Origin: Candidatus Cloacimonadales bacterium
Lineage (GTDB): Bacteria; Cloacimonadota; Cloacimonadia; Cloacimonadales; DAONDQ01
Length of the DNA stretch: 64,000 nt
Reading direction: 5' to 3'
Assembly: GCA_963662275.1 (NCBI GenBank)
Contig: OY759316.1
Coordinates: 4,224,001 to 4,288,000 of the forward strand
The notes below the pieces were generated by a model. The model saw only the letters and a program-made list of their open reading frames with translations. It searched no databases and was not told the DNA's origin. The translations under genes were made by a program, and so were the position numbers. Positions 1 through 64,000 of the stretch are shown in pieces (the first letter of the stretch is position 1; the number at the start of each line of letters is the position of its first letter).

Positions 1-251
1 TTGTAATAATCTAGTATTAAATAGGTGAGTACAAGCTATTTTGATCTGTAAAACAAAGTAATAGACGATAACATGATTGTCATGTAGTGTAGAAAATTTC
101 GATCATCAGTACAAGGGGAAAATGTACTAAACAAAAAGACGACTTTTGTCGTTTTCTTAACTTCTTCATAGGGGTGAAGAAGTTACAAATACAACTTTTT
201 GAGATTTAGTTGTATTTGGCAGAATGCAAATTATGAGGAGTAAAAAAAAGG

Positions 252-3149
252 ATGAAAAAGCTACTATGTAGAACAATTATGGGGATTGTTCTGGTACTTA
301 GTGTGTCTGCATTAATGGCGGATTTCAGAACAATCGGGCCTGGGACAAATCATACAGGCAATTATGAACCATGGGGAAGCCAGGAAGGCTATCACCGATG
401 TGCCCAGCTTTACTTAGCATCAGAACTTGGTAACATGGGTAGTATCACGACCTATGCATGCAATCCGCACTCAACCAAAGAGAGCATTGATATTCCTCTC
501 AAAATTTACATGAAGATGACCACTGCGACTTCAATATCTGCTTCTGCTACGTTTAATTCTATGAAAACAGGAGCTACTCTTGTTTATACTGGAACGATAT
601 TCGCAATTCATGGTGGAGAATGGAATTCGGTAACGTTAAATACACCATTTGATTACACCGGTGGAAATTTGTTGATAATAACAGAATCAAACTGTACCAG
701 TTCCGGACATGCAAATGCGGTATATCATTTTACTACTTCAACAAACAGAAATTGGTATTATCGGGTAAACAATACTCCACCTACTGGTAACGAAACCGGT
801 ACTCTCAATAGTAACCGTGCCGGTATCCAATTAGGCATCAATAACTTCCCTCCTGTACCCAATCCTGCTGTTGCCACAAATCCATTGCCTTCAGCAACGC
901 TGATGGGACCTACTTTCAATTTCACATGGACAGCTCCAACTTCTGGTACACCTCCTTTGGGATATAAGGTTTATCTTGGAACAAATAATCCACCGACGAA
1001 CCTTGTATCTGGAACAGACTTGGGTAATGTTCTTTCTTATACCTATGGTTCTGCATTTAACGCAGGAACAACTTACTATTGGAAAATAATACCCTATAGC
1101 ATAGCCGGTGATTGCACAAGCGCTACCGTATGGAGCTTTTCAACGCAACCAGCAGTGACAGCTATTGCCACGAATCCAAGCCCTGCCAATGGGGCAGTCT
1201 CAGTATTGACAAATGCCTCTCTTTCCTGGGATGCTGTCGCCAATGCAACATCATATGATATCTATTATGGCAGTCCGATTTCAACAACACCTGTTGCCAC
1301 TGTGACAGGTACGAGCTGGACACCGCCTATAATGACGAATGACACTAATTATTCCTGGAAGATTGTACCAAAGAATGTTTTTGGTGCTACTTCCGGAACA
1401 CCTGAAGTGTGGTCATTTACATCTGTCGTTCCAGCACCGTTAGCAGCAGTACTAGTTTCTCCTGTGAATGGTGGTGTTGGTATATTAAAAGATGCATCTC
1501 TTGATTGGACACCAAATAGCAGTGGATATGCACCAACAGGTTATAATCTGTATTTTGGTACAAACTATCCACCAACCAACCTTGTCAATGGGACAGATAT
1601 CGGTAATGTAACAACATTCACACCAGGAACAGATTTGTTACCCGGAACAACCTATTATTGGGAAACAGTTCCTTACAATGCTGGTGGATCTTGTGCAGCA
1701 CCGACAATCGGTTCCTTTACCACAGAACAGGCTGTCACAGGCATTGCTGGAAATCCAAGTCCTACTGACGATGCAACTTCAGTAGCAACGGATGCAAGTC
1801 TTTACTGGGATGCAGTAGCCAATGCCACATCTTATGATGTCTATTTCGGCAGTCCGCTTTCCGAGACACCGGTTGCCACAGTAACCGGCACTTCCTGGAC
1901 ACCTCCGGCAATGGACAACGGCACAGCCTATTCTTGGAAGATCGTACCTAAAAACAGTTTCGGTGTTACTTCCGGTACCCCTGAAGTCTGGACATTTGAT
2001 ACAATCATCGCGGCACCTGAAGCCGTAGTACTGGTCAGTCCGGCGACTCCTGCAACAGACGTTGCAGATAACCCTACTTTTACCTGGACTCCTTCCGAGA
2101 CAGGTACCGCTCCGACTGGTTATAAGTTCTATTTTGGAACAGATAATCCGCCGACCAGCCTGATCGATGGAACAGACCTGGGCAATATCCTTACCTATAC
2201 ACCGGGTGCAGATTTATTACACGGCACTACCTATTACTGGGAAGTTGTTCCTTATAATGAAGGTGGAGATTGCCCTGCACCAACCTTTGGTTCCTTCACA
2301 ACAGAACAGGCTGTCACAGGCATTGCTGGAAATCCAAGTCCTACTGACGATGCAACTTCAGTAGCAACAGGTGCAAGTCTTTCCTGGGATGCAGTAGCCA
2401 ATGCCACAGCTTATGATGTCTATTTCGGCAGTCCGCTTTCCGAGACACCGGTTGCCACAGTAACCGGCACTTCCTGGACGCCTCCGGCAATGGACAACGG
2501 CACAGCCTATTCTTGGAAGATCGTTCCAAAGAACAGTTTTGGTGTTACTTCCGGTACACCTGAAGTCTGGACATTTGATACCATCATCGCGGCTCCGGCA
2601 CCTGTTATCCTGCTTACTCCAACAGAAGCAGCAACAGATATAGCACAAGTACCTACTTTCACTTGGACTCCTGCTGAAACAGGAACAGCTCCAACCGGTT
2701 ATAAGTTCTATATAGGAACTGATAATCCTCCCACAGATCTGGTAGAAGCCATAGACTTGGGTAATGTTCGAACATATACGTTAGGAACTGATTTATTACC
2801 CGCTACGACTTATTATTGGGAAGTTGTATCTTATAATGCAGGTGGAGAAGCTGTGGGGAGTACGATTAGCAGTTTCTCTACGGATGATACTGTTGGTCCC
2901 CCCTATTTAACAATTACACCTGATTATCCTGAAACTGATCAGATGAGTTCCGTTAATGTTACTGGTGCTCGCTTGGACTGGAATGTTGTTCGAGGAGCAA
3001 CTTCCTATAAAATCTACGCATCTGCTGATCCCTATTCAGATTTCAGTACCTGGACATTTCTTGCTGAAGTGCCCACAAATTACTATATCGATTCTGTAGA
3101 AGCTGGATTTAAATTCTATAGAGTCTCTTCAGTCTGTAGCAAAAAGTGA
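252..3149 (+). CDS. Large secreted surface protein with tandem FN3/Ig-like repeats
   Basis: Signal peptide; alternating repeats (WT..P..GYK.Y.GT.NPPT..., SL.WDAVANATSYDVY.G..., YYW.VVPYN.GG); distinct C-terminal domain ending FKFYRVSS. Confidence 0.85.
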   Translation: MKKLLCRTIMGIVLVLSVSALMADFRTIGPGTNHTGNYEPWGSQEGYHRCAQLYLASELGNMGSITTYACNPHSTKESIDIPLKIYMKMTTATSISASATFNSMKTGATLVYTGTIFAIHGGEWNSVTLNTPFDYTGGNLLIITESNCTSSGHANAVYHFTTSTNRNWYYRVNNTPPTGNETGTLNSNRAGIQLGINNFPPVPNPAVATNPLPSATLMGPTFNFTWTAPTSGTPPLGYKVYLGTNNPPTNLVSGTDLGNVLSYTYGSAFNAGTTYYWKIIPYSIAGDCTSATVWSFSTQPAVTAIATNPSPANGAVSVLTNASLSWDAVANATSYDIYYGSPISTTPVATVTGTSWTPPIMTNDTNYSWKIVPKNVFGATSGTPEVWSFTSVVPAPLAAVLVSPVNGGVGILKDASLDWTPNSSGYAPTGYNLYFGTNYPPTNLVNGTDIGNVTTFTPGTDLLPGTTYYWETVPYNAGGSCAAPTIGSFTTEQAVTGIAGNPSPTDDATSVATDASLYWDAVANATSYDVYFGSPLSETPVATVTGTSWTPPAMDNGTAYSWKIVPKNSFGVTSGTPEVWTFDTIIAAPEAVVLVSPATPATDVADNPTFTWTPSETGTAPTGYKFYFGTDNPPTSLIDGTDLGNILTYTPGADLLHGTTYYWEVVPYNEGGDCPAPTFGSFTTEQAVTGIAGNPSPTDDATSVATGASLSWDAVANATAYDVYFGSPLSETPVATVTGTSWTPPAMDNGTAYSWKIVPKNSFGVTSGTPEVWTFDTIIAAPAPVILLTPTEAATDIAQVPTFTWTPAETGTAPTGYKFYIGTDNPPTDLVEAIDLGNVRTYTLGTDLLPATTYYWEVVSYNAGGEAVGSTISSFSTDDTVGPPYLTITPDYPETDQMSSVNVTGARLDWNVVRGATSYKIYASADPYSDFSTWTFLAEVPTNYYIDSVEAGFKFYRVSSVCSKK

Positions 3150-3176
3150 TTACATAAAAACTACTCTAATCAAATT

Positions 3177-3209
3177 AGGCGGAGATATTTTATATCTCCG
3201 CCTTTTTTT
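3177..3209 (+). terminator. Rho-independent terminator
   Basis: aggcggagata/tatctccgcct stem followed by T run, 27 nt after ORF stop. Confidence 0.85.
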
Positions 3210-3300
3210 ATTGAATAGAATGCTAATAGGATTCAATAAATAATCAATTGATTTATCTCTACTTTTGACTACGTAATAGGTTAGCTTAATCCCTTTATAT

Positions 3301-3332
3301 AAAAAAAAGGACTCATCATAAATGATGAGTCC
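3301..3332 (-). terminator. Terminator downstream of tRNA-fMet
   Basis: ggactcatcat/atgatgagtcc stem with A8 on its left (U tract on minus strand). Confidence 0.75.
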
Positions 3333-3341
3333 AATTCTTTT

Positions 3342-3418
<77 letters not shown>

Positions 3419-3541
3419 TCATGTAAATTTTTGGTATCCTGTCTGGGGTTTTATTCTTTTCTGGAGAAATTTAACAAGAAAAGAAAAATGATTTCCTGGT
3501 CCTCCTCGATGCTAATCCAGCAGACGGACGTTTAGTTACGA

Positions 3542-3721
3542 CTAATAACGATTGTTGCTGCGGTAGCCACGGTTTTGGTTTTGTTGTTTTTTAGCACGTC
3601 TGCAGTCGTTACAACGCTGAGGTTCGTTTTCGAATCCTTTTTCTTTGTAGAAAGTTTGTTCGCCTTCTGTGAAGATAAATTCTTTGCCACAGTCTTTACA
3701 AACTAAGGTTTTGTCTGGCAT
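3542..3721 (-). CDS. Small zinc-ribbon protein (zf-trcl-like), 59 aa, absent from the ORF track
   Basis: Hand translation MPDKTLVCKDCGKEFIFTEGEQTFYKEKGFENEPQRCNDCRRAKKQQNQNRGYRSNNRY; two CxxC motifs; AAGGAG RBS. Confidence 0.9.
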   Translation of the reverse strand: MPDKTLVCKDCGKEFIFTEGEQTFYKEKGFENEPQRCNDCRRAKKQQNQNRGYRSNNRY

Positions 3722-3865
3722 ACGGGTCTCCTTTTACTTTTGTGGATGCATCGTCCTCCTTGCTATAACAAGCTCACAGGAAGGCTCCACTTTTCTAGTG
3801 TCCATCTTTCATAGTCATTCATTAAGTGTCAACATATATTATGAAACACTAAGTAAAATATAAAT

Positions 3866-5821
3866 TTATTGGGAAGTAACTTCTTTACTTTTTCGTTCTC
3901 CATACTTCACTAGAAGCATCTCAAATACAAATAACAAAAGAACAGCAGCAAGCAGCCATTTCCATAATTCATAACCGAACCTGGTCTGTAGTATTTTATC
4001 CTGCCAGTTACGACCCAACAGTTTCAGATTTTGTCCTTTTATTGTTGTCATTGGCAGAAATGAACTTTCATCATATTCATGATTTACTGCAAGAGCGGTG
4101 TTTTTTCCATTTTTATCTTCCAAACCATAAATTCCTGGTTGAGCCAGGATATAGCGACTGTTATTCATTTCCAGTCTAGAACCATTGGGAAGTATGAGAT
4201 AAGAGGTTTGCACAGATTCGCCCAGTTTTTGAGCCGGTGACTGGAAATGGCTGTTCGACATGAATTGCAATGTGCGATAGGCAAAAACGGGAAAGCTGCT
4301 ATTCAGTAGAAAGCTATTTCGAATACTGCCAATATCGAATAACCAGAAGAAATCAGGATATTTGGTTACTGCGAAAGGTATATTACCATTTGCAAGTAAA
4401 GTAATGCTTTCACCAGAGGGCTTTGTGCTCCAGAAATCCGTTATTTGAATTTGGTTTTCAATATCTCGATTCAATAACGAAGTGACTGCATGATATTGAT
4501 TAATAAAAGTGACTGGGTTATTCTGTGTGTTAAAGGTATTCCATTTCAATCCGAACTCATTGCCTAAATAATTCTGCCAATCCGGGCTGAAGGTTTTATC
4601 TGCAATATAGAGAATCCCTTTTTTCTCTTGTTGCCAGTTTTGCAGCAATTGTCGCACTCGTGGAGTGAGTTCTTTGATATTGTAGACAATCAATAACGAT
4701 AAATCACTCATAGAAGTGATACTGGTTTGAGAAGGATTGATGTATTCAATTGCGGTAGCTTTTCCTGAATAAATCTGCAACATGGAGTATAAAGAAGGGG
4801 GCAATTGTTTTAAATCCGTGATTATTCCAATGTGCGGATTCAAATCAAAGTAAAAACTGAAATAAGAACGATTATCAGCAGGAAGTCTTTCATCCTGGAT
4901 TTCCACATAACCGCTATGCCAACCGGTGTTTTCGACTTGGATTGGAAAAGAGTCTACTTTCTTTTTCATAGAAGCAACGTCTGTGAATTTCTCCGAAATA
5001 GTTCTTCCATCCATATACAATCGGCACAACACATCAGTATGTATCTCTTTGGAATGATTCACAAGCTCAAATGAGATGGCGTTACTTATCTTCCGATTCA
5101 CAAGCTGTGCATCAGGTCTGGCATTCTGACAGCTCAGGTTTGACCAGTTCTCTAAATGCGAAGCAGGTATCAGGAAAACAGGATATTCATTCTTTGCTGG
5201 CAATTCCTGTTTTTGAGCATCAGTGATAATATAAATTTCCCGATTGGGCATCTGGCTTTGTGATAATTTATCCTGGGCTTCCTTGATCAGCTTAATATAA
5301 GATGTCGGTAGATAAGTGATTCCGATGTCTTCCATTTCCTTCAAAGGTAATTTTCCGAAATGAAGATTGCTATTCAGGCGATTCCATTTTTCATCAGAAG
5401 TCAGCAAGATCACGATATCCTGATCAGAAAGCAGTCCATTGATTTTGGAGATGATCTCTTTGCTTTTTTCCAGATTGGATTGAGTATCCACAAGGTAATC
5501 CATACTATAGGATGTATCCAGAATAATGGCAATTGCTGTTGGTGGATGCTGCGTCGAAGATTTCAGATAGGGTGATTTCAGGGTAGGTCTTGCCAAGGCA
5601 AGAATCGTAAATAGGATGATCATCATTCTAATAATCAGAAGAAGTATATTCAGCAGGTTGATTCTTTTGTTTTGTTTTTTCTGACTTGAAAGGATAAACC
5701 TGATTGAGCTGAACTCCACTCTTCTCGGTTTTTTCTTGGCAAAGAGATAGATCAGCAAGGGAATGATCGTAGCTGCTGCAACGGCAAGGACACTACTGTT
5801 CAGAAAAGATAAACCAAACAT
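3866..5821 (-). CDS. BatA N-terminal / vWA-domain membrane protein
   Basis: N-terminal IPLLIYLF..KPRRVEFSS...LLLIIR...LARP; vWA-like IILDTSYSM; C-terminal ELWKWLL transmembrane anchor. Confidence 0.8.
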   Translation of the reverse strand: MFGLSFLNSSVLAVAAATIIPLLIYLFAKKKPRRVEFSSIRFILSSQKKQNKRINLLNILLLIIRMMIILFTILALARPTLKSPYLKSSTQHPPTAIAIILDTSYSMDYLVDTQSNLEKSKEIISKINGLLSDQDIVILLTSDEKWNRLNSNLHFGKLPLKEMEDIGITYLPTSYIKLIKEAQDKLSQSQMPNREIYIITDAQKQELPAKNEYPVFLIPASHLENWSNLSCQNARPDAQLVNRKISNAISFELVNHSKEIHTDVLCRLYMDGRTISEKFTDVASMKKKVDSFPIQVENTGWHSGYVEIQDERLPADNRSYFSFYFDLNPHIGIITDLKQLPPSLYSMLQIYSGKATAIEYINPSQTSITSMSDLSLLIVYNIKELTPRVRQLLQNWQQEKKGILYIADKTFSPDWQNYLGNEFGLKWNTFNTQNNPVTFINQYHAVTSLLNRDIENQIQITDFWSTKPSGESITLLANGNIPFAVTKYPDFFWLFDIGSIRNSFLLNSSFPVFAYRTLQFMSNSHFQSPAQKLGESVQTSYLILPNGSRLEMNNSRYILAQPGIYGLEDKNGKNTALAVNHEYDESSFLPMTTIKGQNLKLLGRNWQDKILQTRFGYELWKWLLAAVLLLFVFEMLLVKYGERKSKEVTSQ

Positions 5822-6829
5822 CTACATACTCAAACTGACAGAAATCAGATAGTTACATTGTTCAACCTTGAAGTTGGGTCCTACGATGGAAAAATCAATG
5901 CGAAAAGTCTTATAATAATAACCGGAACCGACACTATAGTATATTTTATCCTGTTGTGAGAAGTTATCACTATAAACTCCAGCCCTGAAACCAAGCATTT
6001 GTTTTTCCTGTGGTGTTCCTCCCACCTGAACATCTTTTACAATACCGAGATGATACGTTGTAATAGGGTCTTTCTCGAATGTCATCATCGCACCTGAAAG
6101 GATTTTGATATCTTCCTGTCCCACTTGAATACCCAAAGCACCACGTCGTGTAAGAGTTTTACTGCTTTCCGTCTGCCAGAACAAACCATTCAGGATATCA
6201 TAAAATGCCAAACCATAACTTGTTGACTCAGTTTTATATGCAAAGCCTAAGTCTGTAGATATACCTTTTACCTTATCATCGTTAAAATCTGTGAATGTTA
6301 AATTGATGTCATTCCTGCTGAGATAAACAAGTCTGCCATGAAGATATTTAACCGTAAGACCTGCAGCAAAGTTTTTATCTTTGTCTGAAGTGCCTCCAAA
6401 GGATATCTGCGCTTTTTGGAGTGTGTAATCATAGTATATTTTATCTCCGCTTGTATTCAATGATTCATTGATATGAATGTTTGAAACAGCCTGGTACATC
6501 ATTGCTCCAGTAGAGCTATTGATTACGATGGCAGAGAATTGATTGTTTCTCAGCAGACTACCGATTTGCATAAGTTGGTAGGGAGCAAATTCATCATTCC
6601 TCACAATAGAAAACGATGCTGCAACAGAAGTGGTTTTATTATATGCCAGTAACGCTGGATTATCATAGGAAATGTAATAATCACTCGTATCTGTAAGGTT
6701 TAATCCACCCATAGCTGTAACCAATGGAGACGGATTATGATCCGGTGTGTGGTAATCAAAGCGTTCAATCGGAAAGGCATTTAAAGCAAAAGCTGCAAGG
6801 CATAGCGATGCGATTAGGATGATCCTCAT
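5822..6829 (-). CDS. Putative outer-membrane beta-barrel protein (PorV/FadL-like)
   Basis: Signal peptide MRIILIASLCLAAFALNA; AMGG...NPA.L motif; amphipathic strands; start moved from 6889 to the Met at 6829. Confidence 0.6.
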   Translation of the reverse strand: MRIILIASLCLAAFALNAFPIERFDYHTPDHNPSPLVTAMGGLNLTDTSDYYISYDNPALLAYNKTTSVAASFSIVRNDEFAPYQLMQIGSLLRNNQFSAIVINSSTGAMMYQAVSNIHINESLNTSGDKIYYDYTLQKAQISFGGTSDKDKNFAAGLTVKYLHGRLVYLSRNDINLTFTDFNDDKVKGISTDLGFAYKTESTSYGLAFYDILNGLFWQTESSKTLTRRGALGIQVGQEDIKILSGAMMTFEKDPITTYHLGIVKDVQVGGTPQEKQMLGFRAGVYSDNFSQQDKIYYSVGSGYYYKTFRIDFSIVGPNFKVEQCNYLISVSLSM

Positions 6830-6859
6830 GATATTCCTCATTTTATTAGAAGAGCAGAA

Positions 6860-6879
6860 CCGGCTGAACCCGGAGCTAC
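6860..6879 (-). repeat. GTAG-type REP-like element
   Basis: Minus strand gtagctccgggttcagccgg; resembles gtagctccgcatttcgcgg in the 21.7 kb array. Confidence 0.5.
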
Positions 6880-6889
6880 ATGTTCTCAT

Positions 6890-7786
6890 TTAATTAACTT
6901 CCTGTTGTGATACTTGATTCCTGGAAGCTACAGGCAATTTCTGATATAAATAAACACTGACAGGATAAAGGATAAGTGCTGTCAAAATTCCTGCAATTAC
7001 GTCAATAAAGTAATGATAATGGGCATGAACCGTAGAGAGACATAGCATTAGAGTGACGGGTATCATGCAATAGCCTACATATTTCACATAGCGAATTGCA
7101 GCAAGTGTAATGACGATTGATATCGCCACATGCGAACTGGGAAAAGCTCCTCCTAAATGAGGAGATTTGTTATAAATGAAAGCCATTATTCTAGTAAAAA
7201 TCCCATACTGATATGTCGTACTGGCTTGCATAGCCTCGGGATAAAATCTCCCACCAATGACAGGCAGCCATGAATAAATGAAGTAACAGAAATAAAAAAC
7301 GAAAGTGATTGCAAACAGTGTCTCATGAAAAGCGGTTCTTTTTTTGACATATAAATAAATGGGAATAGCTGCAATCATTAGATAATAGGAAAAATAGGAA
7401 AAATGAGATAGTTCCTGTATCAAATAACCGGAGTACATTTTCCCCCAAAGCAAAGCAGGCTGGAATCCGAATATAGCCTGGTCTATATTTTGGAAGAATG
7501 GATCAAGGAAATTACGAAAGATTATATGATTAACACTTGAGGTAGACTCAAAAAAATAACCGAAAAGAAAGATGGGATAAGCATAACGGATGAATCTTAA
7601 TAAAGTTGAAGAATATTGTTGTTCCATCCATATCACGAGCAGAATTCCCACACCTATGTTGAAATATCTGAGCAAATGGGTTAATGAAGATTCAGCTCTT
7701 GTCCAGCCTATACTCACATAAACCAGGTTCCACAAGATTAGGGCAAAGTTGAGATAATCAATTCCTATAAAGGCTTTTTTTCTCAT
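6890..7786 (-). CDS. PAP2-family membrane phosphoesterase/phosphotransferase (Aur1/Ipt1-like)
   Basis: AFPSSH and HYHYFIDVIAG catalytic motifs; multiple TM helices. Confidence 0.85.
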   Translation of the reverse strand: MRKKAFIGIDYLNFALILWNLVYVSIGWTRAESSLTHLLRYFNIGVGILLVIWMEQQYSSTLLRFIRYAYPIFLFGYFFESTSSVNHIIFRNFLDPFFQNIDQAIFGFQPALLWGKMYSGYLIQELSHFSYFSYYLMIAAIPIYLYVKKRTAFHETLFAITFVFYFCYFIYSWLPVIGGRFYPEAMQASTTYQYGIFTRIMAFIYNKSPHLGGAFPSSHVAISIVITLAAIRYVKYVGYCMIPVTLMLCLSTVHAHYHYFIDVIAGILTALILYPVSVYLYQKLPVASRNQVSQQEVN

Positions 7787-8901
7787 ATCTTGCTATCTAA
7801 AATCCTGAATTTCTTATAGGCACGTGCCATTAAATCTACGGCAATCTGATTCATCATTGTATTTGTTTCCAATACCCATGAATATTCACCTTGGTAGAAG
7901 CCCTTTTTGTGACCATTGATGAAAGAATGATAGTAAAACATAATATCAATTCCTCGGTTCTGGAATTCTTTCACAACCCCCATTGTAAGAACTCTGGCTC
8001 TTCCCAGTTTCTTTGGGAAGAATTTCGTATAATACAACATCCAGAAAATACCTAGAGGAGTAATCCTGCCATTGAACTTCTTTAAGATAACATTATAGTC
8101 AGGCAGACCAACACAAAAACCTGCTGGTTTTCCATCCACTTCCGCAATGAATACCATCTCCGGATCAACGATCGGTAATAATGTTGCTACCAAATGATCA
8201 AATTCCTTCTTTGTCATTGGAACAAAGCCCCAGTTTCTTTCCCAGGCAGCCTGGTACACCGTGAAAACAGTTTCAATATCATGTTTCAAGTCTTTTTTAT
8301 TTAATGTCCTTATTGTGAAGGTGTTCTTTCTTTCGATCATTTTTGCCAATCTGATAAGTCTTTCAGGTACTTCCAATGTTTCAGTCAGCCAAGCATTGAG
8401 ATCCATTGCTTTCACAAATCCAGCTTTTTCTATAAGACCAAGGTAGTAGGGATGATTGTGAACCATCATGACAAAAGGAGGTGTGTCAAAACCTTCAATG
8501 AGAAGCCCACATTCATCATTGGTTGAAAGATTCATTGGTCCGCGGAGTGTATCCATCCCATGTTTGCAATTCCAATCCTTGGCTGTTTCTAATAAGGCAT
8601 CTGCCACTTTCTGATCATTGATGCATTCAAAGAAGCCAAAGAAGCCAACTTTGTCTTCATGGAATTTGTTATGCTGAGTATTGGTATGGGCAGAGATACG
8701 TCCTACGACTTTCCCCTTGCTGATAGCTAGGAATAATTGGACTTCTGAATGTTCATAGTAGGGATTTTCCAATGGATTGAAGTATTTCATTTGTTCAGAA
8801 ATCATGGGTGCAACCCAGTTGGGATCTTTCTTGTACAAGGAAAAAGGTAAGAGGATGAATTGTTTTAACTGCTGCTTTGTTGTTACGGGAATGATTTGCA
8901 T
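7783..8901 (-). CDS. YghO-like GNAT N-acyltransferase (bacterial ceramide synthase-like family)
   Basis: LY.KDPNWV.P, VVGRISA, GFFGFFEC, GLLIEGFDTPP, SWVLETN motifs. Confidence 0.8.
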   Translation of the reverse strand: MQIIPVTTKQQLKQFILLPFSLYKKDPNWVAPMISEQMKYFNPLENPYYEHSEVQLFLAISKGKVVGRISAHTNTQHNKFHEDKVGFFGFFECINDQKVADALLETAKDWNCKHGMDTLRGPMNLSTNDECGLLIEGFDTPPFVMMVHNHPYYLGLIEKAGFVKAMDLNAWLTETLEVPERLIRLAKMIERKNTFTIRTLNKKDLKHDIETVFTVYQAAWERNWGFVPMTKKEFDHLVATLLPIVDPEMVFIAEVDGKPAGFCVGLPDYNVILKKFNGRITPLGIFWMLYYTKFFPKKLGRARVLTMGVVKEFQNRGIDIMFYYHSFINGHKKGFYQGEYSWVLETNTMMNQIAVDLMARAYKKFRILDSKI

Positions 8902-9524
8902 TAGATCTCTCCTAATCTTTTTGATACAAGGATATTCAAAGAGCCCATGATTAGGGCTGCGATTACTAATGGAAACGTTGGAATAGAAGTTAACGCTTCA
9001 CTTGTATGAGGGATAAATTGTCTGATAGACAAATTCACAAATGCCGGTAGGATGACAATCATGTACTGGCCAAAGCGAATTTGTTTAAAACCGAAGATCA
9101 CGATAAATGCACCAAGAACACTTAATGTCATAGGTAACCAGGCAAAAAATGCAACTAGTCCGATGTATGTGAAAATTCCTCGTCCACCTCTTAAGTGGTG
9201 AGTTAATGGCAAGCAATGTCCAATAAGGACGAAGATACCAAAAAGTACCATGTCATTAGTTTGAGTTAAGGGCTCAGCTATAAATCCTAGAGCAAATTTA
9301 AGGACTAATAAAAAAACATAAGTTTTAGCAACATCAATCGCTCCAACCAGAATGCCGAGTATTTTACTGACATTTGTATAGATGTTTTCTGTATCAGCCA
9401 GTCCACTACCGATTCTATCCAAGTTTAGATTTCGATAGGTACGGGCTATAAACCTGGATGTTGAAGCGCAGCCAAACAGATATGAAAGCAGACAAACACC
9501 GATTATAATTAGAACATTAATCAA
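8901..9524 (-). CDS. plsY: PlsY-like glycerol-3-phosphate acyltransferase (divergent)
   Basis: YLFG, GSG..., IDVAK, GHCLP...GGRG motifs; TTG start. Confidence 0.7.
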   Translation of the reverse strand: MINVLIIIGVCLLSYLFGCASTSRFIARTYRNLNLDRIGSGLADTENIYTNVSKILGILVGAIDVAKTYVFLLVLKFALGFIAEPLTQTNDMVLFGIFVLIGHCLPLTHHLRGGRGIFTYIGLVAFFAWLPMTLSVLGAFIVIFGFKQIRFGQYMIVILPAFVNLSIRQFIPHTSEALTSIPTFPLVIAALIMGSLNILVSKRLGEI

Positions 9525-10232
9525 TTATGCTCCTTTGCCATATTCACGTGGACCGAAGATTGCACTGCCAACTCGAATGATATTTGCACCTTCTTCAATA
9601 GCAATTTCAAAATCATCTGACATTCCCATAGATAGATAATCCATGTCAACATCAGAAATGTGTAAGGATTGAATTTCGTCAAAGAGGTTTTTCATTTTTT
9701 TAAAAAATGGTCTTACAATTTCAGGATCAGGACTGAATAAACCGATCGTCATCAAACCTCTGATATGGAGATGAGGTAGCCTGGCAATGCTTTTCACTAA
9801 CGATATTGTATCTTCTGGATTAATTCCACTTTTAGAAGTTTCTCCTGTGATATTGACCTCAATCAGGATATCTTGTTTCTTACCTAGCTTTTCTATACTC
9901 GTATTCAAGCTGGAAGCTAATTGCATTGAATCAATGGAATGAATCAGGATAGGGTTCAGTTTCATTAATTTGTTGATTTTATTGGATTGAAGATGACCGA
10001 TAAAATGAAATTCAGGATGTGGTTCTAATAAATAAGGAATCTTTGTTTCTGCTTCTTGGACTTTGTTTTCACCAATCGCTGTTATACCGGCATTGATTGC
10101 TTCCCTGATCATTTCTACTGGATGCGTTTTAGAAACAACGACCAGTTTGATATTATCTATACTCCTGCTACTTTTTTCAGCAGCTCTTTGTATTCTCTTG
10201 TTTACCATGAGTATATTCTGGGCAATTTCCAT
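9525..10232 (-). CDS. yggS: YggS/PROSC pyridoxal-phosphate homeostasis protein
   Basis: VVSKT, GENKVQE, HFIGHLQSNK, LSMGMSDD, RVGSAIFG; start at MEIAQN after GGAGG. Confidence 0.95.
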   Translation of the reverse strand: MEIAQNILMVNKRIQRAAEKSSRSIDNIKLVVVSKTHPVEMIREAINAGITAIGENKVQEAETKIPYLLEPHPEFHFIGHLQSNKINKLMKLNPILIHSIDSMQLASSLNTSIEKLGKKQDILIEVNITGETSKSGINPEDTISLVKSIARLPHLHIRGLMTIGLFSPDPEIVRPFFKKMKNLFDEIQSLHISDVDMDYLSMGMSDDFEIAIEEGANIIRVGSAIFGPREYGKGA

Positions 10233-10287
10233 TTTGCCTCCATTCAGATAATGCAAAAAAATGACATACTATGATGTCAAGTAATAC

Positions 10288-10357
10288 GTAGGGATAGACC
10301 CATGTGTCTATCCTCTTATATTATCTGTTTTGGATAGACACATGGGTCTATCCCTAC
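10288..10357. repeat. Inverted GTAG-REP doublet (REPIN/BIME-like)
   Basis: gtagggatagacccatgtgtctatcc and its exact reverse complement, separated by 18 nt. Confidence 0.85.
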
Positions 10358-10386
10358 ATTTAGTATTAGAGGAAAGGTGTCCTGCT

Positions 10387-11739
10387 CTACTTTCCTATAC
10401 AGAATTCATTAAAGATTTGATGTAACAAATCATCGGTGCTGATGATACCGACTATTTCCTCAAGTGCATGGCTGGCTTCTTTCAAGTCAAAGGCTGTGAA
10501 TTCAAAACCCATTTCATCATCCAACGAAGTAATTGCCTGGTCAATTCCTTGAAGAGCTTTCTGGGCAGCATTGATTTGGCGAGTATTTGTTAATAAACCG
10601 GATTCAATGTTTGATTCTGAAATACGAATTTCTTCTAAAAGTGCTTCCTTTAAATCCAACATGCTTGATTCTGATAATGTGGAACAGGGAATAAATCCTT
10701 CTAAGCGCATTTGATTTAGTTCTGCATCAGAATACAGATCAGATTTATTAAAAACCGGAATAATCTTGGCTAAGCTCAAAACAGGGGTAAAATGATGATA
10801 ACTTGTTTGTTTTACTAGTGGAGAATCAGTGATATATAGAACGATATCGGCATCCTGTGTGATTTTAAGAGTTCTTTCAATTCCCTTTTTTTCAACTTGA
10901 TCATCTGTCGAACGCAAACCAGCCGTGTCAAAGAACCTGACAAGATAACCTTCCATAGAAATTGCTTCTTCCAAAAAGTCTCTTGTTGTACCTGGTACCG
11001 GTGTGACAATAGCACGTTCAGTTTTCAAAAAAGCATTGAAAATACTTGATTTTCCTACATTAGGCTCTCCTGTGAGAACCACTTTCAAGCCTTCCCTAAT
11101 TATCTTTCCCTGTCTTCCTGTCTCGATCAAATCAGAAAGTTCATTTCTAAATCCATGTAAATTCGTAGCCAGCCGAGTGAGATTTATCTCTGGCTGATCC
11201 TGTTCGAGGAAATCGATCTCCATTTCCAGTTGTTTCCGATAATATGTCAGTTCTTTTAACAGTGCTTTCAATCGATGAAAGAGACTTCCCTCCAATTGAT
11301 TCATAGCACTTCGGTGGGTCATTTTGGTTTGAGAGTGAATCAGATCGTTCACCGCTTCAGCTTTTGTTAGATCCATCTTATGATTGAGAAATGCTCTCAA
11401 CGTAAATTCACCCGGTTTAGCCATTCGGATTTGTTTCAGCAGGATTTCCATCATCAGATTGGCGATATACGGTGAGCCATGCCCTGAAATTTCAACTACG
11501 TCTTCCCCTGTATAACTGTGTGGTTGGCGATAGATCGTTATCATGACTTCATCAAGGATATCACCTTTATCAAGGAAATGAGCGAAGTGGACAGTATGAG
11601 AATGAACCTGTGTCAAATCGTACTTTGATTTGCATGATTTAGAGACAACTTCAAAAGCTTTTGGTCCACTAATGCGTAAAACAAAGATGCTGCTGATACC
11701 GCAGGGAGTAGCGAGGGCAACGATAGTATCATTCAACAT
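10387..11739 (-). CDS. mnmE: tRNA modification GTPase MnmE
   Basis: DTIVALAT, SYTGEDVVEI, GEPNVGKSS, GTTRD, DTAG, C-terminal FCIGK. Confidence 0.97.
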   Translation of the reverse strand: MLNDTIVALATPCGISSIFVLRISGPKAFEVVSKSCKSKYDLTQVHSHTVHFAHFLDKGDILDEVMITIYRQPHSYTGEDVVEISGHGSPYIANLMMEILLKQIRMAKPGEFTLRAFLNHKMDLTKAEAVNDLIHSQTKMTHRSAMNQLEGSLFHRLKALLKELTYYRKQLEMEIDFLEQDQPEINLTRLATNLHGFRNELSDLIETGRQGKIIREGLKVVLTGEPNVGKSSIFNAFLKTERAIVTPVPGTTRDFLEEAISMEGYLVRFFDTAGLRSTDDQVEKKGIERTLKITQDADIVLYITDSPLVKQTSYHHFTPVLSLAKIIPVFNKSDLYSDAELNQMRLEGFIPCSTLSESSMLDLKEALLEEIRISESNIESGLLTNTRQINAAQKALQGIDQAITSLDDEMGFEFTAFDLKEASHALEEIVGIISTDDLLHQIFNEFCIGK

Positions 11740-11751
11740 TTGCGCTGAAAT

Positions 11752-12051
11752 CTATTCCGGAAGTACCAAAGAGCGTTTGGAGGGGTCAGGATTTTGTCTA
11801 TATAGCAAGACTACATTACCAATGATATCCACCTGTGCAGCAGCAGTTAGGTCACAAATTTCCTGGGTGATTGCTTCCTTTTTATCTTGTAAATCTTGGA
11901 AGCGAAGTTTTACTAATTCATGGATTTCCAATGTTTTATCAATTACTTGAATGAGGGTTGAGGTCAAACCATTTTTACCTATCATTACAAAGGGTTTCAA
12001 TGCATTGGCTCGCTTCCTCAGAAAAGATCGCTGATTATTTGTAATGGTCAT
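11752..12051 (-). CDS. yhbY: YhbY/CRM RNA-binding protein
   Basis: QRSFLR..AN.LKP.V.IGKNG...HELVK; IGNV.LLYR. Confidence 0.92.
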   Translation of the reverse strand: MTITNNQRSFLRKRANALKPFVMIGKNGLTSTLIQVIDKTLEIHELVKLRFQDLQDKKEAITQEICDLTAAAQVDIIGNVVLLYRQNPDPSKRSLVLPE

Positions 12052-12075
12052 TTGCTCTCCATTTTTTGATGGTTT

Positions 12076-13965
12076 CTATTTTTGATCGAAAACGCCTGAA
12101 TCTTGAAGTACTTTATAGATACTTACAGGGGTTAGGTTCAGTAGATTCATTAATTCATCATTCTTGCCGTGTGGGACAAATTTATCAGGATAACCAAAAG
12201 AAATGACTTTTACATTCGAATTCACGTAATAAGACTTAATGGTATCTCCGAAACCGCCTATTAGAGCATTGCTTTCAAATGTCACGATCGTTTCAATTCC
12301 TGCGTTTAATTGTTCAAGTAAGGGTACATCTAGTGGTTTTAGAAATCTGATATTCACAAGAGTGGGATCGAAATCCGGATGCAGTTGGAGGATATAAGAA
12401 AGGACTTCTTCTGCAAGCTGCAGACCATCACCGATACCCAAGAAAGCCACTTTCCTTCCTTCTTTGATGAGTTCTGACTTACCCTTTTCTACTTTAACCA
12501 ATGGGCGGTTCCTTACAGGAGCATTTCCTCGTGGGTAACGAATCACAATAGGTCCTTCCAAGTAGGTAGAAGCATACTCCAGCATCTCAGCAAATTCTAG
12601 ATCATCTGATGGTGCCATGATAAGAAGATTGGGGATAAAATTTGTAAAGGAAAGATCGAAAGCACCGTGATGTGTTGCTCCATCTTCTCCAACCAATCCA
12701 GCCCGATCAAGGCATAATACGATAGGCAATTTCTGGAGTGCTACATCATGAATGAGTTGATCCAAGGCACGTTGTCCAAATGTGGAATATATTGCTACAA
12801 ATGGTTTCATACCTTGTGTGGCAAGACCGGAGGCAAATGTGAGTGCATGTTGTTCCGCAATGCCAACATCAAAGAATTGATGAGGAAATTTCTTCTCGAA
12901 TTGAGACAACCCCGTTCCATCGCACATGGCGGCTGTGATTGCAATGATCTTTGGATGATTCACTGCTAGTTTGCATAGAGTTGAACCTAAAATTGAGGAA
13001 TAAGTGATTCCACCTGGTTTTCTTAATTCACCTGTAAGCGGATCAAAGGGACCGATTCCATGAAATTTTGCTGCATTGCATTCTGCATGTGAATAACCGC
13101 GTCCTTTCTTCGTAACGACATGAATCAGGATAGGACCAACCATATTATTCTTAGCTTTATGAAATATCCTGATCAATCGGGGAATATCATGACCATCTAT
13201 TGGACCTACATATTTGAACCCGTAATCTTCAAAAACGATATTGGGGACAAGAATGTTGATCAGGCTTTCTTCCAGTTTTTGAGCACCTACGATAAATCGC
13301 TTACTGATACTATGAGGAAGATTATGCAAAACATCCCAGACTTGTTTTTTTAATACATTATAATGACGACTGACCAACACGGAAGCCATGTAATTCTGAA
13401 GAGCACCAACGTTTTTGGAAATGGACATTTCGTTATCATTTAAAATAACAATGAGTTTTGACTGTTGTAAGTGACCGGCATGATTAATGGCTTCAAATGC
13501 CATCCCTCCTGTCAAGGCTCCGTCTCCAATAACCGCTACAGTATGTCCGGTTTCACCATTCATTTCCTTTCCGATGGCTATTCCAACTGCAGCCGAGATG
13601 GAAGTACTGCTATGCCCCACACCAAATGAATCATACTTACTTTCAGAACGATTGATGAAACCACTTATACCATCCAATTGACGGAGAGTATGAAAACGTT
13701 CTTTTCTACCTGTCAGTATTTTATAGGCATACGCTTGATGTCCTACATCCCAAACAATACTGTCCTCATCAAGATTAAATACTTTAAGCAGGGCAAGTGT
13801 AAAATCTGTTGCTCCTAAACTGGGTGCAAGATGACCACCGTTCATAGAAGTAACCCTGATCATTTCCTTGCGCAGTTCTTTCGCAAGCAGGGTTAATTCC
13901 TCATAACTTAGGGCATGAACATCATTCGGATGATTTATTCTTTCTAGAATCATTGAAGACCTCAT
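12076..13965 (-). CDS. dxs: 1-deoxy-D-xylulose-5-phosphate synthase
   Basis: GGHLAPSLG, WDVGHQAY, GDGALTGG, DVGIAEQH, DRAGLVGEDG; true start may be 13953. Confidence 0.97.
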   Translation of the reverse strand: MRSSMILERINHPNDVHALSYEELTLLAKELRKEMIRVTSMNGGHLAPSLGATDFTLALLKVFNLDEDSIVWDVGHQAYAYKILTGRKERFHTLRQLDGISGFINRSESKYDSFGVGHSSTSISAAVGIAIGKEMNGETGHTVAVIGDGALTGGMAFEAINHAGHLQQSKLIVILNDNEMSISKNVGALQNYMASVLVSRHYNVLKKQVWDVLHNLPHSISKRFIVGAQKLEESLINILVPNIVFEDYGFKYVGPIDGHDIPRLIRIFHKAKNNMVGPILIHVVTKKGRGYSHAECNAAKFHGIGPFDPLTGELRKPGGITYSSILGSTLCKLAVNHPKIIAITAAMCDGTGLSQFEKKFPHQFFDVGIAEQHALTFASGLATQGMKPFVAIYSTFGQRALDQLIHDVALQKLPIVLCLDRAGLVGEDGATHHGAFDLSFTNFIPNLLIMAPSDDLEFAEMLEYASTYLEGPIVIRYPRGNAPVRNRPLVKVEKGKSELIKEGRKVAFLGIGDGLQLAEEVLSYILQLHPDFDPTLVNIRFLKPLDVPLLEQLNAGIETIVTFESNALIGGFGDTIKSYYVNSNVKVISFGYPDKFVPHGKNDELMNLLNLTPVSIYKVLQDSGVFDQK

Positions 13966-14091
13966 CTACTACGAAATAAGATAATGTGATATGAGAAAAA
14001 CAAGGCAACCTTATTGTCAATAAGATAGTTGCTTAAGTTTTATGCAACTGATAACTCATTGGAAGAGAGAAGATAAGATGCGAGAATAAAT

Positions 14092-14135
14092 TAAAAAAAA
14101 AGAACCGCAAGAAAGAACAGTTTTCCTGCAGTTCT
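14092..14135 (-). terminator. Probable terminator after the DUF2147 gene
   Basis: Minus strand agaactgcaggaaa..tttcttgcggttct followed by a T run. Confidence 0.6.
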
Positions 14136-14173
14136 GTAGTCGTCGTTTGATAAGTGATTTCTTTATGAACCTG

Positions 14174-14614
14174 TTACTTCGCCCTTAACCACGTTTCTGT
14201 TCGTCCTAAAAGACTAACTCCAATAAAGCCGCGTAAAAGCATTGTATTTTTATCTTTCAGTTTGATTGTACATTTGTAAGTATTTCCGCTTTTAGGATCA
14301 TAGATGTTTCCACCTGTCCATTCATTATTGCCCTTGGCTAACAAATTCACTAAAATTACCATACCTAGACGTTTCCTATTGTGCAATTCAGGTTTTGGAT
14401 TCTTGGGATCTGCTTTAATATTACCTTTTTCATCTAATGGTGTTTTTAACCAAGTGATTTTACCTTGAAATTCATTTCCAACTTTGTAGATTTCAACTGT
14501 ACTTTCTTTCCCTGATGTCCACCAAGTACCCAAGATGGAATCAGTTGCTTTTGCCTCCTGCGCAAGCATAAATAATGGTATGATGAGCAGTAATATACTT
14601 AGATAGGTTTTCAT
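14174..14614 (-). CDS. DUF2147-family secreted protein
   Basis: G.W.T, GKI.W, D.KNP.PEL..R...G, WTGG.IYDPKSG.TY, RGFIGVSLLGRT.TW. Confidence 0.9.
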   Translation of the reverse strand: MKTYLSILLLIIPLFMLAQEAKATDSILGTWWTSGKESTVEIYKVGNEFQGKITWLKTPLDEKGNIKADPKNPKPELHNRKRLGMVILVNLLAKGNNEWTGGNIYDPKSGNTYKCTIKLKDKNTMLLRGFIGVSLLGRTETWLRAK

Positions 14615-14860
14615 GATGAACTCCTTATTCTATTTGTTGAGCATGATTCAAGTTTATCATTTGAACTTCTATGTAAAGAAATTTTTACGAATACCAATAC
14701 TCACCACGATCTTCCAGTTTTTCCTAGCAATTTTCTAAATTGACGATAATCGAAGTATTTTTTATTTTGTAATTGGTTTGAACTTTGCATATATCTATTA
14801 TCCGCAAAGTAAATATATAAAAAAAATCTTAAGAAAAGAAATCCAAGGAGAATTGGCATT

Positions 14861-16255
14861 ATGAAATTATATCCTATTGTTCTTTTTTTATTCGTCGTTG
14901 TAACGATACTAACTATTTCGTTATTTACTTCTGATTTAAAAGCAGCTAATAATTCAGGTGGTATGGTCAAAATTATTCCACACTACAGAACGAATGGTAC
15001 GGTAAATTTCCAAGTTCTGACTGTTACAAATCATGGAACGTATACTCCTCGTAATATTGGAGCTATATGGGTGACGACAGAAAGTGGGACGTTTGTTAAA
15101 ACATTGCAACGGTGGGGCAATTCATATCTTCAATTCCTAACAAAATGGCATTCTTTCACTGCGAGCGGAAATGTTACCGGAGCCATCACTGGAGCAACTA
15201 AGAGTAATCACACAGCAGTACATAATTTAAATTGGAATTGCACAAATACCAGCAACGTAGAAGTCCCTGATGGTAATTATAAGATATGGGTTGAATACAC
15301 TGAATCAAATGGTACCGGTCCCAATACTTTCGTTACTTTTACGAAGGGTGCAGGCACTCAGCATGTCACTCCAGCAAATTTAAATTATTTTCATGATCTC
15401 TTGTTAGATTTTACTCCAACTATTGTCATAAGTGCTCCTTCTAATTTACAGTCTACCTTCACAGCACCTAATAATGTAAATTTATCCTGGTCTGCTCCTT
15501 CAGCTCCTTATGGTATGACTTCCTATAAAGTGTATCGAGATAATGTTTTGGTTATGATGATCACTCCAGCCACAACTACTACATATACAGATAACCCATC
15601 TTCTGGAACACATAGTTATTATGTAACTGCTGTATTTGGTACTACAGAATCAGCACAGTCTAATACTATCACTGTTGATGCCACACCAATTATCGTTGGA
15701 CCTCCTCTTGGTTTAGAAGCCATTATCTCTTCTCCCAATAATGTAAATTTAACATGGTCTGCTCCTACATCCATTACAGGACTGACTTTGTATAAGGTAT
15801 ATCGGGATGGAACGATGATTATATCAGTTACCCCCCCAATAACATCATACGCTGATACACCTTCACTCGGAGACCATTCATACTATGTTACTGCCATGTT
15901 CGGTGAGACAGAATCGAATGCTTCAAATATTGTACCCGTTACTATTACAGCCAACCAGGATGATGTTGAATTACCGGGAATGACTACTTTAAAGGGGAAC
16001 TATCCAAATCCTTTTAATCCTGAAACCAATATCAGTTTTTCTTTGGCAAAAAGCCAAGAAGTACGTCTCTCAATTTATAACTTCAAAGGTCAAAAAGTGA
16101 AAGACCTTACGAAGGGAAATATGACTGCTGGTCTTCACGTAGTTTCATGGAATGGAACGGATGATCATGGTAACATCGTTGCCAGTGGTATTTATTTCTG
16201 TAAACTGGAGACAAATCATCAGACTTTCATGAAAAAGATGATTATGCTTAAATAA
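14861..16255 (+). CDS. Secreted protein: DUF2271-like N domain, 2x FN3, FlgD/T9SS-type CTD
   Basis: AIWV...GTFVKTL; ITGAT; WN.T......VPDG.Y; two FN3 repeats; NYPNPFNP...KKMIMLK. Confidence 0.85.
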   Translation: MKLYPIVLFLFVVVTILTISLFTSDLKAANNSGGMVKIIPHYRTNGTVNFQVLTVTNHGTYTPRNIGAIWVTTESGTFVKTLQRWGNSYLQFLTKWHSFTASGNVTGAITGATKSNHTAVHNLNWNCTNTSNVEVPDGNYKIWVEYTESNGTGPNTFVTFTKGAGTQHVTPANLNYFHDLLLDFTPTIVISAPSNLQSTFTAPNNVNLSWSAPSAPYGMTSYKVYRDNVLVMMITPATTTTYTDNPSSGTHSYYVTAVFGTTESAQSNTITVDATPIIVGPPLGLEAIISSPNNVNLTWSAPTSITGLTLYKVYRDGTMIISVTPPITSYADTPSLGDHSYYVTAMFGETESNASNIVPVTITANQDDVELPGMTTLKGNYPNPFNPETNISFSLAKSQEVRLSIYNFKGQKVKDLTKGNMTAGLHVVSWNGTDDHGNIVASGIYFCKLETNHQTFMKKMIMLK

Positions 16256-16262
16256 CAATTCC

Positions 16263-16294
16263 GTAGAGCAGGACTCCGATCTTGCTCTTTTTTT
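16263..16294 (+). repeat. REP hairpin (GTAG-AGYARGA family) with T tract, likely acting as terminator
   Basis: gtagagcaggactccgatcttgctc followed by a T run. Confidence 0.7.
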
Positions 16295-16365
16295 GTAGGG
16301 GTCCGCGTCAGCAGACCCGCTCAATCTTTGATTATTTGATTGGGTCTGCTGACGCGGACCCCTAC
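16295..16365. repeat. Inverted GTAG-REP doublet
   Basis: gtaggggtccgcgtcagcagaccc ... gggtctgctgacgcggacccctac. Confidence 0.85.
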
Positions 16366-16453
16366 AATAATAAATACCTATTTTTTTCATTGTAAAAAAA
16401 AGAACCATTTGATAATTGGGAACATAGAAGATTAGCAAACAAATAAGGAGCTT

Positions 16454-18202
16454 ATGAAGACTTTTGACATCGTAAAACCATATCTGCAGAAAAGTATAGG
16501 AAAGATAGCACTCGGAATCCTTGTACTGCTTGCAGTTGATGCAATTCAACTGGTGATTCCCAAGATCATGCAGTATGCAATCGATCATATTGGAAGCCAT
16601 AGTATCAATCAGAATGGTCTTGCTCTTGTTGGACTGGCAATCTTTGGTATGGCAATCGGAATCATGGTTATGCGTTATTTCTGGCGTATTCTAATCATCG
16701 GTAATTCCTATGAAATCGAAGCTGGATTAAGGCAGGACTTTTATAATCATTTACTCCGCTTATCACAAAACTACTTCAATAGAAGCAAGATAGGTGATCT
16801 TATGGCACATGCCACCAATGATTTGAATGCTGTCCGTATGCTCTTTGGCATGGGTTTCATTGCAGGTTCCGATATTCTCATCATGACTATCGCTTCCTTC
16901 ATTTTTATGGTTTCCATCAGTTTCCATCTCACTATGCTGGCTATCATTCCTCTGCCAATACTATCCCTTATTATCAGCTATTTCGGCAAGAAAATGCACA
17001 AACGATTTGCCCAGGTCCAGGGTTCCTTTTCCGCTATGTCTGGGGCTATCCAGGAAAATATTACAGGCATTCGTGTGGTAAAAGCATTTGTCCAGGAAGA
17101 AAGTGAGATAGAAAAAATAGATGCTCATGCGATCAATTATGTAAAACAAAATATCTCCATGGCTAAGATATCCGGTGTATTCCACCCGATGATGGGGTTT
17201 GTTATCAGTATCAGTATGATCTTGAACCTTGTCTTTGGTGGTAAGGCAGCCATTGATGGGAACATCACCATCGGTGAATTCATTGCTTTTTATTCCTACC
17301 TGGGGATGCTTGTGTGGCCTATGATAGCAGTAGGAATGATTGTAGACATGTACCAAAGAGGAACTGCTTCCCTGAAAAGATTGAATAAGATATTCCTCGA
17401 AATTCCTGAAATGAATGATGATAAAGCGGATACTTCCATTACTTCCATCGCCGGGAAAATCGAAATACGTAACCTATCTTTCCGATATAATGAAGACAGC
17501 CCTGATATTTTCCTGGATGTATCCACTTCTATCGATGCAGGTAAAACACTTGCTATTGTCGGACCAACAGGTTGCGGAAAAACTACACTAGTTGATCTTT
17601 TAACACGTGTATATCCGCCAGCAGAAGGTTCTATCTTCATAGATGATCATGATCTGTATAACATCCCTGTAATGCTATTGCATACACAGGTTTCCATGGT
17701 ACCCCAGGATATCTTCCTATTCTCAGATACGATTACCAATAATATTCGACTCGGCAGACCGGATGCCACGATAGAGCAAGTAACTGAAGCTGCAATTGCA
17801 GCCCAGGTACATGAAGATATTTCAGGATTTGAACTTGGCTATGAAACTATCATCGGTGAACGCGGAGTGACGCTATCAGGTGGACAGAAACAGCGTGTTG
17901 CTATTGCTAGGGCTTTACTGTGTAACCCGTCGATCCTGATTTTGGACGATGCTCTTTCTGCCGTTGATACAAAGACGGAAAAATACATTTTGGAAAATCT
18001 CATTCAACAGAGAATGGGGAAGACGACTATCATTATTGCTCATCGTATTTCATCAGTACAACATGCGGATAAAATCATTGTCATCGAGAAACAGCGCGTA
18101 GCAGAAAGTGGCAGCCATGATCAATTGATTGCCCTGGATGGCATTTACAAGGCGTTGGATGATAAGCAGATGATTGAAGAAAGACTGGCAGGTGAATTAT
18201 GA
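16454..18202 (+). CDS. ABC exporter, fused TMD-NBD (MdlA-like half of a heterodimer)
   Basis: TM domain; Walker A GPTGCGKT; LSGGQKQR; degenerate Walker B ILDD. Confidence 0.93.
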   Translation: MKTFDIVKPYLQKSIGKIALGILVLLAVDAIQLVIPKIMQYAIDHIGSHSINQNGLALVGLAIFGMAIGIMVMRYFWRILIIGNSYEIEAGLRQDFYNHLLRLSQNYFNRSKIGDLMAHATNDLNAVRMLFGMGFIAGSDILIMTIASFIFMVSISFHLTMLAIIPLPILSLIISYFGKKMHKRFAQVQGSFSAMSGAIQENITGIRVVKAFVQEESEIEKIDAHAINYVKQNISMAKISGVFHPMMGFVISISMILNLVFGGKAAIDGNITIGEFIAFYSYLGMLVWPMIAVGMIVDMYQRGTASLKRLNKIFLEIPEMNDDKADTSITSIAGKIEIRNLSFRYNEDSPDIFLDVSTSIDAGKTLAIVGPTGCGKTTLVDLLTRVYPPAEGSIFIDDHDLYNIPVMLLHTQVSMVPQDIFLFSDTITNNIRLGRPDATIEQVTEAAIAAQVHEDISGFELGYETIIGERGVTLSGGQKQRVAIARALLCNPSILILDDALSAVDTKTEKYILENLIQQRMGKTTIIIAHRISSVQHADKIIVIEKQRVAESGSHDQLIALDGIYKALDDKQMIEERLAGEL

Positions 18203-20358
18203 TGCACGGTGGTGGAATGGGTGGAGGACGTGGCGGTGGAGGTCACGGTTTAGCAAATGATGAAGTTATGGGCAAGATCTATGATGCCAGACTATTCAAG
18301 AAACTGATTCGATATCTCAAACCATACCTTGGTTTAGTCATTCTCTCATTTGCAATCCTGATGATTGCAACTACCGTGGAGTTGATTCTTCCCCTGATTA
18401 CTAAAACTGCTGTGGATGAATATATCGTTTCTAATAAATCAATGATTCAATTCAAAGATCAAGCGGAGTGGAATCGTTTCCAGGCGAAGTATGCCAAACT
18501 GAAACTGCAAAACTATGAATGGGATGGCAAATACTTCTCTGTTTTGCCCACAAAAAAGCGCTCTCATATCAAACAAGCAGACATGAAAGCTCTGACATTA
18601 AGTCATGAACTTTCTAGAAGCAATTATTACTTCATTCCGGCAAATATGGAAAATACGAAGCTACTCAATTCACTAGCGGTGGATCATAAATATCACCTGA
18701 CTTATGTGCAAGTCTCGCAAGGACTGTTTGCTGTATCCCAACCGGAATTGAATCGTATTCCCACCTCTATTCGTAAAGTATTGCGACAGGATGCATCCAG
18801 GCACCTGCGTTTTTATGGATTCCTCTTCTTTTGTGTCATCCTGATTCGATTTATCACTTCGTATTTCCAGGTGTACCTGACCAATTTCTTTTCCCAGAAT
18901 GCTATGCGTAACCTGCGTATGGATCTATTTAAACACGTCCAGAAGATGCCTGTATCCTTTTTTGATATCAACCCTGTGGGGCGTCTTGTTACTCGTACCA
19001 CCAATGATATTGCAGCCTTGGATGAGATGCTTTCTTCAGGAATGATTACAATCATCCAGGATGTCATCCTGATTATAGCACTCATTATTATCATGCTTCT
19101 TTTGAATTGGCAGCTTGCCCTCGTCAGTTTTACTGTTCTTCCTTTCGTGATCTTCATGATTCAATTGTTTAAAAGTAAAACTCGGGTCGTTTATCGTGAT
19201 GCCAGGAAAAAGCTTGCTGAACTGAATGCAACCTTGTCTGAACATATATCCGGTGTGAAGATCATCCAGTTGTTTAATCAGTATCTTTCAAAACGTAAGC
19301 AGTTTTCGGATATCAACCGGCAATACTTCAATGTTTCCTTCAGACAGCTTAAGCTGTTTTCATTCTTCCGACCCATCATTAATCTTTCTTCCCAATTTTC
19401 CATTGCTTTGATCATATGGTACGGTGGCGGGCAGATTCTGAACGATGTGATCACGATTGGTTTATTCATGGCGTTTACACAGTATATTGGTAAACTCTTC
19501 GAACCTATTAACGATTTCAGCGATAAGTTCAATATCCTCCAAGGTGCTCTTGCAGCTTCAGAAAGAATTTTTAATCTTCTTGAAGAAGACCCCGCTGATT
19601 ACCGTGAAAATTTGAAACAGGATGCGAAACTGAAGGGAGAGATCGAATTCAGGAATCTTTCCATGGCTTATAATGAGAATGAATGGATTCTGAAAAACGT
19701 TTCCTTCCATGTGAAGCCTGGCGAAAAAGTAGCTCTTGTCGGGCATACCGGTTCTGGTAAAACAACAATTGTGAACCTGATCCTAGGCATGTACCCATAC
19801 CAGAAGGGGCAGATACTCCTTGATGGAAAAGAGCTTTCTGAATACGCTACAGATGATATCAGGCATAATATCGGTATCGTTCAGCAGGATGTATTCCTCT
19901 TTGCGGGAACGATTCGTGATAATATTGTCTTGAGTAATGAATCTATCACCCATGACGAAATGGTGAAAGTTGCAGATTATGTGAATGTGAGTAAGTTCAT
20001 CAACAGTCTTCCAGAGAAATTCGAAGAACCTGTGATGGAACGCGGTGCTACTTTCTCTGTGGGACAAAGACAGCTTATCTCCTTTGCCCGTGTACTTGCT
20101 TATGACCCTTCCATCTTTATTCTCGATGAAGCCACTTCCAATATCGATACAGAGACCGAATTCCTCATCCAGGATGCCCTCACCAAGATCATGCAGAATC
20201 GTACATCTATCGTAATTGCACATCGTCTTTCTACTATCCAACATGCAGATCGTATCATCGTGATGCATAAGGGTGAGATCGTGGAAGAAGGGAATCACCA
20301 GGAATTACTGCAGAAAGAAGGCTTGTACTACGACTTGTATAGGTTGCAGTACCAGTAG
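18199..20358 (+). CDS. ABC exporter, fused TMD-NBD (MdlB-like half of a heterodimer)
   Basis: GHTGSGKT; FSVGQRQ; ILDEATS; overlaps previous stop (ATGA). Confidence 0.93.
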   Translation: MMHGGGMGGGRGGGGHGLANDEVMGKIYDARLFKKLIRYLKPYLGLVILSFAILMIATTVELILPLITKTAVDEYIVSNKSMIQFKDQAEWNRFQAKYAKLKLQNYEWDGKYFSVLPTKKRSHIKQADMKALTLSHELSRSNYYFIPANMENTKLLNSLAVDHKYHLTYVQVSQGLFAVSQPELNRIPTSIRKVLRQDASRHLRFYGFLFFCVILIRFITSYFQVYLTNFFSQNAMRNLRMDLFKHVQKMPVSFFDINPVGRLVTRTTNDIAALDEMLSSGMITIIQDVILIIALIIIMLLLNWQLALVSFTVLPFVIFMIQLFKSKTRVVYRDARKKLAELNATLSEHISGVKIIQLFNQYLSKRKQFSDINRQYFNVSFRQLKLFSFFRPIINLSSQFSIALIIWYGGGQILNDVITIGLFMAFTQYIGKLFEPINDFSDKFNILQGALAASERIFNLLEEDPADYRENLKQDAKLKGEIEFRNLSMAYNENEWILKNVSFHVKPGEKVALVGHTGSGKTTIVNLILGMYPYQKGQILLDGKELSEYATDDIRHNIGIVQQDVFLFAGTIRDNIVLSNESITHDEMVKVADYVNVSKFINSLPEKFEEPVMERGATFSVGQRQLISFARVLAYDPSIFILDEATSNIDTETEFLIQDALTKIMQNRTSIVIAHRLSTIQHADRIIVMHKGEIVEEGNHQELLQKEGLYYDLYRLQYQ

Positions 20359-20608
20359 AATAATGTGTTAGATGCCAGGTACTATTTTTATATGAAACTT
20401 TGCCAATATATTGATTAATTCTGTGTCTTTCCAACTGGATTTTCAAAATAATTCTCCACGGCATATTCATGATAATAATCATAAAATCTATAAAACGACG
20501 TCTTAAAGCAAAAGAGAACCTCCCTTCCAAAGATATTAATTTCCATTTCACAGAAAAAGATTATCTTTATTAGATAACACCAATTTTGCATGAAACGTGG
20601 AGGAAAAT

Positions 20609-21097
20609 ATGAATCTTTTCGAAGAGGCAATGTCCCTGGAAATTTCTATGGAAGAGTATTATCGGCATTTAATTGAAGACTGCAATTACAATCCGGAAAT
20701 AAAGAAAATCCTTTGTATGCTTGTAGAAGACACGAATAGTCACATTAATAGTTTAAGAAACATGAACCAATTCATAAAAGCAGAACCAAATGATTCAGAT
20801 TTTTTCCTGAAAGCAAAAGAAATTTTCCATTCGCTTCAGGAAAAAAAGAAATACGGGATTTGTAACTTAGACCAGATAGAAGCCTACGAGAATGTTAGGG
20901 TGAATCTGAAAAAGACAATTGCCTTGTATGAAGAGATGATTACCAATACACATGATGATCGTCAATCTGAAATCATAACCTTAATCTTTAATGAAAAAAG
21001 AAAACATGTCTATCTATTGGACAATATCATTGAATTACTGCTTCATCCTGAGCAATGGGTTGAGAATGGCGAATTTAATCACATGGAAGCTTATTGA
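20609..21097 (+). CDS. Ferritin-like/rubrerythrin-family protein
   Basis: A..LE..MEEYY; E.RKH..LL; C-terminal PEQWVENGEFNH.E.Y; GGAGG RBS before ATG 20609. Confidence 0.7.
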   Translation: MNLFEEAMSLEISMEEYYRHLIEDCNYNPEIKKILCMLVEDTNSHINSLRNMNQFIKAEPNDSDFFLKAKEIFHSLQEKKKYGICNLDQIEAYENVRVNLKKTIALYEEMITNTHDDRQSEIITLIFNEKRKHVYLLDNIIELLLHPEQWVENGEFNHMEAY

Positions 21098-21104
21098 CCT
21101 TCCC

Positions 21105-21162
21105 GTGGAGTAGGATTCCGATCCTACTGAAGATATGCGTAGAGGAGGACTCCTTTCCTGCT
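21105..21162 (+). repeat. Two tandem REP hairpins (GTRR-AGYARGA family)
   Basis: gtggagtaggattccgatcctact and gtagaggaggactcctttcctgct, each followed by gaagat. Confidence 0.75.
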
Positions 21163-21179
21163 GAAGATGTCGCTCCTGT

Positions 21180-21410
21180 ACTCCCCAGAAAACGGATTTT
21201 CGCTACCGATGATGAAAGGTGAGTTCTCCGAGTGAACAGATTTATCTATTTGTATCGAGGAGATGACATTGCACAACCTTATAGGGTCACATTGGGTCAT
21301 TTCGATACAATTTCTCCTTCGTCGAAATCACTCAATGAACCGGCTCTTAGCTTTCATGTAAAGTCCACTTGCCCTCTAGCCAGGTATTCAATGGGCATAT
21401 GAACTCCTGA
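21180..21410 (-). repeat. Interrupted copy of the ~150 bp two-hairpin element, containing TTCGA-type repeats
   Basis: ttttcgctaccgatgatgaaaggt and aagtccacttgccct..gggcatatgaactcc match the 25.2/33.1/34.5 kb copies; insert contains gtcatttcgatac...cactcaatgaacc. Confidence 0.7.
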
Positions 21411-21458
21411 TTCCGAACTTATTCTCTCCTTTGAACCTCATTCAGCGCACTTGTAAAA

Positions 21459-21556
21459 CAACCACACCACCACCGCAACACCACCGCAGGACTACCGCAG
21501 GAGAACCGCTCCTTTGAGCGGTTGTGTTTTGGTTATGTTGTGGTTGTTGAATAGTT
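21459..21556. repeat. Palindrome with 11-nt periodic arms
   Basis: acc at 21461/72/83/94/505; core aaccgctc-cttt-gagcggtt; ggtt at 21520/31/42. Confidence 0.7.
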
Positions 21557-21658
21557 TATCTTCTTTTGTGTTATTAGTGGGTTATGGGTGGGTTAAAACT
21601 ATCGGTAGTTATTACTTTAGGGATGGTAAAGTTTACTTCAGCGGGTAATTCCGGATAA

Positions 21659-21826
21659 GCATCCTACTCCACAACCGCGAAATGCGGAGCTACGTGTTCA
21701 GTAGGATCGGCATCCTACTCCACAACCGCGTAAATGCGGAGCTACGTATTCAGTAGGATCGGCATCCTACTCCACAACCGCGAAATGCGGAGCTACGTGT
21801 TCAGTAGGATCGGCATCCTACTCCAC
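21659..21826. repeat. Tandem 51-52 bp REP mosaic array (BIME-like), about 3.3 units
   Basis: Unit gcatcctactccacaaccgcgaaatgcggagctacgtgttcagtaggatcg, nearly identical copies. Confidence 0.92.
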
Positions 21827-22852
21827 ATCAGAATCAAAGAGATTGAGTTGCTGAAGTTCAGGCTCTTTGATGCCGAAATGACGATATGCTTTTCTTGTTG
21901 CTCTTCTACCCTGTAATGTCCGATCCAGGAACCCTTGCTGAATCAGGTAAGGTTCAAAGATTTCTTCGATTGTACCCGGGTCTTCACCCACAGCAACCGC
22001 AAGCGTTTTTATTCCAACAGGTCCACCCTGGTAGTTTTCCATGATCGTCACGAGTATGCGTTTATCCATATCATCCAGTCCGGCATGATCTACATTCAGC
22101 ATATCCAGCGCTTTCAGGCAAAGAGGATGTGTAATCTTTCCATCTCCCATGATCTGGGCATAATCACGCACGCGACGTAACAAACGATTGGCAACACGTG
22201 GCGTTCCCCTGCTTCTTTTGGCAAGTTCAACAGTGGCTTTATCTTCCATTGGTAAATCAAGAAGTTTAGCTGTCCTTTTCAAAATAGCTTCAATAGACTT
22301 CTGATCATAATAATCCAATCTCAGGACGATTCCAAACCTGTCTCTCAGGGGAGAAGTCAGTAATCCTGCACGGGTAGTGGCACCGATCATAGTGAAGGGT
22401 TCGAGTTCTATTTTTAAACTGCGGGCACTTGGACCGCTATCAATAATAATTTCCATTTCAAAATCTTCTATTGCAGGATAGATATATTCTTCAATCACAT
22501 GGTTGAGACGATGAATTTCATCTATAAACAGTACTTCATGACGTTTCAGATTCGTAAGGATTCCTGCTAAATCAGAAGGTTTCTCCAGTACCGGACCGGA
22601 ACTGACTGCCAGCGGAACACCCAATTCATTTGAAATGATATGCGCCAGGGTAGTTTTGCCTAAACCGGGAGGACCGAAAAGCAGCACATGATCGAGAGGT
22701 TCTTTACGCAATTTAGTTGCTTGGATAGAGATATCCAGTAATTGCTTAATTTGATCCTGCCCAATGAAATCTGCAAGTGTCTTGGGTCTGAGGGCACGGT
22801 CAAAGTCTTTTTCTTCTGTCATTTCGATGGGATTTGTGATGCGTTCTAACAT
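21818..22852 (-). CDS. ruvB: Holliday junction branch migration helicase RuvB
   Basis: LRPKTLADFIGQ, GPPGLGKTT, FIDEIHR, GATTRAG, RGTPRVANRLL, EPYLIQ. Confidence 0.98.
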   Translation of the reverse strand: MLERITNPIEMTEEKDFDRALRPKTLADFIGQDQIKQLLDISIQATKLRKEPLDHVLLFGPPGLGKTTLAHIISNELGVPLAVSSGPVLEKPSDLAGILTNLKRHEVLFIDEIHRLNHVIEEYIYPAIEDFEMEIIIDSGPSARSLKIELEPFTMIGATTRAGLLTSPLRDRFGIVLRLDYYDQKSIEAILKRTAKLLDLPMEDKATVELAKRSRGTPRVANRLLRRVRDYAQIMGDGKITHPLCLKALDMLNVDHAGLDDMDKRILVTIMENYQGGPVGIKTLAVAVGEDPGTIEEIFEPYLIQQGFLDRTLQGRRATRKAYRHFGIKEPELQQLNLFDSDVE

Positions 22853-23017
22853 AATTCCTCACATTTTGTGATACATTGACAAAACAAGGTTGAATTGCAG
22901 ATTGTCAAGAATTTATGAAATTGGAACTTAATAGATATTAAACAGGGCAGTACAATCTTCCTCGACTTGGTCAGAGGTTAAAAAACCAGTTGTATCTTAC
23001 CGCTCATTATCTCGCTT

Positions 23018-23067
23018 GAAAAGGGATGAAGACAATCCCCCCCTTGAGAAGGGGGGTAGGGGGGTCT
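23018..23067. repeat. C/G-run palindromic repeat (same family as the 43.0-43.2 kb element)
   Basis: gaaaagggatgaa..aatcccccccttgagaaggggggtaggggggtct matches the right end of 43022-43219. Confidence 0.75.
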
Positions 23068-23350
23068 CTGCTCTTTGCTGTAGCATAGAGTGTCACTCTG
23101 TTGTATGAAGGGATTGGTAATCCCCGATGGAATCAGCATTCGACAATACCATTGTCAATACAACAGATTTCCAATCTACAATCATTGGTGGCTCATCCTT
23201 CAGGCGTTGTCTGCTATGATAAAAGCAAGTTACCTCCTGAAGTTGGTGCTACGAAGCATGGTAAACCATGCTGCCACGATTCCTAAAGTAATCACCACCA
23301 TCGCAGCTTACAAAGTTATGGTACATTGCAAAAAGGGAAAAACACAAAAA

Positions 23351-24478
23351 TCAAGGGGAAATCCTGACACAACGGAAGCCTAACATGTAGCTGTTGTCAG
23401 TCGATTCGTCCATGTTCCGAACGGAAATTTTGCAGGAGTAGGCAGCGTCGCTCCAGCTACCACCGCGATACATGCGGTCCCACCCGTTAACATCATTATG
23501 CGGGTTAGTCTGGGCACCACTCGGATATGTGTCAAACAAGTCCCAATTCCACTCCCAGACGTTACCGGACATATCAAATATGCCTAATTCGTTGGCTGCC
23601 AATGTTCCTACAGTATTAGCTGTGTAACCTGAGTTGCCACTATAATAAGCCCCCCACCAAGCCACCACATTGATATCATTGCTTCCGCTATAAGTATAAT
23701 TATGGGTCGAATTACCACCTTGTGCCGCAAATTGCCATTCCATCTCGGTAGGAAGGCGGTAGCCATTAGCAGTCCAAGAGCAATATACATGAAATTGATA
23801 GATGGGATCGGAATTCCAACTCCCGGGCCAGGTCGCAGGATTAGTACCATAATCAGCGCCATTGTTGTAAATACTGTTGTTGTAACTATAACAGGGAGTC
23901 AACCCTTCCTGCAGACTCCGACGATTACAATACTCTATGGCATTGAACCAGGAGACCCTCTCTACAGGTCCGTTGGTTACACCTGTGAACCAAGATGGAT
24001 TCACTCCCATCACAGCTTCATAGTCTGCCTGGGTTGTTTCATATTTATCCATAAAGAAGCTGGAGAGGGTTACATCAGAAGTTCCATTATTGAAAGTACC
24101 GCCGGCTACTTTGATAAAGGATTGAACCTGAGTGGCATCCTCGACCGGATTGTCTCTGGCAATTACTTTCACTTTGTACTGCGTGCCTGCCACCATACCA
24201 TCTCCGGCTGGAGTCCAGATCATCGTTTTTGCTACGGGAAGTTTGGGGACACTGTTACCAATGTCTCCGCTAACGGCAGTTGGGTAGATATTATAGGTGC
24301 TGCCACCATCATTGGAAACCATAAGAGTTACTTTACAAATACCATCGGCTGTCAAATTATAGGTAATCGTGACTTGTCCTGAAGAGAAAGTGGCGGCAAC
24401 GTTTTCTACTACAGGTGCGGCGGCAAAGGCATAAGATGCTAGGATTACGAGGAATATTGCTAAGATAAGTTGTTTCAT
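23351..24478 (-). CDS. Secreted Ig-like + FGE-sulfatase (C-type lectin fold) domain protein
   Basis: Signal peptide; MDKYETTQ, PVE.VSWFNA..YCN, GYRLPTEMEW, NELGIFDMSGNVWEW, RGGSW, GFRCVR. Confidence 0.92.
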   Translation of the reverse strand: MKQLILAIFLVILASYAFAAAPVVENVAATFSSGQVTITYNLTADGICKVTLMVSNDGGSTYNIYPTAVSGDIGNSVPKLPVAKTMIWTPAGDGMVAGTQYKVKVIARDNPVEDATQVQSFIKVAGGTFNNGTSDVTLSSFFMDKYETTQADYEAVMGVNPSWFTGVTNGPVERVSWFNAIEYCNRRSLQEGLTPCYSYNNSIYNNGADYGTNPATWPGSWNSDPIYQFHVYCSWTANGYRLPTEMEWQFAAQGGNSTHNYTYSGSNDINVVAWWGAYYSGNSGYTANTVGTLAANELGIFDMSGNVWEWNWDLFDTYPSGAQTNPHNDVNGWDRMYRGGSWSDAAYSCKISVRNMDESTDNSYMLGFRCVRISP

Positions 24479-24489
24479 TTTACTCTCCC

Positions 24490-25188
24490 TTACTTCAGCA
24501 AGACCAGTTTTTTGGTCATATTTACAGAAGGCGTTAACAGTTTATAAAAGTAAATACCGCTGCTGTTGCCTTTACCATTCCAAATCAAATCATGAGTTCC
24601 GGCAGTTAGCGGGAATGTTTTCACGGCTTGTCCACGCAAGTTATAGATAGTTACGCTACCGGTTTCTCCTGTCTTCACAGATACACTGATGTTTGTACTT
24701 TTGCCTGTCTGGAAGGGATTGGGATAAGCACTATTCAGGAATGATATTGCTGTAATTCCGGGACTCTGGCTATCTGTGACGGTAACACTCACAGGTCCGT
24801 GCATCGTGTTTCCGGCACTCATCTCTACGCTTTCCAGCCAATAATAATAGGTATTGCTGCTTTCGACTTCATTGTCCAAAATCGTATAACTATGCTGCTC
24901 AGAAGTATTGGACGCAGTTACAAGGGCTTGATTTAAACGTAACGCGTCGCTAAGAATACCGGTTTGAGAACGGTATGCATTGAAACCAAGCAATGCTGTT
25001 TCGGATTCTGTTACCCAGGTTAAATTTACAAAGTAATCAGTCGTGGCAATTGCTGTGAAAGAGCTGAGTTCCACAGGCAGAGTCTCGTTCGTAATTGCAA
25101 ATGTTCCTGATTCTCCGAAACCGGTCAGGGCAAAGATGCTTCCTGCGCTGAAAAGCAGCAGGAGAGCGAAGAGTAGTTTGTGTTTCAT
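24490..25188 (-). CDS. Secreted protein: short N strand, LPVELSSF domain, FlgD/T9SS-type CTD (no cargo domain)
   Basis: Start MKHKLL after AAGGAG; LPVELSSFTA; AYPNPF...IYNLRGQ...SSGIYFYKL..TKKLVLLK. Confidence 0.85.
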   Translation of the reverse strand: MKHKLLFALLLLFSAGSIFALTGFGESGTFAITNETLPVELSSFTAIATTDYFVNLTWVTESETALLGFNAYRSQTGILSDALRLNQALVTASNTSEQHSYTILDNEVESSNTYYYWLESVEMSAGNTMHGPVSVTVTDSQSPGITAISFLNSAYPNPFQTGKSTNISVSVKTGETGSVTIYNLRGQAVKTFPLTAGTHDLIWNGKGNSSGIYFYKLLTPSVNMTKKLVLLK

Positions 25189-25212
25189 GTCTTGCTCCTT
25201 TTTTGTTGTATG

Positions 25213-25343
25213 TATGAAACCTAGATTTTGGAGTTCATTTGCCCAAGCTAATTTCATATGAACAGATAATTAAAAGGGCAAGTGGACTTCATAATCAACA
25301 CTTTCATCATCGGTAGCGAAAACCTACTTTCAGTAAAGTTTAA
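25213..25343 (+). repeat. Dispersed ~150 bp two-hairpin element
   Basis: ggagttcatttgccc...gggcaagtggacttc...ctttcatcatcggtagcgaaaacct. Confidence 0.75.
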
Positions 25344-25804
25344 CCCCCTTGTACACCCCCGTTAACAAATTCTGGTTTGCATACCAACTTGCCTTGTGAA
25401 ATGTCATTTATCACATTTAGTCAAAGTCTTAAATAATGGTTATGAATAACCATTCAACATTGCTTCGGCAAGTTGAAATCCAAAGATCGCCAGAAGTAGA
25501 TGGTGGAATCATTTACGTAACCATTTTATTTTATGTCTATGCAGGTATTTTTGTCAATAAAAATATCAGTGATATCCGTAAGCACATTCTAAGGTTACAA
25601 TAATTAGGATATTGCATTACAATAAAAGCCTGTAAAATATGATCCGATATTTCTTGGATTTTGGGTAGTCTGTTTGTAATCAACAAAAAATGCATAGAAT
25701 TATGACAACTATAATTAGTAAAAAGGAAAAAATCCTTGCTCTTTAAATTTCATTTTAAAAGATGTCGCAATTAAAGATAGTATTTTCCAGTAAAAGGAGA
25801 AGCA

Positions 25805-27130
25805 ATGAGACTCAAATCTTTTCCTGGAGGTGTACACCCTCATGACAATAAGCACTATTCCAAGAAAGCGCAAGTGGAAGAAATGCCTTTGCCAGGCAAA
25901 GTTGTCATACCTCTATCGCAACACATTGGGGCACCTGCCAAACCGATCGTGCAAGTGGGTGATAAAGTTCTTACCGGTCAGATGATCGCTGAGCCGGGCG
26001 GATTTGTTTCAATTCCCATGCATGCCTCGATTTCAGGCACTGTTACCAAAATCGATCTCTTTTCTCATCCAGCAGGGAATCGTCAAATGGCTATCGAAAT
26101 AACCGGAGACGGCACCGATGAATGGGTGAAGTTAGAAGACAATCCGGATTTCTTGAATATGTCTGCCAAAGACATGAAAGAGAAAATAGCCAAAGCAGGT
26201 ATCTGCGGAATGGGTGGTGCTGGATTTCCGACACATGTCAAACTTAGTCCCCCTCCTGAAAACGCCATTGATACTGTTATTTTGAATGGTGTAGAATGTG
26301 AACCTTACCTGACATCAGATTATCGACTGATGATGGAAAGGGGAGAAGACATTGTTTCCGGATTGAAAGCCATTATGAAAGCACTCAATGCTGCCAATGG
26401 CTATATTGGAATTGAAGTCAACAAGCCGGATGCAATCGCTAAGATGGAACAAATAGTCAAAGGCGAAAAAAACATCAGTGTTGTTGGTTTGCAACTGAAA
26501 TACCCCCAAGGTGCTGAAAAGCAACTGATCTATGCAGCAACCAAACGCAAGGTTCCAGCAAAAGGCGGATTACCGTTGGCTGTTGGTGTTGTGGTTCAGA
26601 ATGTGGGCACAGCAGTAGCTGTTTATGAAGCTCTGCGTTTTGGAAAACCTCTCATTCAGCGCATCGTTACTGTCACTGGAAAGATCGTGAAGAATCCGAA
26701 GAACCTGAAAACACGTATTGGTACTTCCATGCAGGAAATGCTTGATTTCTGTGGCGGAACAACAGGAGAGATCGGTAAGGTCATTTCCGGTGGACCAATG
26801 ATGGGTATTGCCATCGCAACACTGGATACTCCAATTGGAAAAGGCAGTTCAGGCATTGTGATTTTTGATCCAAAAGAAGCTGGAAAAGATGATGAGAATG
26901 TTTGCCTGCATTGCGGACGTTGTATCGATGTCTGTCCCATGGATCTCTTCCCAGCCCAGATAGCTGCCTGTGTCCGAACTGATAAGCTGGAAGAATCACA
27001 GAAAGCTGGTTTGACTGACTGTATGAAATGCGGTAGTTGCGCATATGTTTGTCCTTCGCATATCAAAATTGTCCAGTGGATTGAGATCGGTAAACAGAAA
27101 GTTGCTGAACTGCAACGGAATAAAAAATAA
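25805..27130 (+). CDS. rnfC: Rnf complex subunit C
   Basis: GGVHP, QHIGAP, GMGGAGFPT, ECEPYLT.D, KYPQGAEK, GGPMMG, two 4Fe-4S motifs. Confidence 0.97.
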   Translation: MRLKSFPGGVHPHDNKHYSKKAQVEEMPLPGKVVIPLSQHIGAPAKPIVQVGDKVLTGQMIAEPGGFVSIPMHASISGTVTKIDLFSHPAGNRQMAIEITGDGTDEWVKLEDNPDFLNMSAKDMKEKIAKAGICGMGGAGFPTHVKLSPPPENAIDTVILNGVECEPYLTSDYRLMMERGEDIVSGLKAIMKALNAANGYIGIEVNKPDAIAKMEQIVKGEKNISVVGLQLKYPQGAEKQLIYAATKRKVPAKGGLPLAVGVVVQNVGTAVAVYEALRFGKPLIQRIVTVTGKIVKNPKNLKTRIGTSMQEMLDFCGGTTGEIGKVISGGPMMGIAIATLDTPIGKGSSGIVIFDPKEAGKDDENVCLHCGRCIDVCPMDLFPAQIAACVRTDKLEESQKAGLTDCMKCGSCAYVCPSHIKIVQWIEIGKQKVAELQRNKK

Positions 27131-27166
27131 TCGAAATTATATAAAGTCATCCTTCAAGGAGGATTC

Positions 27167-28255
27167 ATGGAGAATAAATTTGTCGTCTCTGCTGCGCCTC
27201 ATTTACATGATAGGACATCAGTTTCCTTTGTAATGTGGCAGGTGGTCATTGCCCTTATTCCGGCTTTGATTGCTGCTGTTTATTTCTTCGGAATTCAATC
27301 TCTGCTTCTTACTCTTTATGGTGGCTTTGCTGCCATGGCTGCAGAAGCCCTGATTCAGAAATTCCGTAAAAAACCTATTACGATTATGGATGGCAGTGCT
27401 TTCCTAACTGGTATGCTGGTTGCCTTCAATCTGAATGCCGGTACACCCTGGTGGCTGACAGTTGTTGGCTCAGTATTTGCCATTGCGATCGGAAAACATG
27501 CCTTTGGTGGTTTGGGAATGAACCCGATGAACCCGGCACTCTTAGGACGTGCCTTTGTTCTTGCTTCCTGGCCTACAATGGTAACAGCCGGTTGGATACC
27601 AACACTGAAGAATTCCATCAATGGAATAAATATGGCTGATATTCCAATCCCTAATCTCCAGGCAATTTCACCGAAAGCCTATACGCTCCTGACTTCAGCA
27701 ACCCCTCTGAATGTTGCCAAGTCAATGCGGGATACTACCTTTGTCCAAACCATGACAACGAATCCTGTCCAAAACTCACAACTTCATGATCTCATACAGA
27801 ATAGCCTCGTGAACTTTCAAAATCTTCAGAACCTGTTCTGGGGAAATATTGGCGGTTCCTTTGGTGAAGTTTCTGCTTTCGCACTTTTATTTGGTGCTTT
27901 ATGGCTAATTCATAACCATATCATTGAATGGCGGATACCACTCAGTTATATCATAACTGTATTTGTGTTGGGCTTCTTAATTGACGGGATGTCAATTTCA
28001 AATGCTCTCTTCCAAGTATTGGCTGGTGGTTTGGTTCTGGGTGCCTTCTATATGGCAACAGATCCTGTTACCTCTCCCATGACTAAGAAGGGAAGGGTCA
28101 TCTTTGGAATTGGCTGTGGTATTGTTACAATGTTCATCAGGTTTAAGGGTGGATATCCGGAAGGTGTCTGTTATGCTATCCTGTTAATGAACATTGCCGT
28201 ACCTTTAATTGATAAATATACGGTTCCTCGTGCTTTCGGGGAGGTGAAGAAATGA
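27167..28255 (+). CDS. rnfD: Rnf complex subunit D
   Basis: GGLG.NP.NPAL, FMN site TSATPL, GEVSA, MATDPVTSP, GYPEG. Confidence 0.97.
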   Translation: MENKFVVSAAPHLHDRTSVSFVMWQVVIALIPALIAAVYFFGIQSLLLTLYGGFAAMAAEALIQKFRKKPITIMDGSAFLTGMLVAFNLNAGTPWWLTVVGSVFAIAIGKHAFGGLGMNPMNPALLGRAFVLASWPTMVTAGWIPTLKNSINGINMADIPIPNLQAISPKAYTLLTSATPLNVAKSMRDTTFVQTMTTNPVQNSQLHDLIQNSLVNFQNLQNLFWGNIGGSFGEVSAFALLFGALWLIHNHIIEWRIPLSYIITVFVLGFLIDGMSISNALFQVLAGGLVLGAFYMATDPVTSPMTKKGRVIFGIGCGIVTMFIRFKGGYPEGVCYAILLMNIAVPLIDKYTVPRAFGEVKK

Positions 28256-28854
28256 AAGAAATCATCAAATTAGGTGTTATCTTATTTTTGTTCTGTGCCA
28301 TTGGCAGTGGCGTTCTTGCTTATGTGAATGAAATCACCAAAGACAAGATCAAAGAAAATAAAAAATTAACGGAAGATGCTGCCCGATCTGAAGTCTTACC
28401 AAATGTGAAGTTCGATGGTCCTTTCACGGCAAATGCCGGAAAACCGGATTCCCTGGTTTATTATATGGGAAAAGACACGGATGGTAATATCGTAGGTTAT
28501 ACTTTTGTAGCAGCAGGTCGTGGCTATAGCAGCACCGTGAAAACAATGGTATCTGTCAGTCCTGAATTCCAGGTATTGAAAATCAAAGTTATCGAACAGA
28601 ATGAAACCCCCGGTCTTGGAGCTAATTGTTTGAAGGACGATTTTGCACCACGTTTCGAAAAGATGAATATTACAGACCTGGTTGTTGATAAAGATGGGGG
28701 AAAGATCAAATCTATCACTGGTTCCACCATTTCAACAAGAGCTATAACCAAATCAATTCGCAATGCATTAATGATTATGAAGAATGAAATCGAAACGAAT
28801 CCTAAATCAGCAGAACCTGCTGTGAAGGTTGCGTTAGCAGGAGGTTCCTTATGA
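28252..28854 (+). CDS. rnfG: Rnf complex subunit G
   Basis: GY.S, ETPGLG, ITGSTIST FMN-binding motif. Confidence 0.95.
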   Translation: MKEIIKLGVILFLFCAIGSGVLAYVNEITKDKIKENKKLTEDAARSEVLPNVKFDGPFTANAGKPDSLVYYMGKDTDGNIVGYTFVAAGRGYSSTVKTMVSVSPEFQVLKIKVIEQNETPGLGANCLKDDFAPRFEKMNITDLVVDKDGGKIKSITGSTISTRAITKSIRNALMIMKNEIETNPKSAEPAVKVALAGGSL

Positions 28855-29450
28855 ATCTGATAAAGGAATTTACCAAAGGGTTTGTGAAAGAAAACCCGAC
28901 ATTTGTTTTGGTTTTGGGAATGTGCCCAACACTTGCCACGACTACTTCACTGAAGAATGCCATTGGTATGGGTGTGGCAGCCACATTTGTCCTCGTATGT
29001 TCAAATATGATGATTTCCCTGATCAAGAATGTGACTCCTTCCAATATCCGCATTCCGATATATGTTGTGGTTATTGCAGCTTTCGTTTCCATTGTGGATA
29101 TGATGATGGCTGCCTATACACCACCTCTATATAAAGCGCTTGGAATATTCATTCCTTTAATCGTGGTGAATTGTATCATTCTAGGAAGAGCAGAAGCATT
29201 TGCTGGTAAATACGGTTTTCTTCCTTCCACAGCAGATGGATTGGGAATGGGTATTGGCTTTACCTTAGCGCTATCCGTGATGGCAACCATACGTGAACTA
29301 CTCGGGACTGGTCAGATTTATGGTACGGATATCATGCCACAAGGTTATCTCGCTAATCCTATGTTAGCTGCTGTATTAGTTCCCGGTGCTTTTTTCACAT
29401 TGGGATTCCTGATGGCATTAGTAAAAATATTAAGAAAACAGGAATCGTAG
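28851..29450 (+). CDS. rnfE: Rnf complex subunit E
   Basis: ENPTFV..LGMCP.LA, IPLIVVNCIILGRAE. Confidence 0.97.
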   Translation: MNLIKEFTKGFVKENPTFVLVLGMCPTLATTTSLKNAIGMGVAATFVLVCSNMMISLIKNVTPSNIRIPIYVVVIAAFVSIVDMMMAAYTPPLYKALGIFIPLIVVNCIILGRAEAFAGKYGFLPSTADGLGMGIGFTLALSVMATIRELLGTGQIYGTDIMPQGYLANPMLAAVLVPGAFFTLGFLMALVKILRKQES

Positions 29451-29459
29451 GAGATAAGT

Positions 29460-30065
29460 ATGGAATATTTAGGCAATATCTTCATTATGGCGATTAGCGC
29501 CATACTAATACAAAACTTTATCCTGGCAAGATTCCTGGGTCTATGTCCCTTCCTGGGTGTTTCCACAAAAATGGATTCTGCTTTTGGAATGGGAATGGCG
29601 GTTATTTTCGTTATGACCCTGGCATCTTCGCTAACTTACTTGATTTATGCATACCTGCTGATTCCCAATCAACTTGAATATTTAAGCACAATTGCCTTTA
29701 TATTGGCAATCGCTGCCTTGGTTCAATTTGTAGAAATGGTAATCAAGAAGAACGCACCTGCTTTGTATAAATCATTAGGTATTTACTTACCTTTGATCAC
29801 AACAAACTGTGCTGTCTTGGGTGTAGCTTTACTGAACTTTATTGATAAATGGCCTAATGGTAAATCTTATAACTTCTTAGATTCTACATTGAATGGTTTC
29901 TTTTCCGGTGTGGGATTTACGGTTGTATTGTTACTCATGGCTGGAATTCGTGAAAGATATGAATTCATAGAAATACCCGAATCCATGCGTGGTTTTCCCA
30001 TTGCCCTCATTACGGCTGGCTGTATGGCTCTTGCCTTTATGGGCTTTGCCGGATTAAAGTTGTAA
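29460..30065 (+). CDS. rnfA: Rnf complex subunit A
   Basis: FLGLCPFLGVS, LPLITTNCAVLG. Confidence 0.97.
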   Translation: MEYLGNIFIMAISAILIQNFILARFLGLCPFLGVSTKMDSAFGMGMAVIFVMTLASSLTYLIYAYLLIPNQLEYLSTIAFILAIAALVQFVEMVIKKNAPALYKSLGIYLPLITTNCAVLGVALLNFIDKWPNGKSYNFLDSTLNGFFSGVGFTVVLLLMAGIRERYEFIEIPESMRGFPIALITAGCMALAFMGFAGLKL

Positions 30066-30075
30066 GGGGGGATAT

Positions 30076-30891
30076 ATGTTATCTATCATTTTATTACCCG
30101 CTCTTCTCATCGGTGGTTTGGGTTTATTATTTGGACTTGGCTTAGCTTATTCTGCCAACAAATTCCTCGTGGAAACTGATCCGCGTGTGGACTTGATCAT
30201 CGAAGCTTTACCTGGTGCCAATTGTGGTGCTTGTGGAATGCCCGGCTGTGGAGGTTATGCTGAAGCAATCGTTAATGCGGGTGCTCCTATTGATAAATGT
30301 GCTCCAGGTGGAGCTGCAACCTCAAAGAAAATAGCTGAGATTATGGGTACAGAAGCTGGCAATCATGTAAAAAAAGTAGCTTTCATCCATTGCTCTAGCG
30401 GTGGAAGTAATAATACAAATCTTCATTACAAATATGAAGGAATTGGTACCTGTGTTTCCGCTGTCAGTTATGCTGATGGTCCTAATACATGCCGTTGGGG
30501 ATGTGTATTCCAGAATGACTGCCTGCGGGCTTGCCCATTCGATGCAATATCCTTGAACGAAAATGGCATGCGTATTATTGATGCAGAAAAATGCACAGCT
30601 TGCGGTAAATGCGTCAAAGCCTGTCCTCGTCATCTGATAGAACTGTATCCTTATGAAAATCATGATGTACATATTGTATGTTCTTCACATGATAAGGGTC
30701 CTGAAGCCAAACGCGTATGCGGTGCTGGAAAACCTTGTATCGGTTGCGGTATTTGCGTTAAGAACTGTCCTGTAAATGCGATCAAGCTGGATAATAACCT
30801 GGCTGTTATTGATTATAAGTTATGTACAAACTGTGGTAAGTGCGCTACAGTCTGCCCAACCAAATGTATCATTGATTGCAGGGTTTCATAA
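30076..30891 (+). CDS. rnfB: Rnf complex subunit B
   Basis: LPGANCGACG.PGC and multiple 4Fe-4S motifs. Confidence 0.97.
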   Translation: MLSIILLPALLIGGLGLLFGLGLAYSANKFLVETDPRVDLIIEALPGANCGACGMPGCGGYAEAIVNAGAPIDKCAPGGAATSKKIAEIMGTEAGNHVKKVAFIHCSSGGSNNTNLHYKYEGIGTCVSAVSYADGPNTCRWGCVFQNDCLRACPFDAISLNENGMRIIDAEKCTACGKCVKACPRHLIELYPYENHDVHIVCSSHDKGPEAKRVCGAGKPCIGCGICVKNCPVNAIKLDNNLAVIDYKLCTNCGKCATVCPTKCIIDCRVS

Positions 30892-30903
30892 CCTGTTTAT
30901 AAA

Positions 30904-30934
30904 GTAGAGACGCCCAACTTGGGCGTCTCTTTTT
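30904..30934 (+). terminator. GTAG-REP-like hairpin/terminator ending the rnf operon
   Basis: gtagagacgcccaacttgggcgtctct followed by tttt. Confidence 0.8.
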
Positions 30935-30935
30935 A

Positions 30936-33047
30936 GTTTGCCCAGAATGTTTTCTGCGCCGATGGACTGGAAGAAGTCCTGACACCTAATCAGCGGGAAG
31001 TCAACTCGAGGTCAAGGGCGTTGCCGGCAACGGCAGGGTCTGAAGTAAGACGCAGAGGGAATATGGAACATAGCGCAAGTGAACTGATGTTGGTTTGTAG
31101 AGTGGGTAACCTTTCTAAAAGTGGGAAAGCCCGAAAGCTGGATAACTCTACAGATTATGACAGATGGCTTCATATTCAGGCAGGAAAACTTAACTGGGGA
31201 AGCCTGTTATTGTCTACTTAAGGTAGTAGCTTCGATCAAGTTGAAAGATAAGTGAGAAGCCAAGCGATAGCAGGTGGCAGATGATTCCGTAGTAGTGATT
31301 AACCTTTTGCCTATGAAAGCTGGTGACAGTCTGGAGGATAAAACAAAAGGGACAGCATTCACGGTAATGCTGAGGGCTGTATCTCAAAAGGATACAGTTC
31401 ATGCGAAGGGATGAAGATAATCCAAAGGGATGATTTGAAATGTGGAAAGTAATCGATGAAAAGTGAGAAACGAAGGAAGAAGCTGAAATGCTTCGAGGCT
31501 CGGTTTGACAGTGGTGACGAACTTCCTTTCAACCCCGACCGCACGAGACTGATTAGTCAGGCAAAGCTCAAAAGCAGCAGTTCTGTCATATTGCTATATG
31601 CTAAAGAAGGCAGGACACCCTGATGAAGAGACATTCATCCTCGATGAACACCGCAAAACGAATCACAATGAGACAGGAAATGTCATGAGAAAATACTACA
31701 GTTTAATCGACAAAGTGTACTCACTGTCCAACCTGTATGCTTCCTTCACTTCGGTGAAACAGAATAAAGGTGCATCAGGCATTGATGGGCAGAGTCTAGA
31801 AAACTTTGATGAACAACTGGTAGTGAACATCAACCAACTTCACGATGAACTAATGGCAGGCACTTATGAGCCTTCACCGGTAAGACGTGTAGAGATACCC
31901 AAACCCAATGGCAAAATGAGACCGCTAGGCATTCCAACGGTAAGAGACAGAGTAGTGCAGCAGGCAATCCTGAATATCATACAACCGATATTTGAGCCTG
32001 ACTTCCATCCGTCCAGTTATGGCTACAGACCGCATCGGTCTTGCCAACATGCCGTAGCGAAAGCTCAGCGTTTTCTTACAGCGTACAATTTGGGTTATGC
32101 TGTGGATATGGACTTATCCAAGTGTTTTGACACCTTAGACCACGAACTGATATTGAGCCGTCTGAACAGGAAAATCAGTGATGGTACATTGCTGAGATTA
32201 ATCAGCCGTTTTCTCAAATCAGGAGTAATGGTCGATGGGGATTTCAAAGCTACTGAGATAGGCAGTCCGCAAGGTGGAGTAATCTCACCCTTATTGATGA
32301 ATATCTATCTGGATGAGTTTGACCAGAGGATGAAACAGCGGAATATCAGGATAGTACGTTATGCTGATGACATCCTGATATTTGCTCCGACCAGGAAAAA
32401 GGCAGAGCAATATCAAAAGATAGCGACAGCGATACTTGAAGAACTTCGCTTGCAAGTCAATCTGGAAAAGACTCATATCAGCAGTGTCGAAACAGGAATC
32501 AGCTATCTGGGATTTTTCATCAAAGGAAGCCGTGTCTGCATCGACAAGGAGCGTTTGAAACGTTTCAAGGATAAGATACGTAAGCTTACTCCCCGCAACA
32601 GTGGCATCCCAATATCCATGACGATAGGAAGCCTGAATCCTGTACTAAGGGGATGGGGTAACTATTTCAAAGTTGCGAGTTGTAAAAGCATCTTTGCGAG
32701 CCTGATGGAATGGATACGAAGGAGGCTTCGAATGAAGAAGATGCGTGAATGGAAGAGCTGGAAAGCATTCCATAAAGCAATGCGCAGACAAGGCTTCAAG
32801 GGAGAATGCCCAAAACTATCTATGACCAGATGGCGTAACGCTCAGAGCTTCCACTTATGCTTTGCCTTGCCGAACAAGTGGTTTGAAGAAATGAAGTTGT
32901 TTGATTTGACATCACTTCAGACAAGTGTTTTATTTAATTACTACGAGTAATTACAAGGATTATCAGGAGCCGTGTACGAGACCCGTACGCACGGTTCTGT
33001 GAGAGGGATGATGCTGGAATTAATTAGCCAGCATCACCCTACTCGAT
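30936..33047 (+). mobile_element. Group II intron, class C-like (5' boundary approximate)
   Basis: Starts gtttgccc right after a hairpin + T tract; short D5 gagccgtgtacgagacccgtacgcacggttc (32967-32997); D6 ending ccctactcgat; encodes RT/maturase. Confidence 0.88.
31685..32950 (+). CDS. ltrA: Group II intron reverse transcriptase/maturase, no endonuclease domain
   Basis: GASGIDG, RPLGIPTVRDRVVQ, SYGYRP, GSPQGGVISP, RYADD, NPVLRGWGNYF; likely start MRKYYS. Confidence 0.95.
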   Translation: MRKYYSLIDKVYSLSNLYASFTSVKQNKGASGIDGQSLENFDEQLVVNINQLHDELMAGTYEPSPVRRVEIPKPNGKMRPLGIPTVRDRVVQQAILNIIQPIFEPDFHPSSYGYRPHRSCQHAVAKAQRFLTAYNLGYAVDMDLSKCFDTLDHELILSRLNRKISDGTLLRLISRFLKSGVMVDGDFKATEIGSPQGGVISPLLMNIYLDEFDQRMKQRNIRIVRYADDILIFAPTRKKAEQYQKIATAILEELRLQVNLEKTHISSVETGISYLGFFIKGSRVCIDKERLKRFKDKIRKLTPRNSGIPISMTIGSLNPVLRGWGNYFKVASCKSIFASLMEWIRRRLRMKKMREWKSWKAFHKAMRRQGFKGECPKLSMTRWRNAQSFHLCFALPNKWFEEMKLFDLTSLQTSVLFNYYE

Positions 33048-33055
33048 TATATGCT

Positions 33056-33209
33056 GAGGTTTTGGTTTTACCAGAAAGCTGAGTATCTGGAGTTCAAATG
33101 CCCTAAACAAATTATCATTGAATACCTGACTAAAAGGGCAAGTGGACTTCATTGATACGACCTTTCATCCCCGATCGTGGATACCTGTTTTCTGGGAAGT
33201 TCATAATCG
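33056..33209 (+). repeat. Dispersed ~150 bp two-hairpin element
   Basis: ggagttcaaatgccctaaacaaattatcattgaatacctgactaaaagggcaagtggacttc...gggaagttcataatcg. Confidence 0.8.
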
Positions 33210-33252
33210 ACATTAAGTTCACAATCAGCTTTTCAAACTCTCCGACACTATG

Positions 33253-33400
33253 CTTCGACTACGCTCAGCAACCACCACCTCTCTTTATCTAAAGAGAGGA
33301 ATAGGTAACCAGCATCCTGTGATCCCCCTCACTTTTGCAAAGGGAGGGGTTAGGGGAGAGTTAGTTATGTTCTGCTTTCGAACCTCGAACTTCGATATGA
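33253..33400. repeat. Mosaic of short repeat families
   Basis: cttcgactacgctcag; cctctcttt..aaagagagg; tccccctc..gggaggggttagggg; ttcgaac heptamers. Confidence 0.6.
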
Positions 33401-33458
33401 GTTAGTTCTGATCTTCGCTTCTTTATGCTTCGTACTTGCTTTTCCAAACAGGAAATAT

Positions 33459-34289
33459 CTACTTCAAGATTATGCTCTTCTTAACTTGCTTGTTTCCATC
33501 AATCTCTAATTGATATATGTAAAAGCCGGATGAAAGTGGTTTACCAAAGTCATCTAATCCATCCCACTTTTTTGCTTGTTTACCTGGAAGACAGCGTTCA
33601 TTCTTTACCAGGCTTCTGACCTTCTGCCCACGGATATTATAAATATCGAGTGATACTAAGCCATTGGATTTTTGTTCCCAATTTAAGTGAACAGGATTTC
33701 CAGAGGAAGGATTTGGATATATATTGAGCTTAGGAGATGTGTGAGGTTCAACATCACTATTTATGTGAATCGGTACTCCCGAGCTATAAAGAGTAAACGT
33801 GGGTAGAGAAGTAGGATAGTCATGTGGATAATCTTGAACGGTTATTACTCTTTCATTGTTTATATAATGAGATCCTCTTGGATCTTGATGCCACACACCC
33901 ATATAACTATGATTAATATCTCCTTGCAAAGATAGCAAATATTCACCAGTAACAATGTCTTGGACGTAAAATGAAGTAGATATTGTATTATCATCAACTT
34001 GTGTATCTTGTTCATAACAAATTTCAATATTAGCATCGCTATCAAAATCACGGCCTACTTCATAAATAAGGCAATTCTCAGGAGGAGAAAAGACTCCTAT
34101 CTGATTTAAGCTTTCGTCATAAAAAATAATTTGGCTGTTATCATATCGTAAGAGGAAACTTTCGGTAGGAGAAGCTTGCATCCACTCTAATCCTTCACTT
34201 GCTGTAAGTATTGGTTCTAATGACATTGCCTGTGAAATTGAAAAAAGAGCTAAACAAAGTAAAATGGCATGTTTCATGATTACCTCCAT
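33459..34289 (-). CDS. Secreted protein with FlgD/T9SS-type CTD
   Basis: Signal peptide; DFDSDANIEI loop; IYPNP...DIYNIRGQKVRSL...WDGLD..G..LSSGFY; start likely MKHAIL. Confidence 0.85.
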   Translation of the reverse strand: MEVIMKHAILLCLALFSISQAMSLEPILTASEGLEWMQASPTESFLLRYDNSQIIFYDESLNQIGVFSPPENCLIYEVGRDFDSDANIEICYEQDTQVDDNTISTSFYVQDIVTGEYLLSLQGDINHSYMGVWHQDPRGSHYINNERVITVQDYPHDYPTSLPTFTLYSSGVPIHINSDVEPHTSPKLNIYPNPSSGNPVHLNWEQKSNGLVSLDIYNIRGQKVRSLVKNERCLPGKQAKKWDGLDDFGKPLSSGFYIYQLEIDGNKQVKKSIILK

Positions 34290-34453
34290 CTTTATTACGC
34301 TTATAATTTATTCTTTTAATCTAGATCGTGATTTTGGCAGTATCAGAATCTGAAAACAGCAAATTGCAGGAACATTTACTAATTTCTCTAATTCTTATGT
34401 GTGTAGCAAGTAGTTATTTCTCAACTGGTATTCCCTACCGACAATGAAAGAGA

Positions 34454-34606
34454 CGATTTTGAACTTCCCTGAAAGCAGGTTTTCGCTACCGATGATGAAA
34501 GGTCGAGTTTGAAGTCCGAATGCCCTTTTAGTCAAGTATTCAATGATAATTTGTTTAGGGCATTTGAACTCCAAAATCTTAGTTTTCATGTAAACGCAAA
34601 AACTTC
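34454..34606 (-). repeat. Dispersed ~150 bp two-hairpin element (inverted relative to the 33056 copy)
   Basis: Reverse complement shares ggagttcaaatgccctaaacaaattatcattgaatac.tgactaaaagggca and the downstream module. Confidence 0.8.
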
Positions 34607-34610
34607 CTAT

Positions 34611-35318
34611 CTACTCTGTTATTTTTGCAATCACACTTAGATAACTTGCTTTTCCAAATATGGTATTAGTAGCGCTATCCTTCAAATGCCAAAGCCAATA
34701 AGGGAATGGTCTGAACAAGTCATTGACCCTGAGCAAGGCAAGAATCTTATTTAGATAGAGATTCTCCTTGATAACCTGATATCCATTGTTACGGAACAAT
34801 TTGCGTAGTTGGATCAAGTCAAATGAATGCAGATGTGCATTATGAGGGGTTAATTGATTACAATGAATGCACAGGGAATAATTGATCTTCTCTTTATACG
34901 GTACAGAAATCATTAATTTCCCCTCTGGTTTGAGAAACTCCCTGATATGCAAAAGAGCTTTAGCTGGTTCTTCCAGATGCTCTAAAACCTCATTCATAAC
35001 GATCCAATCAAATCTTTCTTCTTTGAAAGGAAGTTCGTAGGCACTGCCGAGTTTGCAATTTATTATGGGATTCATCTTATTGATATATTTCAAATTCTTC
35101 TCGGAAAGGTCTACTGCTGTTACAAGACATCCACGTTTCGCCATTTCCAAGGAAAACCAGCCTCTGCCAGAACCAAGGTCCAAGACCTTTTCTCCTGTCT
35201 TGGCTGTGCATATGTGCAATACTTCTTCATTGCGGCGTCTCTCAGTCTGCGTCTGATATTGCTTATCAAAGTAATCGAAAGCTTCTGCATCAATACGGTA
35301 ATGTTCCTGATAATTCAT
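34611..35318 (-). CDS. Class I SAM-dependent methyltransferase
   Basis: VLDLGSGRG, AVDLS, LPF..E.FD....EVLEHL, LKPEG. Confidence 0.9.
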   Translation of the reverse strand: MNYQEHYRIDAEAFDYFDKQYQTQTERRRNEEVLHICTAKTGEKVLDLGSGRGWFSLEMAKRGCLVTAVDLSEKNLKYINKMNPIINCKLGSAYELPFKEERFDWIVMNEVLEHLEEPAKALLHIREFLKPEGKLMISVPYKEKINYSLCIHCNQLTPHNAHLHSFDLIQLRKLFRNNGYQVIKENLYLNKILALLRVNDLFRPFPYWLWHLKDSATNTIFGKASYLSVIAKITE

Positions 35319-35360
35319 GCATTCTCCCTGGTAATCAATATAGTGTCTTGGCAAACATGG

Positions 35361-35462
35361 GGTAACCTAAAGGATACTACTACCGGGTCGGTAGGCGCTG
35401 TCTTTAGCTTGCGCTTAATAACGGTAACCTAAAGGATACCACTACCGGTCGGTAGTGCTCTG
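35361..35462. repeat. Direct repeat of a REP-like unit
   Basis: ggtaacctaaaggatac.actaccgg.tcggtag occurs twice, about 62 nt apart. Confidence 0.7.
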
Positions 35463-35502
35463 ATTTTTTTGTGGCAAATCGGAATTTGCCACCCCTAAGC
35501 AG

Positions 35503-37248
35503 TTATTTTTTGAACAATGGTCGAGGTATATATTTCGTATGAAGAAGCTTATGTGCTATTTCGGAATTCGGCTTTTCAAGGAATTCAGCATACAGCTTTT
35601 GAATTGAAATATTATTATGCGATTGGCGTATTTTCATCTGTGAATCTTCAGTATAAAGACCTTCACCACGTTTTTTACGAATCTTCATAGTGGAACCCCA
35701 AGGCTGTCCACCTCCTCCAATACAACCGCCTCGACAAGCCATGACTTCTATAAAGTGGTAAGGAACAGGTTTTCCAGCTTCCCTGGCAGCATTGATTTCA
35801 TCAAGTACTGCTTTCACATTCCCAGTACCGGATGCAACAGCTATCCGTACTTCATGTCCAGCCACATCGATCTTTCCTGTCTTTATTCCATGAATACCGC
35901 GAACAAAATTGATATTCGGGTCAGGAAGTTCATTGCCGGTAATGAGAAAATAGGCAGTACGCAGGGCAGCTTCCATGACACCGCCTGATGCACCAAAAAT
36001 TGTACCTGCTCCACTATATTCGCCCATCGGGTTATCAGGTTCTTCATCAGGAAGGTTGGCAAAATCAAGACCATAGGCTTTGATCATACGGGCAAACTCA
36101 CGGGTTGTAATTGTCACATCAACGTCCTGGTGACCCGAGGCAAACATCGTGTCCATGCGTTCGATCTCGTATTTCTTAGCAGTACAAGGCATGACTGAAA
36201 CCAGGAATATCTTCTCAGTGGCAATGTTCATCTTCTTTGCCCAATAGGTCTTAACCATTGTACCCACCATCTGGTGAGGTGACTTGGCTGTAGAGAAATG
36301 AGAGATCATATCGGGATAGAACTTCTCCAGATAATCAACCCAGGCAGGACAGCAGGATGTAATTAATGGAAATTCTTCAGGATGATGGAGGAATGTATCT
36401 GCAAATTCAGTTGCTTCTTCCATAATCGTCAAATCTGCACCAAAGTTTGTATCAAAGACATAATCGAACCCTAGCATCCGAAGTGCGGAATACATTTTAC
36501 CACGCACGTTTGTACCAACAGGCATGCCGAATTCTTCACCCAAGGCTACACGAACTGCCGGTGCTTCCTGAGCCACAACCACGATATCCGGATCATTGAT
36601 GGCAGTCCAGATCGCTTCTGAATCATCCGCTTCATAGATGGCTCCCACAGGACAATATGCAGAGCACTGACCGCATTTGATGCATTCGGAGTCTTCCAGT
36701 TGTCTATCCAATGTGGGACCGACAAAGGTCTCAAATCCTCTTTCAGAAGCTTCCAAAGCGTGCACTTCCTGGATTTCATTACAGACATGCACACAGCGAT
36801 TACATTGAATGCAATAGCCGGGACTTAAAACTAAGGCACAACTGGAAGTATCCAAACGTGTAATAGTTCGTGGAATGGTTGGTAATATATTAGTTCTAAC
36901 ACCTAATCTTTCAGCCAGTGCCTGAAGTTCACAGTGTCCATTCTTGATACATTCAGGGCAGTTATTGGGATGATTAGACAGGATCATTTCCAATCCTGCT
37001 TTTCTTAGATCGAAGAGTCTTTTTGTATGAGTCCTGATCACCATCCCTTCTTCAACGGGAGTAGTACACGCACGAACGATACGCCCATTGCCAAGCTCTA
37101 CAACACAAAGCCCACAGTTTCCTGTCGGGGGTAAGTCAGGGTGGTAACACAAGGTTGGGATATGATATCCTGCCATGGTTGCAGCATGAAGAATCTTTGT
37201 ATCTTCCGTTACTTCCATTGGTTTGCCATTCATAGTAATATGAAGCAT
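35503..37248 (-). CDS. hydA: [FeFe]-hydrogenase group A catalytic subunit with 2Fe-2S, His-ligated and 2x 4Fe-4S domains
   Basis: H-cluster motifs TSCCPAW, MPCTAKKYE, EVMACRGGCIGGGGQP; N-terminal PTLC..CGLC..C, HxxxCxxC. Confidence 0.95.
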   Translation of the reverse strand: MLHITMNGKPMEVTEDTKILHAATMAGYHIPTLCYHPDLPPTGNCGLCVVELGNGRIVRACTTPVEEGMVIRTHTKRLFDLRKAGLEMILSNHPNNCPECIKNGHCELQALAERLGVRTNILPTIPRTITRLDTSSCALVLSPGYCIQCNRCVHVCNEIQEVHALEASERGFETFVGPTLDRQLEDSECIKCGQCSAYCPVGAIYEADDSEAIWTAINDPDIVVVAQEAPAVRVALGEEFGMPVGTNVRGKMYSALRMLGFDYVFDTNFGADLTIMEEATEFADTFLHHPEEFPLITSCCPAWVDYLEKFYPDMISHFSTAKSPHQMVGTMVKTYWAKKMNIATEKIFLVSVMPCTAKKYEIERMDTMFASGHQDVDVTITTREFARMIKAYGLDFANLPDEEPDNPMGEYSGAGTIFGASGGVMEAALRTAYFLITGNELPDPNINFVRGIHGIKTGKIDVAGHEVRIAVASGTGNVKAVLDEINAAREAGKPVPYHFIEVMACRGGCIGGGGQPWGSTMKIRKKRGEGLYTEDSQMKIRQSHNNISIQKLYAEFLEKPNSEIAHKLLHTKYIPRPLFKK

Positions 37249-37555
37249 GAATAACCTCCATTTTAATTAATTATTTATTTTTTAATTTAATTCATTTATG
37301 AAAAAATCAAATACACAATTGCAGGTAATCTCAGAAATTGGCAATAAATAAAGATAATGTTAGGCGAATTTGTTTATATGTAACTAATCTTATGAATTAT
37401 TAAGATAGAATATTATGCGCATGGTCCTCAACATATCAGTCAAATTTATTAAAAGGATGTGTCTTTGCCTGGAAATCATTCTTGACAAGACCATATATAA
37501 TAAATAGATTTTGTTTCAAAAAAAGTCATTATTCTTGAAAAAAAGGTGGTATTAG

Positions 37556-37915
37556 ATGACTACTTTCAGTATTTTAATATCGGAAACAAAGGGGATAAAA
37601 GCAATTCCACAAGGTTTTTCAATGTTGGCTTTTATTTTTACGGCCGCATGGGCAATAGATAATGATCTAATAGTGGTTTTTTTATGGACTGTTCTTGCAG
37701 GTTTTGTCATTAAAAGCGTATTATTTGCTATTAATCCCTGGTTTGGTTTTGCAGGTGCTATTCTTGTTTTTATTGTGTATGGTATGGAAGGAAATAAGTG
37801 GGCTTTATCAAGAGCTATTAAAAAAGGATATGAGTTTCAAATGACCATAGAAGCTGCTAACCGTAAAAAAGCTATTACTGAATATAAACAAGGAGTACAA
37901 GGAGACCAAACATAA
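37556..37915 (+). CDS. Small membrane protein (DUF2628-like)
   Basis: GFS.LAF.FT..WA...; GN.W.....KKGY; IEAAN. Confidence 0.65.
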   Translation: MTTFSILISETKGIKAIPQGFSMLAFIFTAAWAIDNDLIVVFLWTVLAGFVIKSVLFAINPWFGFAGAILVFIVYGMEGNKWALSRAIKKGYEFQMTIEAANRKKAITEYKQGVQGDQT

Positions 37916-38160
37916 GTTCATAAGTTTACTACTTTATCTGCATCTGATTCAATCACGCAACTGATTAGCTTTTCCAATAAGATGTTGATTTCGATAACTA
38001 TCAGTTGACAATATGTCAAGCTTGTAACCCATAAATCTATGAAATAGGACTACATGGATCCTCCCTTCATTTCTGCATAGAAGTGAATACTGAAAATACT
38101 TGCAGACCAGTGCGAGGAATAATATGATTAATGAAAATACTGCCATAATCAAGAGTAAAA

Positions 38161-38919
38161 ATGCGTAAACGTCAGCAAATCAGAAAGCTGATACTGATGA
38201 TATCGCTCTTGGGATTCACATTTACCTGTATGTACATCTCGCCCTATATGACGGTGGAAGGCAGTACCGCAGGTATTGTTTCTGCTGGAATGCTCTTTTG
38301 GATTATCATGTTTGCTATCTCTCTTCTAAGTGGAAGAGTCTATTGCGGATGGTTCTGCCCGCTTGGTGAAATCCAGGATTATACTGATAAATGTATCCAA
38401 AAACCTTTGAAAAGGTCTTCCCGGCTTTCTTCCTTACGTTACTTATGGTGGTTGCTTTGGGTCTGTTCCGCAGCTTTTTTGTCTATCAAGGCAGGTGGAT
38501 ATCATAAGATAGACTTGCTTTTCAACAATCCAACCGGATTACCACCCTATTCTCGTGGTGTTTATGCCAATATTTACTTTATCATAGCCGTCATTATTTT
38601 GTTTTCACTGGTTTATGGAAAACGGGGGTTTTGTCATAATTTTTGCTTCTTGATGCCTATGCTGACATTTGGGAAACGACTAAGAAAGCATCTAAAATAT
38701 CCATTTCTGCACCTGACAGTCAAACCACAAAACTGCACTTCCTGCAAACTATGTGACCAAACCTGCCCGATGAGCATAGAAGTTGCGAGTCATGTGAAAC
38801 AAAACGATCTCTCCAATTTGGAATGTATAATGTGTGGATCGTGTGTCGATGTATGCCCTGTGAAAGCTATCAGGTTCAGTTGGGATATAAAGGATGATAT
38901 CAAGATAAACAAGAATTAA
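38161..38919 (+). CDS. Membrane 4Fe-4S binding protein (NapH/MauN-like)
   Basis: GRVYCGWFCPLG, RGFCHNFC, two CxxCxxCxxxCP motifs. Confidence 0.9.
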   Translation: MRKRQQIRKLILMISLLGFTFTCMYISPYMTVEGSTAGIVSAGMLFWIIMFAISLLSGRVYCGWFCPLGEIQDYTDKCIQKPLKRSSRLSSLRYLWWLLWVCSAAFLSIKAGGYHKIDLLFNNPTGLPPYSRGVYANIYFIIAVIILFSLVYGKRGFCHNFCFLMPMLTFGKRLRKHLKYPFLHLTVKPQNCTSCKLCDQTCPMSIEVASHVKQNDLSNLECIMCGSCVDVCPVKAIRFSWDIKDDIKINKN

Positions 38920-39187
38920 TAGACAAATGTAGTATTGTAAATCCTGATCCCGAACAAGATGAACGGTTAAAGAGATTTAATTGGACTGCTTTTTTCGGTA
39001 ATAGTATTTGAGTATTGTTTACAAACCGTTTTATCTCCACAGCTTCTTAAGTAAAAACATGACTAACTTGTGACAAACCAATTCTTTTACTGTAATACAT
39101 AATAAGTTGGCTTGTAATCGCTTGACAAATGCATAAATTACTTCACAATTGATTTTTTTTGATAAATAACTAAGAATTGAGGTATTT

Positions 39188-40576
39188 ATGAAACTCTTAT
39201 TAGTTTTAATAATCACTACATTATTTGTTGGTCTTCATGGATATACGATGTCTCAAAGATACTCTTTCACAGAGTCCTTCAGTTCTTATGCATCAATCAC
39301 AGGAGTAAATCTGACAGCTTTGCAAACCGACGAAGCTGTTTCCACACCTATTACCATTCCATTTGACTTTCAGTATGCACAGACAGCATACAATCTTGTG
39401 CAAATCAGTTCTAACGGGTGGATTGGATTGGGTACGGGATTCACTTCTCCTGCCTATACCAATAAGCTGCAAGCTGGAATCTACCCAATTATTGCCCCTT
39501 TATGGGATGATCTGAGCATGATTAATGGTTCTGTCATATATACAACAGTTGGCAGTACACCCGACAGAGTATTCATTGTCCAATACACCAATGCAAAATG
39601 GGTATACAATGCAACATCCTCATTTTCATTTCAGACAAAGCTTTACGAAAACGGATCCATTGAGTTCTGTTATGGCCCTTCAACCGGAAATCCCTTAAAC
39701 CCAAGTGCATCCATTGGAATCAATGTACCCAATGCAGGTATGCGTGATTTTTTCAGTATCACACCTGGTACAACATCAACCATTTCTGAGACAACTGAAA
39801 ATGCTGCTGTGACTACTTTCCCCGGAAATGGCAAAGTCTTTCGTTTTACATATAAGCCTCTTCTCCGGAATCTTGTTTATAATGGAAGCTGTGAAATGGC
39901 TTTAGTGGGTGGTAACATACCCGGATGGGGCATTACTTCTGGAAACTGGACACAAGATAACACGGTAACACCTTTTGAGGGGCACAAGTACTTCTATGCA
40001 GGGAACTGCTCTGTGGGAGAGATAAACCAAATGGTCAACGTATCTGATTATGCTTCCCAGATCGATCAGCAGCATATGCAGTTCCAGTTCAAAGCCTACG
40101 TGCGCTCTTGGGATCAGGTTCCTCCTGATGAAGTTAGAATTATTGTTACTTACATGATGGATATCAGTATGGCTCTATATACCTATGATTCTTTCAATCT
40201 AGCAAGTCCCTGGGGTTGGTTTTTACTGGAAGATACTAAGTTGGCTCCGATAGGAACCAGAAAAATCTACATATCCATCATTAGCATCCGCAACACAGGA
40301 TATGGTAATGACGGTTATGTAGACGAAATCAGTATAACGCCTATCGATGTATCAGTCACCCTGGATACACCAGTAGTCGAAATTACCAAATTGACTAACG
40401 GCAACATGCACCTCTCCTGGTCTCCGATAGACGGAGCAAGCGTTTATGAAATCCTGGGTTCTTCAGATCCATTTGGAACATTTAGCAGTATTGGAACGAC
40501 AACAAACAATTTCTGGGAAGAGTCATCAGCATTGAACCAGATGAAGTATTACAAGGTGAAGGCTCGGGATTATTAA
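39188..40576 (+). CDS. Secreted multidomain protein with truncated FN3-like C-terminal domain
   Basis: Signal peptide; SSNGWI, IAPLWDDL (nidogen-like); CBM-like domain; C-terminal LSWSPIDGASVYEI..SSDPF...YYKVKARDY. Confidence 0.75.
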   Translation: MKLLLVLIITTLFVGLHGYTMSQRYSFTESFSSYASITGVNLTALQTDEAVSTPITIPFDFQYAQTAYNLVQISSNGWIGLGTGFTSPAYTNKLQAGIYPIIAPLWDDLSMINGSVIYTTVGSTPDRVFIVQYTNAKWVYNATSSFSFQTKLYENGSIEFCYGPSTGNPLNPSASIGINVPNAGMRDFFSITPGTTSTISETTENAAVTTFPGNGKVFRFTYKPLLRNLVYNGSCEMALVGGNIPGWGITSGNWTQDNTVTPFEGHKYFYAGNCSVGEINQMVNVSDYASQIDQQHMQFQFKAYVRSWDQVPPDEVRIIVTYMMDISMALYTYDSFNLASPWGWFLLEDTKLAPIGTRKIYISIISIRNTGYGNDGYVDEISITPIDVSVTLDTPVVEITKLTNGNMHLSWSPIDGASVYEILGSSDPFGTFSSIGTTTNNFWEESSALNQMKYYKVKARDY

Positions 40577-40786
40577 ATTAATCCGTAATATCAGTAATTC
40601 CATTTCTTGAAGTACTATTAATAAAGTAGCAGGATGTCATGGACAGATATGCTTTGAAGAATGAGAATGATTCCTGGTTGTTTATGATACGCAACATCTG
40701 TGATATTTAACAAATCTCTTGACATACCTTGTAAACAAATGCTTAATACAAGGATAACTTTCGATGTATAAGATAGCATTAATCTA

Positions 40787-41230
40787 ATGGTGGAGAACAT
40801 GGATCAGGATTTTATCGCTGCTGACAAACAATACCGTAATCGATTCCTATTAATAACGATCGGGATAATCATCGTCTTATCTTTGATTCTTTGTTTTGTT
40901 TTTCCTGCTTTCCAAGATTGGCTAACGAAGATGGAACCAGAAAAAGGCATGAAAGTGATTGCGACAGCATTATTCATTCTTTTCATTTTACCAATTCCAT
41001 TAGGTTTTAAAATGCTTTCGATTTCAAATCGTATCTTGAGAGATCAGTGTTATCCACCCGAGGGTATGAGAGTGCTTTTTGATACAAACATTATTCGAGG
41101 AGATAAGGCAAAATTACGTGCCTATGTATTTCTCCTATTAGCTTTTCTTATTTTCTTTATATCAATTTTTTGTGCTTTTTCAGTACAAATATTTCTAAAA
41201 ATCTTAACAACGACAAGGAGTTTTACATGA
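40787..41230 (+). CDS. Hypothetical membrane protein
   Basis: Three hydrophobic helices; YPPEG motif; start may be 40799. Confidence 0.6.
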   Translation: MVENMDQDFIAADKQYRNRFLLITIGIIIVLSLILCFVFPAFQDWLTKMEPEKGMKVIATALFILFILPIPLGFKMLSISNRILRDQCYPPEGMRVLFDTNIIRGDKAKLRAYVFLLLAFLIFFISIFCAFSVQIFLKILTTTRSFT

Positions 41231-42963
41231 ACCGTATATCTTTAATTATCATCCTATTCTTTTTATCAATAACTTTATGTGCACAATGGGTTGATGACCC
41301 AAACGTCAATACACCTATTTTTGCTAGAGCAGGCGATACAACTATGCCTAAGATTGAAATGACAAGTGAAGGACATAGCTTTATTTCCTGTTTCTCCAAT
41401 GATGAGAATAATTACGATGTCCGCCTGCAATATCTCGATGGAACAGGAACACCTTTATGGCAGCAGGGAGGTATTCTTGTAAGCAATCATCCTGCAATGA
41501 CCTATGTTACAGATTATGATATGGCTTTAGCAGCAGACAGCATTGCTATCATCGCTTTTTCAGATGTTCGGGAGAATGGAGGTCATTATCATCCAGTTGC
41601 ATATGCCATTTCAAAATCAGGACTATTTCTTTGGGGAAATGACGGAATACCTCTTTCCACTGAAGGAACTTATGAACCGGATCCTAAAGTAACGGTAACA
41701 GAACAGGGTAACGTAGTCGTTTGCTGGATGCGTAATACAGAACCCACAACAAGCATTGTAATACAAATGATTAGTCCCACAGGAGAGCTTTTATGGGGTA
41801 ATGGTATCATATTGACCAGCACTGACAACAGCGGATACGAATATCCAGTTATTATGCCTGTCCATACTCCAGCAGGAAACAGCAATGAAGTCATCCTGCT
41901 TTGGGTGAAACGTATAGGAACTTCCATGTATGCCCCACGATACATTGCAGCGCAGAAATTTGATGGAACAGGAGTTGCAGAATGGTCTTCAGAGACGATC
42001 GTTCAAAATAACGGCAGTATGCCAATCTATGAACATTTTAACTTCGAAAATGATGAAAATGGCGGTGTTTTTGTCAGTTGGTTCGTCTATAGCGGTAGCC
42101 TCTTCGATTGTTATTATCAGCATGTCAATAGTGATGGAACCAACGCATTACAGGAAAATGGGATTGTTTTCTGCGCAAGCCAGAATCGGATGTACTTGAA
42201 TCCCGTTCTTGCATATGATCATCCAAATAATGTCCTTTATGCTTTTTGCCAGATGAAGAATGGAGGACAGGATAACTGGGGAATACTCGGTCAGAAGTTT
42301 GACCAGGCGGGTAATTACATATGGATATCATCAGGTATAGACATTGTTTCTTTAAGCCAAGTCGAAGTTGAAAACATGGTAGTTCAATTTACTGGGGAAA
42401 ATTGTGTCTTAACTTACCTTAATGCTCCAGGCACTTCCTTATCTCAACAAGTAACCTGCACCAGTATTTCTCCTGATGGCACTTTTACCTGGTCAAATCA
42501 ATATAAAGATATATCATTAGTTCAAAGCAGCAAGACAAAGATGGTTTGCGGTCCTTTTGTAAACAACCAAATGGTAGTTACCTGGGCTGACGGCAGGACT
42601 GATAATGCTGACATTTACGCACAGAATATCTGGTCTGATGGTAACTTAGGACAAATCGTTGGAAACGATGATCATACTGCTTCTACGAAGTTGTCTGGAC
42701 TTACCAATTACCCAAATCCATTCAATCCTGTAACAACAATCGCGTATCATCTAAAATCCTCAAGTCTGGTTTCTCTTGATGTTTACAATTTGAAGGGACA
42801 AGTTGTTAAAACCCTGGTTTCTGAAAGGGAAATAGCAGGTGAACATCATATCGTGTGGAATGGGAAAGATTCAAATAATAGTGCTGTTGCCAGCGGTGTT
42901 TATTTCTGTAAAATGACGACTGGAAACAATCAGGTTGTCAGGAAAATGATATTGATGAGGTAA
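41227..42963 (+). CDS. Secreted beta-propeller-like protein with FlgD/T9SS-type CTD
   Basis: Start MNRISL; repeated Q.....G..LW...GI motifs; NYPNPFNP...RKMILMR. Confidence 0.85.
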   Translation: MNRISLIIILFFLSITLCAQWVDDPNVNTPIFARAGDTTMPKIEMTSEGHSFISCFSNDENNYDVRLQYLDGTGTPLWQQGGILVSNHPAMTYVTDYDMALAADSIAIIAFSDVRENGGHYHPVAYAISKSGLFLWGNDGIPLSTEGTYEPDPKVTVTEQGNVVVCWMRNTEPTTSIVIQMISPTGELLWGNGIILTSTDNSGYEYPVIMPVHTPAGNSNEVILLWVKRIGTSMYAPRYIAAQKFDGTGVAEWSSETIVQNNGSMPIYEHFNFENDENGGVFVSWFVYSGSLFDCYYQHVNSDGTNALQENGIVFCASQNRMYLNPVLAYDHPNNVLYAFCQMKNGGQDNWGILGQKFDQAGNYIWISSGIDIVSLSQVEVENMVVQFTGENCVLTYLNAPGTSLSQQVTCTSISPDGTFTWSNQYKDISLVQSSKTKMVCGPFVNNQMVVTWADGRTDNADIYAQNIWSDGNLGQIVGNDDHTASTKLSGLTNYPNPFNPVTTIAYHLKSSSLVSLDVYNLKGQVVKTLVSEREIAGEHHIVWNGKDSNNSAVASGVYFCKMTTGNNQVVRKMILMR

Positions 42964-43021
42964 GGCAGAAGGGACAGATATTAGGTGCTAGAGCAGCTTA
43001 GAAATCACACAAATGAAACAT

Positions 43022-43219
43022 AAGACCCCCCTACCCCCCTTCCCAAGGGGGGATTATTGGAAGGTACAGTTCGGAAAAGGAAAATCCCCTTCCCAAGGGG
43101 GGATTATTGGAAGGTACAGTTCGGAAAAGGAAAATCCCCTTCCCAAAGGGGTATTATCGGAAGTACAGTTCGGAAAAGGGATGAAAATCCCCCCTTGGGA
43201 AGGGGGGTAGGGGGGTCTT
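43022..43219. repeat. Element with ~33 bp terminal inverted repeats and an internal 50 bp tandem
   Basis: aagacccccctaccccccttcccaaggggggatt at left, reverse complement at right; internal unit period 50. Confidence 0.9.
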
Positions 43220-43263
43220 TTCTGAATCTGAGACTTGGCATCTGTAACCTAATTGGAGGATTT

Positions 43264-43536
43264 ATGCTATCTACATGCGGAGTATGTTGTGCAACTGATT
43301 GTCATGCATATCAAGTTGAATGCGATGGTTGTGTCGAACTGGAAGGAAAGGTTTCCTGGGCTGAATTTTATGGAACAGAAACTTGTCCTATTTATACCTG
43401 TGCAAACCTGCGAGGTTTTCAATCTTGTGCAGAATGCGGACAGGCACCCTGTGATATTTGGTATTCCACAAAAAATCCGGATGCTACAGATGCAGAATTT
43501 GAAGCGGATATACAGTCACGACTGAGTAATTTATAG
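43264..43536 (+). CDS. Cys-rich small protein (DUF3795-like)
   Basis: CG..C..C....C.GC; C.IY.C......C.EC...PC; GGAGG RBS. Confidence 0.8.
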   Translation: MLSTCGVCCATDCHAYQVECDGCVELEGKVSWAEFYGTETCPIYTCANLRGFQSCAECGQAPCDIWYSTKNPDATDAEFEADIQSRLSNL

Positions 43537-43629
43537 TGGCTACTTCGTCAAGTTGTGTAAAGTTTACTCAGGAAACTGCAAAACATTCATGACCTTGAAG
43601 TGTCCATTACAGTAGCCTATGTAGCGCAT

Positions 43630-43745
43630 TAATAATCAGAGAAATAGCAGAGAAACATGAAGCAGAAATGAACCAGCCTTAAACGAAAGCGCTCTCGATT
43701 TTGTCTCGGTAATGTCTAGGTTATCTCTCGGTTATCATATAGGGG
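43630..43745. repeat. 11-nt periodic repeat arms
   Basis: cagagaaa at 43637/43648; tctcg-like units at 43693/704/715/726. Confidence 0.55.
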
Positions 43746-43817
43746 CTATGTGCGAGGAATGCGGTACCTTCTGTAGAGCGGAAAGATCCCTGCCCCCTTC
43801 CCAGGGGGGGGTATGAG

Positions 43818-43911
43818 AGCAAGAACGGCGTCTTGCTTTACTGTGTTACTGGATGTTTAGTAGGATCGGAATCCTACTCCACGCAGCAGCAAGAACGGTG
43901 TCTTGCTTTAC
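43818..43911 (-). repeat. Three REP hairpins (GTRR-AGYARGA family)
   Basis: Minus strand gtaaagcaagacaccgttcttgct, gtggagtaggattccgatcctact, gtaaagcaagacgccgttcttgct. Confidence 0.8.
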
Positions 43912-43912
43912 C

Positions 43913-44500
43913 TCAAAACCGATAGCTGAAGCCCAGGTATTTATTATTTTTACCGGACAGATCACCCAAAGCAAAGTTCAATTTCAAATTATGAAGATTC
44001 AACCCGGTTTGTTTCTTCTCATCATACAAGGTTTTATAGATTGGGCAAATACCCATAAACGGTAATCCAATCAGGAAACCAGCACCAGCACAAACATATA
44101 TCGGCAGCATATAAACATCTGTGTTATCTTCATCGTCAGTGTCATATTCAGGTTCACGGTTATCACTTGCCATCATGGCAAAGGATAGACCCAGACCAAA
44201 GGCTAAGCCAATACAAGTAGTAACCAATGTGATTTTCTCTCCTTTACTACCTGTTTTATATTCCAGCTTGGAGATTTGGTCAAAATTAACGGTTATACTA
44301 TCTGTTGATGTAACAAAACCTGTGATGAAATCCTCACGGATATTAGCATTATACAACACAGATGTTTTACCTGTTTGATCCTGGTAACGCAATTGTTCAT
44401 AGTAACCCTTGTTGCTGAGACTGTCCGGCAGGACTGCTACGCAATTAACGGTAATCAGTAAAATCACAGATAAAAGCAATAAAAGTTTTGAGTAAATCAT
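43913..44500 (-). CDS. Hypothetical exported/membrane protein
   Basis: Signal peptide, Gly-rich hydrophobic segments, C-terminal LGFSYRF. Confidence 0.6.
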   Translation of the reverse strand: MIYSKLLLLLSVILLITVNCVAVLPDSLSNKGYYEQLRYQDQTGKTSVLYNANIREDFITGFVTSTDSITVNFDQISKLEYKTGSKGEKITLVTTCIGLAFGLGLSFAMMASDNREPEYDTDDEDNTDVYMLPIYVCAGAGFLIGLPFMGICPIYKTLYDEKKQTGLNLHNLKLNFALGDLSGKNNKYLGFSYRF

Positions 44501-44705
44501 TTTTCCTTCTCATGATTTCTTATGCAGAGCAGAATATTGAACAAATATGTAATTAAGTTGTGATAGTGCAATTTCATTGTCAAGTTTTCAAAATAGAGAT
44601 TAGGAGTTATTGGGGTGTTGTACCTTCAAGCGCCAGCTTCTTCAAATATTTCTTGCCAAATTAAACAGAAGTTTCAAAAGTCGCAGGTTGCTTTAGGAGG
44701 CTGGA

Positions 44706-45350
44706 ATGTCAGTGATATTGAGAACAACAAAGGTAATCGAAAATCAGATCGATCAATTCCTGGATATTGTGAGTGAATGCGCATTGCTCTTTGGATTGGG
44801 AGTGGAAGATTATCTTGCAGAAAGGACTGTACAATTTGAAGAAAGACTAGATGCAATTCGTCAAAATGAACGGAAAGCAGATGAATTGCGTGTCCATATT
44901 GAACGCTATTTATATGAAAATACACTGATACCTGAAAACCGGGGAGATGTACTTGCTATTTTAGAAAATACTGATGAAGTAGTTGATCATATGAAGGACA
45001 CAATACTGCAGTTTTCGATTGAAAAACCAAGTATTCCCACCGAATTTGATGATCTTTTTCTCCAGACAACCAAGGCTTCTGTTCAAGCTGTGGAAATGCT
45101 GGCGAGCGGTGTCAGATCTTTCTTTAGGGATCTGTATGCGGTTTCGAATTATATTCATAAAGTCTATTTCTTTGAAAAGGAAGCAGATCATCTTGCAGAA
45201 AAGCTGAAACGGCAGATATTCGCCACTGATTTAGATTTAGCAAATAAAGTACATCTCCGTTATTTTACCTACCAGGTAGAAGCGATTTCTGATTATGCCC
45301 AAGCTGTATGTGACCGTTTAGCGATATATGTTATTAAACGTCAATTATAG
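44706..45350 (+). CDS. DUF47 phosphate transport regulator (PhoU-like)
   Basis: E.KAD.LR..IE..LY, P..RGD.L, EKEAD, ISDYA..V.DRL; adjacent to PiT. Confidence 0.9.
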   Translation: MSVILRTTKVIENQIDQFLDIVSECALLFGLGVEDYLAERTVQFEERLDAIRQNERKADELRVHIERYLYENTLIPENRGDVLAILENTDEVVDHMKDTILQFSIEKPSIPTEFDDLFLQTTKASVQAVEMLASGVRSFFRDLYAVSNYIHKVYFFEKEADHLAEKLKRQIFATDLDLANKVHLRYFTYQVEAISDYAQAVCDRLAIYVIKRQL

Positions 45351-45367
45351 TAAGGTTAAGTAAAATA

Positions 45368-46879
45368 ATGGGTTTCATTTTTCTAACGAGCGGATTATTT
45401 TTAGGCTGGTCACTTGGTGCCAATCATCATGGTAATATCTTTGGCGCTGCAGTCCAGACGAAAATGATCAAGTTTAAATATGCAGCTTTGATTGCCAGCA
45501 TATCTGTCATTTTAGGTTCGGTTATCGAAGGTAGCGGAGGTTCTGCCACGTTGAACAGATTAGGTTCTGTTAACGCTGCCGCCGGAGCTTTTGCAGTTGC
45601 TTTAGCAACAGCTATTTCCGTTGCGCTCATGACAAAAATAAAACTCCCCGTTTCCACGTCCCAGGGTATTGTGGGTGCCATCATTGGCTGGAATATCTTT
45701 GCAGGTATGCTCACCGATTATTCTTCCCTGATCAGCATTGTCACTAGCTGGATTGTTGCTCCAGTACTCGCTGCCACTATTGCTTTTGGACTGTATTTCC
45801 TTTTTCGTTATTATTTGAATCGGTCTAAAATTCACTTGTTGAAGCAGGATTCTCTAAATCGCTGGCTATTACTTATTTTTGGTGCATTCGGAGCCTATAG
45901 TTTGGGTGCCAATAATATAGCTAATGTTGTTGGTATCTTTGTTTCTGTTAATCCTTTTCATGATATCATAATCCTTTCAAATTTCACAATCACGGGTATT
46001 CAACAACTTTATTTCTGGGGTTCACTATCCATTGCAGTTGGAATTTATACATATTCGGAACGTGTAATGAGTACAGTTGGAACGGATTTATATAAATTAT
46101 CCCCTCTTACCGGATTGATCGTGGTCATTGCGGAAGCACTTGTTTTGTATCTATTCGGTTCCAAAGGATTGCAAAATGTCCTCTTGAGTCTGCATTTACC
46201 TACAATTCCACTTGTCCCAATTTCCTCTTCCCAAGGCGTGATTGGTGCTGTGATTGGTGTCGGTCTTGCAAAAGGAGGAAAGAATATTCATTTTGGTGTC
46301 ATGGGTAAAATATCTCTTGGTTGGGTTGCTGCACCGTTACTCGCCTGTGCCCTATCTTTCGTATTGTTGTTCTTTGTACAAAATGTCTTTGAACAACCTG
46401 TCATGGTAAAAACTTCCTACATTTTTGATAAGAATGTGTTGTTGGAATTGCAGGCAAGAGGTCTAAATCTTAACTATTTAACAGATGTAAACGGCAGAAC
46501 CTATGATAGCGCTCGTGCACTTCGTCTTAATTTAGATAAAATGCCACAATACACACGCAACCAGAAGGTAATCATCAGTAAAGTCTCTGAAATCGATAAA
46601 ATGCAGATAAATTATATCAAATTACGTAACGAATTAGATTCTTCCACTTTCGATTTTTCCCAGTGGTTGGCAATTTCAGCTTTAAATGGGAAACTGTACG
46701 ATCATGATTGGCAATTGCAGAATGATTTAACCCAGATTACCAAGGATTGGAAGTACCTGAAGAAAAGCAACAGGAACCAAATTTACAATGCTGAAATGGC
46801 AAAGAAATACAAAATTCTGATCCAATATAGTAAGATCACAAAACCTGTTATTGCAGACACAGATCAGGATAATAAATAG
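45368..46879 (+). CDS. Inorganic phosphate transporter (PiT/PHO4 family)
   Basis: GAN motifs (GANH, GANNIAN), PVSTSQ, PISSSQ..IG. Confidence 0.9.
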   Translation: MGFIFLTSGLFLGWSLGANHHGNIFGAAVQTKMIKFKYAALIASISVILGSVIEGSGGSATLNRLGSVNAAAGAFAVALATAISVALMTKIKLPVSTSQGIVGAIIGWNIFAGMLTDYSSLISIVTSWIVAPVLAATIAFGLYFLFRYYLNRSKIHLLKQDSLNRWLLLIFGAFGAYSLGANNIANVVGIFVSVNPFHDIIILSNFTITGIQQLYFWGSLSIAVGIYTYSERVMSTVGTDLYKLSPLTGLIVVIAEALVLYLFGSKGLQNVLLSLHLPTIPLVPISSSQGVIGAVIGVGLAKGGKNIHFGVMGKISLGWVAAPLLACALSFVLLFFVQNVFEQPVMVKTSYIFDKNVLLELQARGLNLNYLTDVNGRTYDSARALRLNLDKMPQYTRNQKVIISKVSEIDKMQINYIKLRNELDSSTFDFSQWLAISALNGKLYDHDWQLQNDLTQITKDWKYLKKSNRNQIYNAEMAKKYKILIQYSKITKPVIADTDQDNK

Positions 46880-46999
46880 CCAGTTATTCTATTTTATTTC
46901 AATTAGATAAGTCTTCCCGTATGCAAATAGTTATAAATATAATAAAGAAATAGGTTACAAAAGAATATGTTTAGATTTTTATAATTAATGAAAAATATA

Positions 47000-47029
47000 T
47001 TGACAATAACAGAGCAAACTTCGTATATT
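47000..47029 (+). promoter_or_regulatory. Putative sigma70 promoter
   Basis: TTGACA-N18-TATATT upstream of the 47105 operon. Confidence 0.5.
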
Positions 47030-47104
47030 GAATAATTAGATTTTAACCTGTATGTTTTATCCCCAGATCGATAAATATCATAATATATCATCAAGGAGGT
47101 ATCC

Positions 47105-48286
47105 ATGCACTGGCAAAAAAACCTGTTATGCTTTTTCATTTTTGTTGAATGCTGTCTCTTTTTAAATGCTGCACCATTTACCATCAACAACAACACCAGA
47201 ACTGACAGTCCTCCAGATAGCGCTGAAGCGACTTCACAATTAATTGAACTGGATAATGTTAATCCTCAAGTTTCTGTCAACACTCCCAACGGAGTGCTGA
47301 CATGGATGAGCGGGGAAATTCACAATATCACCTGGAGTGCAACGGATTCGAATCTGTTTCCTAACCAGGTGAATATTGTTCTGAGTATGGATGGTGGAGC
47401 TACATATCCCACTTTAATTGCAGTTGGTGAAGTGAATGACGGTGAATACTCCTGGACAATACCAACAATGACTTCGTTCCTGGCAAAAGTGAAAGTTATT
47501 GCCTTGGATAGTTTTGGGAATGTTGGTTCTGACCATAGTGATGGCACTTTCACTGTACCAGGTCAGATCGTTTCAGTTACATCTGGTATCGCAATGGACA
47601 CCGTTGATCCAGTGGCTGAGTTGGTAAAACCGGATGCTACTACAGTTGGCTACATCGATGAGCAGAATGAAATTCAATGGAGTGCAAGTGATAACCATCT
47701 GATAGATCAGCCCATTCAACTTCAATATCAGAAGAACAGCACCGCTCCCTGGGTGAATATTCAGGCTGCTCTGGAAAATACCAGTTCGTATCTCTGGACA
47801 GTGCCGGATGTCGTTACTCCGGAAGCGCGAGTTTGTTTAGTCGTGACAGATACATTTGGTAATACAGCCAGCGAAATCTCCAATTCATTCTGCATTAAAC
47901 ATGCGGAACCAGCAACACCGCTGGGTGTTTCCATCACGAGATTGAATAATCAGGATGTAAGGATATCCTGGAATGCTGTAACTAAAAACATTCATGATAT
48001 ACCCATCCAGCTCTCTTCGTATCAAATACTGTATAATGATACTTCAGGACCAGAAAATGACTCTGATTATCAACTACTGGCTCAGGTTTCCTGTAGTGAT
48101 ACAAATTATGAATTTACTCCGACTGGAACACTAGGTAATTCTTTTCATTCCTTCTATCGAGTTTTAGCGATTAAGGATTACGACAAACGTTCCAATAATA
48201 CTCCTACAGGATTAGTTGATAGCACTAAAAAAGCAGCTTTTCAAACAAGCAATCATTCGATCATCAATAGGTTAAAACAAAAATAA
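47105..48286 (+). CDS. Secreted scaffold-like protein: 2 Ig-like domains and a truncated FN3-like domain
   Basis: Signal peptide; I.W.A.D...W..P...A.V.....D.FGN..S..S..F; C-terminal SWN.V...YQI...FYRVLA. Confidence 0.75.
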   Translation: MHWQKNLLCFFIFVECCLFLNAAPFTINNNTRTDSPPDSAEATSQLIELDNVNPQVSVNTPNGVLTWMSGEIHNITWSATDSNLFPNQVNIVLSMDGGATYPTLIAVGEVNDGEYSWTIPTMTSFLAKVKVIALDSFGNVGSDHSDGTFTVPGQIVSVTSGIAMDTVDPVAELVKPDATTVGYIDEQNEIQWSASDNHLIDQPIQLQYQKNSTAPWVNIQAALENTSSYLWTVPDVVTPEARVCLVVTDTFGNTASEISNSFCIKHAEPATPLGVSITRLNNQDVRISWNAVTKNIHDIPIQLSSYQILYNDTSGPENDSDYQLLAQVSCSDTNYEFTPTGTLGNSFHSFYRVLAIKDYDKRSNNTPTGLVDSTKKAAFQTSNHSIINRLKQK

Positions 48287-48295
48287 GGAGATGTT

Positions 48296-49477
48296 ATGAG
48301 AAGTGCTATCCACACCTTCATCCTCATCGTTGTTTTTATACAATTGTTCACTTTTTGTTATGCTATTTTACCTGAAGTTACTAACTCTTCTGCTGTCCAG
48401 CGTACGGATGGCAGCAAAATAGTAGATATTTACTACGATATATCATGTGAAACTCAAACAACAGTCTACATCAGTTTAGTAGTCTCCAACGATAATGGAA
48501 CAACATTTATGATCACACCCAAAAAAGTAAACTTGAGTGGAGATTGTGGTAAGAAAACATTCGCTCAAGGTCTCTCCCAACATAGTATTCAATGGAATGC
48601 AGGAAATGAGTCACGGAAGTTTGATGGTAGTGGCTTTAAGTTTAAAGTGCAAGTGTGGAATAAGATACCAATTCCACCTAACTTCGTTTTAGTTGAAGGT
48701 GGAACTATTAATAATGGTTTATATAATGTAGATATAGGGACTTTCTATATAGATATGTATGAACTTACCCAGAAAGAGTATTCAAAAATTATGGGACATA
48801 ATCCTGTAAATGATTATCCTATGGATGTACATGGTACAGGTGATTTTTATCCAGTCTATTATGTCTCATGGTACAATGCCATAGAATATTGCAACAGGCG
48901 AAGCATAAATGAAGATCTGATCCCCTGCTACAGTTACACAACATATGGGACAGACCCTGCAAATTGGCCTATAGGTTGGAATACCAATGTCTCAAATCAT
49001 ACGAATATATCCTGCGATTGGACTGAAGCCAATGGCTATCGTTTACCCACTGAGATGGAGTGGATGTATACTGCGCGCGGAGGTAATCAGACGACGCATA
49101 ATTATACATATAGCGGGAGTGATAACGTCAACGATGTGGCTTGGTACGGGTCGTATCCACCAGCAGACGGTGGAGGTAACTCAGATATGACAACTCATAT
49201 TGTAGGTGGAAAGTTAGCTAATGAACTTGGTATATTTGATATGAGTGGCAATATCTGGGAATGGTGTTGGGATCAATGGGATAGACTTTCCCCTTACGTA
49301 GATGCCCCATATGGCTCTGGGAGTGGTGGTTTCCGTATTAGTCGAGGAGGTTGCTGGAAATACAGTCCAAGGTTCTGTGCTATAACAATTAGGAGCGGAG
49401 ACACTATTTATCCAGGCAATCGATCCATTGGATTCCGTGTCTGCAGGAATTATCAGAATTTCACTTCTCGCTTCTGA
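48296..49477 (+). CDS. Secreted Ig-like + FGE-sulfatase domain protein
   Basis: QRTDGSKIVDI; GYRLPTEMEW; NELGIFDMSGNIWEW; GFRVCR. Confidence 0.92.
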   Translation: MRSAIHTFILIVVFIQLFTFCYAILPEVTNSSAVQRTDGSKIVDIYYDISCETQTTVYISLVVSNDNGTTFMITPKKVNLSGDCGKKTFAQGLSQHSIQWNAGNESRKFDGSGFKFKVQVWNKIPIPPNFVLVEGGTINNGLYNVDIGTFYIDMYELTQKEYSKIMGHNPVNDYPMDVHGTGDFYPVYYVSWYNAIEYCNRRSINEDLIPCYSYTTYGTDPANWPIGWNTNVSNHTNISCDWTEANGYRLPTEMEWMYTARGGNQTTHNYTYSGSDNVNDVAWYGSYPPADGGGNSDMTTHIVGGKLANELGIFDMSGNIWEWCWDQWDRLSPYVDAPYGSGSGGFRISRGGCWKYSPRFCAITIRSGDTIYPGNRSIGFRVCRNYQNFTSRF

Positions 49478-49526
49478 AGATGTACTTAATCAAATAGGTG
49501 AATATCATGATACATAAGGAGATCTT

Positions 49527-50666
49527 ATGAAAAATAGAATACGTACGTTCATTGTTATCGTTTTTTTTATTCTACTGCTCACCTTTTGCTTTGCAATTCA
49601 ACCTCAAGTTGATAGTGTTACAGCGAGCCAAAGAACTGATGGCAGTAAGATAGTTGATATTTCTTTTAATGTTACATGCTCTAATCAAGATAGTGTATAT
49701 ATCATTTTAAAGCTATCAGACGATAGTGGGGTAACATACAAAAAGAAACCCACAAGGGCAAACCTATCCGGAGATATCGGCTGGGTCGATCTCTCTACAG
49801 GAAACTCCAGACAGATCATTTGGAATGTTGGAAATGAATTGGAATCCTTTAATAATGATCAGTATAAATTCAAAGTCCAAGCTTGGGATAAGCAGCCGAT
49901 ACCATCAAACTTTATTCTGATACAGAGTGGAACTTATAATAATGGGGTAGCAAATATTGCCATATCATCTTTTTACATTGATAAGTATGAGGTTTTACAG
50001 GAGGGAGATGGTTCTTATCTGCAGGTGATGGGAACTCGTCCTTCTGACCAATACCATGGTGCAGGTGCTGGTTATCCTGTTAATAATGTTACATGGTTCA
50101 ATGCTATTGAATACTGTAATCGAAGAAGCATGCAGGAAGGATTAACCCCTTGTTATAGTGATAGTACAAGTTCCTATGGAAACTATGGCACTAATCCTGA
50201 TAACTGGCCTGTTGGATGGAATACAGAAGGCAATCAAGGAAATGTATTATGCAATTGGACAGCCAATGGATATCGATTACCAACTGAGATGGAGTGGATA
50301 TTTGCGGCTCGTGGAGGTAATTCAACTCACAATTATACTTATAGCGGAAGCAACGACATTAATTCCGTGGCATGGTATGGGGGAAATTCACATGATTCCC
50401 TTCATGTTGTTGGTACAAGAACGGCAAACGAACTAGGTATCAATGATATGAGTGGTAACGTCTATGAATGGTGTTGGGATAAATGCAATCAGAATTCCAA
50501 TGTTTTTTCAGAATTCCCGTACGGTCCCACGAGTGGTAATTATCGTATAAGTCATGGTAGCGCTTGGAGATACACTTCTGAATTATGGTGTACATTAAGA
50601 TATCGAACCACTGACTTACCAACATATACAAATAATTGCTTTGGCTTTCGAGTATGTCGAAAATAA
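49527..50666 (+). CDS. Secreted Ig-like + FGE-sulfatase domain protein (paralog)
   Basis: QRTDGSKIVDI; GYRLPTEMEW; NELGINDMSGNVYEW; GFRVCR. Confidence 0.92.
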   Translation: MKNRIRTFIVIVFFILLLTFCFAIQPQVDSVTASQRTDGSKIVDISFNVTCSNQDSVYIILKLSDDSGVTYKKKPTRANLSGDIGWVDLSTGNSRQIIWNVGNELESFNNDQYKFKVQAWDKQPIPSNFILIQSGTYNNGVANIAISSFYIDKYEVLQEGDGSYLQVMGTRPSDQYHGAGAGYPVNNVTWFNAIEYCNRRSMQEGLTPCYSDSTSSYGNYGTNPDNWPVGWNTEGNQGNVLCNWTANGYRLPTEMEWIFAARGGNSTHNYTYSGSNDINSVAWYGGNSHDSLHVVGTRTANELGINDMSGNVYEWCWDKCNQNSNVFSEFPYGPTSGNYRISHGSAWRYTSELWCTLRYRTTDLPTYTNNCFGFRVCRK

Positions 50667-50706
50667 GAATAGACCTGATTGAAACAATGAGTTAAATAAT
50701 ATTGTA

Positions 50707-50733
50707 AAGCAGGGAGAATTCTCCCTGCTTTTC
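50707..50733 (+). terminator. Rho-independent terminator
   Basis: aaagcagggaga-at-tctccctgcttt followed by T. Confidence 0.75.
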
Positions 50734-50773
50734 GTTTGTAAAAAAAGAAGAATAGAAGCACAAAAAAATAAAA

Positions 50774-50800
50774 CTAGCACTCTCATATTTTGATTGACAA
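50774..50800 (+). promoter_or_regulatory. Degenerate CIRCE overlapping the -35 box
   Basis: ctagcactc-N9-gattgacaa; TTGACA at 50794, TATCTT at 50816. Confidence 0.65.
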
Positions 50801-50830
50801 CTTTTAAAGCCTCATTATCTTGTCTTTATA

Positions 50831-50857
50831 TTAGCAAACGAATTAGCGGATTGCTAA
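50831..50857 (+). promoter_or_regulatory. Second degenerate CIRCE
   Basis: ttagcaaac-N9-gattgctaa just upstream of hrcA. Confidence 0.7.
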
Positions 50858-50880
50858 TACATAATTAAGGCAGGTTGCTG

Positions 50881-51939
50881 ATGAAGAAGAACGAATTACG
50901 GTTGAATGTAACGCTTCGGGCATTGATAGATGAGTATATTTTGAATAATGAACCTGTATCCTCACGCGTATTATTCGAGAATTATCTGAAGGATGTCAGT
51001 CCTGCTACATTACGTATTGATCTTTTCAAATTGGAATCACAAAGCTTAATCTATCAGCCGCATACATCTGCTGGTAGAATACCCACAATCCAGGGTTATC
51101 GTGAATACTTGGATATAATCAAGCCTGAACTGGAAGCAGATCATTATGGGAAAACTGAATTCCTTCGTGAGATATTGATTCAGAATTACAAAGATACGCC
51201 AATTGCATTACATTATATTATGCAGATATTAGCACAGGAATCAGATCAACTCAGCTTTGTTGCTGAGCCTGAGATATCCAATGGTATTATGTCTAAATTG
51301 AATGTATTCCCTATATCAGGGCAGAAGCTTCTTTTTCTGGTTAGTCTTGATTCAGGTTTGGATAAAACAGTGCTATTAAAGGGTAATTATGATATCAACG
51401 AAGCTCAATTAAAGAAACTTGTTCGCTATTTCAATGATGAATTGGCAGGTTTACGAGTCTATGATATCTCCCAGCAATTATTGGAAGATAAAGATCATCA
51501 CTTAGGTTCAGCAAACCGTTTAGTTGATCAGTTTTTAATTGAGTTACGTCATGCTTTCCAGGAGATCAGCAGTTACTTTATTCATTTTGATGGGAACCTG
51601 TCTTTCCTGGAACAGAAGGAATTTGATAGTAAAGTGAATATTCTGAATATTCTGAATCTGATGCAGAGACAGGATATTCTTTTGAACCTAATGCAGAAGC
51701 ATGATAACGGCGAACCTTATCAAGTACTGTTGGGAGAAGATTTCGGTGATCCTCGCTGGTCAGAATATGCACTCATTTATGCAAAGTATGAAATCTTCGA
51801 TATCCCGGGTTACCTTGGTGTTCTTGCACCAAATCGTAACCAATATTATCAAAATATCCTGATGGTTCGGGATATCGCTCAAACGATCACGAATACTACC
51901 AAGAAGGGAATGATGGTACCTAATTATGTCAAAAACTAA
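50881..51939 (+). CDS. hrcA: Heat-inducible transcription repressor HrcA
   Basis: EPVSS, SPATLR, QPHTSAGRIPT..GYR; first gene of the dnaK operon. Confidence 0.92.
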   Translation: MKKNELRLNVTLRALIDEYILNNEPVSSRVLFENYLKDVSPATLRIDLFKLESQSLIYQPHTSAGRIPTIQGYREYLDIIKPELEADHYGKTEFLREILIQNYKDTPIALHYIMQILAQESDQLSFVAEPEISNGIMSKLNVFPISGQKLLFLVSLDSGLDKTVLLKGNYDINEAQLKKLVRYFNDELAGLRVYDISQQLLEDKDHHLGSANRLVDQFLIELRHAFQEISSYFIHFDGNLSFLEQKEFDSKVNILNILNLMQRQDILLNLMQKHDNGEPYQVLLGEDFGDPRWSEYALIYAKYEIFDIPGYLGVLAPNRNQYYQNILMVRDIAQTITNTTKKGMMVPNYVKN

Positions 51940-52540
51940 ACCTATATTTCATAAGCATGAAAAACCTGATACTTCTGAAACTAAAGAACCTGAAATGAAT
52001 GAAAAAGTTGAACAGGAAATTACTTCAGATTTCGAAACCCAGATCGGTGAATTGAACCAACAGGTTGATCAATGGAAAGATAAATATCTGCGTCTTATGG
52101 CAGATTTCGATAATTACCGTCGCCAGACTCTTCTTAAGCAGAAGGATTGGGCTTTCCAGGCAACTGAGAAGATCATTTTATCCGTATGCGATGTTGTGGA
52201 TAATTTCGAACGAGCATCATCACAATTACCTGAATCATTAAAAGAAGAACCTGTTGTGAAAGGTCTCCTGCAAATTGAAATGCAGCTTTCTTCACTATTG
52301 GAAAGGGAAGGGATTGAAAAGATAGATGCCATCAACCAGGATTTCGATCCCAATGTTCATGAAGCGTTGGCCCATATACCTTCCGATCTTGAGGAGGATA
52401 AAGTGGTGGCAGTTATTCAGAATGGATATAAAATGAAGGGCAAATTGATTCGCCCTGCACGTGTAGCAGTTTCCAACGGCGAAATGCCGGTAAATACAAA
52501 AGAAAATAACAAAGATAAAAATGGAGGTAGCAATGTCTAA
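51926..52540 (+). CDS. grpE: Nucleotide exchange factor GrpE
   Basis: [20 protein letters not shown]....LIRPA.V.V. Confidence 0.97.
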
Positions 52541-54467
52541 AATCATAGGAATCGACTTAGGAACTACAAATTCCTGTGTTTCCGTTGTAGAGGGTGGAAA
52601 ACCGATCGTCATCGCCAATGTAGAAGGGACTCGTACAACACCTTCTGTGGTCGGTTTCACAAAAGATGGTCAACGTTTGGTGGGTCAATTGGCAAAACAC
52701 CAGGCAGTGACAAATCCCACGAATACAGTATATTCAATTAAGAGATTCATGGGCAGAAATTTTAACGAAGTCGGTAACGAAATCTCGCAGGTTCCATATG
52801 CCGTAAAATCAGGTGCACATGGGCAGGCGGAAATCTTCATAGAAAACGAAAAGAAGAATTTTACGCCCCAGGAAATCTCAGCGATGATTCTCACCAAGAT
52901 GAAGGAAACTGCTGAAGCTTACCTGGGAGAGACCGTGAAGGAAGCTGTGATCACAGTTCCTGCGTATTTCAATGATTCTCAGCGCCAGGCAACCAAGGAT
53001 GCCGGTAAGATCGCTGGTTTAGAAGTCAGACGTATCATCAATGAACCTACAGCCGCAGCTCTTGCTTATGGTATGAATACGAAGAAATCAGAAAAAGTTG
53101 CAGTTTATGACCTTGGTGGCGGTACTTTCGATATTTCTATTCTCGATATTTCCGATGGTGTGGTGGAAGTTCTTTCAACTAATGGAGATACACACCTCGG
53201 TGGTGATGATTTCGATAAGCGCATCATGGATTGGATTCTCACTGAATTCAAGAAACAGGAAGGCGTCGATCTGACTAAAGATCCAATGGCAATGCAGCGT
53301 TTACGTGAAACTGCCGAGAAGGCAAAAGTTGAATTATCCGGCACTCAGACCGCGAATATCAATCTTCCTTTCATTACAGCCGATGCTAATGGACCAAAAC
53401 ATCTGAATGTCAATCTGTCACTATCAGAGTTTAACAGGTTAGTATCTGATCTTGTAGACAGGACTCTTGGACCTTGTAAAAAAGCACTGGAAGATGCAAA
53501 ACTCAGCAAAGACCAAGTTGATGAAATCCTGTTGGTCGGTGGCAGCACTCGTACGCCTTTGGTCATCGAAACTGTGGAGAAGTTCTTCGGTAAGAAGGCT
53601 AATCGCAGCCTGAACCCTGATGAAGTAGTAGCAATTGGCGCTTCCATCCAGGGTGGAATTCTTTCCGGTGACGAAAACATGAACGATGTACTCCTGCTCG
53701 ATGTTACTCCTCTTTCCCTCGGGATAGAGACACTCGGTGAAGTCATGACAGTCCTTATTCAGCGTAATACAACAATTCCTACAAAGAAAAGCCAGGTATT
53801 TTCTACTGCTGCCGATAATCAGACTGCTGTGACCATCCATGTCCTGCAGGGTGAAAGATCCATGGCTGCCGATAATAAGTCCTTAGGTCGTTTTGACTTA
53901 GTGGATATACCTTCGGCGCCTCGTGGAATTCCTCAGATCGAAGTTACTTTTGATATTGATGCCAATGGCATTATCCATGTAACAGCTCAGGATAAGGGAA
54001 CTGGTAAAGTACAATCAATCCATATCGAACGTCCGGGCAACCTGAATGAGGAAGATATCCAGAGAATGGTACGTGATGCAGAACTTCATGCAGAAGAGGA
54101 TAATCTTCGTAAAGACACCATCACAGCTAAAAATGAACTGGACACAATGATCTTCTCCACAGAAAAGAGCCTTGAAGAATATGGAGAAAAGATTTCTCCT
54201 GAAGAGCGCAAGACGATTGAAGATGCAGTCCATGAAGCTCGTGAAGCCTATAAAAATGGTACAACGAAAGAAGATTATAAGACTGCGCTGGAAACTCTTT
54301 CCAAGAAAGCTCAAAAACTCGGAGAAGCCATTTACGCTCACATGCAGCAGCAACAGGGAGCTGAAGGCGGACAGGAAGCCCCACAAAAGGAAGAACCTGC
54401 CCAGCAACAACAGCAGAATGATGGACCTATCGATGCTGACTTCGAAGTCGTAGATAAAGATAAATAA
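52533..54467 (+). CDS. dnaK: Chaperone DnaK
   Basis: [26 protein letters not shown]; start MSKIIG after GGAGG. Confidence 0.99.
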
Positions 54468-54474
54468 TTGAATC

Positions 54475-54689
54475 GTAGAGTAGGACGCCGTTCCTGCTAA
54501 ATCTGACGAAACGAGTAGAGCACGATGCCGATCGTGCTGAGTGCTCTGCTTTCCCTCTCTTTGGATAAAGAGAGGGATTAAGGGTGAGTTTGATTCTCTG
54601 GCTGTACTTGCACATTGTGCACGATACAGGCTTTTCAAACTCATCTGTCAATTCGTGCCACCTTCCCTTTATCCAAAGGGAAGGATTAG
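54475..54689. repeat. REP cluster between dnaK and dnaJ
   Basis: gtagagtaggacgccgttcctgct, gtagagcacgatgccgatcgtgct, ccctctcttt..aaagagaggg, ccttcccttt..aaagggaagg. Confidence 0.75.
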
Positions 54690-54705
54690 CAACAAAGGAG
54701 TACCC

Positions 54706-55863
54706 TTGGCAACAAAACGTGATTACTACGAAATACTGGGCGTGGATAAAGCATCCGATGCAGATACCATTAAAAAAGCATATCGAAAACTGGCGATGAA
54801 GCTTCATCCTGATAAGAATCCGGGCAATAAGATGGCAGAAGAATCCTTCAAGGAAGCTTCTGAAGCTTATGAGGTACTGAGTGATAAAGAAAAACGCGCA
54901 CTGTATGATCAATATGGTCATGCAGGTGTGGATCAATCCTTCGGTGGAGGTGGCTTCAATTGGGGCAACTTTACTCACCAGGATGACTTGTCTGATTTAT
55001 TCGGTGATGGATTCAGCAGTATCTTCGAGCAGTTTTTTGGTGGTGGATTCGGTGGTGGACGCAATTCCCAGGAGCGTAAGAATCGCGGTGAAGATCTCCA
55101 GATAGAAATCTCTCTATCCCTGCAGGAAATCTCCTCAGGAGCAGAAAAGAATATCAAAATCAATGTGAAAGATCAGTGCGAAACCTGTAAGGGCAGCGGT
55201 TCATCAGATGGCAACATTACTACTTGTCCTCAGTGTAAGGGAACCGGACAGGTCTACCAGATGCGCCGTTCACTATTCGGTCAGGTGCAGACGATTGCTG
55301 AATGCCCTTCCTGTCGTGGTGAAGGTAAAACAATCAAAAACAAATGCCCCAAGTGTTCAGGCGATGGTCGTATTCGAAAAGTCAATGAAATCAGCGTGAA
55401 GATACCTGCCGGTGTCCAGGAAGGACAATATATCCGCTTACGCGGACAAGGCAATATGGGGATTCGAGGTGGCACAAAAGGTGATATTCTCGTCCTTATC
55501 CATGAACGGGAAGATGATCTTTATGAACGTGACGGGAATAACCTGATCGTCGATTATCCCATCAGTTTCAGTCAAGCTGCTTTAGGGGCTGAAATCCTGG
55601 TTCCAACTCTCACGGGAACAGTGAAAATGAAAGTACCTGCTGGAACACAGTCAGGTAAAGTATTCCGTGTTAAAGCGCAAGGGCTTCCCCAAGTGAATTC
55701 AGCTTATCGAGGTGACTTATATGTGAAAGTTATCGTTATCACCCCTACAACATTGGGCAGGGATGAGACCGATCTGTTAAAAAAACTTAGTGAGCATGAT
55801 GCTGCAAAGAAATATGTTCCGGGTAAGAAATTCTTTTCCAAAATGAAGGATTTCATCTACTAA
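54706..55863 (+). CDS. dnaJ: Chaperone DnaJ
   Basis: [14 protein letters not shown] region, four CxxCxGxG; TTG start after AAGGAG. Confidence 0.97.
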
Positions 55864-56597
55864 TGCCCTTTTTCTATACTCCCACACTAACTCGTGAAGC
55901 AGAACAAGTCACAATCGACGGGGACGAGTTCCATCATATCACTCATGTCTTTCGTCATAAGACAAATGATATCATTAAACTCACATCTGGTTCAGGTCTT
56001 TTAGGAGAAGGCAGGATTCTATCTATAGGCAAGAAAGAACTTATTTTAGAAGTACTCAACTTTACGGAACATCCAATGTCAGAACCTCAATTGTCTGTAG
56101 CTTTTAGTCTTCTAAGAAATAAAAATGATGAATGGATGGTGGAGAAACTGACGGAACTTGGCATTAAAAGACTATATCCCATGCTGACAACCAACACCGT
56201 ACGCCAGCCTTCGGTGAATATCCTGGAACGCTTCCAAAAAACAGCTATCAGTGCCATTAAGCAATGTGAAAATCCCTGGCTGCCTATCATAGAACCTGTT
56301 TCAGAATTGAAAGAAATACTCAGCAAACTTCAAAAACAAAACATAAAACCAATTGCAGCCTCAGAAAAAGAAAAGAATCAACTTTTGCCTTCAACTATCA
56401 CTGATTTAGAACAGCCCTGCTGTATTCTCATCGGTCCGGAAGGGGGCTTCACTCCCGAAGAATTTTCGTTATTGGAAGCTAATGATGTAGTTTCCTTTAG
56501 CTTGGGAAATCATATCCTTAGGGCAGAAACAGCAGCTATATGTGCTGTTTCACAATTGTTACTGCTGTATCTAATCAACAGTCCGGTTTACAGCTAA
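55863..56597 (+). CDS. rsmE: 16S rRNA m3U1498 methyltransferase
   Basis: H...VFR, EKLTELG, IGPEGGF, LG..ILRAETA. Confidence 0.95.
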   Translation: MPFFYTPTLTREAEQVTIDGDEFHHITHVFRHKTNDIIKLTSGSGLLGEGRILSIGKKELILEVLNFTEHPMSEPQLSVAFSLLRNKNDEWMVEKLTELGIKRLYPMLTTNTVRQPSVNILERFQKTAISAIKQCENPWLPIIEPVSELKEILSKLQKQNIKPIAASEKEKNQLLPSTITDLEQPCCILIGPEGGFTPEEFSLLEANDVVSFSLGNHILRAETAAICAVSQLLLLYLINSPVYS

Positions 56598-56956
56598 CAG
56601 AAAAGGAACGTCTCTTCCGTACGTTTTTGCTGCGTTGAGTTTTAAGACAAGAAATTAGGCTCACTAACACTTAACACCTAACACCTAGCACTTTTCTACC
56701 TTCTCCCATACCCACAACTACCGTACATGAGAACCGCTTTCAAATATCTATTACATCACTCCAAAACTACCCTCACCTATCTCTCAAATCCTGAGGGAAG
56801 TCTAAGAGAAGTGCGAAGTTCGAACTTCGAAGTACGAAGTATCACTTTACATCTTTTTCTTGACTGCCACAAGGATTGTAAAAACGAGTAGAAAAAGAGA
56901 AACATAGGAGTATTTTTTGAATGCTCTGTCTTAATAAAGAGATACATGGAGTTTAA

Positions 56957-58180
56957 ATGACAATAGAGCAGCAGATGAAAATCATCAGTCGTGGTGTGGA
57001 AGAGATCATTCCCGAAGAAGACCTGATCAAAAAGTTGAAACGATCTGAAAAAACAGGGAAGCCATTGCGTATTAAGTACGGTATCGATCCAACTGGTTAT
57101 GATGTCCATATAGGTCATCTTGTTCCCATTCGCAAGATGCGGGAATTTGAAGATTTGGGTCATACCGGAGTGATTATTATTGGAGATTACACTGCACAGA
57201 TCGGTGATCCCACCGGTCGTGATGATTCACGCCCTCCTTTAACTGCTGATCAGGTTAAAGCCAATGCTGAACGTTACATGGAACAACTATATATGGTTTT
57301 GGATCCTGCCAAGACAGAAGTTCGTTACCAATCGGAATGGTTTGGACCCATGGGAATGTCAGAAGTACTCAAATTAATGGGAAAGTTCACTCTTGCCCAA
57401 TTCATGGCACATGATACCTTCCGGAAACGTTATGAAGCAGGATTGCCTCTCGGTATGCATGAAATCATGTATCCTATCCTGCAGGGTTTTGATTCAGTTG
57501 CAATACAATCTGATGTTGAATTAGGAGCTACAGAGCAGAAGTTCAATATCCTGACCGGTCGAGATATGCAGCGCATTTTCAACCAGGAAGAACAGATAGC
57601 TTTGCTATCACCAATCCTGATGGGTACTGACGGCAAGGAGAAGATGAGTAAAAGTTTAAATAACTACATCGCTGTTTTCGACCCTCCCCAGGAAAAGTAC
57701 GGGAAAGTGATGTCGATTCCGGATAATATCATCATCAATTATTTCAACTATGCGACAAGGCTAGCGATTGAAGAAATAGAGGAAATCCAGAAAAAGCTGA
57801 ATGCTGGTGAAAATCCTAAATTTAGTAAACAGCGTCTTGCACGTGAAATCGTTGCCTTATATCATGGGGAACAGGCAGGGATCGATGCGGATGAAGAGTT
57901 TAATCGGATTTTCAGTCAAAAGGAAATCCCGACTGATATTCCTGATTATAGATGTTCAGAATCACCCATTAAAATTATCAAATTGCTGACAATAACCGGT
58001 CTATGCCAATCCAGTAGTGAAGCTAAGCGTATGCTTCAGCAAAATGCAGTAACGATAGACGGAGAAAAAATATCTGATATGGAAGCTATGATTGATATCA
58101 AACAGGATTTCATACTGAAAGTCGGTAAACGCAGATTCATGCGTATTGTACATGAGACCAACAATCTTCAAAAGTCCTAG
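56957..58180 (+). CDS. tyrS: Tyrosyl-tRNA synthetase
   Basis: GIDPT..D.HIGH, YPILQGFD, KMSKS, C-terminal S4 domain VGKRRF. Confidence 0.97.
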   Translation: MTIEQQMKIISRGVEEIIPEEDLIKKLKRSEKTGKPLRIKYGIDPTGYDVHIGHLVPIRKMREFEDLGHTGVIIIGDYTAQIGDPTGRDDSRPPLTADQVKANAERYMEQLYMVLDPAKTEVRYQSEWFGPMGMSEVLKLMGKFTLAQFMAHDTFRKRYEAGLPLGMHEIMYPILQGFDSVAIQSDVELGATEQKFNILTGRDMQRIFNQEEQIALLSPILMGTDGKEKMSKSLNNYIAVFDPPQEKYGKVMSIPDNIIINYFNYATRLAIEEIEEIQKKLNAGENPKFSKQRLAREIVALYHGEQAGIDADEEFNRIFSQKEIPTDIPDYRCSESPIKIIKLLTITGLCQSSSEAKRMLQQNAVTIDGEKISDMEAMIDIKQDFILKVGKRRFMRIVHETNNLQKS

Positions 58181-58191
58181 GTAAAAAAGAG

Positions 58192-58872
58192 ATGGAATTT
58201 AGCTTACACGTAATTGTCACTTTCATTTCGATCATCATCCTTTTCGGATCGATCATTATCCATGAAATCAGCCATGGGTTTGCTGCCTTCTGGTTAGGTG
58301 ATGACACAGCAAAGCGCAATGGTCGTCTCAAACTGAATCCCCTTGTACATATTGATCTATTCGGAACGATCATATTGCCCATCATGCTTTTCTTTATCTT
58401 CAAATTCCCTTTCGGCTGGGCAAAACCTGTACCGATTAATCCTTATAATTTTAAAAATATGAAAAGAGATATGGGAATTACTGCATTGGCAGGTCCCTTA
58501 GCCAACTTCACAATAGCCTTCGTACTTTCATTATTGATTCGACTCATGATTGGGTCTATGAACTTGAACTCAGGAGCTACGATAGCAATCGGATTGCAGT
58601 ATGTCTTGGCGATTATTACACAATTAATCATCATTAATCTCTATCTTTGTTTTTTCAATCTCATTCCATTCCCGCCGTTGGATGGTTCCAAAGTATTTGG
58701 AGCTTTTCTTCCCGATACAATATATTATAAATATGTAACCCAGGAACGACTGGGAATGGTGATTTTTGTAGGTTTGATGTTATTCTCATCCATAATGAAA
58801 TTAGATATTTTTGGTGGGATACTCAGCCCGATTGTCATGAATATATTTCATTTTATGACAGGAATGAAATAA
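58192..58872 (+). CDS. Site-2 protease family (M50) membrane metalloprotease
   Basis: HEISH, GWAKPVP, AGPLAN, FNLIPFPPLDG. Confidence 0.93.
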   Translation: MEFSLHVIVTFISIIILFGSIIIHEISHGFAAFWLGDDTAKRNGRLKLNPLVHIDLFGTIILPIMLFFIFKFPFGWAKPVPINPYNFKNMKRDMGITALAGPLANFTIAFVLSLLIRLMIGSMNLNSGATIAIGLQYVLAIITQLIIINLYLCFFNLIPFPPLDGSKVFGAFLPDTIYYKYVTQERLGMVIFVGLMLFSSIMKLDIFGGILSPIVMNIFHFMTGMK

Positions 58873-58877
58873 TTGTT

Positions 58878-58969
58878 GTGGAGTAAGATTCCAATCTTAC
58901 TGAATACGAGACAATAGTGATATTAAAATTTTTAGTAAGGTGTTTCATAAGATTGGAATCTTATGAAAC
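58878..58969. repeat. REP hairpins
   Basis: gtggagtaagattccaatcttact and gtttcataagattggaatcttatgaaac. Confidence 0.65.
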
Positions 58970-59013
58970 AAATGAGAATAAATAAGTAAAAAATAGAATT
59001 CTGGAGGAAGAAA

Positions 59014-60435
59014 ATGGATCTAAAAGATCTGAAGCAACTCATAACCGATGAAGATATTCTGGCAATTGATCTGAAGTATATTGGTTTGGATGGAATTTGG
59101 TATCATATTACTTTTCCATCACGCAGATTGGATTATGTCATTGAACACGGTGTATCATTTGATGGTTCAAGCATACCGGGAATGCGTGCTGTGGAATCAG
59201 GAGATATGGTTTTAATGCCGGATTTAAGCTCTGCACATATCGATCCTCTAACTGTTACTCCCACGATAAGAATCCTGTGTTCCATATGTGATGCCGCATC
59301 TCGAATCGGGGTAAAAAAAGACCCTCGCAGTGTAGCAAAAAGAGCGCAGGAATATATGATATCTACAGGTATTGCAGACACATCACTCTGGATTCCTGAA
59401 CTGGAATTCCATCTTTTCAACTCGGCTGACTATTATAATGGTGATTATGATGCCGGATATAGCATCACATCTTCTGAAACCAAGGATTCCCTTCCCGAAG
59501 ATATGTACGATGGTAATGCTCTATCACAACAACATGCGAAAGGTTATCATATGGATACTCCTTTTGACCAGCATTATGAATTACGACAGGAAATGGTGGA
59601 GATTATGGAGGAATTGGGGATTCAAATCCGTTATCATCACCATGAAGTTGGTCTTTCAGCTCAACAGGAAATAGAGACGGAAATGCTAAGCTTTCCTAAA
59701 ATATGTGATGATGTCATGCTCATGAAAGATGTTATTCGCCGACTGGCTTTACGTGACGGTCTGACCGCAACATTTATGCCCAAACCGGCATTTAATCAGG
59801 CTGGTAACGGGATGCATTTTCATATGCTGTTAACGAAACAAGGGAAAAATATCTTCTATAAAAAAGGCGGTTATGCTGATCTCTCTCCTGAAGCATTATG
59901 GTTCATTGGAGGTATCCTCAAACATGGATGCTCGCTGGTTGCCTTTACAAATCCAAGTACAAATTCATATAAACGTCTTCTGCCTGGTTTTGAAGCTCCC
60001 GTCAAACTGATCTTTGGACTAGCTAACCGTAGCGCAGCCATCCGTATACCGAAATATGCGACAACGAAGGATAATAAGCGCTTTGAATTTAGAACCGGTG
60101 ATGGTACATGTAATCCTTATTTAGCTATGAGTGCATTACTGATGGCTGGTTTGGATGGTATCAAGAATAAGATAGACCCTACGAAATTGAATTATGGACC
60201 ATTTGATGACAATATTTTTGAATGGTCTTCAGTAAAAAAAGAGCAATTGGTTTCGATTCCATCTACGTTGAAAGAAGCCTTAGAAGCATTACAAGCAGAC
60301 CATGATTATTTACTCGCGGGAAACGTCTTTAATGAGGAAATGATCATGTCGCATATTGATCTGAAAATGAAAGAACATGAAATGGTTAGTAGCAGACCTC
60401 ATCCATTTGAGATGAGTCTTTATTACAACATATAA
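59014..60435 (+). CDS. glnA: Glutamine synthetase type I
   Basis: FDGSSI, HHHEV, ATFMPKP, GNGMHFH, NSYKRL.PGFEAP, NRSAAIRIP. Confidence 0.96.
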   Translation: MDLKDLKQLITDEDILAIDLKYIGLDGIWYHITFPSRRLDYVIEHGVSFDGSSIPGMRAVESGDMVLMPDLSSAHIDPLTVTPTIRILCSICDAASRIGVKKDPRSVAKRAQEYMISTGIADTSLWIPELEFHLFNSADYYNGDYDAGYSITSSETKDSLPEDMYDGNALSQQHAKGYHMDTPFDQHYELRQEMVEIMEELGIQIRYHHHEVGLSAQQEIETEMLSFPKICDDVMLMKDVIRRLALRDGLTATFMPKPAFNQAGNGMHFHMLLTKQGKNIFYKKGGYADLSPEALWFIGGILKHGCSLVAFTNPSTNSYKRLLPGFEAPVKLIFGLANRSAAIRIPKYATTKDNKRFEFRTGDGTCNPYLAMSALLMAGLDGIKNKIDPTKLNYGPFDDNIFEWSSVKKEQLVSIPSTLKEALEALQADHDYLLAGNVFNEEMIMSHIDLKMKEHEMVSSRPHPFEMSLYYNI

Positions 60436-60566
60436 AAAGCAATCAGTTTTTTTTGCGACAATAGCTTAATAATGGAAAAAGATTATTTTGTTTGACAGAA
60501 AACGTTTATTTATCTGTTTTTACTAACACTTTGGTGAAAAGAAAATACTATTGATTAGGAGAGTTG

Positions 60567-61430
60567 ATGAATTTTCAGGATATTATTCTTACTTTGCAGT
60601 GCTACTGGGCAAAGCAAGGATGTAATATTATTCAACCTTATGATGCAATAATGGGGGCAGGGACTTTTCACCCAGCCACTTTCTTTGGTGCTTTGGGAAA
60701 AAAACCTTCTGCGGTCGCCTATGCGCAACCATGCAGACGCCCTAAAGATGGACGATATGGTGAAAATCCAAATCGCTTACAGCATTACTACCAGTTTCAG
60801 GTGATTATAAAACCATCACCTCCTGAAATTCAGAATCTATATTTGAATAGCTTAGAAGCAATAGGCATTGAAATTGACAAGCATGATATTCGATTTGTTG
60901 AAGATGATTGGGAATCTCCAACCCTCGGTGCCTGGGGTCTCGGTTGGGAAGTATGGCTTGATGGTATGGAAATATCTCAATTTACCTATTTTCAGCAAGT
61001 TGGCGGTATTGATGCTTTTCCTGTTAGTGTTGAACTTACTTACGGTTTGGAACGGCTTGCCATGTATATCCAAAATGTCGATGATTATCGTAAGCTGATG
61101 TGGAATGATACTACTACCTATGGTTCCATGTTTTTCGTCAAAGAAATCGAGTACTCGAAATATAACTTTGAATACGCAGATGTTCAACATCTGTTCCCTG
61201 CATTCAGTGATTTCGAGAAACAATGTTCTACGTTAGTAGAAAAGAAACTGGTATATCCAGCTTATGATTATCTATTACAATGTTCACATTCTTTCAATTT
61301 ACTAGATGCAAGGGGGGTCATAAGCGTAACTGAACGTGCTGCGTATATTGGTCGCATCAGAAAAATGGCAAAGGATTGTGCTTTATTATACTTAGAAACA
61401 AACAATGAAAATGTGAGGGAAATCTTATGA
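60567..61430 (+). CDS. glyQ: Glycyl-tRNA synthetase alpha subunit
   Basis: [51 protein letters not shown]. Confidence 0.98.
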
Positions 61431-62128
61431 TTACTAAATTTGAAAACATGTGGAAAGAATTCGCTGGTATGATTTCTGATACTATGCCGGATAACATACT
61501 ACAGATCGCAATTTATGATCCGCAAACTGAAAAAGGCAGACTCGCTGTTATCGCAGAAGATGCAAGTATTCCAAAACTAGCAATCCTTTCGCCAATTATT
61601 CAAAAGATGATCAAAAAGGAGTTGCATGTTCCACTGATCGTCGGTAAATTCTTTATTGAGACTTCACGAGATAGTTTTCCTTTGGAATTCCTGAATATTC
61701 AAAGCTCTTATCAGAATATCTATGTAAAAACCGATTTGATAAAAGAACTTACTTTTACCAAAGATAATGTTCGTCTTCAAATGGAGCGTGAAGTGAAAAG
61801 CAAAATCCTGTTAACCCGTCTATCTGCACTTGAGAACTTGGAGCAGGTTAAGAATTTGTACCACCTGATTGATGTTTCTATCCATTCACTTCTTCCTGTT
61901 ATGAAAGGATTCTTGTTTTTAGCAGATAAGGAGCTTCCGCATCAATATAAGGATTTGATCAAAGCATGTGAAGAATTATTGCATGAGGATCTTCAGATTT
62001 TCCAGCAGGCTCTGGTAATTCATCGGGATCAAATGACAAAAGATAAGTTACTTGATTTTTTCCACCATTATACGAATAAAATGATGACTTTGATGTATAT
62101 CATTGAAAAGTATCCTATTGATAAATGA
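61427..62128 (+). CDS. Hypothetical protein, possible degenerate nucleotidyltransferase fold
   Basis: [10 protein letters not shown] and R.QMERE motifs; no canonical GS/DxD. Confidence 0.5.
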
Positions 62129-62901
62129 GTGTTTCAAACACGGATGGAATTCAAGCTGAATTTCACTTGGATTTTGCTTCACCACTTCTATTTACAGCAA
62201 TTCATAATGGACATGAATTACGTAAAGAAGTAAAACAAAATTGTGCACTCAGTGAGATAGAACGCCTTCGTGAAGAAGATCCTCATACAGCTTTTTTTAC
62301 GGAGATTGGACAGAATTGTATTATTCTTCAGACAAGTCGATTTGAAGTCGATTTGAACCGACGTCGTGAAAAAGCTATTTATCTCCAACCAGAAGATTGC
62401 TGGGGTTTGATTCCAAGATCAGCCCCACCTGATCAGGATTATCTTGATAAAAGTCTTGCCGAATATGATTTATTCTATCAAGGTGTTGGTCTGATCCTGG
62501 ATGAACTGATTCGCTTGTTCGATCAAATCATAATCTATGATATTCATTCTTACAATCATCATCGCAAAGGTATCGATGCTCCTTTCGACGACCCTGCACT
62601 CAATCCGGAAATTATCCTCGGTACCAGTAATATGTCCGATAAATGGTTTCCTAAAATTGAAGAGATGCGAGATCAGATAATGAACTATGATTGGTATGGG
62701 AAAAGCTTGGATTGTCGGATTAATGTAAAATTTACTGGCGGTCACTTTGCTCAATGGATTCATCAGGAATACAAAGAAAAAGCCTGCGTTATTTCAATTG
62801 AATTTAAAAAAATATTCATGAATGAATGGACTGGAGTTGTGGATTATCAACTAATGAACGAATTACGAAATGTCTTGAAGACCACGATAAAAATTTGGTA
62901 A
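62125..62901 (+). CDS. N-formylglutamate amidohydrolase family protein
   Basis: AIHNGH, REEDP.T, SRFEVDLNR, DIHSYN, F.GG, IEFKK. Confidence 0.9.
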   Translation: MSVSNTDGIQAEFHLDFASPLLFTAIHNGHELRKEVKQNCALSEIERLREEDPHTAFFTEIGQNCIILQTSRFEVDLNRRREKAIYLQPEDCWGLIPRSAPPDQDYLDKSLAEYDLFYQGVGLILDELIRLFDQIIIYDIHSYNHHRKGIDAPFDDPALNPEIILGTSNMSDKWFPKIEEMRDQIMNYDWYGKSLDCRINVKFTGGHFAQWIHQEYKEKACVISIEFKKIFMNEWTGVVDYQLMNELRNVLKTTIKIW

Positions 62902-63070
62902 AATAAGTAATTGAATAACGCTAATACCTTGTATAAAAAACAGATATCTATGAATGATTAATATCGATGAATCGACAATATCACATATAACATATTGTTA
63001 ATCAGTTTTTTAAGTGATTAGGATATTCGTATTTTAGTTTGTCTTTATGAATTCAAAATAAAAATAAAAG

Positions 63071-63099
63071 TTGACAGAAACTGTGACCACTTATATCTT
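63071..63099 (+). promoter_or_regulatory. Putative sigma70 promoter
   Basis: TTGACA-N17-TATCTT upstream of the 63204 ORF. Confidence 0.55.
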
Positions 63100-63203
63100 A
63101 TGTCCTGTACGAGGGTAGAATTTTATTCATCAAACTTGAAAATAAACATAACGTGATTTATAGGCATTTCCTATATCCTCAAAATGATAAAAGGATAGTA
63201 ATT

Positions 63204-64000
63204 ATGAAGTCTAAATTATTGGTAGTTTTGTTTCTCCTAATCGGAATTTCTTCAGTTTGTTTTGCACAAACTCAATCTTGTTCAGGTAGTTGGGCTTTGA
63301 CTACGAATGGTAACTGTACTGTTTCCAGTAACGGAGCATTATCCGGTACGAGCATTTCGCGTGCAAATCCGGCACCGATCCCAACGATTTCCTATAACTC
63401 CAGTTACGGAGCCAATTCCGATAAATGGGATGTAACTTCATTGAATACGGGTAGATATTATGAATATACATTAACAGCAAATGCAAATGTAACTCTAAGC
63501 TCTTTAAGCGTAGTCCTGAGATCAAATGGAACCGGTGTTCATGCAGAAATCCGCTATTCCCTGGACGATTTTTCCTCTTACACAACATTGCTATCTGATT
63601 ATACTTTAACAGCGAATTCAAATTATTCATATTCAAATTCAACATTATCGATTAATATGGAACCCGATGATAAATTAACCGTCCGTATATATGGATGGAA
63701 TGCAGCAACTTCCAGTGTTTTATTTTATAATAAGAGTATGGTGATTTCCGGTTTGAGAAAAACAACGGAAACAGATTTCTTCCGTACAAAAGCTGATGGT
63801 AACTGGGATGAAACTTCTGTTTGGGAATCTTCCGCAAATGGTGCATCGAATTGGATTGCAGCTACTCTTACCCCAACTGCCACAGCGAGTACGACAACAA
63901 TTACTCATAATCTTGCTTTAAGAGAAACTGAAGGATGTGGAAATCTCACATTTAATGGTGGCTCAATTGACTTCGGCGATTACGATTTAACCATCGATGG
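63204..64000 (+). CDS. Secreted protein, N-terminal part (runs off the window)
   Basis: Hand translation MKSKLLVVLFLLIGISSVCFA-QTQSCSGSWALTT...YYEYTLTA...; no stop found before the window end. Confidence 0.75.
   Translation, partial: MKSKLLVVLFLLIGISSVCFAQTQSCSGSWALTTNGNCTVSSNGALSGTSISRANPAPIPTISYNSSYGANSDKWDVTSLNTGRYYEYTLTANANVTLSSLSVVLRSNGTGVHAEIRYSLDDFSSYTTLLSDYTLTANSNYSYSNSTLSINMEPDDKLTVRIYGWNAATSSVLFYNKSMVISGLRKTTETDFFRTKADGNWDETSVWESSANGASNWIAATLTPTATASTTTITHNLALRETEGCGNLTFNGGSIDFGDYDLTID

Follow-up and report, generated by a model that had tools for sequence, protein, structure and literature searches.

A small, putatively exported protein that carries a T9SS type-A C-terminal sorting domain (CTD) and a short conserved peptide directly behind its leader is encoded immediately upstream of a CTD-less protein that begins with an Ig-like domain, and this arrangement recurs across related genomes. 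That such a gene always follows the small protein suggests that the Ig-domain protein, or cargo, is displayed by clipping onto a separate carrier, and we consider the pair likely to be a carrier-cargo docking system. By definition, a T9SS substrate bears its CTD on its own polypeptide chain. We believe and doubt in about equal measure the complete explanation developed below, in which the two genes would form a carrier-cargo module, the carrier's peptide would add a strand to the cargo's Ig-like domain, and the CTD would act in trans.

The window is the whole stretch of DNA that was analysed, 64,000 nt of contig OY759316.1 (GCA_963662275.1), positions 4,224,001-4,288,000, from a complete, Cloacimonadota-like genome (99.97% completeness); coordinates below are relative to it. 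Both genes of the pair are on the minus strand and co-directional, at 24490-25188 (232 aa, from MKHKLL) and 23351-24478 (375 aa), with a spacing that looks operon-like. Open reading frames and profile matches bear out the gene pair described in a first-pass annotation of this DNA, with a CTD anchor gene upstream and an FGE gene downstream. The features are as follows.

24490..25188, minus strand: anchor (carrier) gene, 232 aa, with signal peptide, docking peptide, PVEL (FN3-like) domain and T9SS type-A CTD (ORF, PF18962/TIGR04183, AF2)
25129..25188, minus strand: putative signal peptide, residues 1-20 (MKHKLLFALLLLFSAGSIFA), cleavage site inferred (hydrophobic leader read from the sequence, AF2 helix 2-21, aligned junction of A and LTGF)
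25090..25128, minus strand: conserved N-terminal docking peptide LTGFGESGTFAIT, residues 21-33, core ES..F.I (conservation in homologues, AF2 coil)
24769..25083, minus strand: PVEL (TLPVELSSF...) FN3-like domain, residues ~36-140 (AF2 strands 40-137, Foldseek)
24493..24726, minus strand: T9SS type-A C-terminal sorting domain, residues 155-232 (PF18962, TIGR04183, Foldseek)
24479..24489, minus strand: spacer of 11 nt in which a ribosome-binding-like GGGAGAG precedes the second ATG (sequence reading)
23351..24478, minus strand: cargo gene, 375 aa, with signal peptide, Ig-like domain and FGE/C-type-lectin fold, without CTD (ORF, PF03781, AF2)
24149..24415, minus strand: N-terminal Ig-like domain, residues 22-110, ending YKVKVIARD (AF2 strands; no Pfam match)
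23363..24121, minus strand: FGE-sulfatase (FGE-type C-type-lectin) domain, residues 120-372 (PF03781, structure matches)
25528..25557, minus strand: promoter-like site ahead of the pair, TTGACA-18-TAAAAT (by consensus only)
23038..23056, minus strand: hairpin resembling a terminator, after the cargo gene (by consensus only)
47105..50666, plus strand: second, related module of an Ig-repeat protein and two Ig-FGE paralogues (ORFs, PF03781 in both paralogues)
47105-48286, plus strand: 393-aa Ig-repeat protein without CTD (ORF)
48296-49477, plus strand: first Ig-FGE paralogue of the second module (ORF, PF03781)
49527-50666, plus strand: second Ig-FGE paralogue of the second module (ORF, PF03781)

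Because the region holds 9 promoter-like sites against 7.8 expected from shuffles, the site listed is no evidence by itself; terminator-like hairpins number 5 against 2.8 expected.

The anchor was described as nothing more than a leader, a short peptide, an LPVELSSF domain and a sorting CTD, and its sequence, PF18962, TIGR04183 and AF2 all agree with this. A Por_Secre_tail match spans residues 155-229 (PF18962, 34.5 bits, cut-off 27; TIGR04183, 45.6 bits, cut-off 23), and AF2 (mean pLDDT 87) places a helix at residues 2-21, coil at 22-39 and beta domains at 40-137 and 150-230. Foldseek matched the PVEL domain to tandem FN3 domains and the CTD to the PorU entry 6za2. A Sec leader is predicted from the hydrophobicity, the AF2 helix and the junction of A and LTGF behind it, which is aligned across homologues. 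Judged from its sequence, the carrier is a CTD protein without a functional domain and has no cargo of its own. The genome also encodes SprA (TIGR04189, 282.6 bits, above cut-off), a PorU-type sortase (NF033707, 582 bits, cut-off 420) and a PorV-like protein (152 bits, under the cut-off of 250); by these matches it has a T9SS translocon and sortase, and the anchor is a type-A CTD protein for which T9SS-dependent export and cleavage are predicted.

The PVEL domain and CTD together also form the end of more than 40 larger proteins of the same genome, and the anchor is the sole 'cargo-less' PVEL-CTD protein of its kind there, as it might be if the gene were a decayed, functionless remnant of a larger CTD protein. 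We find this scarcely credible: the frame is intact and has a leader, the anchor belongs to a family of small proteins with 52 aligned members (39-78% identity) in which the N-terminus is conserved, and the place before an Ig gene is kept in many genomes. Simple gene fission was likewise rejected as the origin of the pair, as the CTD gene precedes the cargo gene rather than following it.

The docking peptide, LTGFGESGTFAIT, directly follows the leader and is itself followed by TLPVELSSF.... It is conserved beyond chance and better than any other part of the anchor, with a mean majority-residue frequency of 0.72 (PVEL domain 0.58, CTD 0.56). Residues G23, S27, F30 and I32 are each at least 90% conserved in homologues, and the motif [EVDIT]S..F.[ILV] stands right after the leader in 47 of the 52 small homologues. 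Behind a leader, the motif occurs a single time in the anchor's own genome. AF2 rendered the peptide as coil in the anchor alone (pLDDT below 50 at residues 23-29), and it is predicted to be intrinsically unstructured there. The genome also encodes a peptide of another class, LTSFVVSVEDLALDN.

Whether the two genes are conserved as a pair across genomes was named by the first-pass annotation as a check on its proposal; they are, and this is the new finding of the present analysis. Among 74 loci from a search of genome contigs, all nine small CTD proteins that bear the peptide have a gene for a signal peptide and Ig domain next downstream, in the same orientation and at a gap of -1 to 11 nt, and the single small CTD protein in this set without the peptide (L037) has no Ig gene after it. 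A second set, sampled from 151 genomes of the phylum, comprises 21 loci; an Ig-domain gene comes next at 20 of them, and the 21st is truncated by a contig end. As a control, none of nine large PVEL-CTD loci is followed by an Ig-domain gene. Pairing is strict in the forward direction at observable loci. In reverse, a gene for peptide and CTD lies directly upstream at 24 of the best 29 Ig-domain loci (24 of 28 observable); one of the remaining five is cut off and four have another partner or none. These counts are not independent, because the genomes counted are kin, and the two forward sets overlap in genomes. The same-strand gap in related pairs ranges from -4 to 18 nt, except at L140, where the Ig start is mis-called.

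Within these pairs, the outer parts vary. In some orthologous anchors, which are about 136-147 aa long, there is no PVEL domain (L126, L136-L140, L143, L144), and by sequence it appears dispensable there; three cargos of 812-833 aa (L027, L040, L042) have the Ig domain and no FGE domain, and the cargo of L068 combines an Ig-FGE unit with repeats and a second FGE domain. Since some anchors do without PVEL and some cargos without FGE, the constant parts are the peptide with the CTD on one side and the Ig domain on the other. The variety of cargos, as read from their sequences, would fit the idea of an 'exchangeable tip'.

Adjacency and operon structure are also compatible with co-regulation alone. 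The two products might be neighbours that never touch, the small CTD protein working on its own as a surface peptide or spacer and the Ig-FGE protein likewise as a lectin that is periplasmic or exported in some other way; the weak support from complex prediction (below) sits well with this. We nonetheless think it improbable, as it leaves unexplained why a protein without a functional domain should keep a conserved, disordered peptide, why that peptide co-occurs only with the Ig domain across varied architectures, and why the FGE proteins have no CTD of their own. On this last point, our own PVEL/CTD profile matched 0 of the 34 FGE ORFs of the genome, and PF18962 is present in 0 of the 120 Ig-FGE homologues listed (precomputed Pfam domains). 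Of the 14 CTD ORFs of up to 260 aa in the genome, 8 lie at most 15 nt upstream of an FGE gene or overlap it, and each of the nine Ig-FGE genes is preceded by a partner gene that encodes a leader. CTDs are common to 268 ORFs of this genome, yet only those with the docking peptide or a related N-terminal motif precede Ig genes.

The cargo was said to have no CTD, and its sole profile match is indeed FGE-sulfatase (PF03781, residues 120-372, 128.2 bits, cut-off 23.3, 5.7e-37). The closest solved relative of this domain is Treponema denticola TvpA, 2y3c (phmmer 3.5e-28; top Foldseek match, 5.7e-17). It also matches the structures of CarF, FGE and PorK; by phmmer against solved structures, catalytic FGEs and PorK come at about 1e-13, far weaker than TvpA. 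A ligand-binding rather than an enzymatic role is likely from these sequence and structure-model comparisons.

The match to PorK raises the question of which protein is the passenger. If the Ig-FGE protein were a relative of PorK, GldK and GldJ, it could remain in the periplasm as an assembly factor or a chaperone and take up the N-terminus of the small CTD protein, which would then be the real exported product. The FGE fold and the T9SS-bearing organism are shared with those proteins, PorK structures and the GldK profile (TIGR03525, 4.3e-21) both match the FGE domain, and the cargo carries a Sec leader only. However, the GldK match reaches 75.7 bits under a cut-off of 350, the cargo has no lipobox Cys, and its closest solved relative is a binding protein (3.5e-28 for TvpA versus about 1e-13 for PorK). 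The Ig domain, moreover, also sits on the unrelated 812-833-aa proteins, and the genome has 34 FGE paralogues of diverse architectures; the Ig head and the carrier dedicated to it set the pair apart from PorK, GldK and GldJ. A reversal of roles is accordingly quite improbable, and we keep to the CTD protein as carrier and the Ig-FGE protein as cargo.

How the two might be joined turns on the Ig-like domain, which had been described as stopping short, at YKVKVIARD, without its last strand. The boundary at YKVKVIARD was upheld: the last strand that AF2 gives the N-terminal domain of the cargo, 102-109 (KVKVIARD), precedes a low-confidence linker at 111-119. The missing strand fared otherwise, since AF2 alone neither shows nor excludes it. 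Modeled alone, the domain folds with block-mean pLDDT of 81-95 and seven strand segments (23-32, 35-43, 48-55, 69-71, 74-77, 83-88 and 102-109), and for this reason a missing G strand is not demonstrated. The domain has no Pfam match, and its best scores in a protein atlas look-up, 0.81-0.84, are at lead level only.

The annotation had argued for the missing strand by likeness to a 'complete' domain of the protein encoded from 47105, and this argument fell. Comparison of the cargo's Ig domain with the 47105-type domain by hhalign gave probabilities of 2.8% and 11.7%; jackhmmer seeded with the 47105 domain collected 22 domains from 11 of the genome's proteins and none of the nine N-terminal domains of Ig-FGE proteins, and phmmer of the 47105 domain against solved structures returned nothing below E = 0.4. 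The docking peptide, in turn, had been likened to the last strand of the 47105 domain. On a PSSM built from 22 G strands, the window's peptide scored -5.3, a score equaled or exceeded by 41% of 1483 control N-termini, and 14% of 37 anchor-like N-termini lay above the control 95th percentile. With hhalign, jackhmmer and PSSM all non-significant, the homology argument fails, and we rejected as evidence both the proposed homology of the two domains (hhalign, and jackhmmer at 0/9) and the proposed G-strand likeness of the peptide, which showed no PSSM enrichment over controls.

We modeled the complex from cargo Ig residues 20-120 and anchor residues 21-145. The ipSAE was 0.48 (runs 0.48, 0.64 and 0.47) versus 0.00 for the best of three controls, at least 82% of contacts agreed between runs, and partner pLDDT was at least 74. 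In calibration, 116 of 157 solved complexes attained the mark, as did 2 of 215 mismatched pairs; these counts hold only roughly because our own alignments served as input. Scores of 0.60 or less were obtained for only 18 of the 157 solved complexes along with both passing mismatched pairs, and the support is graded weak on that account. The prediction thus lends weak support to binding between anchor and cargo, the ipSAE pertaining to the pair and not locating the contact. Of the confident strand insertion that the first-pass annotation expected from such a prediction, the run yielded a weak pass for the pair and returned no interface.

Binding could therefore be real and take another form, with, for example, the CTD or PVEL domain touching the Ig or FGE domain, and the peptide having another role, for example being recognized by the T9SS or by an enzyme of processing or attachment. 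The prediction's lack of an interface, the self-sufficiency of the Ig domain in AF2 and the non-significant G-strand likeness of the peptide all speak for a contact of this sort. We regard it as unlikely even so: pairing is kept where anchors have no PVEL domain and cargos no FGE domain, and of the many CTD proteins only those with the peptide or a related motif stand before Ig genes.

For the strand-addition reading, which we retain, binding between the two proteins, contact of the peptide with the Ig domain, the geometry of the strand and the co-export or tethering of the cargo are what we infer. After removal of its leader, the carrier would have an unstructured peptide (LTGFGES..F.IT) at its start and a type-A CTD at its end, the latter acting as the signal for T9SS transport and attachment to the cell surface. 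The cargo, Sec-exported and without a CTD, would present first its small Ig-like beta-sandwich and then a variable ligand-binding part, here the TvpA-like FGE domain. The carrier's N-terminal peptide would bind the Ig-like domain as an added beta strand; should that domain really be without its last strand, this would amount to donor-strand complementation, and if not, to edge-strand augmentation. The carrier's CTD would then, in trans, take the cargo out through the T9SS, hold it on the surface, or both.

Were a CTD to work in trans through a small docking peptide, T9SS secretomes would be larger than CTD counts predict. If true, the pair would be a first example of piggyback export or display for the T9SS, would extend donor-strand-type docking beyond pili, and would offer, as a ~13-residue peptide and a ~90-residue Ig domain, a compact natural tag and catcher for surface display. 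Cloacimonadota are abundant in anaerobic digesters, and the same mechanism would explain how their expanded CTD-less FGE/lectin-fold families arrive at the surface. A wider generalization is one that we offer tentatively and would sooner doubt than assert. T9SS cargo may be split, with 'CTD carriers' donating an Ig-completing strand that leads to export and surface attachment in trans; the scheme would be modular (FGE-lectin, 800-aa non-FGE proteins, multi-domain giants), and sister solutions in the same genome would include minimal anchors made of peptide and CTD, CTD-less Ig-repeat partners, and a further class of pairs with a homologous ~25-aa beta motif on carrier and cargo.

Several known systems resemble parts of this scheme. 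TvpA, one of the DGR variable proteins, has the FGE-type C-type-lectin fold and comes closest to the cargo domain among solved structures, but it is a lipoprotein without an Ig domain or a carrier. The DGR idea that the TvpA match brings up was rejected: blastn with the last 250 nt of the window's three FGE genes found no template-repeat-like copy of their 3' ends in the genome, giving paralogue-level matches only (~67-92% identity, about 70% for full-length ones), and the 18 RVT_1 matches in the genome are mostly multi-copy.

Chaperone-usher pili assemble by donor-strand complementation and exchange through an N-terminal extension. In our proposal, too, a short N-terminal extension of a secreted protein would add a strand to the Ig-like domain of another protein, and the anchor's extension is conserved, is unstructured alone in AF2 and has alternating core-facing hydrophobics (F.I). 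The pair differs in being non-polymeric, one carrier with one cargo, and in the T9SS CTD of the carrier; usher (PF00577) and PapD chaperone (PF00345) profiles had no matches in the genome (99.97% complete), and positive controls responded. Type V pili of Bacteroidota (FimA/Mfa1) also use strand exchange, and their maturation is linked to T9SS-secreted proteases; their subunits are lipoproteins that donate C-terminal strands after proteolysis. They share with our pair the superphylum, the T9SS link and, in our proposal, the strand exchange of Ig-like or transthyretin-like folds at the cell surface, whereas the candidate donor here is the mature N-terminus of a CTD protein. The FimA family (PF06321) had no matches in the genome, and a B. 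thetaiotaomicron control was positive.

Ordinary type-A CTD cargo carries its CTD in cis, is cleaved by PorU and becomes attached to anionic LPS. The anchor has a bona fide CTD, in a genome encoding SprA and a PorU-type sortase, but the functional protein is a separate, CTD-less polypeptide. Our literature searches found no report of a protein without a CTD that travels through the T9SS bound to a CTD protein, nor of a CTD acting in trans. The nearest precedents are Tat 'hitchhiker' co-export and peroxisomal piggyback import, in which the signal is on one subunit only (PMC9251779). These differ in translocon, membrane and docking principle, and for the T9SS the idea is a proposal; what they would have in common with the pair is a signal-less folded partner carried by a signal-bearing one.

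Two minus-strand genes of the window, arranged head to tail with 11 nt between them, form the pair analyzed here:

24490-25188, minus strand: gene 1, the anchor, 232 aa, beginning MKHKLL
23351-24478, minus strand: gene 2, the cargo, 375 aa, with a leader, a ~90-aa beta domain and an FGE-sulfatase domain

The anchor consists of a hydrophobic leader, the docking peptide LTGFGESGTFAIT, a beta domain beginning TLPVELSSF (the PVEL domain) and a T9SS type-A sorting domain, the CTD (PF18962, 34.5 bits, cut-off 27; TIGR04183, 45.6 bits, cut-off 23). The start codon of gene 2 is preceded by GGGAGAG. Residues 120-372 of the cargo match PF03781 (128 bits), its ~90-aa N-terminal beta domain, which is Ig-like, has no Pfam match, and PF18962 is listed for none of its best 120 homologs. 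These open reading frames and family matches bear out the first-pass annotation, which had described a CTD-bearing anchor gene beside an FGE gene lacking a CTD. The closest solved relative of the cargo is TvpA, a binding protein of Treponema denticola (PDB 2y3c; phmmer 3.5e-28, Foldseek 5.7e-17), with catalytic FGEs and PorK scoring far more poorly (~1e-13). The FGE-type lectin fold is described as a DGR target in PMC11661182; a search of the source genome for a template repeat matching the window's FGE genes found none.

That genome is a single contig of 4.38 Mb, 99.97% complete, in which the window spans G000:C1:4224001-4288000 (G000:C1 being the contig in genome-wide coordinates). It encodes SprA, above the family cut-off, and a PorU-type sortase (582 bits, cut-off 420); its PorV-like protein scores under the family cut-off. 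The introduction of one review names Cloacimonadota among the phyla that possibly have a T9SS (PMC11285876), and the homologs we recovered are labeled Cloacimonetes or Cloacimonadota by their sources. The pair is flanked by genes that by eye resemble an Rnf-type electron-transport operon (25805-30891, plus strand; the first ORF contains two CxxCxxCxxxCP motifs) and by a RuvB-like helicase gene, also assigned by eye (21818-22852, minus strand); both are possible synteny anchors for orthology. Further along lies a reverse-transcriptase ORF (31598-32950, plus strand; RVT_1, 150 bits). It is among 18 RVT_1 matches of the genome, most of which fall into multi-copy sets of identical score with open frames of 444-465 aa; the pattern suggests a retroelement that is spreading, perhaps a group II intron.

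Many homologs of the anchor are ~215-260 aa long and align over the whole query. Among 52 of them (39-78% identity), conservation reaches 90% or more at G23, S27, F30 and I32 of the mature N-terminus, and [EVDIT]S..F.[ILV] stands right behind the leader in 47. In this alignment the majority residue has a mean frequency of 0.72 across residues 21-33, compared with 0.58 across the PVEL domain and 0.56 across the CTD. The AF2 model built from the 52 sequences (mean pLDDT 87) has a leader helix (2-21), a coil (22-39, with residues 23-29 below pLDDT 50) and two beta domains, 40-137 and 150-230, modeled with confidence. Foldseek relates the anchor to tandem FN3-like domains and to 6za2, a PorU entry. 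Thus, the best-conserved segment of the anchor outside its modules is the part that AF2 leaves disordered. Within the source genome the peptide motif occurs behind a leader only once, and the PVEL-CTD module terminates more than 40 larger proteins. Judged by its sequence, the anchor is a member of a protein family, with the N-terminal peptide as its hallmark.

The anchor and Ig-cargo genes are conserved as a pair in both directions, a point on which the first-pass annotation had made its proposal depend. Among 74 loci from named public genomes, nine small CTD proteins carry the peptide, and all nine are followed on the same strand by a leader and Ig-like-domain gene, at gaps of -1 to 11 nt; the sole small CTD protein of this set without the peptide (locus L037) has no Ig gene behind it. 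When the first 60 residues of the anchor were matched full-length in 151 sampled genomes of the phylum, an Ig gene lay downstream at 20 of 21 anchor loci, the last ending at a contig edge, compared with 0/9 large PVEL-CTD control loci; the two sets have genomes in common, and related genomes are not independent. The count of ~22 anchor-bearing genomes is a lower bound, because scoring covered 42 candidates per genome and a further 417 matches lie beyond those listed. In the reverse survey, the Ig domain was found at E <= 1e-10 in 35 of the 151 genomes, and a peptide-CTD gene lay immediately upstream at 24 of the 29 best Ig loci. The others were L141, a truncated locus; three loci with a different partner or none, namely L142 (an Ig fragment of 152 aa), L145 and L146; and L147, whose partner is an Ig-repeat protein without a CTD.

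Both genes vary around fixed parts. Orthologous anchors at eight loci (L126, L136-L140, L143 and L144) lack the PVEL domain and comprise just the leader, a peptide (e.g. FIAEGESNIFEI), a ~20-residue linker and the CTD; minus its CTD, such an anchor would be a ~35-residue peptide with the motif as its sole conserved feature. Conversely, cargos of 812-833 aa share the Ig head and lack an FGE domain (L027:4222-6660, L040:4150-6651, L042:1774-4275). The tail of the L040 cargo has 'IRYTTDG'-type repeats. The L068 cargo combines Ig-FGE with six repeats and one more FGE domain. One lineage (L083, at 3495-4328, L081, L104 and L105) has three docking peptides in tandem ahead of the PVEL domain, two of the form …GYGESSVVSIT… and then GESNEFAIT, which could hold several cargos or reflect a recent duplication. 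With PVEL-less anchors and FGE-less cargos, the constant elements are therefore peptide plus CTD in one gene and leader plus Ig domain in the next, and this constancy is the strongest argument that peptide and Ig domain are functional partners.

The pattern extends to other genes of the source genome, where none of 34 FGE ORFs has a CTD, 268 ORFs match the PVEL/CTD profile, and 8 of the 14 CTD ORFs of at most 260 aa overlap an FGE gene or sit at most 15 nt upstream of one. Each of the nine Ig-FGE genes is preceded by a partner gene whose product has a leader. Four partners, including the anchor of the window, carry a CTD: two are minimal, at 131-134 aa, with LTSFVVSVEDLALDN or LTGFVISTENSILNN at the start, a linker and then the CTD, and directly precede Ig-FGE genes of a 'QR...LVDI' Ig subclass; the fourth, of 482 aa, has the N-terminus QTSFAVSTTDTILDN. 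Another four partners are CTD-less Ig-repeat proteins. One lies in the window, with two tandem Ig-FGE paralogs (48296 and 49527) starting 9 nt behind it (module 47105-50666, plus strand); the other three pairs lie elsewhere in the genome, their partners ending ...RRLAE or ...ERSAE. Docking in such pairs may work along similar lines but without a CTD. In a second class, five near-identical pairs place a CTD protein of 149-150 aa (leader ending ...LLYC, then VMYVHLTNGTTAEFQVQDIQQINF) 9 nt ahead of a 295-314-aa FGE protein that lacks an Ig domain and begins QMNVHTTTGTSNFNLNEITDITF; a homologous ~25-aa beta motif at both N-termini replaces the peptide and Ig domain. A single 3325-aa ORF with ten FGE-domain repeats occurs at G000:C1:2907597-2917574, outside the window.

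47105-48286, plus strand: secreted Ig-repeat/FN3 protein without a CTD, 393 aa, mature N-terminus APFTINNN...
G000:C1:3036192-3037691 and 3211592-3213122, outside the window: the two minimal anchors with their Ig-FGE genes
G000:C1:635010-636401, 3267885-3269288, 3646008-3647357, 3761201-3762553 and 4325103-4326449, outside the window: second-class pairs

The first-pass annotation had proposed that the cargo Ig domain lacks a final strand, which the anchor peptide supplies. The AF2 model does not confirm the premise of an incomplete domain: AF2 folds the domain alone with seven strands (23-32, 35-43, 48-55, 69-71, 74-77, 83-88 and 102-109) at pLDDT 81-95, followed by a low-confidence linker, although such model confidence neither proves completeness nor demonstrates a gap. 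The supposed similarity to the Ig domain of the 47105-48286 protein, the complete domain used for comparison, did not hold up, as hhalign gave probabilities of 2.8% and 11.7%, confident only at a VS.DGG..Y core, and jackhmmer from that domain reached 22 domains in 11 proteins and 0/9 Ig-FGE heads. Nor did the peptide resemble the G strand of that domain more than controls did: a PSSM built from 22 such strands (consensus D.SD..F[ST][IL]) gave the peptide -5.3, a score equaled or beaten by 41% of 1483 control N-termini. What is left is a generic edge-strand pattern, with F.I facing one side.

A complex prediction for Ig residues 20-120 and anchor residues 21-145, with one alignment each, gave an ipSAE of 0.48 (runs 0.48, 0.64 and 0.47), with at least 82% contact agreement between runs and partner pLDDT of at least 74; the highest score among three controls was 0.00. 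Of 157 solved complexes, 116 pass the ipSAE mark, as do 2 of 215 mismatched pairs, and passes at 0.60 or below comprise only 18 of the 157 and both of those mismatches; these counts hold only roughly here because custom alignments were used. The prediction is thus weak support for the Ig-anchor pair and, given the strong genomic prior, we read it as modest support for binding that is uninformative on the strand geometry the first-pass annotation had expected.

We conclude that the two genes form a conserved module, likely a carrier and its cargo. In the best-supported mechanism, to which we give an even chance, the peptide binds by adding a strand to the Ig domain and the CTD acts in trans; this may amount to true donor-strand complementation, and the pair may be co-exported through the T9SS. 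In the literature sampled, papers joining donor strand and type IX secretion are, judged by title and opening of the abstract, either on type V fimbriae or reviews of a general kind, those joining type IX secretion and piggybacking do not appear to concern T9SS co-transport, and we found no account of a trans-acting CTD among the T9SS, piggyback, donor-strand or Cloacimonadota-FGE papers listed. Chaperone-usher pili use donor-strand complementation and type V pili use strand exchange, and the docking logic proposed for the pair is like theirs. The source genome lacks an usher, a PapD-like chaperone and a FimA-type pilin, so the pair belongs to neither system. Tat hitchhiking and import into peroxisomes by piggyback (PMC9251779) offer a further parallel to the proposed logic.
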